Assembly: GCA_027923505.1 (NCBI GenBank)
Contig: BROI01000022.1
Coordinates: 186,001-250,000, forward strand
Direction: 5' to 3'
Source: Mayamaea pseudoterrestris
Lineage: Eukaryota
DNA length: 64,000 nt
Positions 1 through 64,000 of the stretch are shown piece after piece. The first letter of the stretch is position 1; each line of letters opens with the position of its first letter. Made by a program: the position numbers and the translations under genes. The notes below the pieces were generated by a model. The model had not been told where the DNA came from, searched no databases, and was given only the letters and a program-made list of their open reading frames with translations.

Positions 1-570
1 CCATTCGCCAAGCGAACTTCGGTGGTTCCGTCACCGACAGTGAGTGAGACAGAGCAGCGAGCCAATTGCAAGGACACGCCGAAACGTTACGTCGCAACAT
101 TCGATGAACAACTGATGCGTCAGGAGGCCCACTTGACGATGTTTTGAACGGCTGCATGGTTGCCTTGCCAAGCTCAAATTGCTCGACACAACAATCCGTA
201 CTACATGTTTGCAGATGCAGGCATTCTGAAATTTCGAACAATCTATTACATCACAAATTGATTAACAATCGGAATCTAATAATAAATTTTCGCGTATGGC
301 CATGTTCAAGTAAAAAACGAGACGGCGACAAGTCGTAGAACAGGGGTTGTACGCAGGTCGTTGTCAATCGACTCGTGCTCATTATTCCAACCCACTTATA
401 CGCAAAACTGCCTCATAAACCATCAAATTGATGTAAAATCAACATTGCACATGGTCGTCAAAGTCGGTAAGGCCGTCCAGGCATCGCCTCTGGCTCGCTA
501 AACTGCCAGTGCTTTGGCACAATGCACTTTTATTGTAGCTAGCATGGTCGCCGGAATATTCTTTCGAGCA

Positions 571-1371
571 TCAAACAGGTAATTCAGCGGAAGAATTGAC
601 AGCTGCAACCGGTACTTCCTTTACGCCACCATTGCTGCTGTCGCTACCCTTCTCGACATCGCCTGCTGCAGCAGCTGTTGCATCCTCGTTACCATCGTCA
701 TCGCCCTCATCATCGTCAGAGTCGTCCATTGCAAAACCTTCCTTGTCATCCACGTCACTCATGGCGACCGTGTCGTCGCAAGGGTTATTCGCAAAGGTTG
801 CAGCATCAATGTTTGTTTGCTCGTCATCGTCGTCTTCACAGCGACTGCAATGGTTCCAGTAGCTAACATGTATCATGGCAACCAGCAAAAGCGCCAGGAC
901 GACACCGACAAAATATAGAAACATGGTCCATACATCGAAATTCGGATACTCTAGCTCATAATCATCGTCATCGTGTAAGATACTCGAGCCCCAAACCCGT
1001 TGCTGAAGGATCAAAATGAGCCAAGCCATCAAGCCGGAAAAGAAGAGTCTCATCGTCAGCGTCTTTTGGTGCATGAAGCGCATGGTGAATCGTCTTCCGT
1101 CGTCATTACGTAATTGACGATTCCAATGAGTGGAGAGCATCAGAGTCATGCTTCCAAAGACTACCATTGTCACACCCATGGCAGCGAACAGATGCAAAAC
1201 ATGGTGGTGCTCGTGCGCGTCGGATGGAATAAAGTTGACGCTGCTATGGCTCCTCATTGTTGCGGGCGACGACATGTTTGATGGTATTATAGAGTGAGTA
1301 GGTAGCGACGTAATTCTGTTTCGAAAAGTAGCAAAATGCGGCCGTCGCGTGTATGCTTGATGGAAGGCCAT
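571..1371 (-). CDS. Hypothetical membrane protein with about 3 hydrophobic segments and an acidic C-terminal tail
   Basis: 266-aa ORF with hydrophobic stretches (VLHLFAAMGVTMVVFGSMTLML; LFFSGLMAWLILILQ; VWTMFLYFVGVVLALLLVAMI) and a D/E-rich tail. True start may be a downstream Met. Confidence 0.55.
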   Translation of the reverse strand: MAFHQAYTRRPHFATFRNRITSLPTHSIIPSNMSSPATMRSHSSVNFIPSDAHEHHHVLHLFAAMGVTMVVFGSMTLMLSTHWNRQLRNDDGRRFTMRFMHQKTLTMRLFFSGLMAWLILILQQRVWGSSILHDDDDYELEYPNFDVWTMFLYFVGVVLALLLVAMIHVSYWNHCSRCEDDDDEQTNIDAATFANNPCDDTVAMSDVDDKEGFAMDDSDDDEGDDDGNEDATAAAAGDVEKGSDSSNGGVKEVPVAAVNSSAELPV

Positions 1372-1953
1372 GGTTGGACGCGGCTCGAGGTATTTTGGGA
1401 ACTTGAAGGGTGACGGAGAGGGTCACAGCTTTTGCATCTTGAAAACCATGTCGTAGCAGTCGTGCCAATCCAGAACCACGTAAGTTATCCATTCAGCCAA
1501 TCAGAAGCTGTTGAAGCACTTTCGGAGTTTCATACTTAACGGACATGAGTATCCGCGCCTTTCAAGCCATCTGCCACTATTGCCCTGGGTGCCGGGATAC
1601 AAATTGGGCCAATCAAAACGATGCGCAGACATTTCGACAGGAGAGCTCGATCAAGAGGTCTCGACTCGTGTTTTGCGACTCCGCCATCCCAAGCAACCGT
1701 CACAATTCACGGCGACCTCTTCATTGATTGAGCAAACACAAAGTTTGAATCGTCTTTCGCTCCAAGTCAAAGTGTAAGTGTGGATCGTTTCTCGACTCTG
1801 GCTTGACAAGAGAGGATCAGTCTTTGTTTCAGGTTTTGTTGCATTGCTGGAGCTGCGCGGAATCGACGGATCGACTCGAAGATCCATCACAGTCAACCAT
1901 TGGTTCGCTCACCTTGTCTCCTCCAATCCATTGATTCTACAGCTAACTGCATC

Positions 1954-4190
1954 ATGTCGGATCTTGACAAGGACACTGCTCGCAGCGGGTCGGACGACTC
2001 CAGTTCCAACCTTCGCAACCGTGGAACCGTTTCCAAGCATCGCGCCCAGCTCGACAAGCTTGAAGGCGACGCTTCCCATTCAGTCGCTCACGCAATCCCT
2101 GAAATCACCAAGAAGGAACGTCTTGATACGTGGGACATGGCCAAGACCACAATTACCAACTTTACCAAGCCGCCGCAGTCTCCAGAGGAGTGGATCTCCT
2201 TTTTGTTCCCAGCCTATCGCTGGCTCAAGGTGTACGACGTCAAGAGTGACCTCTCGAAGGATTTGATTGCTGGCTTGACTGTCGGAGTCATGGTCATTCC
2301 ACAGAGTATGAGTTACGCCAAGCTTGCTGGCTTGCCAGTCGAGTACGGCTTGTACTCGGCCTTTGTTCCAGTTTTCATGTACGCCATTTTCGGATCCAGT
2401 CGCCAGCTGGCCATTGGACCCGTCGCCTTGGTGTCGCTCCTCTTGAGCTCGGGTCTTGGACGCATTATGGAGAAGCGCGGCTTTGTCAGTGCGGACGACG
2501 ACAATTACGACATGGATTTCTACATTAACATGGCGCTGCAGGCGAGTTTTCTGGTTGGCGTCATTAACATTGGACTTGGGCTCTTGCGTCTTGGATTCAT
2601 TACCATTTTCTTGAGTCACGCTGTCATTTCCGGTTTCATTTCGGGAGCGGCCTTGATTATTGCCAGCTCGCAGCTCAAGTACTTGTTTGGTAAGTCATTT
2701 GATCGGGCGCTGCGTCGTCTCGGATCCCTTGTCGGCAACTTGTCGCTCACACGCTTGCTATTCGTCCACCACTTTCGACAGGCGTCAAGACGGAACGTTA
2801 CGATACCCTACAAGGCAACCTCAAGACGCTGATTCTGAACCTCAAGGACACGAACTGGCGCGTTGTCATTATGGGCTTCTCGGCGCTGTTCATGCTCTTG
2901 GGAATCAAGCAGGTTGCCAGACGCGTTCCAAGACTCAAGTGGATCCAGCCGCTCGGACCATTGACTGTCACTATCATTGCCATTGTCCTCACGGCTGCGC
3001 TCAACCTCGACGAGCGCGGTATTGACGTTGTTGGAGAGATTCCCAAGGGGATGCCGCCATTCACGGCTGGTGCCTGGACACCCATTGAAAACTTTGGCGA
3101 GCTCATTGTTCCAGTCATTTCCATCGTCCTCATTGGCTTTCTCGAATCGATTGCCATTGCTCGCAAGTTTGCTGCCAGGCACAAGTACGAAATTGAACCG
3201 TCGTTGGAGCTCATGGGACTTGGTTTCGCCAATCTCTTTGGTGGCATGTTTGGCGGATACCCAGTCACTGGTTCATTCAGCCGCTCGGCCGTCAACAATG
3301 ACAGTGGCGCCAAGACTGGACTTGCGGGTATTGTCACGGGCATTCTCGTCATGTTTGTCCTCTTGTTTTTGACACCCATTTTTGAAATTCTTCCGACTGC
3401 CATTCTCGGAGCCATTGTTATTGCCGGTGTCATTAGCTTGGTCGATTACCCCGAAGCGATCTTTCTCTACAAGGTTCATAAGAAGGACTTTTGCCTCTGG
3501 GTTATTGCGTTTCTATTGTCGCTTCTCTTTGGTGTCGAAATGGGCCTTGCCGTTTCTGTCGGTCTTTCTTTGGTGATTGTTCTCTACGAGAGCGCCTATC
3601 CTCAGACGGCAATTTTGGGTCGCCTTCCAGGTACGTTTCGCCCAGCGGCAATATGCTCTGTCTTGCGAACAATTATGGCACAGCAGCTCAACATCCTGCG
3701 TTCACCTTTTTTTTTAACAGGCACAACGGTCTACCGCAATGTCAAGGAGTACCAAGACGCTGAAACGTTTGACGGCATCGTCGTCATTCGCGTCAACGCT
3801 CCCCTCTACTTTGCCAACGCGGAGAATATCCGTGACAAGATTCGCAAATATCGTCTGGCGGCAGAAGAAAAGTCTGGAGAAGACCTCAAGTTCCTTATTG
3901 TCGACTTGACGCCTTGCTCGCACATTGACGTTAGCGCTCTTCACGTCCTCATGGATATGAACGATAACTACAAGTCTCGCAACCAGCAGCTCTGCTTTAG
4001 CAACCCGTGCCTCACTGTCCTAGAGCAGTTTGAGCTTAGCGGCTTGACCGAGAAGGTTGGACGCAACTACTTTTTCTCGTCGACACACGACGCAGTCAAG
4101 GCTTGCCTCAACGAACTCGATGTCGAGTCCAACTCGACGCGCGATGGCAAGGAGGACGAAGCATCGGAACTTGACGAAGAGGCCTTGTAG
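1954..4190 (+). CDS. SulP/SLC26 family anion (sulfate/bicarbonate) transporter with C-terminal STAS domain; 3 exons
   Basis: Motifs DLIAGLTVGVMVIPQSMSYAKLAGLP.EYGLYS, FGSSRQLAIGP, GYPVTGSFSRSAVN; STAS region (APLYFANAE, IVDLTPCSHIDVSAL). Introns 2690-2781 (gtaagt...gacag) and 3631-3720 (gtacgt...aacag) restore LFG|VKTERY and LPG|TTVYRN. Confidence 0.93.
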
Positions 4191-4592
4191 GGAGCGAGGC
4201 AAGTGTTTTGACGCATGCTCATGTTTCTGTTTTTGGGAAGGTTGGTGCCGTATTATTTAGAGCAGTAGGACCATAACTTTGACTATAGTTTACGATCCCG
4301 TTGATTGTTAGTATACTTACTGGCTGTAATTTGTAGTTAAGCTTGTGTAAAGATTGTCGGGTAGCTGAAGCTTTGCTTTGATCGAGCGAATCCATCAACT
4401 ACCGAGGTGCAACGGCGAGCCAACTCCAGCACCTCTACTCAACGGTAAACTCACATGACACATTTACCAGCTAAGACAGCATTACCGAATGGTTCCCTCG
4501 TTCCACTTTTAACAAACTTCCAACGCCTTTGAGAGGCCAAGACGGACGAAAAGCATGAACAGCCATTTAGTCAAGCTCGTCGCTCGCCATTG

Positions 4593-5924
4593 ATGACCAT
4601 GAGACCTATCATTTTGGACCCCAAAAGCCCGCCGGTGCCTTGCAGAGTAACAAAGAAGTCGCCCACACCGCACCGACCTCGAATGCAGCAACATTTGCGA
4701 GACAAAAGTCACCTGCCGCCGACTGAGCCAACTAGCATCTACGATCGAGCCAAGCAGCAGCAAGCGGCGCGTGAGCTCAAGGTTGAATTTCTTCGGCGAA
4801 CGCTGACGAGCGAGTGCACCTTTACGCCCAAAACGATCACACGACAGTCTCAACAAGCAGTCACTTCATTGCGCGGCAAGGATAATTCCGTCTTTGAGCG
4901 TTTGTACCATATTAAAAGCGGACCATACTTAAAAGGCTCCGTCGCGAAGCATTCGCCCATTGCTCGCCCGTCGGCTGGCAAGCTGCCGCCACAGCATCGC
5001 ATACTGTCGACAATGTCCACTCCAAGCGGAAGTATGAGCCGCCACAGTCGCCAGTCATCACAGCAGCAACAATTCATGAGCCGACGACTTGAGAATCTAT
5101 ACGACTATGGCGTTAGTAAATTGCTTTCACGCCCCAAGAGTCACCAAGACGAAAAGCAGTTTCGCGACTGGCGGTACGAAACCAAGCAGCTGCAGGACAG
5201 CAGCAAATCAACAAGATACAATAGAGGCAGCGAGACGAATACCAACCAGCGTTTTTCCTCGATGCGCATGGTTCCGACAAGGCAGCAACCAACGAATGCA
5301 CGAGTGCGCCGTAAGATTCCTCCAGGCTTTTCTACGCCATCACCACGTCGGCCGCTGTATCCTCCTCCGTCAATCTTGACTCGAAGCGGCAGCAATAACA
5401 GCAATCTAAAATTTCCGTCGGAGATTGTGGTTGACATGGCAAGCATGAGCTCGCCCGATGGAGTCTTGGCCATGCAACGTAAATCGTTGCTGCCAATTCC
5501 GAAACGTTTGTTGATGGATTCACCCGAAATGAAAGCGGTTCCGTGGCCGTCATCGTTACCGTCTCCAAACCCTTGGCGAGAATCCTCTTCCATTGTTCGC
5601 AATAACAATATTAAAGCGTGTCGAAGCAAGCAGCAGCAGCAAGCAATTTCCCCAAAGGTTTGGAAGTCAGCCTCGCCCAAACCATGGCATACGCCGCTCC
5701 GCAAGGATTATCAATGGACGACGCCGCCACCGCCGCAGCCGCAAACGACCGACTATTCAGTGTACTCAAGTCCTGGTATTCCAGCTGCCGTTTCAGAGTC
5801 GACGGAGGAATGGGGAATGAGCGACGTAATCTTGGTTGATGAAGGCAAAACTGGCGTTGACTTGAAGCACGAGAGCACGACGGATGATGACGACGACTCT
5901 GGCACTATTTACGGATCGATATGA
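4593..5924 (+). CDS. Hypothetical S/P/R-rich, probably disordered protein
   Basis: Uninterrupted 443-aa ORF containing ECTFTPK and SVFERLY/RLENLY short motifs of a kind recurrent in protist low-complexity proteins. Confidence 0.7.
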   Translation: MTMRPIILDPKSPPVPCRVTKKSPTPHRPRMQQHLRDKSHLPPTEPTSIYDRAKQQQAARELKVEFLRRTLTSECTFTPKTITRQSQQAVTSLRGKDNSVFERLYHIKSGPYLKGSVAKHSPIARPSAGKLPPQHRILSTMSTPSGSMSRHSRQSSQQQQFMSRRLENLYDYGVSKLLSRPKSHQDEKQFRDWRYETKQLQDSSKSTRYNRGSETNTNQRFSSMRMVPTRQQPTNARVRRKIPPGFSTPSPRRPLYPPPSILTRSGSNNSNLKFPSEIVVDMASMSSPDGVLAMQRKSLLPIPKRLLMDSPEMKAVPWPSSLPSPNPWRESSSIVRNNNIKACRSKQQQQAISPKVWKSASPKPWHTPLRKDYQWTTPPPPQPQTTDYSVYSSPGIPAAVSESTEEWGMSDVILVDEGKTGVDLKHESTTDDDDDSGTIYGSI

Positions 5925-6074
5925 AGGAGTAAACGCTTGGTTTGGATTGCTGTCGTATCACTGTCAGCTATAATCACCAAAAGAAAAGCAATTGAAGTAT
6001 CGTACACTTCTTTTCTTCGTCATGTTGCTTGCATTGTTGCTGCGTTTCCTTCCATTAATACTCGTGCTGCTCGT

Positions 6075-6468
6075 TACTACGCCACAAGGCAATAGTATGA
6101 AACGAGTGCCAGTGTCAATTACGTCGCAAGGCAATAATATGAAACGAGTGCCAGTGTCAATGACGTCATAAGGCAATAGTACGAAACGAGTGCCAGTGAA
6201 AAGCACGTCATAAGGCAATAGTATGAAACGAGTGCCAGTGAAAACACTGGGTCATAAAGGCAATAGTATGAAACGAGTGCCAGTGAAAACTACGTCAGCA
6301 AGTAATTTTGTGAAACGAGTGCCAGTGAAAAAACGAGTCACGAGGCAATAGTATTTAACGAGTGCCAATGAAAACTGCGTTATAAGGCAATAATATGAAA
6401 CAAGTGCCAGTGAAAACTGCGTCATAAAGGCAATAGTATGAAACGAGTGCCAGTGAAAACTACGTCAT
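6075..6468 (+). repeat. 42-bp minisatellite array, family A, about 9 units
   Basis: Consensus aaggcaatagta(t/c)gaaacgagtgccagtg(tcaat|aaaac)tacgtcat; successive aaggc starts at 6086 and 6128. Confidence 0.95.
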
Positions 6469-6550
6469 TTGATCAAACCGCTACGACAGTCGCTCGTCTC
6501 GTCAAGGCGCATCGCTCATCGCTCATCACAACATGAATGCGCCATGAATC

Positions 6551-9176
6551 ATGGCGAGCGCTGCTGTTCGACAGCGAGCAAGACAGCAGCAGCAGTTATT
6601 GTATCACCACGAAAAGGAAGATAATGTTGAAAAGGTTGAGGAGGAAGCCTTTCATCATCATAATGACGAATCAAAGACACAGAACCAATCGATCTCCTTC
6701 AGATCATTATTATTTCTTCGTCGACGACAAAGGAAGAAAGCCATTGTCAATGCATGCTTCCTCTTGACTGTTTCATTCGTTTTTGTTTGGTCGATACGAA
6801 AACAAAGACATCGATTTCATATCCGGCGTCATCAATTGATAACGCCAGAATCACGGCTGTCGAACAATGTAACACTCAAGCTCGAGAGTAATTTGCAGCA
6901 ACTCCGTCAAGCGCCGACGAGTCAAATTCAGCAGCAGCAGCAAGACCAGTTACGAGGTCAAAATGTCAAAATCCTTACAATCTACGCCGAATCTCCAAGT
7001 ACGTTGGATATCAAGACGCTTCCCTTGCCGCCTCGCAATACGACGGCCGAATCACTCACCAAGTACACTTATCCGAAAGTCCGTAATTGCAACTCGCTCG
7101 AGCAGTTTCCGGTCGACGACTTTCCCAACGACGATCCATTTCTGCCATGGAGTACGTATCGGTATTGAATATAGAGAGCTTGGCGAGACGTCGTCTGCAA
7201 AAACGTCTCGTTATTCGATACATCTATACCTCATCCATTCACTCGCTCTCACTTTTACTTACAGTCCATGACTATTTTGTCAATGAACAACGCACCCATG
7301 TCACCATTGTCGCGCAAAACAAACGTCGCTGTCAGACTGGAAGAGGCAATGAGCAAGCCATGGAGCACTGGGAGCCACAAATGGCGCTCTTTCAACCGGT
7401 TCCAGTGAGAGTCGAGACACTTGAAAACAGCAATGGAAGGGGGACGCACCTACGATATAGTCTTTCGTCACTGGAGAATGCGACACATTCCGAAACGAGG
7501 TTTCTTTGTCACTTTCACAACAAACAATTGAACGAAACAACACTGTCTGTCTTTGCGTTCAACTACGAATTCGTTTCCTGGCGCAAGCATCGAGGCCTCA
7601 TGTTTGAGACAAGTGGAGGCAAGGGCGATACCAGCAAACTGGAAACGTCGCAGCTAGTCTTTTACTGTCCCATTCCAGACTTCTTGAAGAAGCAGCAGCA
7701 AACGTCCCCATTAGAAAGTGTCGACTTTTACCTGGACATTGTTCCGATTCGCACGCCAGCACGTCGGCAGTTTCTTCTCACGCCAGATCATGTCGGTCCA
7801 AAGGAGTGGAGCAAATTGACGCCCTTCGACGTTTCTGCCAACTATGGAAACCACGTACTACCGGAAATTGCCGATTCTGGACGATGGGCTAACCTTCCAC
7901 TCTGCTGGCCGCCACTATTACGCTATTCATCTAGTGTTGCTTCCATTTCAAATTCAACAATAGATACGGCAGCGTCCAATAGCGACAGCAAGAGAAAGCG
8001 GCATCGGCTAGTCGCTTGTACATGGGCAGCGGCAAGCTATCACCGTCGGGGTGATGTGGCGGCGGTGCATGACACTAGTCGACGTTTGCGAGAATGGATT
8101 GCCTTTCATCGGCTCGTCGGCTTAGATCACTTGTACATTTACGACAATACACAGCATCCCATGGTATCGAATGATACTATTCACGCGACCACTTATAAGT
8201 CTCCACTAGAAGACATCGCGAAACAGGAAGATCAAAGTTTCGTGACATACATTCCCTGGAAACCGAAAATTTGCAATAACAATCGACCTCAACATGCAGT
8301 TCCTGGAGAGCGCAGCTCTCAATATGCGGCGGAAGCCTCTTGTCGAGAGCGTTACGGCTCGCAGACGGATTGGCTCGTCTTTATGGATATTGATGAGTAC
8401 TTGGTCCCCATGGGGAATGACACTTGGAATGCTGTTTTGGATAAAGCGGACGAAGACGGCGTCAAGGCTCTCAAACTCAAAAGTGCGCGGGGGCGACCAA
8501 GGTTGGAATTCATGGATGAAATGCCAGCTAATTCTGAATCGCAAGCTTGCGAAAACATGATAGATGCACGCGTTTCCACCGCACCCGAGCCATGCCTTGT
8601 TCCTCGATCCAATGAAACTATTCTGCGCGTCTACAACTGCGACTACATTAAACTGCCTCGGCCGGAACGTTTCTCTCGCGCCATGAAGCAGATCTATCGA
8701 CCAGACTTTGTACTTCAGCACTTCGTGCACTATTCTTGCGTCACGACGCACATGGCAACGTACTACAAGGATCGACACGACAAGGAAACGTTTCAAAAAG
8801 GCGTCAAGAGTGAGGAATGGTACGACTCGTGACATGTTGCTGGGTTTTAATTCAAGGCAGTGGATTTTATGTACCATTTGAGCCTCACCTTTCCGCCATT
8901 CGCAGGGCGGACATGTTTGTCGACGAACTATCGCAGGGCGTGTTGGTGCACACAAAGTCTGTGCTGCCGCACGAAACAATATATAGAAACCGCTCTTGTT
9001 ATCTGGGGTCCAAGACTCCATGTCCACTCGGAATAGCGTGTCCAGCATCAACACCATTTGTCTTTGGCCAGCACCAAAGCAATTCGTTCCATGATGAGCG
9101 AGGCGAATATTGCAACTGCTGGGTGAATGAGAAACTAGAGAAGTTAATTTTAAAGCTTGAACGAGCGCTAATGTAA
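6551..9176 (+). CDS. Type II membrane glycosyltransferase family 92-like protein; 3 exons
   Basis: N-terminal anchor (ACFLLTVSFVFVWSI), LREWIAFHRLVGLDHLYIYDN, SQYAAEASCR, WLVFMDIDEYL (DxD). Introns 7152-7264 and 8820-8905 give PW|IHDYF and EEW|ADMF, matching the paralog at 21124. Confidence 0.8.
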
Positions 9177-9236
9177 TAAATGTACGTAGTAGACTGACTC
9201 TCGTAACATTTCGTAAAGCAGTAACTAATACTTTTA

Positions 9237-12200
9237 TTAGCGTTTGGTTTTATTTAACGTATCCGCCAACTGCTGCTTCAAATTCGCCATAATGTCGGCA
9301 CTTGCTCGAGGCCGTATAGCACCAGCCGGTTGTTGCGCCGTATATCCTGGCGGTTGCAGACCACCGCTTGCGTTGTATGAACGAAAGTTAAAACTCTGCT
9401 GTGGCGGGCGCTGTTGTTGCGCCATGTTGCTCATCTGCTGCGACTGATATCCTTGGTTCCACTGACCCGGTCGCTGCTGATGAGCGCCCTGTTGATACTG
9501 CGGTGGGTATTGCTGTTGCTGCGGCTGTTGCCGGTAATTCGCGCCGCTGTGTTGCTGATATTGCTGCGACAGGTGTTGTTGCTGCCATTGTGGTTGTTGC
9601 ATATTGTAATTCATTCCAGGCTGTGGCGGGGCGTGCGTTGGTTGTCCCTGCCAGGCAGTCTGCCCGTTCGGCCGATTTGGAGCCAAAAAAGGATTTGCGA
9701 CGTGCGGAAGCTGAGGCATCGGCGGCGGCAGAGGGCGCCGATAAGTCTGTTGCGGCTCCATGGACCCCCAAGATCGTGTACCTGGTTGGTTCATTTGATT
9801 CCCACGGCCGTTTTGGTAGGCGAGTTGTCTCTCTTGACTGCTTATATTCATGCTACCATACCCTTGCTGATGACTCTGATTGTTGCCCGATCCGCCCATA
9901 TTTGCGATTGTGCCGCCAAATCTATTTAAGCGAGGACGTCGAATAATCTTATCGTCCGGCTTCAACGAGGGCGGTGGCGGCCGAGCACCTGGAAGCAATA
10001 TGCTCTTGTGCGAAAGCTTGGGTGGCTCGGTAAACGCTGCAACCACGACTTCATTCGAATGCAATTTATCGGAGAAGACCCTGCTCGAGTCACTTGTAGC
10101 CTCTGCATTCGGCGGCAGCGGAATTGAGACTTCATCGCCCAAAGGAAACACCTCATGACTCAAGGGAGGACGCACTGCACCAGTCAGCCCCTTGACTCCA
10201 TGCGACGCCGAGTCAGTGAGACGAGCCTTCGGCGCCGTCGCCGTCTTGCCATCCACTATCGTCAGCAATTTATTTGCAAATGGATGTGAATTATGCGTAT
10301 AAAGATAACCATCATCCATGCCTCGCGCATTACAAAGAAGCTCCTCCTTGGTCCACTTGGACATCGTTGGTGACATGGCAGCCAGCAATCGTTCTTCTTC
10401 AATAAAAGGAAGAAGGACGACCCAAAGCCAAGGCATGGCTTTGCCATTTGGATCTACTGGAACAGAAGTCGGGTAAAAGTCATTGATTGGAGATTCCGGA
10501 TCAAGCATTAGCCATCGCGAAGCCACAGGAATTGCATGCGACGAATCAGGAGGCAACACAGCCATAAGCTGCTCTATCGGGTTAAATGGCGCATTTTGTT
10601 CAAAAGACTTGCAATCATTCTGAAACCGCTCAATGTTCTTAAGATCAGAAGCGAATGGCGCATAATGGAATGGATAGTACCACTTCCAGCTCGGACACCC
10701 GTCGTAGTAATACTTCATCACCCAACAGAGCCCCATGACGTACGACCGAAATAAGTGTTCCCGTCCACCATGCTTCTCGACATCATCCGCTTTGCACTTA
10801 TCGCGATAGTATCTATCCTTCCAACCAGGCTCATGTAAGCGAACCTTGTCTTCAACCTGCTTGGCATGTTCGTCGAGCTTTTGTCGAATTTGCGCTTGTA
10901 CCTTGTCTTTGAACACACGCGCAGTCTCTGGATCAAGCTCTTCCACCAACGCTTCCTCTAATTTTGGCAAATTGTCTTCGAGTTCATCGTCATCGACAAC
11001 AACATCAATGTCGTCGTCGCAAAATTCTGCCCCATCCTCATACAGTTCCGCATCCCCAACCGCACCGGCTTCAATCGTATTTGTCGCCTCTGCAGGTGCT
11101 GTTTCATCGTCCTGCTCGATTAATATAACTTGCTCATGCTTTCGCTTGCTGCCACTACGATTTACACTTTCGTCAGCCATCGATTCACCAGATTGCGCGT
11201 CAGCGTATTGAGACTCACTGGCGCTGTCGCCAGCAGACGTTGCCGTCTCATTTAGCATTTCAGCTCCATTGTCAGTACCCTTATTTCTTCCAACATCGAG
11301 CTCCTCAGTCGCATTTCCAGCACCACTGACAGCCGTCAGTGATTGTTTCAACGCCAATGCAGCTCTTGTATTTTCCTCAATCTCCATATGCTTAATCTTT
11401 TTCGATTGACGAGTATCGTCCTTACGACCATGTTTGCGCGAGAGCGGCACAACTGTTTGTTCGCTGGCACCTAGAATTTTTGACGACCGTCCCTTGCGCG
11501 CGTGATGCTCGACTGGTGCTGTTGGCTCTGGCGGTGGTCCAGGATTGTTACGGCGTCCACCTTGCTGCTTGTCGCGCGCCTTGCGATCCTGCTGAAACTT
11601 CTTGTTGCGTTCCTCCGATTCGTGCTTCATGGCAAAAACATAATCCTCCAGCGCACCTACTTGACTAAGAATAACGTCAACATGCGAAAGATTAACATTT
11701 CCTCCACTTTTTGTTATATAGTCGCCGAGCGACGGCAATATGCGCTTGTAAACATTGAACAAAAAGTCGAGTCCGCCGTCACGAATATCCAGACTCGGTA
11801 AATGCGGCAAAAAGTCATTACCAACAAAGAAACAAAGAAAGACAATATCATCAATTAGTCGCTCCAAACTAGGCGCGAATGAGAGATACTCAGGCCGCAA
11901 GCATTCTTCAAACTCGGCTTGCAAATATTCGCGCAGTATTGGGATGCTAATACGCTGCAGCGGCGTTTGCTGATTCTCGAGCAACCCCATGGCTTCAGCG
12001 CCAACCGCTTGATTCAATTGCTCTTGCTGATCCTTGTGACCCGAATCAAGTTGCCGTTGCTCTGCCATTTCCACCGACTTGCGCCCAAACAAAACTTGCT
12101 CGCGACAAACATAAAAGTGCGCCTCATGCGTGGCCAAACCCAGCATAATCAAGTCAGCATCCAGTCCATGCAGTACATGAACAGCATTTGGATCGTAACC

Positions 12201-12857
12201 AGGCTGTGATCGCTGCCTTCGTAAATGCGCCATGAGTTTGTGCTCGCCTTCACCTGGAATGCTTGCGTCAGACCAAATTATAATCAAGTGCTTCCAACTT
12301 GGATCTTCCTGAAGACGTTTCCGAATATAAAATCGCAAATAGTCAGATAGCTTTGTCATGAATTTTGTTCCTGGAGTAATCACGTTGGAATCCCAAGCGG
12401 AACTTGCAGCTGGTTTCTTGCTTTGTTGCTTTCCCATGCTTGAACGCACTTGATCTTGAATTTCGGCTAGTTCTCGAGCCTCCTCGGCTGCTCTGAATCG
12501 TCTTGCTCGTTGCTGATTCATTTTGGCTCTTGGCGCCACTCCATCCACGGCCAAGTAAAGTAATCGTCGTGGTCTGACTGCCCGAACAAGTCGATCTACG
12601 TATTTGCAAACGTTTTCAAACATTTCTTGCTCCGTCGCTGGTTGCGGTCCATTCTCCGGATGACTGCAGGGATGAATGATTCCATTCATGTCAATGTATA
12701 GATTGTCGCATTCTAGTCCCGATGGATTGGGGCCTCGCCAGTCCAATGGCATAGGTTGATGGGAAAAGGCATCCATTCTCACTCGTTCCTCGGCAACATT
12801 GGAGACAATCTTTGGATACTTTTCGGACAGCCAGCGGTAGAATGCCGGGACTCCCAT
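9237..12857 (-). CDS. XRN2: 5'-3' exoribonuclease 2 (Xrn2/Rat1)
   Basis: MGVPAFYRWL, NLYIDMNGIIHPC, DGVAPRAKMNQQR, PGEGEHK, GLDADLIMLGLATHE, FFVGNDFLPHLP, SWKWYYPFHYAPFASD; ends after the nuclease core with no XRN1-type extra domains. Confidence 0.93.
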   Translation of the reverse strand: MGVPAFYRWLSEKYPKIVSNVAEERVRMDAFSHQPMPLDWRGPNPSGLECDNLYIDMNGIIHPCSHPENGPQPATEQEMFENVCKYVDRLVRAVRPRRLLYLAVDGVAPRAKMNQQRARRFRAAEEARELAEIQDQVRSSMGKQQSKKPAASSAWDSNVITPGTKFMTKLSDYLRFYIRKRLQEDPSWKHLIIIWSDASIPGEGEHKLMAHLRRQRSQPGYDPNAVHVLHGLDADLIMLGLATHEAHFYVCREQVLFGRKSVEMAEQRQLDSGHKDQQEQLNQAVGAEAMGLLENQQTPLQRISIPILREYLQAEFEECLRPEYLSFAPSLERLIDDIVFLCFFVGNDFLPHLPSLDIRDGGLDFLFNVYKRILPSLGDYITKSGGNVNLSHVDVILSQVGALEDYVFAMKHESEERNKKFQQDRKARDKQQGGRRNNPGPPPEPTAPVEHHARKGRSSKILGASEQTVVPLSRKHGRKDDTRQSKKIKHMEIEENTRAALALKQSLTAVSGAGNATEELDVGRNKGTDNGAEMLNETATSAGDSASESQYADAQSGESMADESVNRSGSKRKHEQVILIEQDDETAPAEATNTIEAGAVGDAELYEDGAEFCDDDIDVVVDDDELEDNLPKLEEALVEELDPETARVFKDKVQAQIRQKLDEHAKQVEDKVRLHEPGWKDRYYRDKCKADDVEKHGGREHLFRSYVMGLCWVMKYYYDGCPSWKWYYPFHYAPFASDLKNIERFQNDCKSFEQNAPFNPIEQLMAVLPPDSSHAIPVASRWLMLDPESPINDFYPTSVPVDPNGKAMPWLWVVLLPFIEEERLLAAMSPTMSKWTKEELLCNARGMDDGYLYTHNSHPFANKLLTIVDGKTATAPKARLTDSASHGVKGLTGAVRPPLSHEVFPLGDEVSIPLPPNAEATSDSSRVFSDKLHSNEVVVAAFTEPPKLSHKSILLPGARPPPPSLKPDDKIIRRPRLNRFGGTIANMGGSGNNQSHQQGYGSMNISSQERQLAYQNGRGNQMNQPGTRSWGSMEPQQTYRRPLPPPMPQLPHVANPFLAPNRPNGQTAWQGQPTHAPPQPGMNYNMQQPQWQQQHLSQQYQQHSGANYRQQPQQQQYPPQYQQGAHQQRPGQWNQGYQSQQMSNMAQQQRPPQQSFNFRSYNASGGLQPPGYTAQQPAGAIRPRASADIMANLKQQLADTLNKTKR

Positions 12858-13047
12858 GGTTACGTTATTTGCAAGTGGATCGCAGCTGTCTTTGAATGCA
12901 ATTTGCTGTACTGATCACAAGACAAGAATTGAAGCAAAGGAAGAAACTGTTGCAGACGAATGGAACGGGTGGCTGTCCACCTCGAGTGCGACAAAAATCC
13001 AGTCGTGTTGTGACTTCATCGGAATCGACGGCGCGTGTGCCAGGCTT

Positions 13048-13390
13048 CACAGTGCCAAAAACTTTGATTTCAACGGCTGTCGATGCTACACTCTAAACCA
13101 GTGTGCCAAAAACTTTGATTTTCAACGGCTATCACTAATACACTCTTGAGCACAGTGCCAAAAACTTTGATTTTCAACGGCCGTCAATGCTACACTCCGA
13201 ACCAGTGTGCCAAAAACTTTGATTTTCAACGGCTATCCTCGGTACACTCGGGAGCACAGTTCCAAAAACTTTGATTTTCAACGGCTGTCAATGTCACACT
13301 CCGAACCAGTGTGCCAAAAACTTTGATTTTCAACGGCTGTCAATGGTACACTCCGGAGCACAGTGCTAAAAACTTTGATTTTCGACTGCT
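13048..13390 (+). repeat. 52-bp minisatellite array, family B, about 6.5 units with alternating unit types
   Basis: Core gtgccaaaaactttgattttcaacggc occurs 7 times; units alternately begin cacagtgcc and cagtgtgcc. Confidence 0.95.
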
Positions 13391-13399
13391 CGGTACCAG

Positions 13400-16300
13400 G
13401 GACCTTCTCGACGATCTTGTTCACTTATAGCAATATAAACGACACATGGACCATCGCCGCTGCGTGATATTCAGCACACAAGAAGAATCGCAAGACAATG
13501 CAAGGAAAAGCAGCAAACACAAGACTTGAAAACAAGGATCAAGCAATGTGGTTGTATCGCAGGAGCAGCATGAAGAAGGTCACAGTCAGCAGCCAGCCGC
13601 AGCCACGAGCCGGACGACCAAGGAAGATTGAAACAACGATGACAGTTCCATTTACATGATCAGGCGCATTCAATCAACAGCACTATAAAATATTGACGCA
13701 AGTCATTGTTTCGTACTTCACAAATGGAATCGTAGTTTCCGATGTTTGAGTTGACTCGCGTCAATGAATTTCTTGCCGAGCGACTCAGCGCCAGCGCGTT
13801 ATAACAAGTTATACCCTCGGACTTCACACTGATGGAGGAGCTTGAGATGGATTGATAACGTCAATATGTGTCTATTGGCAATGGATTTGCGAGCGCCTTT
13901 ATTGACGAAACGCTCGCAGAAGCGTCACCATGTCATGACGATGACGCTAGAGCCTCTTTTCATTCGACCATCCAGTCACCACATGCACGAACTGGACCCA
14001 TCCTTTGTTATAAGTCTGCGTCTTTTACCGCGCGGCAGTGGCTTTTTTCACGCATATGGAACGTACGGGACCCTCGTTGACTCGGATGCATTCGCGTTGC
14101 CCCTTCGCGTCGGAGAACACATGGCCGTTCATCAACACGTGCCACATTGGAAATCTTAAAAACTTTTGCAAAGAAAACGCATTGGTTAATCATATTTGGT
14201 GAAAGATGAATCACTCTGGCGAGCCAGATTCGCATTTGGCACTTCGCATGCTGCATAGCGTGTTCTTAATAGTCAACTGTTGGGCGATAAAGGATGTTGT
14301 CTATAGAGACGATGGAATGAATGTAATTGTCCTTTACACAGCGAATTAGTAATATGCTTGCCATCGTTACATAATGCCCATACGTAGAGCCATCCGTATG
14401 GCCAAATCAAGCCGTGCGACTTTGAACCTCATGGATGGTAACTCTTCATCGGCACCATCCCCTTTGAAAGCGCATGGCACCTACCTTGTCAAGTCAGTGA
14501 AACAGTAGCCGAGTCCTCTCGGCCGTCAGCAGCTGCAAAGCGCCTTATAATTCAATACGAAGTGCAATGTACAAGCAGCAATCGTCCATCCTTCCTTCCG
14601 AGAAGCCGAGCAATCCAATGCATGCACATGTTTAAATCCTCCGTTATTATCGACATTCTTCATGGCAACGAATCTTGCTACAAAAGTTTCGCATCGTAGT
14701 ATAATAGCCGAGTTTCATTAACAAATGGAACCGTATTTTTTTATCAAGAAGAGTACGACAATTTGGATCGTCGGTCATCAGTCGTCGGTTGCTTCTAGTC
14801 CAGCCACCTCCAAATGCAGCGACCTTGACTATGTAAACCCGAATCAACTGAACCGATGCAAATGCCCATTGAATTGTGCGCCGAGGCTAAAGGGTACTGC
14901 GCGATTGTGCGTAATGATCGGCATATTGCCTCGATCATTCCTTGACAGCATATTGCCAGTCGCTATGCCAATTTTGAAAGAGCTGGTGATCCGCGAGACG
15001 GCCCAAGCCCTCATAAGTCGATAATCACATATATCTTTCACAATGAAAAAGGAAAAAAGTCTCCAGCTTGCGTCCATCAAGATGTTGGTAGGAGTGCGGC
15101 CCAATAAGAGCTTAATCATTGAAACTTTACGACAAGGAGTGCAACTGCAGTCGCTTGGCCCGTTAGAATTGCATCTGCATGCCGATAAAGCAGGAAGTTT
15201 CCAAGAACAGGCAGCTTTCGCAAGATAGGATAACGGGCATCGATTACATCGAGATGCAGCAACGAGGAAGGTCAGCATGATGGCGTCCACATCAACCACG
15301 CTGCTTGTGAGGTAACCAGTTTTGCCGTGGACAGATGAGTTGGCATTTCTCATCGCCACCGACCGCCATGTCTGCCACAAGACATACTCCTGTATGACGT
15401 CGATTACCTCCCGCTGTCAGCGCTTTCGTCAAGCAAGTATAGCTTTTTCGGACGCCACTGCCGCATCAAAATTGCTGGTCCGGCGTTTCGTACGAGGCAG
15501 CAACAGCTGCTTTAAATACAATTATTGTTGCAGTGCCCGACGATCTTCCAACATGTAACGTTTGGCCGCGCATGCCGTAACGAGCCACCACTCTAAGCTG
15601 AAGACAGTTAACAATTTTATTCCTCAATCCTTTCGACGCAACGTCGCAACGGGCGAATACCGCCGTGCGAGAACGTCGTATATACACATGACATGCACAT
15701 GTCGATCACATTCAAGCGACACATGGCAAATTCAAGCTCCTTACACACATGCTTAATGCCGACTAGCGCAAATTCAATATGCAGCGAGCTTTCCACTTCT
15801 TGAGCCTTGTATTGTTCCGCTTTGCGTCGGCAAAGGTGAACATGTCCATGGCAAAGTTGCTCCCAATCCAATATATATACTGAGAGGCGCTAAACTTCAA
15901 TCTTGAGTTCAACCCTCTTGGCCAACTCGGCATTGCTGCAACTTTTCTCGAAGCAAACGTCCCCATTTGATCGTTGTGGCGTACTGTAATGTGCTATACT
16001 GCAGGCATTTGAGCAAAGACGTTGTAGCAAAATTTGTTTTCCATCATTAACCTTCCAATGAATATCTCGTAGCACCATGATTGTCGGTTGGCAGAGCGCT
16101 GCAGTAATGACAGCCAATGCCTGACGTGCACATCCTCTACTGTACCGGTAGGTTGCTTCGTAGATCGCAAACTACATGATTCTCCTCCGTGAGTCCTGCC
16201 GTGGATGCTGATGCTCTCAAAGTCAGCTTGAGTCGATGCGTGCCGACCAATGTGCATGGTCTGCTCCATCATTTACTGGAAATGTACGTCGTACGTCGTC

Positions 16301-16400
16301 GTATCAGAAGACTAGCGTTGGCAATTTTTGCCATCATTGAATGTCAATAGCCTTATATGCATTGGGCGATGATACGTCCGTCAAGTGCAACAAGAAAAAT
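13400..16400. other. About 3 kb without a credible intact gene; probable decayed gene or transposon remnant
   Basis: Only short ORFs. Several share a frame and are separated by stops (+ strand 14725, 15043, 15322, 15562; - strand 15890 and 15617). No recognisable motif. Confidence 0.35.
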
Positions 16401-16479
16401 GAAGTGTGCGATGGAACGACTCGATGTTGACGAAAACCTTTCCTGTAACGCTACGACATTCAAAGAGCCAAAGAGCCAT

Positions 16480-16675
16480 ATGATTGGTTGAAAGATCTTT
16501 CGTCAGTTTATGTGAAAATGGACCCAACAGGAGATCTTTGTTTCGATTGGCTAGACCGAGTGACAATAACTTTGAAAACTGGCCCAAGAGAGTTCAATTC
16601 ATTTCATTGGTCTATTTCGTGACCAATAACTTTGAAAACAGGCCCAACTAACTTTGTGTGATTTGATTGGTCATA
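16480..16675 (+). promoter_or_regulatory. Putative promoter with clustered CCAAT boxes and a 60-bp-spaced direct repeat
   Basis: Several attgg/ccaat sites; caataactttgaaaac(t/a)ggcccaa at about 16564 and 16624; lies 200-400 bp upstream of the ATG at 16880. Confidence 0.4.
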
Positions 16676-16879
16676 TACGAGTCATTAATGACGGTAGAGC
16701 TTCCGAGTGAACCTTGCGTGACGCAATTCCAAGGCATGAACGGCCGTCGACGCTTGGATCGAGGCACAGTAGCCAACAAGACTGCCAAACAAGCGATAGC
16801 AGACGAGAGTCTATGACAGTATAGCTTCTTTCTAGCAAGAGTAGCTGCCTGAACGATCATTCCATCGCCATTTTGCAGC

Positions 16880-18266
16880 ATGCCTCGCGTTCGAATCCTC
16901 GAGTCCAAGCTCGGCAAAAAGGCAGGCGCCGCGCCAAGCAACGCAACGAGTACACCGTCGGCTCCAACAGCCTCCATGATACAGGGCCGATGGGACGATT
17001 CCAGTCGCGACTTGACTGACAATGGTTCCGGCGTCTTGCTTGCCTCGACTCCATCACTGGATGAGCGCGACAAGAATCACATCGGTCAGCATCCGGCGCT
17101 ACGCGACTTGACCATTATGAATACGCAATCCAAGGTTCGACTGGTTCCAAATGGACCGCCGACGGAATTGAGTAACGAATGCTTCGACGGAAAGGTCATG
17201 TTAATGATACGAACGCCAGATGTCGATGACTTGGAGCATTCCGGAATTCACTTCGATGCCTTGTGTCAAGAGCTAGACCTTTGCGACTCGGCGGTGCAAA
17301 TGAGTAAATACTTTGCCGGCAAGAAGCGAAGATTTGAGTTTCAGTTTCAAATTAAATTGAAGAGTGAGTCATGCACGAGTATTTTGATATGGCTACTGCA
17401 TTTGGTGTGAGGAGAGAGAGGAGGTGAAACGAGAGGCTGGTGACCGGCGACGACATTTTGCTTCATTGAATTTCCCAGCTATATTTCGCATTCGTTTATT
17501 GTTTCTTTCGCTCATTCGACGTTTCATTCCCTTCACTTTGACAGAGATACCCGAAGGACCGCTCTTTCTCGGCTGCGAGCTGGAGCATGCCATCAAGATT
17601 GGAACACTTACCAAGGGGTTGGTGGGCATTCTACTCGCCATGGTGCGACGCATTAATCCAGGCTTTCATTACGCTTGGGGACCAACCTCGGCGGCTTGTA
17701 CCACTACCAATCCTCCCGGAGAATATGAAAAGACGCACTTGTCATTTCCAGTGGAAGCAAGCATGGATCGCATTGTCATTACCAAACCCAACCAGACGCC
17801 ACCAACCCTTGGCGAGGAACTCATGGAATCCAATGAATCAGTCAAGCGCCGACGCAAAATTGGCGCCGGCGCCGTCGATTGGAACCTACAAGACACGTAC
17901 ACCATGTGCCTTTGGAGTGCCTACTGCGACTGGATCAAGTGGAAGTCCTTGAATGTACCTGGCGTGACGCCATTTCTGTTGTCGCGCGTCACTGGCACGC
18001 AGCCAATTTACTTGAGCGTTTACGAAATCACTGGCATTGATCCGCATGAATACAGGCGGCGTCGAGGCGTTCCGCACTATCGCAAAGATTTGAACGTTTA
18101 CACCTGCTTGGAGTTTGCGCATCAGTATCACACGACGGGCGGGCTGGCGGAGAAACTGCTTGGCAAGAGCAAGACGGCCGGAGTCATTAGCACGGAACAG
18201 AGTCTACCGGATACAGAGTCACTGGACGATTCGGATTTTGAGACGGCTAGTCGAGCGACAGTATAG
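16880..18266 (+). CDS. DUF1769 domain protein; 2 exons
   Basis: YFAGKKRRFEFQFQ, LFLGCEL, FHYAWG, MDRIVITKPNQTPPTLG, YTMCLWSAYCDWIKW. Intron 17364-17544 (gtgagt...gacag) joins the two ORFs. Confidence 0.75.
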
Positions 18267-18476
18267 ATTCAAATGGGCGGCGAGTCGTTTGAGGTGCAGT
18301 AATGGTTTTTCGCTGGCATTACTGTTAGGTCGCATGAGACTGCATCTAAATAATAAACACTAGTCTACAGTGGTTTCTGTGGCTCTTTAGCAGCTGTTTA
18401 TTAAGATCACCAACATAGCATTAATGGACATATGGAACTGGAGCCTCAAAGTACTGCAATGCGTTTGATCATCGTA

Positions 18477-20783
18477 TTACTCTTCCAGTCCTGACGGCAA
18501 CGAACACGTGGGCCGCACCAAAGTGCTGCAAAGCGTTGTTTCGAAATTAAAAACTTCCTCTTCGCCCTCCGAATCAGATGCAAAGACAGGGACCTTTTCC
18601 ACATTCAAGACATCTACAAAATCTGTCTCGTTATCGCGTGTCGACTGCTTATTAGCCTCTTCTGACAAGAATCGTCCATCGGCGTCCACGTCGAACTCAT
18701 CTTCCTCCTCCACGTACTCAACATTGGCCGGCAGCATTTGGAAATCCGGAGCAAACGCCGTCCAGTCCATTTTGGGCCCCCAAACATCAATCAACCCATC
18801 GCTCGTCGCCACGGCGATAAAGGCGCGAGTCGGATGCCATGCGACGCTGTACAACTGCACGGGCGACCCCGTTAGTTTGTCTATGAGCGCCCCTGTCGAG
18901 GTGCTCCAGACATATAGCTCGTACTTGTTATCGTCTCCATTTGCTCCAGCTACCAAGTATTCACCATCCATTCCACTCAAGTCGCAGCAGACAAACTTGA
19001 CTTTGGATACCAAGTCTTGAAAGAGCCAGGTTGGCTTCCGGTCCATCACTGGACCATTTTGCCAAAGTTCGTCAGTGGAAAACAGCCGCAACGCACCATC
19101 CGCCGAGTTGACAACAAGGTACTTGCCGTTGCGTGACACCAGCAAGTGCCACGCTGTCGAGCCACCAAGCGATATCTTAAAATGGCATGCGGTATTAGGA
19201 AGCCTTGCGGGGTACGAGGCTCGTTGGTCCGACGGTCGATCCCCATCTATGGCGCTATCTGTCCCTGTTGCTGTTGTTGTCGGAAAGGGCCAATCATCTC
19301 GTCGCAATAGCGCCCTCCAAATTGCAGCAACGTCAAACCCAAGCAGCATTCCATTCTTGGTCGCTGCATAAACGCGATCCCCGTGGCGATCAAAGGATGC
19401 ACATGTAATGCTTGACGACGATGACGATCCTTCATTCCATAGTTGCACAATGACTGCTACTGGTTGTTGTTGTCCTCGAATGCTTTGGCTCGCGTAAGTG
19501 TTAATGTTGCCTTGTAAACGTTCGCTCATCGCCTGCTGCATTCCGCGACTAGATGTATGTTCAAAGGCTGATTTTGGCACCCAAAACAAGACCAAGCTTC
19601 CGTCACTCAAGACAGCGAGCCCTCCCGTGGGGCATCGCGGACAAGTTTGCACCGGACCGCCAATGGGCAAGTCAAAGTCGAAAGATACACACGGATGTTT
19701 GCGTAATGGTGACTGCGCCCATGACGACGACGAGTCATGCGTGGCGCCGGCATGTCGTGTCGTGGCTGATGCAATCGCTTGGTTTAACACGTGGACTGGA
19801 ATTGTGTCTCCAGGTTGTAGCAGAACATGCGAAAGATGGCGTCGACGCGGTGGTGAATCAGACTCGGAATGGCTTGTTTGAAGATTGGGATGAATTATAG
19901 TCGCGTGAATTGTTGCAGCAGCAGCTTCGGCTGGCGAATCCGCGGAAATCTTGTCGGACAGTGCTGCTTCGTCTCCCGCCTTTTCCTCATCGTCATTGTC
20001 ATCACTATCATCGTTATCATCTCCAGCTACTTCCTTTGCTTGCAGCTGCTGTTGTTTCTTTTGGTTTGCCTTTTTTTGTCGCAATAGCCCCATCCAAGCC
20101 TGCTGCCGCCCAAAGGGATGCTCATTGTCCCATAGCCGCACCATTGATGCGCCAACGCCAGCGCTCAAGAGAATGCGAGACTGCCTGGACCAGCTGACAC
20201 TAGTGACTCCATGAGTCTCATGCTTATCGCTAATCCTGCCTTCTAGCTGCTCATTGTCGTTGCTGCTACTGCTGACATTTGTTGCTGCTGGTTTTTCATT
20301 TGTCAGGCACTTGCTACTGTACAAGGCAACGAGCGATCGACTGGCTACTGAAAAGAAAGCCAGCGTCCCTGATCCATATCCACAGGCAAGAAAGGATCCT
20401 CGTCGATTAAACTGCAAGTGATAGGCGGCTCTATACTCTTGATCCTCCTCGTCAATTCCGTCCATATCGTTTGTGATATAATCATCATTCATTCCTCGCT
20501 TGCGCCTGACTTTGGCAGCCTTTGCCTGTCGCGCCACTGCGGCTGCTGCAAATTTCTTGGCCTTGCGTGAGACGGCCGCTTCCTTTTCATTGGTAGTTGT
20601 TGTCTCCGTAGCAGCTTCAGGTGATAATGTCTTGCTAGTATTTGCTTCCTCGTGTTGCTCCTGCTCCTGCTGCTGCTTGTGCTTATATGATGAGTAAAAG
20701 TGAAGACTGGGCGCCAACGACAACGTCGAATCAATGCGATCAGGGACTTGGCGTCCGAACGGATTCAGTAGTTCCAAATTCAT
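18477..20783 (-). CDS. RBBP5: RbBP5/Swd1 WD40 subunit of the COMPASS H3K4 methyltransferase complex
   Basis: MNLELLNPF start, FNRRGSFLACG, WD repeats (VAWHPTRAFIA), signature WTAFAPDFQMLPANVEYVEEEDEFD. Confidence 0.88.
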   Translation of the reverse strand: MNLELLNPFGRQVPDRIDSTLSLAPSLHFYSSYKHKQQQEQEQHEEANTSKTLSPEAATETTTTNEKEAAVSRKAKKFAAAAVARQAKAAKVRRKRGMNDDYITNDMDGIDEEDQEYRAAYHLQFNRRGSFLACGYGSGTLAFFSVASRSLVALYSSKCLTNEKPAATNVSSSSNDNEQLEGRISDKHETHGVTSVSWSRQSRILLSAGVGASMVRLWDNEHPFGRQQAWMGLLRQKKANQKKQQQLQAKEVAGDDNDDSDDNDDEEKAGDEAALSDKISADSPAEAAAATIHATIIHPNLQTSHSESDSPPRRRHLSHVLLQPGDTIPVHVLNQAIASATTRHAGATHDSSSSWAQSPLRKHPCVSFDFDLPIGGPVQTCPRCPTGGLAVLSDGSLVLFWVPKSAFEHTSSRGMQQAMSERLQGNINTYASQSIRGQQQPVAVIVQLWNEGSSSSSSITCASFDRHGDRVYAATKNGMLLGFDVAAIWRALLRRDDWPFPTTTATGTDSAIDGDRPSDQRASYPARLPNTACHFKISLGGSTAWHLLVSRNGKYLVVNSADGALRLFSTDELWQNGPVMDRKPTWLFQDLVSKVKFVCCDLSGMDGEYLVAGANGDDNKYELYVWSTSTGALIDKLTGSPVQLYSVAWHPTRAFIAVATSDGLIDVWGPKMDWTAFAPDFQMLPANVEYVEEEDEFDVDADGRFLSEEANKQSTRDNETDFVDVLNVEKVPVFASDSEGEEEVFNFETTLCSTLVRPTCSLPSGLEE

Positions 20784-21123
20784 TTTACAACTGTTGAGTA
20801 CAGTAGTATATAGTAATATTGAGTAGTGGGTAGTGCTATCTATAGCCGAAGCTTGGGTTCATCTTTTGGATCGTCGTCATGATGGTGGATCGAGTGGGTT
20901 TCACTCGGAAGTCGTAGCGGTACTTCTATCTGTCGCATCCTTTCTCTTTTCAGTCCCGCGAAACGAATGTGACCTTTCAAATGACCGCGCGAGCGCGGTT
21001 CGAACAATCGAAAGAACGGAGGCCAAAGCAAGGGATCAAAACGACTTGCGCTTGCTTGGCTCTTGTCGTCTACTCTCACAGCAACGTTACCATTGTCCAT
21101 ACATTCAAAAGCTAAATTGATCA

Positions 21124-24015
21124 ATGTCATCCTCTCGAGTATCTCGACGAGCAAATCATGCAACAAATAATGCACAACGATCCTCTGTTGGTGCTACATC
21201 ATCCTCCTCGTCCAATCCATCACCATTCACCATGTTTCGACGCAGCAGTCCAACCTGTTGGATTGGAACATCCATGTTCTGTCTAGTCATTGTATACGTT
21301 GGAGTCGTCGTTGTCGTTGCCAAGCATCACATGCAGGTGCAACACCAGTTACAATTACTTTCAGTAGACGGCTTGTCGCAGCAACAAGACGAAACGACAA
21401 ACATCAATCACCATTTATTACAGCAGCAGCAACAAGCAAAGCAGCTACGAGCCGATTCAGCCAATGTTGGAATACAAGATAAACCAAACCCCAAGCATGC
21501 AGCAATGGCAGGACTTGGTGGAAGCCAAAGCGTCAATGAAGCCAGAATACTCGACAAGCAACAACCCAAGGGCGACGACGGAGATGACGATGATGGCAAT
21601 GATGACGCTGAGGAAGACGATGAGGAGGAGGACGGGGATGATGCTGATGTAAAGGACAAATCATCCAACGGCAAGCAACCCGACGTCAGCAATCAACAAG
21701 AGAATCAGGCCATTGTTCGGCCACGCCACGAAAGACTAAAAGCCCGAGACGACTTTGGTCATGGAGGTGAGCCGCAAGTCATGACGCTTAAACCCCCCGA
21801 TACTTCCAATTTACAATTTACAGCGTCAACAACGGAGCATGACATTCCATTAGATCAGCATCCAACGCCAAACAATATACTAAAGGCATACATTGAACAG
21901 GTTGACTTTGACGAATGGGAGCAGAAACCACTTCCAGTCAGATCCAAAGCTACCAAAGAACATTTGCGCGAAATATCATACTCGCGTTTGCACTCCTGTC
22001 GCAACTTGATGGCGCAGTTCCCAGTGGACGACACTCCAACCAATCATGATCCATTTTTACCATGGATCCACGATGTATTTCCGACGGCAGACGGCAAGTT
22101 TATTCAGTTTGTCGCGCAAAACAAGCGACGCTGTCGAACAGGTTCGACCAAATCCGAAAAGGAAGCGCTACACTTTATGCAGCCGCAGGCTTCCTTGTTT
22201 CAACACGTTCCAGTGCAGCGAGTACACAATGACAATGATAGCGAAACTCGCTACAAGCTAGTTCCATATGAAAAGGCCGACGCGGATGGATTGGTGACGC
22301 GGTTCATATGTCGTTTCAAACCAAGCATGGAGGAAACCTTGAGCGTGCACAATGTTGACTACGATTGGACGGCACTCCGGAAAAAGTATCGCCATACTTT
22401 TGACAAGGACGATGGCGGTCTCAAATCAATTCACACGACACAGTTAATGTTTCAATGTCCCGTCCCCGAGCACTTGCAGGAGACTGTACGGACCGGAGCG
22501 GCGGTGCAAAATGACTGGACGTCGCTCTTTGTCGACTTGATTCCAATACGGACGCCACCAAGATATGGATCGCCGAATCGATACCTTGCGCCATGGTACA
22601 GCGAATTTCAAGCACCCGGTCAGGAAGCTTTCCGGCCAAGTAAAGAGTGGGGCGACGAGCACATATTGCCGCGAATTGAAGACTCTGGTCGATGGGAAAA
22701 CATTCCTATTTGTCAGCCATCGCTCATGGCTTGGGAGGGAGCCACCAAATCGGACTTGCCAGCGACGAAGGAGGATTCCATTCCGAAGCGACACAAGCTT
22801 GTTTCGTGCATTTGGGCATCGGCAGGTTACGCGACGCGAGGCAATCGATTCGCCATTAATGATGGACAGAGGCGGTTGCTGGAGTGGATGACTCATAACA
22901 AGAACATTGGATTTGATCACTTTTACATTTATGACAACACTGGAGCGTTTCGAAACGATACGTCGCTGAAAGCGGTTGCCGACTTGTTTCCTGGCGAAGC
23001 GACGATAATACCTTGGCCGTCAACCGTACGTGTGTGATTGTAACTGCAGTCGTTGACGTGTCATTGCTCTCATCTTAGCATCTCTTTGCAGATTTGCAAC
23101 AACAATCCAAACAATGTTGACAGTCCCGGCGAGCGTTCGTCTCAATATGCCGCGGAATCGTCATGTCGACTGCGGTTTGGTGCTCACGTGGATTGGATTG
23201 GCCAATTTGATATTGACGAATATCTAATTCCCATGGGTGATCACACGACAGCCACCTCGCTACTGGCAAAGCTAGACAAGGAGGATACGAAGATTATTTC
23301 CTTCCCTTCATGGCGCGCATGGCCTCGGTGGGAGCATATCGGCCCCATCGATAAGATTGAAGATTCAAAAGTATGTTGGTCGGACGAGCCCTGCTTCCAT
23401 CTTACAATTCCGCTGACAACAACCATGCTGCAAGCGTACAACTGCGACCGACAACTACCTGGTAAAAAGGCGCAAAGTATGCCGGCCGAAAAACAGATTT
23501 ACAAAGCAGGTACGTGAACAAGCAGCCACCCTTCCTAATGGGATGACCGTTGCCTGGTAACTCATGCGCTGGCTTGCCATTTTGATTCATACGCAGACTA
23601 CGTCACACAGCATTTTGTGCATTATTCAGCCGCTACAACTCTTTCGGCACTCAATCGATCCGAGTTCGAAAAGCAGTTTCCATGGAGGTATCGCGCTTTC
23701 CCTGACAGGAGGCAACGCTTTGCTAATGAGGTAACTGAAGGCTTGATGATACATAGCAAGGCCGTGGCAACGCAAGATACAGTCGGGTGGGAACGTGTCT
23801 GTCACATTGACATACAGAAAGAAACAAACAAGTGGAAACGAGGTCTGTGTCGATTAGGCGTTCCATGGCCCGTCGATCCAGGGCTAATCAAGCAAAATGC
23901 CACGGAAGAAGGTTGGGCCTACAATTGCTATGTGAACAGAAAGGTTGAAGAGTACTTTGTTCCTCGCCTCTATGGTGCTCTCAAGGACCAGTTGAAGATC
24001 TTTAATGCGCAGTAA
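21124..24015 (+). CDS. Second GT92-like type II membrane glycosyltransferase; 3 exons
   Basis: Anchor MFCLVIVYVGVVVVV, LLEWMTHNKNIGFDHFYIYDN, GERSSQYAAESSCR, FDIDEYL. Introns 23026-23091 and 23510-23596. Confidence 0.8.
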
Positions 24016-24381
24016 CGAATCGCGCAGTAGTTGAAACATGTCGGCCACATCTGCTTATCGATAAACATTAATTAAGCTAATTTGACATGTCTTGCTTCGC
24101 ACCCAGCACACTACAAGTAGCTACACTTGACAACATTAAGCTTAGTGTAGTGTGATACATTACACCGCACCCCATTTCTTAAAAAAACCGCAGAGGAGAC
24201 ACAATCGTCGGCGACCATCGTGTCGTGCTGCTGCATCATAATGCACCCATTCACCACCCGTACCGAACAATCTAAAGCATATCAGCGCCGGCGATAGGCA
24301 CGTCGAGGCCGTGTTGAAATTTAAAGTATCTTAAAAGTAATGCCAGGGAAATGCCATTTCCCTTTGCTCTTGACAAAGCAA

Positions 24382-25310
24382 TCACGACAATGGCTCGACG
24401 CCGTCATACGAACGATACGACGACTGTCGCTGATCTAATTCCAAATCAATGTCCATCTTCTCCTCCTCCACGCCCTGCTGTTGCCGCCGTTGCTTGATTG
24501 GAGCTTTTTCCTGTGATCGACGCAAAGCTTCCTGTAAGAACTTTTCATCCTAGTAGTATTGACATAAAAGTAGTGTTGCGACAGGGTGTGAGTTGCCGGG
24601 CGAGTCTGTCAACGAAACGTCACAACCATTACATCTTTCATACATACCTCCTGCAATGTTGAGGGCGCCTCGACAGATTCCAAATAGGTGAGCGGCTGCC
24701 TTGGAATATTCGCAGACAACGGCGCGTGTGTAGTAGCTTGTAATGTCGGTGCAGCTGTACAAGTAGTCGAGCGACTATAAACGTACGCCGACACTCCAAC
24801 TTGTTGCAACTTTGGCAGCTTGAAAAATGAGCATCCATCAATGATCAGGTCGTACTGTTTACGATTGTGCTCCGGCATGGCTGCGTAGCCGATAAACTGC
24901 AAGTGTAATTGGCGACTGGAAGGCGTCGGTGAAGCTGGCGGACCAGCGGCAGCGTCGCTTGGCAGACGAAATGTCCAGGAAACATTCACAGCCTTTTTCA
25001 TATTCGTTTTGCTAGAATTGATGACTTTCTCCTCGCTATCAAGATGCACTGGAATAATCTTGTCGTTGATTGTTATGCGCAGCTTTCCGGAACGAACGCT
25101 CCAAACAGCAGTGACTAAATGTTCCTCTCCGCAGCAAGCAATTCCTTGAAGACCCTGCTTCAGTGACGCTCCATCAGCTAGTCCAAACTTGTATGACAGG
25201 ACTCTCTTGGAACTAGCAATATGCTTGCCTTTTTCAACATAGGAAAAGGAAACTTGATACGGAAAGGTCGGCATCATGGTCATCTTTGCGGTTGCTATAG
25301 CTTCTTCCAT
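24382..25310 (-). CDS. Hypothetical protein with a weakly FAIM-like beta-rich domain; 2 exons
   Basis: EHLVTAVWSVRSGKLRITIND and QYDLIIDGCSFF. Predicted intron 24532-24647 (gtatgt...ttacag on minus) joins LQE|EALRRSQEK; stop at 24382-24384. Confidence 0.55.
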
Positions 25311-25487
25311 TCGCTGAAATCGCTGATTCACCTCTTCATGACAGGGCAGAGTTGCTAATAGTAGATCGTGGTCAATTGTGAGCCCATAACGTACTTCATT
25401 GCAGCGTACTTGTACCGCTATGAGATGCGCCAATTGCTGTGGTCATGCAACTGCTTGTTTCTTGACGGCTTTGGCATTTGTTTCAAA

Positions 25488-25888
25488 ATACTATTGCCTA
25501 ATGACGTAGTTTTCACTGGCACCCGTTTCATACTATTGCCTACTGACGTAGTTTTCACTGGCACTCGTTTCGTATATTATAGCCTTGTGACGCTGTTTTC
25601 ACTGGCACTCGTTTCGTACTATTGCCTCATGACGTAATTGACACTAACACTCGTTTCGTACTACTGCCTTATGACGGTGTTTTCACTGGCATTCGTTTCG
25701 AACTATTGCCTCGTGACGTAATTGACACTGGCATCCGTTTTGTACTATTGCCTCATGACGTAATTGACACTGGCACTCGTTTCGTACTATTGCCTCATGA
25801 CGTAATTGACACTGGCACTCGTTTCGTACTATTGCCTCATGACGTAATTGAAACTGGCACTCGTTTCGTACTATTGCCTCATGACGTA
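25488..25888 (-). repeat. 42-bp minisatellite array, family A, reverse orientation, about 9.5 units
   Basis: tactattgcctcatgacgtaattgacactggcactcgtttcg repeated; reverse complement of the 6075 array. Confidence 0.95.
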
Positions 25889-26737
25889 AGATATCAGGAA
25901 TGCTGCACGTCGCGACCACCATGGAGTTTTTCTTCCGCTGCTTCGCACAACACGAGAGCTGTTGGTTTCTCGACGCGTGTCTCATGCATACAGAGCATTT
26001 AGACACTGCCGCCATGTCGGAGATGGCGATGCACTGCAATTCTTTGCCGCTGCCTCCTATCGCTTTCGTAACCGCAAGCGACCGTCCTTTCATCTTTCAT
26101 CTTATCTAATATTTCAATGATCATTTCTTCGTTCAAGTCATTACACAACAAATCAAACCAAAGTCGGAATATTGTCAATACACACTCACGAACAGTTGCT
26201 CCACGGGTGTCATGTATTAATTTACAGGAATGAACTCCCTTAAAAGCGAGGTTCGCAAGCACCTTCCAGCGAGCAATTCCTATTTCGAATAAAACTACCA
26301 AAGACAGAATCGACAGCCGATCAAAAGATTGCAGAAATTTCGAGGAATAAAGTCATGTATGGAGGAGCTGGACTGTTAAGATGGAGTGACGACTGCCGGA
26401 GTCGAAAGTGATGCGATGACGCGATACGCGATGGTGATCCGGTGCAAAGTTGCAACTGCCTGGGATACAGAATAATCCATGGTCGACAGTGCAACGATAG
26501 CAACTGCAAACGACGACCTTTCTGCGATCGAATGGCTGGAGCTATCGTTGGTGGCTCCTTGAATATACTGTTAGTGACGAAGGATCGCAGGGCATATTGA
26601 CAATTGACGTCGACAGCTAATCCAGCGATGAGATTCGCTGCTGTAACACAACAAGAGCGTAAAACAGATCTTTCAATTATTCGTTGTACTTGTGCAGAGT
26701 CCATTTTCTTTGTACAGCACGACATTGTTCCTCGACC

Positions 26738-27691
26738 TTACCAGAGAAGGGGTATGATTGCTTTTCTCTGTCCTGGATACCGCTTGCCATCGTCGTCATT
26801 ATCCTTTCCGTAATGACTCACGCCAAACGTTGCACGATACCATGCATGGTGCGCCAGTGCCCGCGGCACGAGGTTCGCCGCCGTAAAGACAGCCAGCGAA
26901 ACGCTAGCGACGGATCCTTGGTTCAGCAAGGCAAACCCAGTCCACTCGAGTATTTCGCCAAGAAAGTGCGGAGCCGTCACATATTCAAACATGCCGCCTC
27001 GAGGAATCTTGTATCGATGAATACCACTTGGAGATGCGAATGCTGTTGTTGTTGACGTTGTCGTCGTAGTCGACCGTCGTAATGATCGAAGAATGGCGTC
27101 CGAGTGAAGGTTCATCGCAGCTCCAGCTACAAACAAGGCGATTCCGCACCAAAACATGGGATGGTAAATGTAATCATTCGGTACTGGGCGAAATAGACAG
27201 ACGGATCGAGCTTGTAGACTGTTATGTGAAAAACGATTCAAATGAGCATATGAATTCAAAAGTTGCATATGCGACCAATATATCCATTCGCACAAGCCAA
27301 CTTACTATCCATTAATGAAGCAGTATGCCATGGCCGAAACAGCCATGAGCAATGGCAATCGTTGACTCGACTTGCTCATTAGCATTGGATATATGATGGT
27401 TCGTTGTATGTAGTGCAGCACAAACAGCAATAACAGCAATGAGCTGAGTGCGTTAGGTGGCGGTGAATCTTTCCAGCATATCCAAGCCCAAAGTAGATTC
27501 GGCGATTCAAAGACAAACCATGATATTCTTGGAGGAAGGATAGGCCTGGCCCACCATTTATTCGTTGTTGTCTTTCCCCATGGCGCCTTGAGCCAAAGGC
27601 AGGCGACAAACACAAGTGGCGACGACAAGAGAATGCTCCAGGAGATTCGATCATGCAGTCGTTCTTCGGCCGAGAGACTCAACCCAAACAT
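26738..27691 (-). CDS. 3-oxo-5-alpha-steroid 4-dehydrogenase (SRD5A/DET2 family); 2 exons
   Basis: ISWFVFESP, HYIQRTIIYP, NLHSDAILRSLR, YKIPRGGMFEYVTAPHFLGEILEWTGFA, NLVPRALAHHAWY, YPGQRKAIIP. Intron 27219-27305 restores NGYLQAR. Confidence 0.92.
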
Positions 27692-27836
27692 TGTTATCCT
27701 GCTGCTATTATAATTTTGAAGAGTCAATAGAGCATATAAGGGAACAGAGTCGTCGACCAAGCAGTATAAACGGCGAGGGTGACCGATGGATGCATGCGAA
27801 AGAAATTGGTCGAGGAGCAACGCGATTCCAGGAGAA

Positions 27837-28072
27837 CAATTACGTCAAAAGGCAATAGTACGAAACGAGTGCCAGTGTCAATTACGTCATAAGGCAATAT
27901 TATGAAACGAGTGCCAGTGAAAACTACGTCACGAGGTTATAGTATGAAACGAGTGCCAGTGAAAACTGCGTCACAAAGGCTATATTGTGAAACGAGTGCC
28001 AGTGAAAACTGCGTCATCAAGGCATAAGTACGAAACGAGTGCCAGTGTCAATTACGTCACAAGAACGAGTGC
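27837..28072 (+). repeat. 42-bp minisatellite array, family A, about 5.5 units
   Basis: Same consensus as the 6075 array; lies between the divergent reductase and oxygenase genes. Confidence 0.95.
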
Positions 28073-28126
28073 ATTTCGCTCGTGATTCTACCGCCATTCG
28101 TTATTCGTTCCGCGCGACGAGCAACC

Positions 28127-29188
28127 ATGACGGCTACTATACGAGGCTCCCCCACTCTCTTCCTGGAACCAACGGCTCGGTTTTCTGTTCTTCACATTCA
28201 TAGAGATGACTTGGGTGCAAAAGTATCCGTAGGAAAGCAAGAAGCGAGACGAGAGCTTCTTCCACACGTCCCTGTCATTCGGCTCGACGACCTTTTGCTT
28301 CACTCTCATCGATCAAGTACGGAATGTGTACAAGAACAACTGCATCACGCGTTGTCAACGCAAGGTTTCTGCTTGATAGTGACTTCCAAGCATAGTCAAC
28401 CTGCTCGACTCGTTAATGAGCTCCGAACGTCCCTGACGCGCGACCTCTTTCCACAAGACTTTCAACCTGCTACTCATTTGCAGCAGTCTGAATCAATATA
28501 CATTAGTGAGCGTGACGTTCCCATGTATCGACTGGGATATGAGCTTTGCGAAGACAACGTACGGCAGCAGTATCGAATAGCTGCCGGCCGACCGGATGAA
28601 CAGCCATGGCCGTCGATTGAATCGAGACGCATCTGGCTGCAATCATTGGGATTGATGCGACACGTTACCGACGCTGCTTTGGAACTTTTATTGAAACGGG
28701 AGGTGCAAACACGTAGCCAAGCTGCCTCCTCATCCCTTCCTTCGATGCGCTCGCGTCCATACTCCAGCGCTTCCGCCTGGCGCAATGATAGGTACGCGAG
28801 TTCGAACGTGCACTCGCTGAATGATCGGCCACAAGACTTTTCAGTACTCTATGCCATGCACTACTTTGGACGATCACTCGATGACACGAACGGCATTGCC
28901 GTCAAGCAGCACGTTGATCCGTCGCTGCTGGTGCTAGAGCCTTTCCTTTGTCCAAACGTTTGCGGTCTACAGGTTTGGGATAGAACTCTACAAACGTGGA
29001 TGGACTGTGACGGACCTGACTCGCCCATGCATGCGTTTCCAAACGAGCATGTCATGCTGCTCTTTGTCGGCAAGGGATTGCAGGTGCATTTGCCTGAGTT
29101 GGAGGCGACGTTACACCGCGTCGTGTCGAGCAATGGGCGAGCCCGTCGAACTGTGATTTACGAACAAAAGTACGGGGTATTTTATTGA
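28127..29188 (+). CDS. 2OG-Fe(II) dioxygenase-like protein (IPNS-like fold)
   Basis: ALSTQGFCLI, HVD metal motif (KQHVDPSLL), GLQVWD, TLHRVV and distal R; first ATG at 28127. Confidence 0.7.
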   Translation: MTATIRGSPTLFLEPTARFSVLHIHRDDLGAKVSVGKQEARRELLPHVPVIRLDDLLLHSHRSSTECVQEQLHHALSTQGFCLIVTSKHSQPARLVNELRTSLTRDLFPQDFQPATHLQQSESIYISERDVPMYRLGYELCEDNVRQQYRIAAGRPDEQPWPSIESRRIWLQSLGLMRHVTDAALELLLKREVQTRSQAASSSLPSMRSRPYSSASAWRNDRYASSNVHSLNDRPQDFSVLYAMHYFGRSLDDTNGIAVKQHVDPSLLVLEPFLCPNVCGLQVWDRTLQTWMDCDGPDSPMHAFPNEHVMLLFVGKGLQVHLPELEATLHRVVSSNGRARRTVIYEQKYGVFY

Positions 29189-29266
29189 ATGTACGGTAAA
29201 GTTGATTCACATATTCAAATGAGACTGAGATTTTAATATGAATGTTTCTCATGCGAATCCCTTTGA

Positions 29267-29797
29267 TCAATCCCATCCTGCACCAGCAATGACAATGTCA
29301 TCAAACTCCCCCATAATGTTGTTGTACTCATCGCCAATGTCCCGGGTCCACTGCAGCCTGGCAGTCGCGGCTTTCAATTGTAAGCTAGAACAGCTGTATC
29401 TTGGCTTGGCCTTGATGGCGGAACGCTGAGATGGTGGTTCTGTGTAGGATACTCGGCGGCGTCGTGGCTTAATACTTGTTGCGAGGCATTCGTCTATAGC
29501 AGCAAAATTGACGACCGATGGTCGTTTCTGTGGGTTACTGTTGTCGAGCAACTGGCTTGACGAAAGATCGTCATTTGCGGAAGACTCGCTGGCCGTGAAG
29601 GAACTCAGCGACACTTTGCGTGGCGAAGAGCAGCCGCGACTGCCAGCATCTTCGCCGAGGACCATTTTGAAGTGAATGTCACCTTGCTGTGTTTCATATT
29701 TCGAATGAGAGTTTATGCTTGCTGATCGGTCGAGATTTTTTGGGCTGGATAAGCCAAACTCCGTAACGGACCGCCGTACTCGTTGAAGAAACCTCAT
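29267..29797 (-). CDS. Hypothetical Ser-rich protein
   Basis: Open ORF occupying an otherwise empty interval; no motif recognised. Confidence 0.45.
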   Translation of the reverse strand: MRFLQRVRRSVTEFGLSSPKNLDRSASINSHSKYETQQGDIHFKMVLGEDAGSRGCSSPRKVSLSSFTASESSANDDLSSSQLLDNSNPQKRPSVVNFAAIDECLATSIKPRRRRVSYTEPPSQRSAIKAKPRYSCSSLQLKAATARLQWTRDIGDEYNNIMGEFDDIVIAGAGWD

Positions 29798-30309
29798 GAT
29801 GCAATGCTTCCAATTTGTGAGCCGCGAGAGCAATCTATCCGTGTGACGAATGCTGGGCACGACATATTTTTTGTAAATTGTCTTGAATATTCCAAAATGT
29901 CCATGCAGTCTCTGATCGATCAGTCATGCCTATGACATTCAATAACAAAAGATAGCGACGATTAGGCTTATCAAAAGCACGATCTGATTTGCCAGCCTTT
30001 TATTCAATATAGCCTATGCCGGATCAAATGCAACGTATGCGCCAGGCGTGTCACGCCCCGTTGCTTCACTACTTGTCGTATCCAGTCACACATGACAGCC
30101 AATCACCGTAGAATGACTCTTTTGGGCAATTGAAACCCTTCGCGATGCAGCCCTGATTGGGAATAAAGTGAATTTCGATCGTGTCGTAGCATTGCTATTC
30201 GATTTAAGCATTGAAATGTACAAACGTCTCGGAGCTTTCCAATATCCTTCCATTTGCATTCAAGAAACCGTTCAAACCATTGATCAACACTCGCATTCAG
30301 TTGTAAGCC

Positions 30310-31419
30310 ATGAAGATCCGCGTCAAAGTCAGTCGCAGTCAACTGCAGGAGATGATGATGAAAGACCACGAAGAAAGAGATGTTTTGCTGCGAAAGCTAT
30401 ATCATGATGCAACCGATCAAACGGTCTGTATGGATCACGAATCTCTCGATTCATCAGTCATTGATCCATCTTCAAGTAGAGTTGCTGGCGACAAGTCAAA
30501 TCGACAAACACTGAAGCGAAGCAGCTCACTTCGACGACTTCTACTTCGACGAGACATCAAGAGCCACGAAGAAGTGCAAACCATTCACACTTATAGTGCA
30601 AAGGATTGTAACGATCGTCGAGTCTTTGGTCGAAGTGGGTCATTAAAGGTCCTCGTCGCCCGCAAGAATAGCAGCGACGATGTCTTTCAGGATCAACCAG
30701 CTACTCGACGAAGCAGTATTCGACGACGAAAAAGCAGCAGGAAGCTAAATGAAACGTCCAACGACACTCAAATAAAACGCAGCATGGAAGATCAGACGCG
30801 GACCAAGCCTCGACGCAGCGCTAGCAAAAGTCGGCCGTCGCGAGAAAATACACCGAGGGCGCGTTCCAAGGTTCGATCGTCGCCAAAATCAAAAACCCGC
30901 GTTCCATCTCCCAAAACACCAAAGACACCTGTCACGCCCAATTCGAGCAGTAAAACCAGGCGATCACTCCGATCCAGAAGCTTCAGCCTCCTGACGCCCA
31001 AGCTAGCCATGCCGTTGTTCCAACAGCGCGAGCAGGAGAAGGAGCAGGAGCAAGACGACGATTTAGAATTGTTCATGCAGGAATCCTTTTCGCCCATAAG
31101 AGAGCTTGATGAGTTGCTCGCAAGCAAGTCTCCGGCCAAGCTTATTCAGTCGCAGATGCAGCGACCTTCTCACGGTACTCCCTCATGCTCTACCACCAGC
31201 AGTAGCGACGCATTGGTAAACTCCCGGCACGGAGCCTTGGCGCATGTCACGACCGGCCGGGAAAAGCCAAGCCGCACAATTGGCCGGTCCAAGAGTTGTC
31301 AGCATCACGGTGAAGACAGCACACATACAACATCATCAGACATTCTCAATGCATATGATTACATCATGGAGGAGTCGCTTGACGTGAGGTCGATTCTCGA
31401 TATTAATACTGGATGGTAA
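30310..31419 (+). CDS. Hypothetical basic S/R/K-rich protein
   Basis: 369-aa uninterrupted low-complexity ORF. Confidence 0.65.
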   Translation: MKIRVKVSRSQLQEMMMKDHEERDVLLRKLYHDATDQTVCMDHESLDSSVIDPSSSRVAGDKSNRQTLKRSSSLRRLLLRRDIKSHEEVQTIHTYSAKDCNDRRVFGRSGSLKVLVARKNSSDDVFQDQPATRRSSIRRRKSSRKLNETSNDTQIKRSMEDQTRTKPRRSASKSRPSRENTPRARSKVRSSPKSKTRVPSPKTPKTPVTPNSSSKTRRSLRSRSFSLLTPKLAMPLFQQREQEKEQEQDDDLELFMQESFSPIRELDELLASKSPAKLIQSQMQRPSHGTPSCSTTSSSDALVNSRHGALAHVTTGREKPSRTIGRSKSCQHHGEDSTHTTSSDILNAYDYIMEESLDVRSILDINTGW

Positions 31420-31504
31420 ATGGCACAGTTGGTAGTCTATGGAAGCGATATCAACTGAAAATAATAATTTGCTCTTGTAAACCATGCCATAGCAAGTGCG
31501 CATG

Positions 31505-34327
31505 CTAAAGTTCTTCTTCGTCTTCATCGTCTTCGTCACCTGCTTCATCCGTGTCAGCATCAACTTTCGGCTCGTCATCCGGAACAACGTGCACGCGTCG
31601 CAGTAGACGCTTTGTCGTAGACACTTGCTCTTCTGCCAATACGTGGTCGCTTACTGGCACTGGTAGCTTGTAGGATGCATCATTTGGCCGCCAATGTCGA
31701 CCAGCCCAGCTCATCAGCAGGGCCGAGTCGCGCGGAGGAAACGCTTGCGTGTACTGGTCCTGGATGCGCTCCACATTGAGTGCATTTACATCCGCAACAT
31801 ACACTGTCGCAGCCAGTCGCATCTCCTTGTTGGGTCGGTAATCGACGGATGATGTCGCGTGATAGGCATCATCGCCCATCATGGCGGCCATGCCGTACTG
31901 GTATTTTAAACGACCGACAGGTGTCGTCCCATCCGGCGCTGGTGGCCACTGCTGCAGGTCAAGCTCTGGACCGGTATCATTTGCCAAGAGCAGTGGAATG
32001 ATAATGTTGTAAGTCTTAGCTTGCGTTCTCGTTACGTCGTGATGTAAATAACCTTTAATGGCCTGTGAGACGGCGATGAATGTGACATGAAAGGCAACCA
32101 ACCCGTCCATTTGCAATTGCTCGCCAACACCGCGGAGCATTTCGTCAAATCCCGACGCTCCAAGAGCCTGCAGGTAATCTTCATGCGCCGGGTGTCCAGC
32201 TGGAGACAGCCAGTGCAAATCCGAGTGCCAATTCTTGCCGGGTCGTTGCAGATACCATCGCTCCTTGTTCACCGTCAGAAACATGTCGTCGTCAGGTAGT
32301 AAACCATTGCCATCACTCGTCACATGCTTTAAAATGTCGTAAATGCCAGTCTTATTACAATAGTCAAGCAAGCCAAGACGCACACGCTCAGAAATACCCA
32401 ATATGTATGCGTTTGGCGTCACCACAGATCCAGTATCCTTCCATCGAATATGTTCCATGTGTCCCGGCGGAAGATATGATGGTACGATAAAGTCGCCAGT
32501 TGGATTAGGATCCTGTGCGGCCCATGCTTCGGGATAAAGGCCATTTGGTACACCAACCGCGTGTCGAAAGGCATTCGGACTATACGCGTCGTCGTAGTAT
32601 GCCTTGTGCATTACTCGAATAGCCGTCGCAGGAACGTGGACGACACCAACTGAGTCGACGCGTTGATTGTCATCGGATAGTTTACATGTTGAAGGCGTGC
32701 CCATGTTATCTAGCTCGCGAACCATTACTTTGTATGCAGACCCATCACCATTCGATTTCTGCGTCCGCTCCAAAACATCGCAAGGTCGTAGGCAGCCGTA
32801 GTTTTCACTAGTCCAAACAACGTTGCCATTACTATCCGTTATTTCCTCAACCTCGTCCGACGAAGAGTGACCAAAGTAACATGCAGTCTGTAGATTCTGT
32901 GGATACGGATTGCTAGCTTGCTCGTCCAGGGTTCGAATAAGTGTACCATCCAATGCATGCTCCGCCGCAAATGCTAGCGGATCAACTTGGTCATTCAACT
33001 GCAACTGTCGAAGCTTCTCTTCGTATTGCTCGGCATGCTTGTCAAACGCCTTGGCCCAGTCGTCTCCGTAATCCAGCAAGACTTCCTCGTTTGGTAAAAT
33101 GTCTCGCGTTGCTATCACATTCACAACAAGCATTTCGTCTAGCGCCAATGGTTTTGCAAACAGTTCCATGGGTCGGATGGAATGTAAATGCGGTGCTTGC
33201 ATCGTGGTGGACCATTCGAGTCGAGCATTGGAGGTATATTGCGGCGTTGACGCGTGATTGAGCATGGAGACGGCTGGTTGTAGCGGCAGCAACAAGACAT
33301 TGGAAGCATTCGAGGCGAAGCAGTAATTCAACAGCAATTGATATCCAACTCCGCGAGTGTTTTGGTATCGAACGCTATGAGCGGTTCGGGTTGAAAATGC
33401 TGCAACCGAGTCAGCCGTCTCCATTCCATAATACTGTTGTTCAACCCGCTCAATTTGTGATTGATCAAAGTGCAAGACTGGCGACGACTCAATAACTTGA
33501 CCAGCCTGAAAGTGTCTTGTCGCAAACGATCCACTTCCAGCTTTTAGAATGGAGGATGGCTGAATCTTTAGTGCATTCGACAAGCAAATTGCCGACTCTT
33601 GCAAATGAAGCGTGCTCAAAACTTTTCGCTTGAGCGCCGAAACAAGGCTCGAATCATCAACGTCCGAATCACATGGCAATACAAGTTCCTCTCCAGCCCA
33701 GAGGTTCGTCGTCGCCGTGAATCCGTTTGTTTTGGGCGCATTGGCAAGAAGGTTTGTAGTCGCCGTGAAGCCGTTTGTTTTGGGTGCAAGTGAATGGTAG
33801 ATGAAGCTTCCAGCTGATGCATCTCGCATCGTGACATTGACTCGATCTCTCGTCACAATGTCATGTTTCATACCAGGATCTTCGTCATTTAAACTCTCAC
33901 TCCATGGCGCTTGAACATTGCTAAAGTGAAATGAGCAAACCATCATTGACGCTAGTCCAGTTGTGAGTAAATCGGTTCTGTATTGGTTCTCCAAAAGCAA
34001 TCCGGATTCACTCCGTAGCAAAGCGTCCAATTGCTTGTTTCCATAAGTCTGCATGAATCCATGCCATGGACTCCATTCATTCTTATTGGCGTCTGCAACG
34101 GGTAGAATCAATACAGACTCGCTTGCATTTGCAATGGTTGATCCTTGTCGAATGGCACGAGCCGAATAAAGACCGAGACGGCCGGGACGGACGGATGATT
34201 CCGCCAGGTAGAATGAGCAGTCATCTTCTGCTTTTGTAAGTGAAAACTTCAGTAGTAATAAGGAGAGAGAGACTGACCAATGGCAAGGTCGTCGTCTCGT
34301 CGCTGGAGAAGGAACGGTAGTCGCCAT
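31505..34327 (-). CDS. Secretory double SET-domain protein with a C-terminal 2OG-Fe(II)-like domain and EEL terminus
   Basis: Signal-like SLSLLLLKFSLTKA; degenerate SET1 (CSFYLAESS...GLYSAR); SET2 (SSILKAGSGSFATR, LLLNYCF, MLNHAS, IATRDILPNEEVLLDYG); FRHAVGVP motif; then HHD...YHAT...MRLAATVY; ends DEDEEEL. Confidence 0.8.
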   Translation of the reverse strand: MATTVPSPATRRRPCHWSVSLSLLLLKFSLTKAEDDCSFYLAESSVRPGRLGLYSARAIRQGSTIANASESVLILPVADANKNEWSPWHGFMQTYGNKQLDALLRSESGLLLENQYRTDLLTTGLASMMVCSFHFSNVQAPWSESLNDEDPGMKHDIVTRDRVNVTMRDASAGSFIYHSLAPKTNGFTATTNLLANAPKTNGFTATTNLWAGEELVLPCDSDVDDSSLVSALKRKVLSTLHLQESAICLSNALKIQPSSILKAGSGSFATRHFQAGQVIESSPVLHFDQSQIERVEQQYYGMETADSVAAFSTRTAHSVRYQNTRGVGYQLLLNYCFASNASNVLLLPLQPAVSMLNHASTPQYTSNARLEWSTTMQAPHLHSIRPMELFAKPLALDEMLVVNVIATRDILPNEEVLLDYGDDWAKAFDKHAEQYEEKLRQLQLNDQVDPLAFAAEHALDGTLIRTLDEQASNPYPQNLQTACYFGHSSSDEVEEITDSNGNVVWTSENYGCLRPCDVLERTQKSNGDGSAYKVMVRELDNMGTPSTCKLSDDNQRVDSVGVVHVPATAIRVMHKAYYDDAYSPNAFRHAVGVPNGLYPEAWAAQDPNPTGDFIVPSYLPPGHMEHIRWKDTGSVVTPNAYILGISERVRLGLLDYCNKTGIYDILKHVTSDGNGLLPDDDMFLTVNKERWYLQRPGKNWHSDLHWLSPAGHPAHEDYLQALGASGFDEMLRGVGEQLQMDGLVAFHVTFIAVSQAIKGYLHHDVTRTQAKTYNIIIPLLLANDTGPELDLQQWPPAPDGTTPVGRLKYQYGMAAMMGDDAYHATSSVDYRPNKEMRLAATVYVADVNALNVERIQDQYTQAFPPRDSALLMSWAGRHWRPNDASYKLPVPVSDHVLAEEQVSTTKRLLRRVHVVPDDEPKVDADTDEAGDEDDEDEEEL

Positions 34328-34549
34328 GGTGATGGACGATGGACTGCCATTGTCACGCTCACCTCAACTCGCTCACTGCTTGGGCGCGTGCTGATATATG
34401 ATGGTGGCTGGCCCGATGCGACATGAGGCTCGCCCGGCTTGCTCGCCAAAAGCGTCACGCACCTCCGCACCTCCGCACCTCGCACCTCGTCGCACCTCGG
34501 CATGTGGATTGTGCCAACAAGCCAACAGGATTTATCACAAACCTCCATC
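34328..34549. promoter_or_regulatory. Bidirectional promoter between the two SET genes, with (c)gcacctc repeats
   Basis: 222 bp between divergent ATGs; five gcacctc units at about 34458-34498. Confidence 0.55.
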
Positions 34550-36658
34550 ATGAGGCTTGTGCATTCTCAAGCTTTGACGAAGCGCACCTCTCACTATGCA
34601 TTGACTGTTAGTCTTATCATAGTGACATTGCTGTCATCAAATAGACTCGCAGTCGCTGCTATATCGAGCAATGAGACTGACCAACAGGCGCAGCATCGAA
34701 CACCACAGCAACAGCAACAACATTCATGCGGACTGTACTTGGCTCCAAGCACCATTCCAGGGGCTGGCTTGGGCATGTTCAATGGTCGCTCCTCAAAGTC
34801 GCTCTGGGAACCCATCGGGCCGGCTGATTTGGTGATTCCAGTCACGGACTACTCCGAACACAATTCAGTACAGTCCCACAATGACGACGAGGATGAGCAA
34901 GCATACATTATGAATTACTATGGATGGAACATTCCGAGCTTTGCACATCTGCAGCATGATGCCAATGTCGACGATACCGTTGCCTTTTGTCCGGGACCAG
35001 GCGCAGCCTTGAATTGTTTAATGGGACTTGTCAATACCGTCGCGCTTGACGAAGAAGTCTCATTCAAAACGTACACCAACCAGCATTCTTCCACGCCACC
35101 ACACGCCGGAAGCTTTACCCCATTCAGCAATCGACAGCTAGTATCCAAAGTGAATAATATTGAACCAGGTGCGGAACTCTTTGACGACTACGGCGAAGCA
35201 TACTTTCGAGTCAAGGAGCGACCAGCCTACCATTCCATTCCAGTGACGAGCGACTATTCCGACGCCGATTCTTTGCTGGAGGAATATGAATCACTTCGAA
35301 AGCAAGTTTGTGGAGATGGCCTGTGTCATGAACCAATGCGAGCTGCGGATCCGATTACAACAGTGTCTTCGCCCACGTCATCACTCCATAGTTCGCTCTA
35401 TCAGCTCATGAACTCGCTCAAATCAACATGGCCGAGCCCGGTATTGAACGCCTTGCCGGAAAATCCAGAAACGGTTGATCAACTTACGGCACAAGGTACT
35501 GCCATGCGTGACTATCATCGAAGCATTCGATCCATTGCTTGGCTCGAGGAGCACGGAGACTGCATGGACAAGATTCGCATCGACGAGAGTGGCATTCCAA
35601 ACGCAGGTAACGGAGCCTTTGCTACCACGTTCATTGCAAAAGGAGACATTGTCGGACCAGCGCCAGCGCTTCATATACCTCGTGACTTTATGCAAATGTA
35701 TCCCGTCGACTTTGACGAGAACGAACAGGAATATAATGTGAATGCAAAGACAAACGACGGACCCACTCATCAACAACTGCTACTGAACTATTGCTTTGGA
35801 CATGATCGATCCAGCCTGCTGCTATGTCCATACGGGGCAGCAACACAAGCAATCAATCACGATGCGATAGCGCCAAATGCCGAGGTGGTTTGGAACTATA
35901 AGCTCATGCAACGGCCAGAGTGGTTGGAATTGCCGTTGCCGGAATGGACGCACCACATGAGCGCAGGTTTGGTATTGAGCTATGTGGCCACTCGAGATAT
36001 ACAAGCTGACGAGGAAGTAACAATTGACTATGGACGCGATTGGCAGAAAGCTTGGGACGAGCATGTAGGAAGCTTTGAACCACCAGTGGATCGAGCCGAC
36101 TATTTGGATGCGCTGGCTTTGAACGAGCAAGAGTTGGAACTGCAGGTATCACCTTTTTGGTACAGCGACAAGTACGTGCAACTCAAATGCCGTGGCATGT
36201 ATTTGCGATGGAATACTGGAACGGTGATAGACCATGGAGACATTGACGACGATGAGGAGGAAGAAACGCCATTTTCGTACACGACCGAAACAGACAAGAA
36301 AACATTTTCATGCCGGCCACTGCATCGCTACGCATCCAAAAATACCAGTGACACGCTGTACGTGGTTCAAGTTTATGCAAGATACGGCGAAGACGGACAA
36401 TGCTTTGAAAGTGACTGGGAGGTCGTCTTTGGAATGCCACGTGATGCGCTTGTCTTTGAGGATCGAATGTACAGCAGAGAGTAAGTAGTTCCGTCGCCAA
36501 AAAAGAGTTTGTCGGCAAACGTTTCTAAACTCACTCGGTTGGTCACTCGCTTGTTTTACAGTCATGCACAACCATGGAGCTTTCGACATTCGATTGGGAT
36601 TCCTGATGAGATTATGCCTGAGGCTTGGCTTGACCTTGACGCGAGTGTGAAGATATAA
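34550..36658 (+). CDS. Secretory double SET-domain protein; 2 exons
   Basis: Signal-like ALTVSLIIVTLLS; CGLYLAPSTIPGAGLGMF; GAELFDDYG; SGIPNAGNGAFAT; LLLNYCFGH; AINHD; VATRDIQADEEVTIDYG. Intron 36481-36561 adds DHAQPWSFRHSIGIPDEIMPEAW. Confidence 0.82.
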
Positions 36659-36781
36659 ATCTTACACCCTAGCTAATCTAATAAAGCGCTACATGATTTT
36701 ACAAGTATGTGCTACAACTATTAGTACAATATCCAGAATTGTCATATTCAATGATTACACAATTCCACTGTATTTTTTCAA

Positions 36782-38599
36782 CTACGCCGGAGTCAGTCGG
36801 TACTGCATGACGGCAAATCCATACCGAGGCGATCCTCGCTTGAAGGCCACCTTCGACACCCCATGTCCTAAGGTAATCTCAACTGGTTCGGTCTCCTCCC
36901 ACTCGCCCATAGTGTACGGAATGGCAATCTCTCGCTTGTCCTTGCCATTGACAGTGACCGCCATGGGCAGTTCGTCACGATGAACCGTACATACCATGGC
37001 CGTCATATTGTATCGTCCTTCTTGATACTTGTCGAGCGTATACTCAACCTCAGCTTCTGCTTGAAGAAAAATTTGACAGCCACCCATGAACGACTTGTGA
37101 ATGTGAACTTGGTTGTTCGGCTTGGGGGGTTTCGTGAACGCCGTTCCTGGTATGACAATTGCTCTTCCATCCCTTGTAATTAATTCCTTTTCTTCCTTTT
37201 GTGCGATGATCTTGTCGAGTAGAGTGATGACTGAACTCTTTGGATGCAATGGCGGGCATTTATCCGTACATTGTTTGCCTAGACGCTTGCGCTGGAACAA
37301 GGCCAAGGAACACCAGAGTGCCTTCGAGCTTGGGTCGGCAATTTTCGACACCAACGTACGATCCTCGCCACTCGCCGTCGCAATCCACTCCAGTCGCAAC
37401 ACCTTGCGCATGTACTCGTCATCCGTCTTGCAGGCATATCTTGCTTGCGTCATCCACAAGAAATCATTGCCAGTCACTGGACCCCAGTAACTCTTGTGAA
37501 TACAAGCACCCAAGCACGTCATCCACCCATTCACGGTATGCCGGACAAGCGCCGCATGGCCAGGCTGCTGACAGCCCCAGGTCGGAATACCAAATGCCTT
37601 GCATGCAAACCGCCCATACCAGGCGCGAGGACCGCACTTTCCGCCGCTACTCAATATTTGATCATACGTTCGGACTTCCTTACCATCCTTGTCGCGCCGC
37701 CACCAGACAGGATTAGTGTATCCAACATCCTGTTTGACAATCATGCAGTAGCGCCACTGTAGGTTCTGCATGTATATTAAGTCTGGTCTATAGTTCCGCA
37801 AACATTCACGACCCCACGTGAGTTCATCGTCTTGGGCGTCACTGTCAATTGCCATGCGAAGCTCCCATACGGCAAACGTAGAAAACAAAGGATCAAGTTC
37901 GCCGGCTAAGTAAGCTTGCTTGTAGTGTTTGTAGCGCTTGACTGGATCAATCTCGTAGCCCTGTCCAACTTTTAAATCGATTGGTGTGCACAACTCCAGT
38001 GCTACGGCCAACGCAAGTCGCTGCAAGACTGGATCCTTTCCCCCTGGAATTGACTTGTAGATCTGCAAGGCCTTGGCGTAGCAATTCTTTCTTGGACCGC
38101 CGGAACTTGCAAACTGCATGAGAAGGTCAGTGTCGCAAAAGAATTGAATCAAATCCTCGTGTCCGTACGCTTGCACTTGCTGCTGAAAGGCCATGCCTTT
38201 TGGGGCGCCCGCCTCCATCATGCTTGCCGCAGTCACGAGTGAAATGGACGAGGAGCTGTCGAGTGGCTGATTCAACAAGGAGTCTTCCAATTGTTTCAAA
38301 ATTTGGTCGGCAATCTTCGCCGCCTTTTCGCGAGCTTGTTCAACCGATTGGGTCGATGCATCCAGCTTGGCTTGCGCAGCTTGTAGTATCGCTTCACTCG
38401 CATGCTCCTTGGTCTTTTGATCAAGCTCCTTTTGCGCTTGATTCTGCTGTTTAGAAGCAGCTTCAAAGCCGACAATGGCTGCATGAAAATCTGCTTGATG
38501 CGGCATGGATGGAACGTTTGCCTGCTTGAAGACGTCGTTGCGCCACTCTACCAAATAATTGGCGTCGTAAACTCCCTTCATTGCAACAAGAGGCTTCAT
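36782..38599 (-). CDS. Hypothetical protein with a transglutaminase-like Cys/His core and a C-terminal carbohydrate-binding-like beta domain
   Basis: Intronless ORF of about 605 aa; GGKCGPRAWYGRFACKAFGIPTWGCQQPGHAA; C-terminal YTMGEWEETEPVEITLGHGVSKVAF. Confidence 0.6.
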   Translation of the reverse strand: MKPLVAMKGVYDANYLVEWRNDVFKQANVPSMPHQADFHAAIVGFEAASKQQNQAQKELDQKTKEHASEAILQAAQAKLDASTQSVEQAREKAAKIADQILKQLEDSLLNQPLDSSSSISLVTAASMMEAGAPKGMAFQQQVQAYGHEDLIQFFCDTDLLMQFASSGGPRKNCYAKALQIYKSIPGGKDPVLQRLALAVALELCTPIDLKVGQGYEIDPVKRYKHYKQAYLAGELDPLFSTFAVWELRMAIDSDAQDDELTWGRECLRNYRPDLIYMQNLQWRYCMIVKQDVGYTNPVWWRRDKDGKEVRTYDQILSSGGKCGPRAWYGRFACKAFGIPTWGCQQPGHAALVRHTVNGWMTCLGACIHKSYWGPVTGNDFLWMTQARYACKTDDEYMRKVLRLEWIATASGEDRTLVSKIADPSSKALWCSLALFQRKRLGKQCTDKCPPLHPKSSVITLLDKIIAQKEEKELITRDGRAIVIPGTAFTKPPKPNNQVHIHKSFMGGCQIFLQAEAEVEYTLDKYQEGRYNMTAMVCTVHRDELPMAVTVNGKDKREIAIPYTMGEWEETEPVEITLGHGVSKVAFKRGSPRYGFAVMQYRLTPA

Positions 38600-39057
38600 A
38601 CTGGTTGCCTTCCAATGCAAGAGGAGCGAAACGATAAATTTAGACGCACGAATGATGGTGATGAATGGCCGCTCTCCTGCAAAAGGGAAACGGATCGATG
38701 GAACATCAATGAGGTGCGTCGCAACGCGAATGTCACGCTTTCCGGGTCCTACCCTGGCAACGACCCAGCAACGTCAAATGGAATGCTTAACAAGGCGGGA
38801 TTTCGATAGTGAATCGAGCAAAGGATTGATATAGACTACATCGGTAGGCATGGTTTTGAATAACCATACCGAAGAGGGTCAAAAGATACAGTATTGAGGG
38901 AAGGAAAAGTCTCGTTGCTCACTTAATCGTACATTCCAAACATTGGTGTAGGATTGGTTCTATGATTATCATATCATTCTATTTTCCTTTTATTTCGGGT
39001 AGACTGAGTTTCAGTAACCCGGTGTATGCTTTGGCAAAGTTTAAAACAAGTAATGGT

Positions 39058-39924
39058 TTACTCGTCTTCCTCCTCGTTTGACGACGCAGCCGGACCGGCC
39101 TCGGACTCTTCATCATCTTGATCAGAGTCGGACTGGGCAGCATCGTCTTGCTCTTGCATGTCGTCAGCTTGAAAATCGTCGTCGATTGTAGGTTCTTCGC
39201 CTGAAGTGGTAGGCTCGGACGCAGACTCATCGTCGACTGGAACTGGAGCAGCGTCGTCCTCGCCATTTTGTGACTTGAAGTCTTGGATTTCGTCCGTTAT
39301 TTCTTCCACTGTAGCTGTATTCTCCAACTCCGGCTCGTTTGCGACGACTGGTTCCGGTTCCGCTGCCGTAGTTTCCGTCTCGACTGCTCCGTCCTCGTTG
39401 GTTGAAGCATCGTCATCGTCCGCCGCAACATCAGCTCCTGCCGCAACATTGATCTCGTCCAACTCTGTATGGCCATTCTCGACAACAACAGGCTCCTCTG
39501 GCTCTTCTATAGCAACTTCTGCCACTGGTTCAGTTTCAGGTTCGGGCTCTTTCTTGTTATCCACGACTACTTGAGCTTGTTCGTCGCGAGGTGAGTCGAC
39601 CGTCGGAGCTGATTCTTCCGTTGGTTTCGTCTCATCGACGGATGCTCCTTCCTCCTTGCTTGGTGGATCATCGTCTTCCACAACAGCTGGAGCAGCTGGA
39701 GATGGGGCCGACGACACAGATTCCTTGATATCGAATTTTGGAGGAGGAGGAGGAGGAGGAGACGAGACTGCATCGGCTTGCTGCGCCGTCGGTTGATACG
39801 GAGAAACCTTGAATTTGCTTGGCGTCGGCGGTTTCTTGGCAGCGTCTTCTGCCTCCTGCTGCTCGCGACTTTGCTTTGACGCTTGCTCAAAGAGAGCAAT
39901 GCGATCCTTGATGCTTCCTACCAT
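39058..39924 (-). CDS. Acidic, disordered protein with N-terminal SIKDRIALFE motif
   Basis: MVGSIKDRIALFEQ start, polyproline stretch, E/D/P/A-rich body; frame kept in the second copy through in-frame indels. Confidence 0.75.
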   Translation of the reverse strand: MVGSIKDRIALFEQASKQSREQQEAEDAAKKPPTPSKFKVSPYQPTAQQADAVSSPPPPPPPKFDIKESVSSAPSPAAPAVVEDDDPPSKEEGASVDETKPTEESAPTVDSPRDEQAQVVVDNKKEPEPETEPVAEVAIEEPEEPVVVENGHTELDEINVAAGADVAADDDDASTNEDGAVETETTAAEPEPVVANEPELENTATVEEITDEIQDFKSQNGEDDAAPVPVDDESASEPTTSGEEPTIDDDFQADDMQEQDDAAQSDSDQDDEESEAGPAASSNEEEDE

Positions 39925-40705
39925 GGTACGATTGTGATGCCTATTATTTGATGATGGCCGATGACGATGATGATCTTGTGGTCGACGAAAAAGGAGAGGT
40001 CCCAGAACGTCTTGGGATCTTGATTGCACCATGACCGGAAATGACCATGTCGCGCTACGACATAACACAATCCTTGTCCAGCTACGTACCTTTAGGCTGG
40101 ATCCAGCCAACCAAGAGTATACATTTACATGTAAATAGAATGATGGAGACATTTTTGTCCTCTTTGGTCGGTTTAAATCCACTGCTAGACTTTGCGGGAA
40201 TTTTAATCGTGCTTTGAAGATCTGCAAGCCTCCATGGTAAAGTAAGTTGAAAGAATTCATACACAATATGACTTACAATAAGAAGTAGATTCATGAGCCA
40301 ACTAGCTCTTTAAAGTCTGGCTATAAACATTGCATTTGAAAACATGTTCCAACTGAATACAGTGAAGATGGTGCACCGTTGGACAAAGCAATTCCGCACT
40401 ACCGGTAGACCTTATGCGGTCGCTGCACAGGCCTCGGCATCGGATTCACAAATGCCCAGCAGACCGCTATCAAGCGCTAAACTGCCTTACAAAAATTGTA
40501 TTAAAAATGACTTGGGAAACGACACTGTCAGTTCCAGAGTCGTGCGTCCTCGTTGAAGTACAAGCATCTGCTGTCATCCTCGTTTGCCTTGGTACTGACC
40601 GAGCACTGGTTATAAAAACAGCTCCCGTTCCCTCGCCGCGTTGAGTTCACCACGGCTTTTGCCAACGCCTCGACGATGCCCCAGCAACATGCAACAACTT
40701 GATGT

Positions 40706-43700
40706 TTACTTGACAAAGGTACACTCAAGCGCAGCCTCATAAAGGGGGTTTCTCGTCCATAGGCCATCGACAATGATCCACGCTGGATTTCGCAGATTGA
40801 TCGACTTATTGCGAGGACTTGCGCATTCCTTCTCAAAACTCGATGATGCCGACTTTAGTAACATTTGCTTGCGGAGCTGCACTATGTTTGGAATTGTCAT
40901 GTGGCTCTTGTTTCGCTTGGTGTAGTATAGCGATCTATTCTCTTCGAACCAAGTTTCAAACGTGTATCCGGTTTCCTTCAGCCCGGACAAAAATGTTTGT
41001 AAGACGGAACGGAATGCAAGCCGACACAGCAGACCGCGAAAGCGAGCATTCAAGAATGTAGCTGCACCTTGCTGAATCTCGGCAAGTCTTCGCTCCAATG
41101 ATTCAAAAGCGCGATGCTTGAGCAACACCTTTGACTTGCCAAAGGTTATGAATGTACCTGTTTGCTCTTCGTTCGCCTGTACTCCACGGCTTTCCTTCTC
41201 ATCAGCGTGCTCCTTTGGTCTGTTAGCATCGTCGAGCACCACCAGCTTGAGAAGCTTTTCGACTATTTCCTTGCACAAATCACGCATAGCATTCGCCGAC
41301 ACTCGGCTCGACGGAGCGCGTTGATTGACGATCACTCCATACCGCTTGATAAAGTCGGCGTGTGAGTAGTGCAATGTGAATCCGGAGCGGGTCACGCTGA
41401 CGGCCTGAATAATTCCGCCGCAACGAAGCTGGTGCGCCGCCATTGGAACGTCAAATCGGTCCGGGACAAGCTGCTCGTTTGGCTTGATGCAGCGTACGTA
41501 ATGGGGTGAAGTTGAGTCGATCTTTGATCGGAGGTCCTTCACCTGCTGCCGAAAGAAACCGCCCACCGTTACTCGAGCTGGTGCTTTCATTTGAGCTGCT
41601 GGTGATGTTTCTTCACCTTGACGCGGTAATATAATTTCGGCAAGCTGATGAACAAAAGGATCTCTGCTGCCTAGTAGTAATTCTGATGTTTCAGGTGGCA
41701 AGTCGTCCCTATTCTTCTCCACAAAGTCTGTAACATCATACTCCACCAAGCCAGCAAAATGGATGATGCCGAATTGTGTGTCATGTTTGCTGCTACGAAA
41801 TCGCTCATTGCTGCCGTCGTGCGCTTTGTGTACTTTCTGTCCGAACGCTACATCGGAGGCATTCGGGGCTCGGCACATGTCATCCAGTATTACCATGATG
41901 CCTTCTGGCTTACGCTCTATCAAGTCAAGTACATCTTGGTTCTCTGGAAACTTGATAAAGTCCCAGTCTATACCTTCATTCACGTATTCAGTCTGTTCAT
42001 TCTTGAGCATGAACGTGTTGAATTGCTGTTGAAGAGCTTCGTTGCAAAAATTGATGCATAATTGCTCAAAGCTGTTCACTTTGAACGACTCGAATCCGAA
42101 TATGTCCAAGACACCAATGCTTGCGACTGGTATGCATGACTCCTCGGTTCGTTCGGTGACTCTGAACGAAATGGTTTGGTTGACACGGCTCACTAAAAAC
42201 TCGAAGAGCGCACCGTACACTGACTTTAAAAGTGCATCTAGTCCCTTCCGTGCTCGCTCCACGGTTTGTGTCTTGCGTATCGTCTTTCCGAGCGCATTAA
42301 TGGACACGTAGCAGAGTGCCTCGTTAAAAGCTTGCGGCGTGATACCCAATAATGAGCACGCTGGTCCAATGTGCGCGCTTTCCAAATCCAGAGCAGACTC
42401 TTCACCGTTTCCGGTGTCTTCAAACTCAAGGTTGGCCGCGTGCAGAATGGCTGCCGTCATGCGCAGCACCTTGTCACGTTCCTCGTCGGTAAATCCCATT
42501 ATAGTCATGGCCTCAAGCAAACCGCGAAACGTATCCTTATCCGAAACACCATCGCGTGATCGAGTGATGGCTCCGTTGCAGAGCAATTTGAAATCGGATG
42601 GACGGGCGCTCGCTGACAACATCAGCTTATCTTCCAAGTAATTGATCGTCGGCAGCTCTCCCGAAAGGACTTCGTAGAATATGTGGTAGTTGCGTTCGCC
42701 TTGCGACTGTGCGACCAGCCGCACCTTTTCCAATAAATATGTTTCAATTTTTGTCCCCACTAAGCGGCCCGTTTTGGTAAACTGCATGTCTATAAACTTG
42801 CCGAATCGGCTGGAATTGTCGTTACGAATAGTGCGGGCATTACCAAATGATTCCAGTATTGGATTGCTTTGCAACACTTGGGCCTCGATCGAGGATCCCT
42901 TGATGGTGCTCGTGTCCGTAGTTTGCTTTTTGACTGTGGCAGTCGTCGTTGGTAACCGTGCAGCACTTAAGGTAGCAGTACTAGCTTGTTCTGTTGTTGC
43001 GTCCTGCTGCTTTTTTACCTTTTGGTATGCACGTGGAGTGGACTGTCTGGAACCAGCCATGGCGGATCGCTGGCTGAGCGCTGCCAAGTATTTCATCAAA
43101 TGCTTGGTCGTGACTGTCTTGCCAGCGCCCGACTCGCCCGAGACTAGTATGGATTGATCGAATCGTTTACCATAATGTTTCATTGTTGCTGTTCCATTTG
43201 CGATTTTTGTTGTCCCAATATTCATGTAAATGTTTCGCATCATGCTTCGAAAGGCGCCGTCGGCAATCGCATATGTATGTGGCGGCAGCGACTCGACCAA
43301 GGCTTGCTCCGCTTTGGTCCAGTATAATGCCATGACATCGTCGCCATACAGCTCTGGCAACTGTTGAAATGGATTGCATGCAATGAGTACTGGACCAGTG
43401 GCAGTGTAAATGAGTCCCTTGTGGTATCTATGTTGAAGGCATTCCACGACGGTTGGTTCATGAAAGTGCTGCAAAACAACCAAGTCATCTGGATAATGAG
43501 ACGACTGGTTTCCAATGAGAATGTCGGTTCCAATCTTATCGGATGGTAGTGTAAGTGTCATGTCGTTATTATTGTCGTTGCCAGTGCTGTAGCTGCTGGA
43601 TGCGCTTGCATCAAGCGAGACTCGAACGGAAAGTTGATTGTCATCTCGCCTTGTCATCCCACCTTGCGTCCATTCGTACTCTTGAGTTTTGTTGTAGGAT

Positions 43701-44065
43701 TGGCTTGATATTCTTTGACTTTTTGCTTGTTCTACATCATTATTGCTGCTCCTTCTGAGTCTGATAATGTCGTCGTCACTCTTGTTGCGTTTAGGAGGCG
43801 TTCGACAGGATCCGACGCTTGGAAGGTCCTCGCTGCTGTGATTCCGATGCAGTCCATTCGTTTCCGCTTGTTCTTCTTCCTCGACTGCTCCTCCTTCATC
43901 GTTTCCTTGCGGCTGCTCTGTCGCTCGTGCTCGTCGAAGGCCGCCTCTGGAAAAGGCTTTCTTCGGTCGATTCTCATTGACAAGTTCCGTCCGGATCCAG
44001 ACTCGTATTTCTTTCTTGTTGTTGCCGTCGTCGCTGCTGCTCCCGGGAGATTCATTTGATGACAT
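40706..44065 (-). CDS. Myosin heavy chain: motor domain with a very short tail
   Basis: GESGAGKT P-loop, LESFGNARTIRNDNSSRFGKF, YLLEKVR, GVLDIFGFE, NSFEQLCINFCNE, PHYVRCIKPN, QLRCGG. Confidence 0.95.
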   Translation of the reverse strand: MSSNESPGSSSDDGNNKKEIRVWIRTELVNENRPKKAFSRGGLRRARATEQPQGNDEGGAVEEEEQAETNGLHRNHSSEDLPSVGSCRTPPKRNKSDDDIIRLRRSSNNDVEQAKSQRISSQSYNKTQEYEWTQGGMTRRDDNQLSVRVSLDASASSSYSTGNDNNNDMTLTLPSDKIGTDILIGNQSSHYPDDLVVLQHFHEPTVVECLQHRYHKGLIYTATGPVLIACNPFQQLPELYGDDVMALYWTKAEQALVESLPPHTYAIADGAFRSMMRNIYMNIGTTKIANGTATMKHYGKRFDQSILVSGESGAGKTVTTKHLMKYLAALSQRSAMAGSRQSTPRAYQKVKKQQDATTEQASTATLSAARLPTTTATVKKQTTDTSTIKGSSIEAQVLQSNPILESFGNARTIRNDNSSRFGKFIDMQFTKTGRLVGTKIETYLLEKVRLVAQSQGERNYHIFYEVLSGELPTINYLEDKLMLSASARPSDFKLLCNGAITRSRDGVSDKDTFRGLLEAMTIMGFTDEERDKVLRMTAAILHAANLEFEDTGNGEESALDLESAHIGPACSLLGITPQAFNEALCYVSINALGKTIRKTQTVERARKGLDALLKSVYGALFEFLVSRVNQTISFRVTERTEESCIPVASIGVLDIFGFESFKVNSFEQLCINFCNEALQQQFNTFMLKNEQTEYVNEGIDWDFIKFPENQDVLDLIERKPEGIMVILDDMCRAPNASDVAFGQKVHKAHDGSNERFRSSKHDTQFGIIHFAGLVEYDVTDFVEKNRDDLPPETSELLLGSRDPFVHQLAEIILPRQGEETSPAAQMKAPARVTVGGFFRQQVKDLRSKIDSTSPHYVRCIKPNEQLVPDRFDVPMAAHQLRCGGIIQAVSVTRSGFTLHYSHADFIKRYGVIVNQRAPSSRVSANAMRDLCKEIVEKLLKLVVLDDANRPKEHADEKESRGVQANEEQTGTFITFGKSKVLLKHRAFESLERRLAEIQQGAATFLNARFRGLLCRLAFRSVLQTFLSGLKETGYTFETWFEENRSLYYTKRNKSHMTIPNIVQLRKQMLLKSASSSFEKECASPRNKSINLRNPAWIIVDGLWTRNPLYEAALECTFVK

Positions 44066-44187
44066 GCTATCAAGCTATAGCTAGTTTAGAAGGATCTAAT
44101 TGATCCCGCTGGAAATGAAGAACAAAAGGTTGTTGGATCGGCTGTTTTCGTCGACTTCCGGTCATTCGAAACCGCTACGACTATTAT

Positions 44188-44312
44188 GAGTACACTTTGG
44201 TGCATAGTGCCAAAAACTTTGAAAATCAAAGTTTTTGGCAGTACACTATGGATCATAGTGCAAAGAACTTTGAAAATCAAAGTTTTTGGTAATACACATT
44301 AATCCATAGTAA
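44188..44312 (+). repeat. 51-bp palindromic minisatellite (family B variant), about 2.4 units
   Basis: tacactttggtgcatagtgccaaaaactttgaaaatcaaagtttttggcag; tacact recurs at 44191 and 44242; 15-bp arms tgccaaaaactttga/tcaaagtttttggca. Confidence 0.9.
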
Positions 44313-44691
44313 CCTCATGTCGCACTGTGAGCGACTGTCACGCTTCAGCTCGGCGCGCGCGTTTCCATTCGAATTCGAGCTCGACGCCTTTTTTCCATGA
44401 GGCTCATCGTCCCTCTTGTTGTTAATCCGGTCAAATTAGACAAGACCTTATTGCGTATAACAAGCATTGAAACAAGAACATTTTACATACATCAGTACTG
44501 GCTGTTGCTAGAGATTGCAGGTACACCTTCAATATCACTGACTGCTCATTATTGTCCCAAGTATCCGACACAATCTTTGACGCGCACCTCGCCAAAACAT
44601 AATCAAGAGACAAAAGCATAAGGAAATAAGAAGCGAATCTAGTGGGCGAGACGCAATCGATTCATATTCGAGTACGATTTCAGGCAATAAC

Positions 44692-46938
44692 ATGAGTCCG
44701 ATTAATTGGCTTTGCATTGTACGCGATGAGACGCTGCTCGTTCAGTTTCCATCGCCGAATAGCAAGACTACCAATCACAGTCACTACGAAAACCGCGATA
44801 GGAAGCACGAGGGCCCGAATCATTCTTTTACAAGCATTGGGAGCGATACTACTGTTTTGGAAACTGCTCGAGGCTTGTTGAATCGCGAGCCGTCGCACGG
44901 CTGGGATACGTTCTCAACCGTCAAGCTTTGGCAGCATGCGTCACACTCGAAAGATCTTACGGCGCTGAGAGGACTTCGCTTTCATGTTTATCAACGGTTG
45001 CGAAGAAATGTCGACAGTGATTCATCGATCTCCTCTCGAGTGCTGGTGTGGGTCTACGCCTGCGTCTACGATTCGTCCATACTCTCCAAGCATCAGGCGC
45101 AAGCCTTTTTGGAAAAGACTGTACTCATTACCGAGCTCTTTCGTGAGACGGATTCAACTTGGCAGTCTAGCAACGACTTTGAAGCTTGCCAAGAAGATTA
45201 CGTTTGTTTATTGGAGCAACGTGTACTCGAGTTGCAACAAGCGTGCGAGTTTGGCAATGTTGCCTCAAGCCTTGAATACAGCAAGCAAATCGTTCAGCAA
45301 AACAAGTGTATCATCAAGGAGGAGAAGCAGAGGAGTCAGCAGATCTTAGCAGCAGCAGCTGCTGCTGGTCCGGCTGCGCAGGCTACGGGCAGTCCCCAGC
45401 AAGTTTTGGAGCTCAAGGAACGATTGGCATGGTCCGTTGGAAACTTGTCGAGCAGGTTCAAGGCAATTCCTCTCCCATTGGATATCACTTGGAGCGGACA
45501 AGCAAGCCATCCTTCCTCCGCGTCAAGCTCAGCCAACCAAACGGCAGAAGTGTCGGCTTTTCGTGCGACAGATAAGGATGATGGTCAAAGGCACCAAGAA
45601 AAATGCGAGACGAACCATGACTGTCATTCGCCGCTGCCATTCGCGAGCGATTCGTCGCAAGGCTGCCATGACACTCCGCCAAACCACAAGAAAAGTATAG
45701 GACTTACTGGTTACGATTCTTCCAATGTATGCGATGCTCATGACAGTCCCAGAGATATCGCCACGCAGTGTCGCCAGGAGCAGGAAAGTTGCAAAACCAC
45801 GGGTGAAGCCGTCGCCATTTCGCCGTGCGCCACTGTGGGTGGTACTGTAAGGACAGACGATGGCTTTGAAAAAGTAAATGGAATCAATAAAATACTTTTC
45901 CCGCACGAGGATTCTCATTATGATTTGGATATCAGCGCTGGTCAACCGAAGAAGTTTGAAGCTGGGAGTTGTGACATGGAATCACTTGTATCGCATGTGG
46001 ATGATGGTAGCACTGATAGCACGGACGAACCAGCACTAAGTGCTGTAACAACACAAGCCCCTATTAGCAGACCACTCGTTGCGACAAAGTCAAGTGTCAT
46101 GAAGCAAATTGGCAAGGACATGGATGCTGAGGGATTAACAACGATTGGAAATGTCAACCGCCTAAATTTTAATAAGGTTCAGCCAAAGGTTACGAGCAAA
46201 GAGATTGAAATTTTGCCGCCATCGGCCCAAGGAAATGTTGCGGTCAAGGATGATTTTCAGGACCTCGACTTCGAGATGGACCAGACGATGGCTTTGTACG
46301 AGAACAACTCGGTGCTGTTGCACCATTCTGGGTTTGAACTTAATGCTAGTCTTATATGTGATGATGAATTCGATGTCGCCAATTCGAAATGGCTGGTACA
46401 GCAGTCGGTTGGCGGAACGATGGCTATTGGTGATCCTCTCGCCATTGCTACAGCAACGACGGTGGACAGTGAATGCGACGCAACAATTGACAGCGACACA
46501 AGTGTGACGCAATATGCAACGGCGAATGATAGAGACTTTGACGAAGCGGTGGGTGACATGATGAATGCTAGACACTGCAGCGACACAATATCCTCATATA
46601 CTGATTTAATCACTGACGGTTCGTTTGATCGATGCGCGGCGCAATCGATGCGGAATTCGCAGACAGTGAGCTCGAAACTGTCTGAAGTCGAAGAGATTTG
46701 TGATGCTTCCTCGTTGCCGTTACCTGCAATGTATCAGCAAACAACTGACGAAAGCGCCTCGGTCGCGCGCAAGACCAATGAAACCGGCATAACAAAGGCA
46801 AGTAAGGACCTTGGGCGTTACTATGAGTTTGTGAGGTCCAGGTCAGCTTCGGATGATCGATTCGCCCAACTAACAACGCTGGCCGTGATTGGAGCCGCTG
46901 TAATGTTTTCAAAATGGCCCCGCGGAGCGTCGAGTTGA
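44692..46938 (+). CDS. Protein with longin-like N-terminal domain, long disordered body and hydrophobic C-terminus
   Basis: INWLCIVRDETLLVQ, TARGLLNREPSHGW, LRFHVY, WVYACVYD, AQAFLEK resemble VAMP7-type longin elements; C-terminal LTTLAVIGAAVMF. Confidence 0.55.
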   Translation: MSPINWLCIVRDETLLVQFPSPNSKTTNHSHYENRDRKHEGPNHSFTSIGSDTTVLETARGLLNREPSHGWDTFSTVKLWQHASHSKDLTALRGLRFHVYQRLRRNVDSDSSISSRVLVWVYACVYDSSILSKHQAQAFLEKTVLITELFRETDSTWQSSNDFEACQEDYVCLLEQRVLELQQACEFGNVASSLEYSKQIVQQNKCIIKEEKQRSQQILAAAAAAGPAAQATGSPQQVLELKERLAWSVGNLSSRFKAIPLPLDITWSGQASHPSSASSSANQTAEVSAFRATDKDDGQRHQEKCETNHDCHSPLPFASDSSQGCHDTPPNHKKSIGLTGYDSSNVCDAHDSPRDIATQCRQEQESCKTTGEAVAISPCATVGGTVRTDDGFEKVNGINKILFPHEDSHYDLDISAGQPKKFEAGSCDMESLVSHVDDGSTDSTDEPALSAVTTQAPISRPLVATKSSVMKQIGKDMDAEGLTTIGNVNRLNFNKVQPKVTSKEIEILPPSAQGNVAVKDDFQDLDFEMDQTMALYENNSVLLHHSGFELNASLICDDEFDVANSKWLVQQSVGGTMAIGDPLAIATATTVDSECDATIDSDTSVTQYATANDRDFDEAVGDMMNARHCSDTISSYTDLITDGSFDRCAAQSMRNSQTVSSKLSEVEEICDASSLPLPAMYQQTTDESASVARKTNETGITKASKDLGRYYEFVRSRSASDDRFAQLTTLAVIGAAVMFSKWPRGASS

Positions 46939-47008
46939 TTAATAGAAGTAGAGTCGTTTTAAATTGTGTGGAGTCTTCAAAGTACTTGTCAATAAAAGTG
47001 CGTATGTA

Positions 47009-49402
47009 TTATTCCTCCACGTCTTGACTCAGAACTGTGGATTCATTATTGACCCAGTACGCTTCGATACGACATTGTATTCTTCCAACTTCCTTGCCAT
47101 TCCTGAGCAGTGGCTCATCAATGTCAGCCTCCAACATTTCTTGATCCGAATTAATGCCGTTCAGTCCAAGAAAGCCCAGGACACTTCCTCTTCGCGACGC
47201 TCTGACCTTGCTCTTGAACGACAGACTTGAATAGGTGCGACTCGATAGCGACATTCTCGACGATGCTGCTCGCCACTTGCTATCGTCCGCCGTTAAATTC
47301 GGTAAACTAGTCATTTGTTCGTCGTCATCGTCTCCTTCTATTGCCTTATTCGCCTGGTGCATGCACTGTAGCAAGAGACTCGCCAAGTTGAACGAAAACG
47401 TCCCTATTAGTGGATGGTGTCCTTGCGTATTGCCAAGCGTTCCTTCTCCGTCCATGACGCTAATTTTGAGCATGCTGCCAGTCAAAGGAACGGATTGGCC
47501 ATCCATAGAATGCGTATGAACTTGAATCTTGACTGCTTCGTTGCCCCAGTCAGCCTCACGTGTGTGTCGACGAACCGAAGTTCGAGGCCAGCCACCCATG
47601 GTTTTGGCAACCCTCGCCTTCGTATTGCTGTCATTGCCGGCAGGATGACTGGTCGTCACCACATTACTCTGCCTTCGCTGTCCGAGACGAAAGATACAGC
47701 TCAACAACCGACACAACCAAAATCGTTGCGCCTGCCTTTGGACACAAGCCTCGGGACTGGCGACAAACATGACGTATGGCGAAGGTGCCGTGTTTGGTAA
47801 CGTTGTTGTTACAGCCAAGGATGCGCTGGAAATGCGCGTTGACAAAGCACCCACCATGGATCCGGTAACAGAAGAAGTTTTATGCGACGAGTCAAGACCA
47901 AGACCGTTTCGCTGCTCAGGACTTGCGTCCACTTGCTGTTGCACAATCACCTTGACTTGTTGCTCAACATTCGCATCGGCTTGTAAGTTGTCGTTAGGTT
48001 CAGTGTTGAGAGGTTCAGTGTCAAGTGCATTTTCGAGGCATGCAGCGACTTGTCGCTCGACAATTGCATCAATCTGCAGAATGCCATTGCTATCAGCGGT
48101 CGCTCCCTGCGAGTGTTGGTGTAGCTGCTGCAGCATTTTGGTCCGCGCAATACGTTTCCAGAATGTATCAGCGTTTTGATTGATTTGGCACTTGATGCGC
48201 GAAACGTGAAGGATCAATTGGTCCTTGTCGAGTGCTTTTAAAGCATCTTGACGATGACTCGCCATTGGCGCTGCCATGGAGAATCGTTGATGTATGATAT
48301 TTGCCATGGATTTTCGCTGCGGCCAACTGTTCTGCGGTTCGAATTTTGGCCTTAATACAATTGGATCGTTGAGTTGAATTTCGTATACGCCTCGGACTGG
48401 TTTGTGATCGCTCGTCGTAAAGTGCTCCACGCCTTCGTAGAGCAATGGCCGCAATCGGCCATCCAAGTCGTGACTTGCTTTGTACAAGATGCGATCCGTA
48501 TAGGAGGGTCTTCGCTTGTCGACATATTTGTATCCAGGCCCCCGTTCCACCTTGAAGGTTGGTGGAAAGTTGATTGGCAGCGAATCGTTAAAGCCAACCA
48601 AGCAATCCTTCTTTTCCAGCGCTCGTTTCAGTTCGTCATGCTCTCTCAGCGTCATCCAATCTCTGTCATCTACGATTCCGCGAACCTGCTTCTTGTGATC
48701 GTCGTCGTCTTTGAACGTTTCTTTCGGAAGGTCCGTCCGAAAGTTCAAATCGCCAAGAACAAACGCATAGTGACTCGTGATTGTCGCGTCGTGCATTTCT
48801 CCAGCTGGTCTCGTTCCATGCAATATATCGGCCATGGTGGAACATCGAATTTTGTATTTGGCTGTTCCCTCATGCGCCTCCAAGTGACAAGTTGTGAAGG
48901 AAAGACGTAGATTGTTCTTGACAAGCAGCTGCGCTTGAATGCCTCCCTTGTTCGGCCGACCAGCCAGACCCGTATTCTGCGCTCCCACGTGCAAGACTCT
49001 TGCCGAACAAGTTTCTGAATGACAAAAGACTTCGAGTCGCATTTCACCTCTCAAGTGCTTGACGATATGTGAATAGGAAGGAAGATGCCGTTGCAGCATC
49101 AGGTGCAATTTCTTGGTCCCCAATGGATCATTGTTTTCCGATTCGCTTCCTCCAGTAAAAGTCGCTTCCTGGAATCCAAGGACTATCAATCCTAGTGGAG
49201 CATCCGATGATGATCGATGCATGCCAGCTGGAAGAATCATGCTGGCAGTTCCATCGTAAGGAATCCATTCCGATAAAGATGCTTGGTTTGGAGCAGCGTT
49301 GCCTAGATTGGCTGTTCCCACAAAGACGGAAATGGATGGAGACCTTGCTGCTGCTCCTGCTGCATGTAGTACAGATTGAGTCGATGAGAGCAGGGACGAC
49401 AT
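47009..49402 (-). CDS. Inositol polyphosphate 5-phosphatase family protein
   Basis: LGFQE, NKGG, TCHLEAH, FVLGDLNFR, NFPPTFK, RPSYTDRILY, SDHKPV. Confidence 0.92.
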   Translation of the reverse strand: MSSLLSSTQSVLHAAGAAARSPSISVFVGTANLGNAAPNQASLSEWIPYDGTASMILPAGMHRSSSDAPLGLIVLGFQEATFTGGSESENNDPLGTKKLHLMLQRHLPSYSHIVKHLRGEMRLEVFCHSETCSARVLHVGAQNTGLAGRPNKGGIQAQLLVKNNLRLSFTTCHLEAHEGTAKYKIRCSTMADILHGTRPAGEMHDATITSHYAFVLGDLNFRTDLPKETFKDDDDHKKQVRGIVDDRDWMTLREHDELKRALEKKDCLVGFNDSLPINFPPTFKVERGPGYKYVDKRRPSYTDRILYKASHDLDGRLRPLLYEGVEHFTTSDHKPVRGVYEIQLNDPIVLRPKFEPQNSWPQRKSMANIIHQRFSMAAPMASHRQDALKALDKDQLILHVSRIKCQINQNADTFWKRIARTKMLQQLHQHSQGATADSNGILQIDAIVERQVAACLENALDTEPLNTEPNDNLQADANVEQQVKVIVQQQVDASPEQRNGLGLDSSHKTSSVTGSMVGALSTRISSASLAVTTTLPNTAPSPYVMFVASPEACVQRQAQRFWLCRLLSCIFRLGQRRQSNVVTTSHPAGNDSNTKARVAKTMGGWPRTSVRRHTREADWGNEAVKIQVHTHSMDGQSVPLTGSMLKISVMDGEGTLGNTQGHHPLIGTFSFNLASLLLQCMHQANKAIEGDDDDEQMTSLPNLTADDSKWRAASSRMSLSSRTYSSLSFKSKVRASRRGSVLGFLGLNGINSDQEMLEADIDEPLLRNGKEVGRIQCRIEAYWVNNESTVLSQDVEE

Positions 49403-49692
49403 AATTCAAAAAAGAAATGGCTTTTGAGTGTTGATAAAGGAACCAACAAAGCAAGGAGGTGAATTTGACGACGGACAAAGAGCCGAGCCGCGCGCCCAAG
49501 AAGGGTGCAGGCTGACATGGAGTGAATGACCAAGAAAAGAACGAAATGACGAGCTTCATTTATTGCCCAGGGCACATCTCGGAGTCATTTGCTGATGGTG
49601 CGTTTGAAAACTGTACACTTAAACATACAGTTATCAAGAAAACGCTGCGACATGATTTCGGGCGAACCAAACATCATCGATCACCATGAAGG

Positions 49693-51798
49693 ATGAAGAT
49701 TGCTCGCCCACAAGACCAGCAATCCCATCCTTTAACGTTTATAATTATGATGCATGCACAAAGAAGACTACGAGCACTGCTTAGCATCTGGGTTATACTC
49801 GCAATTCATATTGCCGAAGCTCGTCCATCTAGCAGCAAGAGCAACGAATTCTTTTCGCAGCAATCTACTCCTTCATATTCTTCTTCCACGTTTCATCGAG
49901 GAACATCTTCCCTTCAACCATTGCAACAACGCAAGTCACTCTTGGATGGAATTATTACATTCTTACAGCGATGGAGGCACCGTAGAGGTAGGGGAAACGT
50001 CGACGTTAGCGAATCGTACATGGAGCAGCCGCCGCCGTCGTTACAGCAAGAGCACTCGCAACACTTGCCGCATGATTCAATAACATCATCGCCTGCTGCG
50101 GAACAAAATCAAGCAGTACCATACCAAGCTTCTCAACAGCCATACAATAGTGTCTTGCAGTCGACTGCCAGACAGCTGCAGCATCATTCGCAGTCGTTAC
50201 AATTTCCTCCGCCTCGGAAACTACTTTCCATCGCAGCGTCGGGCGTGCAGATTGGACTCATTTGCTGGCTTGGAAACATGGTTTGGAAGGCATTCACGGA
50301 AGTATTGGAGGAATACAGTCAGGAAATTACGTCGCAGGAGGATCCGCTGCTGTGCAAGCGAGACCAAGTGACTCAAGTAGTGGCTTTTTTGCAGCAAGAC
50401 CCAACGGTAATGCAGAACCAACTGGACAGTAAGAAGAAACGCGACAATATTCCGCCGTTGCATCTGCTGCATATTGCCCGCCAATTGGTAATGGCGGGGT
50501 TGCCATTGACGGCGCCGGCGACAGATCCCAATGCTACGTCAGTACAATACGTGCTATCGCGCATGACCAAGACGCAAGCGAATATGCTGCAGCAATGCCT
50601 TCGAACGGCGTCGACGGCAAAACCAATTGCAAAATCTAATTCACCTTGGGATCAAGTGATTGGATTGGAGCCCATCAAGGAGCGACTCGTCTCGGCTTTG
50701 GCCTTGACGGTGAACGCACATGGAGACGGTGGAAAGCAGGCGCACCAAAATCACAGACATGCGTTTCGCTCCTTGTTTGACCATTCCGCCATGACTGGCA
50801 TCTTGCTATACGGTCCACCCGGATGTGGCAAGACTCTTCTCGTCAAGTCACTTGCGTCGGCCGCTCGCTTGCCCTGCTTGGTGGTGGCGCCATCGGTGCT
50901 CCTGCGCAAATATGTTGGCGAAACGAACGCGCAAGTCAAGGCGCTCTTTGGATTGACACAATTGCTGGCGCCTTGTATCGTTTGTATCGATGAGCTGGAC
51001 GGATTATTTCGGGAGCGACGAGACGATGAACATGAAGTGAGTCGAGACTTGAAGACGGAGTTTCTACAGTGGTGGGATGGTTTGCTGCATCCGTCTAGTG
51101 GAAGTGACGCGACGGCATCCTCATCCTCTACCGGCAGCATTAATAAGAAGCGCATTATAATCATTGGCGCTACAAATCGACCGTTTGATGTTGACGCAGC
51201 TGTTCTTCGCCGACTTCCGCAGTCTCACTTTGTGGGCCTGCCCGATGGATCGGTCCGCGCAGCTCTGCTCAAGCAACTCCTGGCACATATTCCCAATACA
51301 TGTTTGTCGGATGCTGACGGCATGAACGAGATTGTTGCCATGACGGAGCGGTATACTCCCAGCGACTTGAAGCAAGTTTTGCAGACGGCTGCTTTGATGG
51401 GACCGATGCGTGAACCGACTGCCAGGCCATTGACGACGGACGACGTGCGTCAGGCGCTACAAAGTACTCCGCCAACCCCATTGTCGTTGGCGTACCGCAA
51501 ATCGCTCGCTATGTTTTGTCAGCAGCAGTCTCAGCAGCAGGGTCAACAGCCGCAATCGTTCTTGCCGTTTGATGGCGTGACACATGCGGCGCCCAATGCC
51601 TTTAATTTACAACCAAAATGGGAAACAGACTTGGGCAACTTTTACAATGTTGGATCGATTGGGGTTGATCATGATACCTTTGACGCGCTGTCGTTTCTTG
51701 TAGACTTGATGGATTCGAGCGATGCATCGGATCACGATGGCATTTCCACTGAGACCTCTCGTCAATGTCATGTTTCATACTGGATCTTCGTCATTTAA
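49693..51798 (+). CDS. AAA ATPase, MSP1/ATAD1-spastin group; native 3' end replaced at the duplication junction
   Basis: GILLYGPPGCGKT, CIDELDG, LKTEFLQWWDG, IIGATNRPFDVDAAVLRRLP; the last codons derive from duplicated SET-gene antisense sequence after about 51750. Confidence 0.85.
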   Translation: MKIARPQDQQSHPLTFIIMMHAQRRLRALLSIWVILAIHIAEARPSSSKSNEFFSQQSTPSYSSSTFHRGTSSLQPLQQRKSLLDGIITFLQRWRHRRGRGNVDVSESYMEQPPPSLQQEHSQHLPHDSITSSPAAEQNQAVPYQASQQPYNSVLQSTARQLQHHSQSLQFPPPRKLLSIAASGVQIGLICWLGNMVWKAFTEVLEEYSQEITSQEDPLLCKRDQVTQVVAFLQQDPTVMQNQLDSKKKRDNIPPLHLLHIARQLVMAGLPLTAPATDPNATSVQYVLSRMTKTQANMLQQCLRTASTAKPIAKSNSPWDQVIGLEPIKERLVSALALTVNAHGDGGKQAHQNHRHAFRSLFDHSAMTGILLYGPPGCGKTLLVKSLASAARLPCLVVAPSVLLRKYVGETNAQVKALFGLTQLLAPCIVCIDELDGLFRERRDDEHEVSRDLKTEFLQWWDGLLHPSSGSDATASSSSTGSINKKRIIIIGATNRPFDVDAAVLRRLPQSHFVGLPDGSVRAALLKQLLAHIPNTCLSDADGMNEIVAMTERYTPSDLKQVLQTAALMGPMREPTARPLTTDDVRQALQSTPPTPLSLAYRKSLAMFCQQQSQQQGQQPQSFLPFDGVTHAAPNAFNLQPKWETDLGNFYNVGSIGVDHDTFDALSFLVDLMDSSDASDHDGISTETSRQCHVSYWIFVI

Positions 51799-52233
51799 AC
51801 TCTCACTCCATGGCGCTTGAACATTGCTAAAGTGAAATGAGCAAACCATCATTGACGCTAGTCAGTTGTGAAATAAATCGGTTCTGTATTGGTTCTCCAA
51901 AAAGCAATCCGGATTCACTCCGTAGCAAAGCGTCAATTGCTTGTTCCATAAGTCTGCCTTGAATCCATGCCATGGACTCCATTCATTCTTATTGGCGTCT
52001 GCAACTTGGGTGAATCAATACAGACTCGCTTGCATTGCAATGGTTGATCCTTGTCCGAATACTTTGAGCCGAATAAAGACCGAGACGGCCGGGACGGACA
52101 GCGGATGATTCCGCCAGGTAGAATGAGCAGTCATCTTCTGCTTTGTAGAGTGAAAACTTCAGTAGTAATAAGGAGAGAGACTGACCAATGGCAAGGTCGT
52201 CGTCTCGTCGCTGGAAGGAACGGTAGTCGCCAT
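51756..52233 (-). pseudogene. Truncated, frameshifted 5' fragment of the 31505-34327 SET gene (possibly sequencing noise)
   Basis: Matches 33847-34327 with many single-base indels. Confidence 0.7.
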
Positions 52234-52451
52234 GGTGATGGACGATGGACTGCCATTTGTCGCTCACCTCCAGCTCGCTCACTGCTTGGGCGCGTGCTGA
52301 TATATGATGGTGGCTGGCCCCATTCGACGCGAGGCTCCCCGGCTTGCTCGCCAAAAGCGTCACGCACCTCCGCACCTCCGCACCTCGCACCTCGTCGCAC
52401 CTCGGCATGTGGATTGTGCCAAGCCAACAGGATTTATCACAAACCTCCATC

Positions 52452-54566
52452 ATGAGGCTTGTGCATTTCTCAAAGCTTTGACGAAGCGCACCTCTCACTA
52501 TGCATTGACTGTTAGTCTTATCATAGTGACATTGCTGTCATCAAATAGACTCGCAGTCGCTGCTATATCGAGCAATGAGACTGACCAACAGGCGCAGCAT
52601 CGAACACCACAGCAACAGCAACAACATTCATGCGGACTGTACTTGGCTCCAAGCACCATTCCAGGGGCTGGCTTGGGCATGTTCAATGGTCGCTCCTCAA
52701 AGTCGCTCTGGGAACCCATCGGGCCGGCTGATTTGGTGATTCCAGTCACGGACTACTCCGAACACAATTCAGTACAGTCCCACAATGACGACGAGGATGA
52801 GCAAGCATACATTATGAATTACTATGGATGGAACATTCCGAGCTTTGCACATCTGCAGCATGATGCCAATGTCGACGATACCGTTGCCTTTTGTCCGGGA
52901 CCAGGCGCAGCCTTGAATTGTTTAATGGGACTTGTCAATACCGTCGCGCTTGACGAAGAAGTCTCATTCAAAACGTACACCAACCAGCATTCTTCCACGC
53001 CACCACACGCCGGAAGCTTTACCCCATTCAGCAATCGACAGCTAGTATCCAAAGTGAATAATATTGAACCAGGTGCGGAACTCTTTGACGACTACGGCGA
53101 AGCATACTTTCGAGTCAAGGAGCGACCAGCCTACCATTCCATTCCAGTGACGAGCGACTATTCCGACGCCGATTCTTTGCTGGAGGAATATGAATCACTT
53201 CGAAAGCAAGTTTGTGGAGATGGCCTGTGTCATGAACCAATGCGAGCTGCGGATCCGATTACAACAGTGTCTTCGCCAACGTCGTCACTCCATAGTTCGC
53301 TCTATCAGCTCATGAACTCGCTCAAATCAACATGGCCGAGCCCGGTATTGAACGCCTTGCCGGAAAATCCAGAAACGGTTGATCAACTTACGGCACAAGG
53401 TACTGCCATGCGTGACTATCATCGAAGCATTCGATCCATTGCTTGGCTCGAGGAGCACGGAGACTGCATGGACAAGATTCGCATCGACGAGAGTCGCATT
53501 CCAAACGCTGGTAACGGAGCCTTTGCTACCACATTCATTGCAAAAGGAGACATTGTCGGACCAGCGCCAGCGCTTCATATACCACGTGACTTTATGCAAA
53601 TGTATTCAGTCGAATTTGACGAGAACGAACAGGAATATAATGTGAATGCAATGACAAACGACGGACCCACTCATCAACAACTGCTGCTCAACTATTGCTT
53701 TGGACACGATCGATCCAGCCTGCTGCTTTGTCCATACGGGGCAGCTACGCAAGCAATCAATCACGATGCGTCAGCGCCAAATGCCAAGGTGGTTTGGAAC
53801 TATAAGCTCATGCAGCGTCCAGAGTGGTTAAATTTGCCGTTGCCGGAATGGACGCACCACATGAGCGCAGGTCTGGTGTTGAGCTATGTGGCCACTCGAG
53901 ATATTCAAGCTGACGAAGAAATAACAATCGACTATGGACGCGATTGGCAGAAAGCCTGGGACGAGCATGTACGACACTTTGAACCGCCAGTGGATCGGGC
54001 GGACTATTTGGATGCGCTGGCTTTGAACGAGCAAGAACTGGAACTGCAGGTAGCACCTTTTCGGTACAGCGACAAGTACGTGCAACTGAGATGCCGGGGC
54101 ATGTATTTGCGATGGAACACTGGAACGGTGACAGACCATGAAGACATTGACGACGATGACAACGAGGAAGAAACGCCATTTTCGTACGCGACCGAAACAG
54201 ACAAGAAAACATTTTCATGCCGACCATTGCATCGCTACGCATCCAATAACAGCAGTGACACGCTGTACGTGGTCCAAGTTTATGCAAGATACGGCGAAGA
54301 CGGACAGTGCTTTGAAACTAACTTGGAGGTCGTCTTTGGAATGCCACGTGATGCGCTTGTCTTTGAGGATCGAATGTATAGCCGAGAGTAAGTAGTTCCC
54401 GTGCCACAAAAAGTTTGTAAACAAAACGTTGCTCAAACTCACTCGACTGGTCACTCGCTTGTTTTACAGTCATGCACAACCATGGAGCTTTCGACATTCG
54501 ATTGGGATTCCTGATGAGATTATGCTTGAGGCTTGGCTTGACCTGGACGCGGAAGTGAAGAGATAA
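52452..54566 (+). CDS. Second copy or allele of the secretory double SET protein
   Basis: Near-identical to 34550-36658; intron 54388-54469; +2 nt just after the ATG (gtgcatttctcaaagc versus gtgcattctcaagc) breaks the frame, likely an error. Confidence 0.75.
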
Positions 54567-54690
54567 ATCTTACACTCGAGCTAATCTATTAAAGTGCTAC
54601 AAGATTTTTACAAGTATGTGCTACATCTATTAGTACAATATGTAGAATCGTCATATTCAATAATCGCACAATTCCACTGTATTTTTCCAA

Positions 54691-56508
54691 CTACGCCGGA
54701 GTCAGTCGGTACTGCATGACGGCAAATCCATACCGAGGCGATCCTCGCTTGAAGGCCAGCTTCGACACTCCATGTCCTAAAGTAATCTCCACTGGTTCCG
54801 TCTCTTCCCACTCGCCCATAGTGTATGGAATGGCAATTTCTCGCTTGTCCTTGCCATTGACAGTGACCGACATGGGCAATTCGTCACGATGAACCGTACA
54901 TACCATGACCGTCAAATTGTATCGTCCTTCTTGACACTTTTCGAGCGTATACTCAACCTCAGCTTCTGCTTGAAGAAAAATTTGACAGCCACCCATGAAC
55001 GACTTGTGAATGTGAACTTGGTTGTTCGGCTTGGGCGGTTTAGTAAATGCCGTTCCTGGAATGACAATTGCTCTTCCATCCTTTGTGATTGATTCCTTTT
55101 CTTCCTTTTGTGCATTGATCTTGTCGAGTAGTGTGACGATTGAGCTCTTTGGATGCATTGGCGGGCATTTATCCGTGCATTTCTTGCCCAAACGCTTGCG
55201 CTGGAACAACGCCAAGGAATACCAGATTGCCTTCGAGCTCGGGTCGGCATTTTTCGACACCAACGCTCGATCCTCGCCACTCGCCGTCGCAATCCATTCC
55301 AGTCGCAGCACCTTGCGCATGTACTCGTCGTCCGTCTTGCAGGCGTATCTCGCTTGCGTCATCCACAAGAAATCATTGCCAGTCACTGGACCCCAGTAGC
55401 TCTTGTGAATACCAGCACCCAAGCACGTCATCCATCCATTCACTGTATGCCGGACAAGCGCCGCATGGCCGGGCTGCTGACAGCCCCAGGTAGGAATGCC
55501 AAAAGCCTTGCATGCAAACCGCCCATACCAGGCGCGAGGACCGCATTTTCCGCCGCTACTCAATATTTGATCATAGGTACGGACTTCCTTGCCATCCTTG
55601 TCGCGCCGCCACCAGACAGGATTAGTGTAACCAACATCCTGTTTGACAATCATGCAGTAGCGCCACTGTGGGTTCTGCATGTATATCAAGTCGGGTCTAT
55701 AGTTCCGCAAACATTCGCGTCCCCACGTGAGTTCATCGTCTTGAGCGTCACTGTCAATCGCCATGCGAAGCTCCCAGACGGCAAACGTCGAAAATAAAGG
55801 ATCAAGTTCACCGGCCAAGTAAGCTTGCTTGTAGTGTTTGTAGCGCTTGACTGGATCAATCTCGTAGCCCTGTCCAACTTTTAAATCGATTGGTGTGCAC
55901 AACTCCAGTGCTACGGCCAACGCAAGTCGCTGCAAGACTGGATCCTTTTCCCGTGGAATCGACTTGTAGATCTGCAAAGCCTTGGCGTAGCAATTCTTCC
56001 TAGGACCGCCGGAACTTGCAAACTGCATGAGAAGGTCAGTGTCGCAGAAGAATTGAATCAAATCCTCGTATCCGAACGCTTGCACTTGCTGCTGAAAGGC
56101 CATGCCTTTTGGGGCGCCCGCCTCCATCATGCTTGCCGAAGTCAAGAGTGAAATGGACGAGGAGCTGTCGAGTGGCTGATTCAACAAGGATTCTTCCAGT
56201 TGTTTCAATATTTGGTCGGCAATCTTCGCCGCCTTTTCGCGAGCTTGTTCAACCGATTGGTTCGATGCATCCAGCTTGGCTTGCGCAGCTTTCAAAGTCA
56301 CTTCACTCGCATGCTCCTTGGTCTTTTGATCAAGCTCCTTTTGTGATAGATTCTGTTGTTTGGAAGCAGCTTCAAAGCCGACAATGGCTGCATGAAAATC
56401 TGCTTGATGCGGCATGGATGGAACGTTTGCCTGCTTGAAAACGTCGTTGCGCCACTCTACCAAATACTTGGCGTCGTAAGCGCCCTTCATTGCAACAAGA
56501 GGCTTCAT
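54691..56508 (-). CDS. Second copy or allele of the transglutaminase-like protein
   Basis: Same length as 36782-38599, intact, with many synonymous and some missense changes. Confidence 0.75.
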   Translation of the reverse strand: MKPLVAMKGAYDAKYLVEWRNDVFKQANVPSMPHQADFHAAIVGFEAASKQQNLSQKELDQKTKEHASEVTLKAAQAKLDASNQSVEQAREKAAKIADQILKQLEESLLNQPLDSSSSISLLTSASMMEAGAPKGMAFQQQVQAFGYEDLIQFFCDTDLLMQFASSGGPRKNCYAKALQIYKSIPREKDPVLQRLALAVALELCTPIDLKVGQGYEIDPVKRYKHYKQAYLAGELDPLFSTFAVWELRMAIDSDAQDDELTWGRECLRNYRPDLIYMQNPQWRYCMIVKQDVGYTNPVWWRRDKDGKEVRTYDQILSSGGKCGPRAWYGRFACKAFGIPTWGCQQPGHAALVRHTVNGWMTCLGAGIHKSYWGPVTGNDFLWMTQARYACKTDDEYMRKVLRLEWIATASGEDRALVSKNADPSSKAIWYSLALFQRKRLGKKCTDKCPPMHPKSSIVTLLDKINAQKEEKESITKDGRAIVIPGTAFTKPPKPNNQVHIHKSFMGGCQIFLQAEAEVEYTLEKCQEGRYNLTVMVCTVHRDELPMSVTVNGKDKREIAIPYTMGEWEETEPVEITLGHGVSKLAFKRGSPRYGFAVMQYRLTPA

Positions 56509-56966
56509 ACTGATTGCCTTCCAATGCAAGAGGAGCGAAACGATAAATTTAGACGCACGAATGATGGTGATGAATGGCCGCTCTCTTGCAAGAGGGAAAC
56601 GGATCGATGGAACATCAATGAGGTGTGTCGCAACGCGAATGTCACGCTTTCCGGGTCCTACCCTGGCAACGACCCAGCAACGTCAAATGGAATGCTTAAC
56701 AAGGCGGGATTTCGATAGTGAATCGAGCAAAGGATTGATATAGACTACATCGGTAGGCATGGTTTTGAATAACCATACCGAAGAGGGTCAAAAGATACAG
56801 TATTGAGGGAAGGAAAAGTCTCGTTGCTCACTTAATCGTACATTCCAAACATTGGTGTAGGATTTGTTCTATGATTATCATATCATTCTATTTTCCTTTT
56901 ATTTCGGGTAGACTGAGTTTCAGTAACCCGGTGTATGCTTTGGCAAAGTTTAAAACAAGTAATGGT

Positions 56967-57827
56967 TTACTCGTCTTCCTCCTCGTTCGACGACGCAGCC
57001 GGACCGGCCTCGGACTCTTCATCATCTTGATCAGAGTCGGACTGGGCAGCACCGTCTTGCTCTTGCATGTCGTCAGCTTGAAACTCGTCGTCGATTGTAG
57101 GTTCTTCGCCTGAAGTGGTAGGCTCGGACGCAGACTCATCGTCGACCGGAACTGGAGCAGCGTCGTCCTCGCCATTTTGTGACTTGGAGTCTTGGATTTC
57201 GTCCGTTATTTCTTCCTCTGTCGCTGTATTCTCCAACTCCGGCTCGTTTGCGACGACTGGTTCCGGTTCCGCTGCCGTAGTTTCCGCCTCGACTGCTTGC
57301 TCCTCGTTGGTTGAAGAAACGTCATCGTCCGTCGCAACATCAGCTCCTGCCGCAACATTGGTCTCGTCCAACTCTGTATGGCCATTCTCAACAACGGCAG
57401 GCTCCTCTGGCTCATCTATAGCAACTTCTGCCACTGGTTCACTTTCAGGTTCGGGCTCTTTCTCGTTATCCACGACTCCTTGAGCTTGTTCGTCGCGAGG
57501 AGGTGAGTCGACCGTCGGAGCTGATTCTTCCGTTGGTTTCGTCTCGTCGACTGATGCTCCTTCTTCCTCCTTGCTTGGTGATTCATCGTCTTCCACAACA
57601 GCTGGAGCAGCTGGAGATGGAGTCGACGATACAGATTCCTTGATTTCGAATTTTGGAGGAGGAGACGAGACTGCATCAGCTTGCTGCGCCGTCGGTTGAT
57701 ACGGAGAAACCTTGAATTTGCTTGGCGTCGGCGGTTTCTTGGCAGCGTCTTCCGCCTCCTGCTGCTCGCGACTTTGCTTTGACGCTTGCTCAAAGAGAGC
57801 AATGCGATCCTTGATGCTTCCTACCAT
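56967..57827 (-). CDS. Second copy or allele of the acidic SIKDRIALFE protein
   Basis: Collinear with 39058-39924; shorter polyproline tract. Confidence 0.75.
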   Translation of the reverse strand: MVGSIKDRIALFEQASKQSREQQEAEDAAKKPPTPSKFKVSPYQPTAQQADAVSSPPPKFEIKESVSSTPSPAAPAVVEDDESPSKEEEGASVDETKPTEESAPTVDSPPRDEQAQGVVDNEKEPEPESEPVAEVAIDEPEEPAVVENGHTELDETNVAAGADVATDDDVSSTNEEQAVEAETTAAEPEPVVANEPELENTATEEEITDEIQDSKSQNGEDDAAPVPVDDESASEPTTSGEEPTIDDEFQADDMQEQDGAAQSDSDQDDEESEAGPAASSNEEEDE

Positions 57828-58130
57828 GGTACGATTGTGATGCCTATTATTTGATGATGGCCGATGACGATGATGATCCTGTGGCCGACGAAAAAGCAAT
57901 GAGAGGTCCAAGAACGTCTTGGGATCTTGATTGCACCATGACCGGAAATGACCATGTCGCGCTGCGACACACAACATCGTTTTACTACCCTTCGATCTTC
58001 TTTATCCTCGACCAGCGGGGCAGGATCCAGCATACCATAAAAACAGCTCCCGTTCCCTCGCCGCGTTGAGTTCACCACGGCTTTTGCCAACGCCTCGACG
58101 ATGCCCCAGCAACATGCAACAGCTTGATGT

Positions 58131-60366
58131 TTACTTGACAAAAGTACACTCAAGCGCAGCCTCATAAAGGGGGTTTCTCGTCCATAGGCCATCGACAATG
58201 ATCCACGCTGGATTTCGCAGATTGATCGACTTATTGCGAGGACTTGCGCATTCCTTCTTAAAACTCGATGATGCCGACTTTAGTAACATTTGCTTGCGGA
58301 GCTGCACTATGTTTGGAATTGTCATGTGGCTCTTGTTTCGCTTGGTGTAGTATAGCGATCTATTCTCTTCGAACCAGGTTTCAAAAGTATACCCGTTTTC
58401 TTTCAGCCCGGACAGAAATGTTTTGAGGACGGAACGGAATGCAAGCCGACACAGTAGACCGCGAAAGCGAGCATTCAAGAATGTAGCTGCACCTTGCTGA
58501 ATCTCGGCAAGTCTTCGCTCCAATGATTCAAAAGCGCGATGCTTGAGCAACACCTTTGACTTGCCAAAGGTTATGAATGTACCTGTTTGCTCTTCGTTCG
58601 CCTGTACTCCACGGCTTTCCTTCTCATCAGCGTGCTCCTTTGGTCTGTTAGCATCGTCGAGCTCCACCAGCTTGAGAAGCTTTTCGACTATTTCCTTGCA
58701 CAAATCACGCATAGCATTCGCCGACACTCGGCTTGACGGAGCGCGTTGATTGACGATCACTCCATACCGCTTGATAAAGTCGGCGTGTGAGTAGTGCAAT
58801 GTGAATCCGGAGCGGGTCACGCTGACGGCCTGAATAATTCCGCCGCAACGAAGCTGGTGCGCCGCCATTGGAACGTCAAATCGGTCCGGGACAAGCTGCT
58901 CGTTTGGCTTGATGCAGCGTACGTAATGGGGTGAAGTTGAGTCGATCTTTGATCGGAGGTCCTTCACCTGCTGCCGGAAGAAACCGCCCACCGTTACTCG
59001 AGCTGGTGCTTTCATTTGAGCTGCTGGTAATGTTTCTTCACCTTGACGCGGTAATATAATTTCGGCAAGCTGATGAACAAAAGGATCTCTGCTGCCTAGT
59101 AGTAATTCTGATGTTTCAGGTGGCAAGTCGTCCCTATTCTTCTCCACAAAGTCTGTAACATCATACTCCACCAAGCCAGCAAAATGGATGATGCCGAATT
59201 GTGTGTCATGTTTGCTGCTACGAAATCGCTCATTGCTGCCGTCGTGCGCTTTGTGTACTTTCTGTCCGAACGCTACATCGGAGGCATTCGGAGCTCGGCA
59301 CATGTCATCCAGTAGTACCATGATACCTTCTGGCTTACGCTCTATCAAGTCAAGTACATCTTGGTTCTCTGGAAACTTGATAAAGTCCCAGTCTATACCT
59401 TCATTCACGTATTCAGTCTGTTCATTCTTGAGCATGAACGTGTTGAATTGCTGTTGAAGAGCTTCGTTGCAAAAATTGATGCATAATTGCTCAAAGCTGT
59501 TCACTTTGAACGACTCGAATCCGAATATGTCCAAGACACCAATGCTTGCGACTGGTATGCATGACTCCTCGGTTCGTTCGGTGACTCTGAACGAAATGGT
59601 TTGGTTGACACGGCTCACTAAAAACTCGAAGAGCGCACCGTACACTGACTTTAAAAGTGCATCTAGTCCCTTCCGTGCTCGCTCCACGGTTTGTGTCTTG
59701 CGTATCGTCTTTCCGAGCGCATTAATGGACACGTAGCAGAGTGCCTCGTTAAAAGCTTGCGGCGTGATGCCCAATAATGAGCACGCTGGTCCAATGTGCG
59801 CGCTTTCCAAATCCAGAGCAGACTCTTCACCGTTTCCGGTGTCTTCAAATTCAAGGTTGGCCGCGTGCAGAATGGCTGCCGTCATGCGCAGCACATTGTC
59901 ACGTTCCTCGTCGGTAAATCCCATTATAGTCATGGCCTCAAGCAAACCGCGAAACGTGTCCTTATCCGAAACACCATCGCGTGATCGAGTGATGGCTCCG
60001 TTGCAAAGCAATTTGAAATCGGATGGACTGGCGCTCGCTGACAACATCAGCTTATCTTCCAAGTAATTGATCATCGGCAGCTCTCCCGAAAGGACTTCGT
60101 AGAATATGTGGTAGTTGCGCTCGCCTTGCGACTGTGCGACCAGCCGCACCTTTTCCAACAAATATGTTTCAATTTTTGTCCCCACTAAGCGGCCCGTTTT
60201 GGTAAACTGCATGTCTATAAACTTGCCGAATCGGCTGGAATTGTCGTTACGAATAGTGCGGGCATTACCAAATGATTCCAGTATTGGATTGCTTTGCAAC
60301 ACTTGGGCCTCGATCGAGGATCCCTTGATGGTGCTCCTGTCCGTCTTTTGCTTTTTGACAATCGCA

Positions 60367-60406
<40 letters not shown>

Positions 60407-61523
60407 GTAATCGTGCAGCAGTTGAAGTAGCAGTAGCAGCTTGTCCTGTTGCTGCTTCCTGCTGCTTTTTTACATTTTGGTATGCACGTGGAGTGGATTG
60501 TCTGGAACCAGCCATGGCGGATCGCTGGCTAAGCGCTGCCAAGTATTTCATCAAATGTTTGGTCGTGACTGTCTTGCCAGCGCCCGACTCGCCCGAGACT
60601 AGTATGGATTGATCGAATCGTTTACCATAATGTTTCATTGTTGCTGTTCCATTTGCGATTTTTGTTGTCCCAATATTCATGTAAATGTTTCGCATCATGC
60701 TTCGAAAGGCGCCGTCGGCAATCGCATATGTATGTGGCGGCAGCGACTCGACCAAGGCTTGCTCCGCTTTGGTCCAGTATAATGCCATGACATCGTCGCC
60801 ATACAGCTCTGGCAACTGTTGAAATGGATTGCATGCAATGAGTACTGGACCAGTGGCAGTGTAAATGAGTCCCTTGTGGTATCTATGTTGAAGGCATTCC
60901 ACAACGGTTGGTTCATGAAAGTGCTGCAAAACAACCAAGTCATCTGGATAATGAGACGACTGGTTTCCAATGAGAATGTCGGTTCCAATCTTATCGGATG
61001 GTATTGTAAGGGTCATGTCGTTGTTATTGTCGTTGCCAGTGCTGTAGCTGCTGGATGCGCTTGCATCAAGCGAGACTCGAACGGAAAGTTGATTGTCATC
61101 TCGCCTTGTCATCCAGCCTTGTGTCCATTCGTACTCTTGAGTTTTGTTGTAGGATTGACATGTTATTCTTTGAATTTTTGCTTGTTCTTTGTCATTATTG
61201 CTGTTTCTTCTGAGTCTGATAATGTCGTCGTCACTCTTGTTGCGCTTAGGAGGCGCTCGATAGGATCTGACGCCTGGAAGGTCCTCGCTGCTGTGATTCC
61301 GATGCAGCCCATTCGTTTTCGCTTGTTCTTCTTCCTCGACTGCTCCTCCTTCATCGTTTCCTTGCGGCTGCTGCTCTGTCGCTCGTGCTCGTCGAAGGCC
61401 GCCTCTGGAAAATGCTTTCTTTGGTCGATTCTCATTGACAAGTTCCGTCCGGATCCAGACTCGTATTTCCTTCTTGTTGTCGTCGTCGTCGCTGCTGCTC
61501 CCGGGAGATTTATTAAATGACAT
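58131..61523 (-). CDS. Second copy or allele of the myosin
   Basis: All motor motifs intact; ATG at 61523 (MSFNKSPG). Confidence 0.93.
60367..60405 (+). repeat. (GTC)13 coding microsatellite encoding poly-Thr
   Basis: Direct read; only about 3 units at the equivalent site near 42942. Confidence 0.95.
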
Positions 61524-61644
61524 GCTATCAGCTATAGCTAGTATAGATGGATCCAATTAATCCCGCTGGAAATGAAGAACAAAAGGTTGTTGGATCGGCT
61601 GTTTTCGTCGACATCCGGTCATTCGAAACCGCTACGACTATTAT

Positions 61645-64000
61645 TGCGGGGGGAACCCCCGCTCTTACGCTAACCCCTGAGAGGGTGGTCACGGGAATGG
61701 ATTGGCTGAGTCGTGCCGCATCCCATGCGAAAATTTTTTTGGGAGGGACCGGAACGGTCCCCCGGGGGACCGCAGGTCCCTCGAAGCGCGCGAGCGGGCG
61801 CCCGCTGACTCGGCAGAGGGTGCGACGTGCGTGCATGAACAGCCATCACTACAAAATCGTGCCATTGTGCCGAAATCAACCAGCAAGCAGCAACAGCATC
61901 GAACGTTCGACAACAAACACAACAAGCAAAAACGGAATTGAGAGAGGCGACAACAACCAACGCACCTCCATGGCAACACATAGTGTGACGCACCTCTAGC
62001 GCAGCAATCAACATGAATGGCGCGCCGCCTAGCGCCTAGGCATCGACGCATCGACGCCAGGCAGTCAGGCAGTCGTCGAACGTCGAACAGACATGCAGTC
62101 GAAAAATCAACCACCAGCAGCGTCAAACGTTCGTCAACGCCAACATGCAAAAAAGGAAAGCTCCTCCACGCAGCAGCCCCAACTGTTGTTGCTGCTATTG
62201 TCACTTGTCCTTTGATTCCTTCAAACGCCACCTCAAGTGCTGCTACTGACAAGGAAAGAAGATTGATGTCAACGGAGCAGACACGGCTGCCGCAGCGCCG
62301 CAGCAGCCGTTCCAGGTTCCTGTCGCCAGAGCCATTCTCCATACGGCATACGGTCACCTTCCTAGCCCGTTACATTCTGGCAAGTAATGATCCTCTGAAT
62401 GGTGAATACAATGGTTAAAACAGCTCACTCAAACTGCTGATCTCCTTTAAACAGCAGCTGATTGCTTTAGAGAATTTGTTGGCACACCCTTGGAGACCAC
62501 TCCCATTCTTGTCGCTGCTTTGGTCAAGGCTGACAGCATCTGCGCCCTTGCATTCAAGCCATTGTTGGGGCCCAGCGGTACTGTATCTTGCCATTGCAGG
62601 CTGTACCAACCGCTGGGATAATCTAGTCATCAGTTCTGGTTTGGAGGTTTCAAGGCGTGGCAGGTTGTCGAATTGACGGTGGCAGATTTATGACCTTTGT
62701 CAATTGAACCGCTTCACCTACAATGGTCGAAAAGAGTGCGAGTGTGTGCCGCTAGAATTGAGCACGCTACCCCTTGCGCGCATTGGCCGAAACAAAATGG
62801 CAAGCTGATAGCAAGGATCCTTTCAAGTCGTTGAAGAATTCTATTGGGATTATAATATATTCCCAGTTTAGCAACCTGCAGGAATTCTAGTGGGCCTTTC
62901 AATGCCTTTATGTTTAGTAAGACTAATAGTTAACACGGTATTTACGCACAAAGTGCTCGCCGACTGATATTCTTTCGTGGGGCCCGCATCGTTCGTTTTC
63001 GCTTCGGCCAATACCGCAGAGACGGAATCGGTGTCGTACCGGTGTGGTCCCTCGTCGGTCCCTCGCATGTTGTCTTCTATTCTAGAAAAGTGTGCGCGGT
63101 TCCTTGGTTTCCGGGTTCTTTGATCGATTTTCATCGCATCGCCATCTTTGCGCTGTATTTGCGGGACCAAGGGAGCATTCCATTGCAACCAGCATTATGT
63201 CATGATGACTACAAGGAAGCAGGGAGTATGATTCCGTTGGAAATATTGCAGCGGGACCAAAATTGAGTGTGTGAGTCGCCTTTGTTTGAACGAGGTGCAA
63301 ACTGGTGACATCTTCAATCGTCGACGCGACGACCTTAACATGCATGCTTTTGGCTGAAACAGGCGCAATATACCATTTAATATATACTTGATACAATGGA
63401 CGAGTTAATAGTCTGGTATTACAGCTGTGGCCAAGGTTGTTGTAGTGTTTCTATCGAGATGATTTGAGTGAGTTTGCAAGAATCGTCCCAGCATGACCAA
63501 AACTAAAAGTTATGTTGCAATTTCGCATCTTTGCATTCTTCAATGATATACGTAGACGATGGTATGCTCAGATTCTCTGTATCATGATTCTGGACCGAGT
63601 TTGATCCCACAGAAGTACGAACTTGCGCAATCACGGATTTTGAGAACCGATGCGACGTTATTCGATTCATGCGATGGCAAGTATCACGCGCGCGAATCCA
63701 GCTTGTAAAGCTAGCTACCCTAGCCATGCCTACCGGTAGTCAACAGTATGAACGATACAGTTGTAATTAATGACAGCGGAGGAATGAGTGTGGATGGAAT
63801 CATTAGAAATGCTGCAGCCTTGGTGCCTTCAATGTCCGGCAATGGGATCCTTACCAGTTGTCTACAATAGCAAGCTGCTGACTGAGCAAACTGGTGTCGC
63901 TGTCTCGGGCTAGCCTGGTATCCTCAAAGTAAAGTACATTGGTGATTAATGGAACATTTGAGCTTGCTATTGAATCTCTTGTTCTTGTTCGTCAATTATG
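61645..64000. mobile_element. Candidate mobile element or other insertion with a hairpin-rich terminus; runs off the window
   Basis: Starts exactly where homology with copy 1 stops; GC-rich hairpins at 61646-61806; no long ORF or transposase motif seen afterwards. Confidence 0.4.

Follow-up and report, generated by a model that had tools for sequence, protein, structure and literature searches.

Could a single diatom gene supply both the methyl and the hydroxyl groups found on the lysines of biosilica proteins? Silaffin-type lysine modifications have been known for decades and include di- and trimethylation, δ-hydroxylation followed by phosphorylation, and polyamine chains, and the lysine modifications of biosilica proteins control silica precipitation in vitro. 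The 64,000 nucleotides of Mayamaea pseudoterrestris DNA analysed here (contig BROI01000022.1, positions 186,001 to 250,000; hereafter the window) contain an ORF, P0001, which a first-pass annotation made from the sequence alone had read as an ER-lumenal fusion of two SET-like domains to a 2-oxoglutarate (2OG)/Fe(II) dioxygenase that could act on silaffin-type lysines. Two of its background premises are found in print. The available portion of a 2015 review (PMC4557024) reports ε-N,N,N-trimethyl-δ-hydroxylysine, the trimethyl-hydroxylysine of the annotation, together with 3,4-dihydroxyproline in diatom walls, has silaffins entering the ER and gives KXXK motifs as proposed sites for unknown modifying enzymes; that portion names no methyltransferase or hydroxylase for the silaffin lysine modifications. 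The second premise, a secretory family of diatom SET proteins linked to wall formation, corresponds to the BacSETs, which in Seminavis show co-expression with wall genes during cytokinesis, according to the accessible part of a preprint (10.1101/2020.11.23.393678).

P0001 encodes, in order, a signal-peptide-like N-terminus, a degenerate SET domain (SET1), a canonical SET domain (SET2), a Cys-rich middle region, a C-terminal domain of about 300 residues, here called the X domain, and an acidic tail (Table 1). The ORF is covered colinearly and without joints by contigs of four runs from one study; because the kind of these runs is unstated, neither transcription nor the absence of introns follows from them. 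The gene lies head-to-head with its paralog P0002, to which it can be aligned only as far as about residue 602, so that P0001 has some 340 extra C-terminal residues, made up of the X domain and the tail of about 40 residues. The presence of extra residues had been recognized in the first-pass annotation, which gave their number as about 270. Elsewhere in the window a remnant of the 5′ part of the gene sits at the edge of a segmental duplication of about 10 kb.

Table 1. Features of the P0001 locus, in coordinates of the window
Feature	Residues	Coordinates	Strand	Remarks
P0001, whole ORF		31505..34327	-	940 aa plus stop; uninterrupted, standard code
Signal-peptide-like N-terminus	1-33	34229..34327	-	RRR, hydrophobic core, TKA/ED; hydropathy heuristic
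SET1, degenerate SET-like domain	39-224	33656..34213	-	Pfam SET 19.5 bits, under the 22.4 cut-off
48-nt tandem duplication		33702..33788	-	APKTNGFTATTNL twice, in low-confidence loop of SET1
SET2, canonical SET lysine methyltransferase domain	249-429	33041..33583	-	Pfam PF00856
Middle region	430-598	32534..33040	-	Helical linker and beta-rich part; conserved cysteines; common to paralog
X domain	599-899	31631..32533	-	Double-stranded beta-helix, Fe(II)/2OG dioxygenase type; AlphaFold2 and structure searches
H762-H763-D764	762-764	32036..32044	-	HxD of proposed facial triad, end of DSBH strand II
H823	823	31859..31861	-	Proposed distal iron ligand, strand VII
R837	837	31817..31819	-	Proposed ligand of 2OG C5-carboxylate, first residue of strand VIII
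Acidic tail	900-940	31508..31630	-	Disordered; ends EEEL (31508-31519), candidate ER-retrieval signal
Intergenic region		34328..34501	.	174 bp, head-to-head, common to the P0001 and P0002 genes
(CGCACCTC)x5 repeat		34458-34498		Inside the intergenic region
Paralog P0002		34502..36484	+	660 aa, divergent; SET-SET-middle region, without oxygenase domain
Remnant of P0001 gene		51753..52236	-	First ~160 codons, truncated and frameshifted

The two SET domains are homologous to one another (hhalign profile-profile probability 96.9 %, E 1.5e-10) and differ in their state of preservation. SET2 matches the Pfam family over residues 264-421 (45.4 bits, cut-off 22.4; E 1.2e-11), its modelled fold is similar to those of SETD7 (Z 11.9; 113 residues superposed at rmsd 2.8) and vSET (Z 10.6, 103 of 105 residues aligned), and it is the sole clear structural match in a model of the 571 N-terminal residues. 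The catalytic and S-adenosylmethionine motifs of SET domains are GxG, NH and the Tyr of (E/D)LxxDY, and their counterparts G264/G266, N357-H358 and D419-Y420-G421 are conserved in 32 sequences. Judged by score, fold and motifs, SET2 is thus an intact SET methyltransferase domain. At the aligned positions of SET1, C131-S132 replace N-H and C219 replaces the catalytic Tyr; the domain is probably inactive. The tandem duplication within SET1 consists of two 39-nt copies, 90 % identical and 48 nt apart, in a segment with pLDDT below 50. The original reading of two SET-like domains, the second with NH and DYG motifs, is confirmed. The middle region (430-598) has no significant Pfam match and corresponds to no known family.

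The C-terminal domain was modelled by AlphaFold2 as a double-stranded beta-helix (DSBH) with pLDDT 95.6 and pTM 0.93. Foldseek returned 369 PDB matches at E<=0.001 for this model, all among the matches listed being 2OG/Fe(II) oxygenases. Ranking by VIA-align placed CurA Hal at the top (Z 12.7, rmsd 3.6, 198 residues aligned), followed by OkaE, AsqJ, SnoK/SnoN and PhyH at Z 10.9-12.1, with 708 of 1000 chains at Z>=8. A search of 48,161 chains that was independent of Foldseek gave SnoK as the best match (Z 11.9) and 86 chains at Z>=8; both structure searches yielded almost solely Fe(II)/2OG oxygenases, and the nearest clusters in the ESM Atlas are named 2OG-Fe(II) oxygenase or HalD (score 0.95). 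Across subfamilies the Z-scores of the Foldseek-independent search are flat, running from 11.9 down to 9.4 among the best 50, and protein hydroxylases rank lower than small-molecule enzymes (prolyl 4-hydroxylases, P4Hs, at about Z 10.3; a mimivirus lysyl hydroxylase at 9.4). No JmjC chain is present among the best 50 of either VIA search. Prediction and both kinds of search thus agree with the DSBH assignment made in the first pass, and the X domain almost certainly has the DSBH oxygenase fold.

The residues assigned earlier to the iron and 2OG sites are present where they had been placed: translation of 32036-32044 gives HHD, and that of 31805-31864 gives YHATSSVDYRPNKEMRLAAT, with an Arg 14 residues beyond the distal His. 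In the model (own numbering) strand II is followed by H762 and D764, strand 225-227 contains H823 and strand 239-247 begins with R837, positions that fit strands II, VII and VIII of a facial triad with a 2OG-binding Arg, the placement being judged from strand positions rather than side-chain distances. Conservation of these residues in relatives, which had been named as a possible ground for refutation, is pronounced. An alignment of 35 sequences shows no variation at D764, H823 or R837 and at least 90 % conservation of H762; with a mean column identity of 26 %, such near-invariance is beyond chance. The R837 position is Arg in 215 of 237 domain copies, all four residues are kept in 202/206 single-domain relatives, and 33 of the 34 multi-copy proteins have at least one intact copy, many of their extra copies having lost several of the four. 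The presence of HxD instead of HxA/G makes the domain resemble a hydroxylase and not a halogenase, and from model and sequence together it is very probably a catalytically active dioxygenase.

At the sequence level the X domain stands apart. It has no Pfam match in P0001 or in any of 35 members, falling under the gathering thresholds of the Pfam oxygenase families (PhyH PF05721, 2OG-FeII_Oxy_3 PF13640, HalD PF23169 and others), and searches of PDB sequences by phmmer and with a profile gave no match, the best E-value being 0.16, to unrelated proteins. Comparison of the X-domain alignment with the P4H tail of a relative, P0057, by hhalign gave a probability of 0.2 %. Since there is no match to Pfam or PDB profiles, we assign the domain to the superfamily alone and treat it as a family not yet described. 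This family comprises 473 representative clusters at E<=0.001, and the nine organism names found among relatives are all diatoms. The X family is a large new oxygenase family within a known superfamily, and is fused to BacSET-type proteins.

The fusions are varied. Pfam SET is present in 84 of 104 long relatives, and a BacSET-type SET in 129 of 281 family proteins, always N-terminal of X; altogether the SET partners of X are of three unlike types, and other orders include X-X-SET (P0117) and Ank-SET-X-MBD (P0169), the association with MBD being seen also in P0160. X domains from differing SET fusions fall in separate supported tree groups, and in the best-supported group around the P0001 domain 66 of the 76 rows are BacSET-fused. 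Many of the 'no SET' rows in this tree of 222 X domains are fragments, so fusion events are uncountable from it. X is also found as a single domain, in tandem copies, joined to a prolyl 4-hydroxylase and, in Nitzschia sp., in a transcript for an Ank-SET-X-MBD protein that lacks a signal peptide, and in centric diatoms it is fused to ShK and Pfam 2OG-FeII_Oxy_3 (P4H-type) domains (P0057, P0125, P0173); P0173 represents a 28-member cluster in which the 15 listed of 16 named members are all called prolyl 4-hydroxylase. Given these contexts, the family is not tied to silaffins as such. Diatom expansions of homologues of cyanophage Syn9 gp54 are described in the part consulted of Iyer et al. (2010; PMC2938197). 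A tblastn search of 50,697 phage records with the X domain gave no match, no probability exceeded 0.6 % when the X-domain alignment was compared by hhalign and hmmsearch with 17 Syn9 proteins, gp54 and gp50 among them, and a scan of viral contigs gave three pattern matches, none of which was confirmed.

Where would such a protein reside? In the N-terminus of P0001, residues 11-13 are RRR and residues 17-30 are hydrophobic, with a Kyte-Doolittle mean of 1.79 in the best segment of 11 residues, and T-K-A/E comes next. This heuristic result agrees with the signal-peptide-like appearance noted at the outset. Hydrophobic N-termini are present in 132 of 231 X-domain family proteins, against 29 of 231 control segments. 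Diatom plastid presequences typically show an aromatic residue after the signal cleavage site, from which the E-D-D directly after the putative site in P0001 differs. The C-terminus is DEDEEEL, as reported. Classic ER-retrieval tetrapeptides follow the pattern [KRHQSA]-[DENQ]-E-L, and EEEL fits it at positions -3 to -1 with the E at -4 falling outside. EEEL is thus no strict match to the classic pattern, but xDEL and xEEL ends recur in relatives. An -EL end is present in 45 of 281 family proteins, taking the form DEL or EEL in 32 of them, against a dipeptide background of 0.67 %, a recurrence that argues for selection; named orthologues without an -EL end include P0032 and P0089. P0001-type proteins also have invariant cysteines (conservation analysis of 32 sequences), and the ShK and prolyl 4-hydroxylase fusions of relatives likewise suit a secretory setting. 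By these indirect indications P0001 is probably a secretory or ER protein. The first-pass grounds for refutation examined here, a C-terminal region lacking the DSBH fold, unconserved H/D/H residues and a missing signal peptide, all came out in favour of the annotation.

We propose that the gene would encode a soluble secretory-pathway protein, probably ER-lumenal, with two enzyme activities on one chain. With S-adenosylmethionine as donor, SET2 would methylate lysine-rich cell-wall proteins, newly imported, at the ε-amino group of their lysines. The tethered dioxygenase, with Fe(II), 2OG and O2, would add hydroxyl groups to these (methyl)lysine side chains or to neighbouring ones, the two together yielding the methylated hydroxylysines of diatom biosilica; SET1, like the degenerate oxygenase copies of relatives, would act as a substrate-holding pseudo-enzyme. 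As a whole explanation, an ER-lumenal dual methylase/hydroxylase of wall-protein lysines seems to us a serious possibility, if one that falls short of an even chance. That X itself hydroxylates a carbon atom of lysine or methyl-lysine in proteins is suggested by the logic of the domain fusions and is put forward tentatively. A broader version, in which X is a lysine δ-hydroxylase of biosilica proteins, SET-X proteins are single-chain 'methyl-hydroxylysine synthases' of the ER, and three kinds of SET domain, including that of a nuclear Ank-SET-X-MBD form, acquired a member of the family in separate events, is doubtful. Were it true, the coupling of lysine methylation to hydroxylation would be an innovation of diatoms in general, serving wall proteins and chromatin alike.

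Other activities of X have to be weighed against this proposal. The fusions to ShK and P4H-type domains in P0057, P0125 and P0173, and the presence of P4Hs among the structural matches, would suit an enzyme that hydroxylates a different residue of secreted wall proteins, most likely proline at C3, which with a P4H would give 3,4-dihydroxyproline, a known wall amino acid according to the available part of PMC4557024; the SET fusion would then reflect a shared substrate protein. We consider this unlikely, since SET fusions are far commoner (129/281, against a handful with P4H) and their three unlike SET types point to lysine, and a P4H partner would equally suit a non-redundant activity of X on something other than proline. 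Still less likely is an N-methyl-lysine demethylase that, in the manner of JmjC enzymes, hydroxylates the methyl group with release of formaldehyde and so edits or limits the methylation set by SET. Such chemistry is within reach of DSBH oxygenases, the Nitzschia transcript encoding Ank-SET-X-MBD is signal-less, and JMJD2/KDM4 fusions to TAM/MBD and SET are listed in the consulted part of Iyer et al. (2010; PMC2938197). A chain in the ER lumen that both wrote and erased methylation would, however, constitute a futile cycle, and the tree group that includes the P0001 domain is of secretory type, with its predominance of BacSET fusions. In addition, the 2OG-binding Arg is on strand VIII, where PhyH-like enzymes have theirs, and the Lys/Thr arrangement of JmjC proteins is absent.

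A substrate other than protein, for instance long-chain polyamines or some other metabolite of the secretory pathway, might be expected from the best structural matches, which are tailoring enzymes for small molecules (CurA Hal, SnoK/SnoN, AsqJ, OkaE, AviO1). Wall proteins and long-chain polyamines have both been put forward as BacSET substrates (part of PMC11151724, citing Nemoto et al.), and metabolite roles have been suggested for the diatom expansions of phage-like dioxygenases (part of Iyer et al., 2010; PMC2938197). The Z-scores of the subfamilies differ by only about 2 units and so do not discriminate, SET domains are protein-lysine enzymes, and no tie was found to the cyanophage Syn9 proteins, all of which makes this a quite improbable reading. 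We regard as very improbable indeed the remaining proposals, that X is a non-catalytic binding module or that P0001 serves the modification of Rubisco in the plastid. The second of these draws on the trimethyl-Lys, 4-hydroxylysine and 3,4-dihydroxylysine of diatom Rubisco (part of PMC9833100), and the first on the many tandem copies in relatives that have lost the four residues, which implies that the fold can persist without them. The P0001 copy, like nearly all single-domain relatives, retains all four, and E-D-D after the cleavage site and the acidic EEEL tail are unlike diatom plastid presequences.

The proposal of a dual lysine methylase/hydroxylase has practical consequences, in that an intact SET domain and an intact Fe/2OG oxygenase on one secretory protein are a concrete pair of activities testable on KXXK peptides, and a SET-X protein could be a handle for producing recombinant, correctly modified silaffins. 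Independently of function, the analysis defines an oxygenase family undescribed in Pfam, with pseudo-enzyme tandem copies and repeated SET fusions.

Among the known systems that come closest is the BacSET family (Nemoto et al., 2020, Mar Biotechnol, doi 10.1007/s10126-020-09976-1), which citing papers describe as diatom SET proteins with a secretory-type N-terminus, linked to wall formation. P0001 differs in the addition of the C-terminal dioxygenase domain, and its paralog P0002 represents the SET-only form; a dioxygenase domain on BacSETs is not mentioned in the literature searched, which covered papers other than that of Nemoto et al. The X domain shares the DSBH over about 200-220 of 301 residues with CurA Hal (3nnl), SnoK (5epa), AsqJ (5dap), PhyH (2a1x) and PHYHD1 (3obz), at Z 10.9-12.7, and, like PhyH-like enzymes, has HxD...H followed, 14 residues past the distal His, by an Arg with which strand VIII begins. 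Identity to these enzymes is only about 10 %, with no Pfam or profile match, and they are cytosolic or bacterial and act on small molecules, whereas P0001 is of secretory type and multi-domain.

Collagen lysyl hydroxylases (PLOD/LH) and prolyl 4-hydroxylases are ER-lumenal Fe(II)/2OG oxygenases that act on Lys or Pro of secreted structural proteins. The LH enzymes resemble the proposed P0001 in having several activities on one chain, the second being a glycosyltransferase in LH and a methyltransferase in P0001. X matches the fold of mimivirus L230 (6ax6, Z 9.4) and of the P4Hs (about Z 10.3) but belongs to a different subfamily, and the P4H-type domain found in relatives of P0001 is a separate, additional domain beside X. 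Trimethyllysine hydroxylase (TMLH), a mitochondrial 2OG oxygenase of carnitine synthesis, hydroxylates free trimethyl-lysine at C3, and so, as proposed for X, modifies trimethyl-lysine on carbon; it is a member of another subfamily. JMJD2/KDM4-type fusions of JmjC to SET or MBD, as given in the consulted part of Iyer et al. (2010; PMC2938197), likewise combine a 2OG oxygenase and SET on one polypeptide, but these are chromatin proteins of the nucleus and their fold is the JmjC variant, whereas P0001 is of secretory type and matches the classical 2OG oxygenases.

P0001, the protein with two SET-like domains and a C-terminal oxygenase-like region, is encoded by an uninterrupted reading frame of 940 codons, and the sequence details that the first-pass annotation had listed for it are all present. 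The N-terminus (MATTVPSPATRRRPCHWSVSLSLLLLKFSLTKA up to the putative cleavage site, then EDD, for a putative mature chain of residues 34–940) combines a run of basic residues with a hydrophobic core (mean Kyte-Doolittle hydropathy 1.79 over the best 11-residue stretch) and small residues at −3 and −1, and is thus signal-peptide-like by this hydropathy heuristic. A single window elsewhere reaches a mean hydropathy of at least 2.0, and since it starts at residue 743, within a β-strand of the C-terminal domain, P0001 is read as a soluble protein. The HHD motif is encoded as described, an arginine lies 14 residues C-terminal of the histidine of YHAT, and the protein ends in DEDEEEL. The region absent from the neighbouring paralog is likewise borne out: P0002 (660 residues), which is divergently oriented, aligns with P0001 only to about residue 602, the rest being extra, and residues 599–899 are referred to here as the X domain. 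An ORF convergent with the P0001 gene encodes 369 residues very rich in serine, lysine and arginine, with no hydrophobic N-terminus and no Pfam match; its product is probably basic and disordered, and is no obvious silaffin.

Coordinates of features in the window
Feature	Coordinates	Strand	Remarks
P0001 gene	31505–34327	−	
HHD motif	32036–32044	−	
YHAT to arginine	31805–31864	−	
Tandem duplication in SET1	33702–33788	−	48 nt, in frame; two 39-nt cores, 90 % identical
369-residue ORF	30310–31419	+	
P0002 gene	34502–36484	+	
Tandem repeat	34458–34498		(CGCACCTC)x5
Segmental duplication, first block	33844–40062 and 51753–57969		direct; 95.1 % identical
Segmental duplication, second block	40612–44187 and 58037–61644		direct; 96.7 % identical
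Remnant of P0001 gene	51753–52236		frameshifted
Second copy of paralog	52304–54391		96 % identical protein
Imperfect-repeat arrays	6078–6468, 13048–13390, 25472–25889, 27837–28063		self-matches, offsets about 42 nt, 80–90 % identical

The window also contains a segmental duplication of about 10 kb, the two copies being spaced about 17.9 kb. The left boundary cuts through the P0001 gene, so that the second copy retains the paralog and a 605-residue gene beyond it, but of the P0001 gene only a remnant covering the first ~160 codons. The fivefold tandem repeat lies directly upstream of the P0002 start codon within the 174 bp head-to-head intergenic region. One imperfect repeat is common to three of the array loci, in both orientations, and the array at 13 kb is separate.

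The X domain matched no Pfam family and no PDB sequence, whether searched as a single sequence or as a profile. Its relatives at E≤0.001 comprise 104 long proteins and 473 representatives (at 50 % identity), 360 of the latter below 1e-10, and a further 111 shorter proteins all fall below 1e-45. An AlphaFold2 model of residues 599–899, built on an alignment of P0001 with 34 mostly stand-alone relatives, has a pLDDT of 95.6 and a pTM of 0.93. Foldseek gave 369 PDB matches at E≤0.001, and all among the matches listed are Fe(II)/2OG oxygenases; VIA-align placed the CurA halogenase domain first among those quoted here (Z 12.7, rmsd 3.6, 198 residues aligned), with OkaE, AsqJ, SnoK/SnoN and AviO1 at Z about 12 and PhyH and PHYHD1 at about 11. 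The same picture emerges from a Foldseek-independent search of 48 161 representative chains, in which SnoK scores Z 11.9 and Z falls to 9.4 by rank 50, the best 50 including prolyl hydroxylases at ~10.3 and the mimivirus lysyl hydroxylase at 9.4. An ESM Atlas feature search led independently to clusters named 2OG-Fe(II) oxygenase or HalD (score 0.95). The double-stranded β-helix (DSBH) dioxygenase fold proposed in the first-pass annotation is thus predicted concordantly by AlphaFold2, Foldseek and VIA-align. The structural scores form a plateau, at about equal distance from many oxygenase subfamilies, which fits a separate family within the superfamily, and by comparison with Pfam and PDB sequences X lies outside all of its described families.

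The only invariant columns of this X-domain alignment, whose mean column identity is 26 %, are D764, H823 and R837, and H762 is at least 90 % conserved. Strands past residue 145 of the model can be read as DSBH strands I–VIII; H762 and D764 come after strand II, a short strand (225–227 of the model) contains H823, and R837 opens strand 239–247. Judged by strand position in the model, we take H762, D764 and H823 to occupy the usual sites of the 2-His-1-carboxylate triad and R837 that of the 2OG C5-carboxylate ligand. W691, W706, Y809 and Y830 are conserved as well, and might line the pocket as an aromatic cage for a methylammonium group. The expected conservation was found: all four residues are kept in 202 of 206 proteins with a single fully covered X domain. 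Among proteins with two to four copies, 33/34 retain at least one intact copy, and the additional copies often lack several of the four residues at once (e.g. QKFH, WSSM, RSTM). That several of the four disappear jointly from redundant copies, yet are strictly retained elsewhere, is the behaviour of catalytic residues. With Asp following the first His in place of Ala or Gly, the centre resembles that of a hydroxylase and not that of a halogenase. Tandem X domains occur in P0004, P0005, P0107–P0109, P0111–P0116 and others, typically one copy with the four residues and the remainder without most of them, so that these relatives look like enzyme plus pseudo-enzyme arrays. In P0214 (616 residues) a signal peptide is followed by an X domain whose four residues are degenerate (Q, D, Y, R) and then by a separate PhyH domain (Pfam E 3.5e-6).

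Two SET-like domains are present, as the first-pass annotation had it, but only the second looks active. Pfam SET (PF00856) matches whole P0001 with E 1.2e-11, best over residues 264–421. In an AlphaFold2 model of residues 30–600, built from 32 aligned sequences (pLDDT 81.6, pTM 0.83), Foldseek gave 145 matches at E≤0.001, those listed being SET lysine methyltransferases, and VIA-align mapped these to model residues ~220–400, or protein residues ~249–429 (SET2), with SETD7 at Z 11.9 (rmsd 2.8, 113 aligned) and vSET at Z 10.6 (103 of its 105 residues aligned). In the 32-sequence alignment, conservation is complete or reaches at least 90 % at the GxG motif, N357-H358 and D419-Y420-G421 of SET2, which therefore looks catalytically competent. 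SET1 (residues ~39–224) alone scores 19.5 bits, under the Pfam SET cut-off of 22.4. Profile–profile comparison of the two alignment slices gives a probability of 96.9 % (E 1.5e-10, 143 columns), and on this basis the two domains are taken to stem from an old duplication within the protein. SET1 has C131-S132 where SET2 has N-H, and C219 at the site of the catalytic Tyr, both C131 and C219 being conserved in their own right, and we read it as an inactive SET-like module. The tandem duplication within SET1 is recent; it doubles APKTNGFTATTNL in a loop that the model predicts with low confidence.

Pfam SET is found in 84 of the 104 long X relatives, and a BacSET-type SET2 HMM (after the published diatom secretory SET family) matches 129/281 X-family proteins, with SET always N-terminal of X. 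Other fusion partners of X are SET domains that escape this HMM and give hardly any BLASTP alignment with SET2. One such protein is P0117, with the order X-X-SET; another is P0169 (1047 residues, from a transcript of Nitzschia sp. RCC80), which is Ank-SET-X-MBD and has no signal peptide. P0169 and P0160 form a branch without a signal peptide, with ankyrin repeats, a different SET, an intact X and a methyl-CpG-binding domain, an architecture that points to a form of the SET-oxygenase pair associated with chromatin. In a FastTree analysis of 222 X domains, that of P0001 belongs to a supported 76-row set in which 66 rows are BacSET-fused, and the P0117 and MBD-type X domains belong to other supported sets. 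All nine relatives with an available organism name are diatoms, and the X family is likely restricted to diatoms. Domain fusion is the strongest functional clue for X.

For its SET part, P0001 falls under the BacSET concept already in print (Nemoto et al., 2020, as represented in citing papers); new here is an oxygenase family in recurrent fusion with SET domains. A full-text search of the literature outside most subscription journals, the BacSET paper being among those beyond its scope, found neither a diatom SET protein linked to a 2OG oxygenase domain nor a named silaffin lysine hydroxylase. Iyer et al. (2010; PMC2938197) describe diatom expansions of cyanophage-type dioxygenases; no connection was found between X and cyanophage Syn9 proteins.

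Our best reading, held tentatively, is that SET2 would methylate, and X would hydroxylate, lysines of wall proteins in ER transit. The SET fusions lead to it together with what is published on wall lysines, silaffins and BacSET timing: since X has paired repeatedly with SET domains of unlike kinds, its target is arguably that of SET enzymes, protein lysine. Diatom walls contain ε-N,N,N-trimethyl-δ-hydroxylysine, the lysines of silaffin-1A are trimethylated, δ-hydroxylated and phosphorylated, and silaffins enter the ER, with KXXK clusters proposed as recognition sites of modifying enzymes not then known (PMC4557024); in Seminavis, BacSETs peak together with wall genes at cytokinesis (preprint 10.1101/2020.11.23.393678). 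X might instead hydroxylate another residue, in particular proline at C3 alongside P4H, and in centric diatoms its fusion partners are ShK domains together with a domain that Pfam recognises as of prolyl-4-hydroxylase type (P0057, P0125, P0173). It might also be an N-methyl demethylase, or act on a polyamine or metabolite. A further alternative, that X is a pseudo-enzyme, is to be set beside the retention of its four residues. Finally, P0001 might modify Rubisco in the plastid, and diatom Rubisco bears trimethyl-lysine and hydroxylysines (PMC9833100).

Hydrophobic N-termini occur in 132/231 X-family proteins, compared with 29/231 for an internal control segment, and cysteines are invariant across SET1, SET2 and the middle region; with the N-terminus of P0001 itself and the ShK/P4H fusions, these make the secretory pathway a probable location. 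The plastid is an unlikely destination, given the acidic residues after the putative cleavage site, an argument that rests on the presequence features of diatoms. P0001 closes with an acidic tail of 40 residues, the last four being EEEL. Of 281 X-family proteins, 45 have -EL at the C-terminus, in 32 cases as DEL or EEL, and EL accounts for 0.67 % of dipeptide positions overall, an excess that makes ER retention through this tail a candidate. Most relatives lack an -EL end, the named orthologs P0032 and P0089 among them, and the E at −4 presumably falls outside the classic ER-retrieval pattern. Collagen prolyl and lysyl hydroxylases are well-established ER-lumenal Fe/2OG oxygenases and offer a precedent for P0001 in this compartment.
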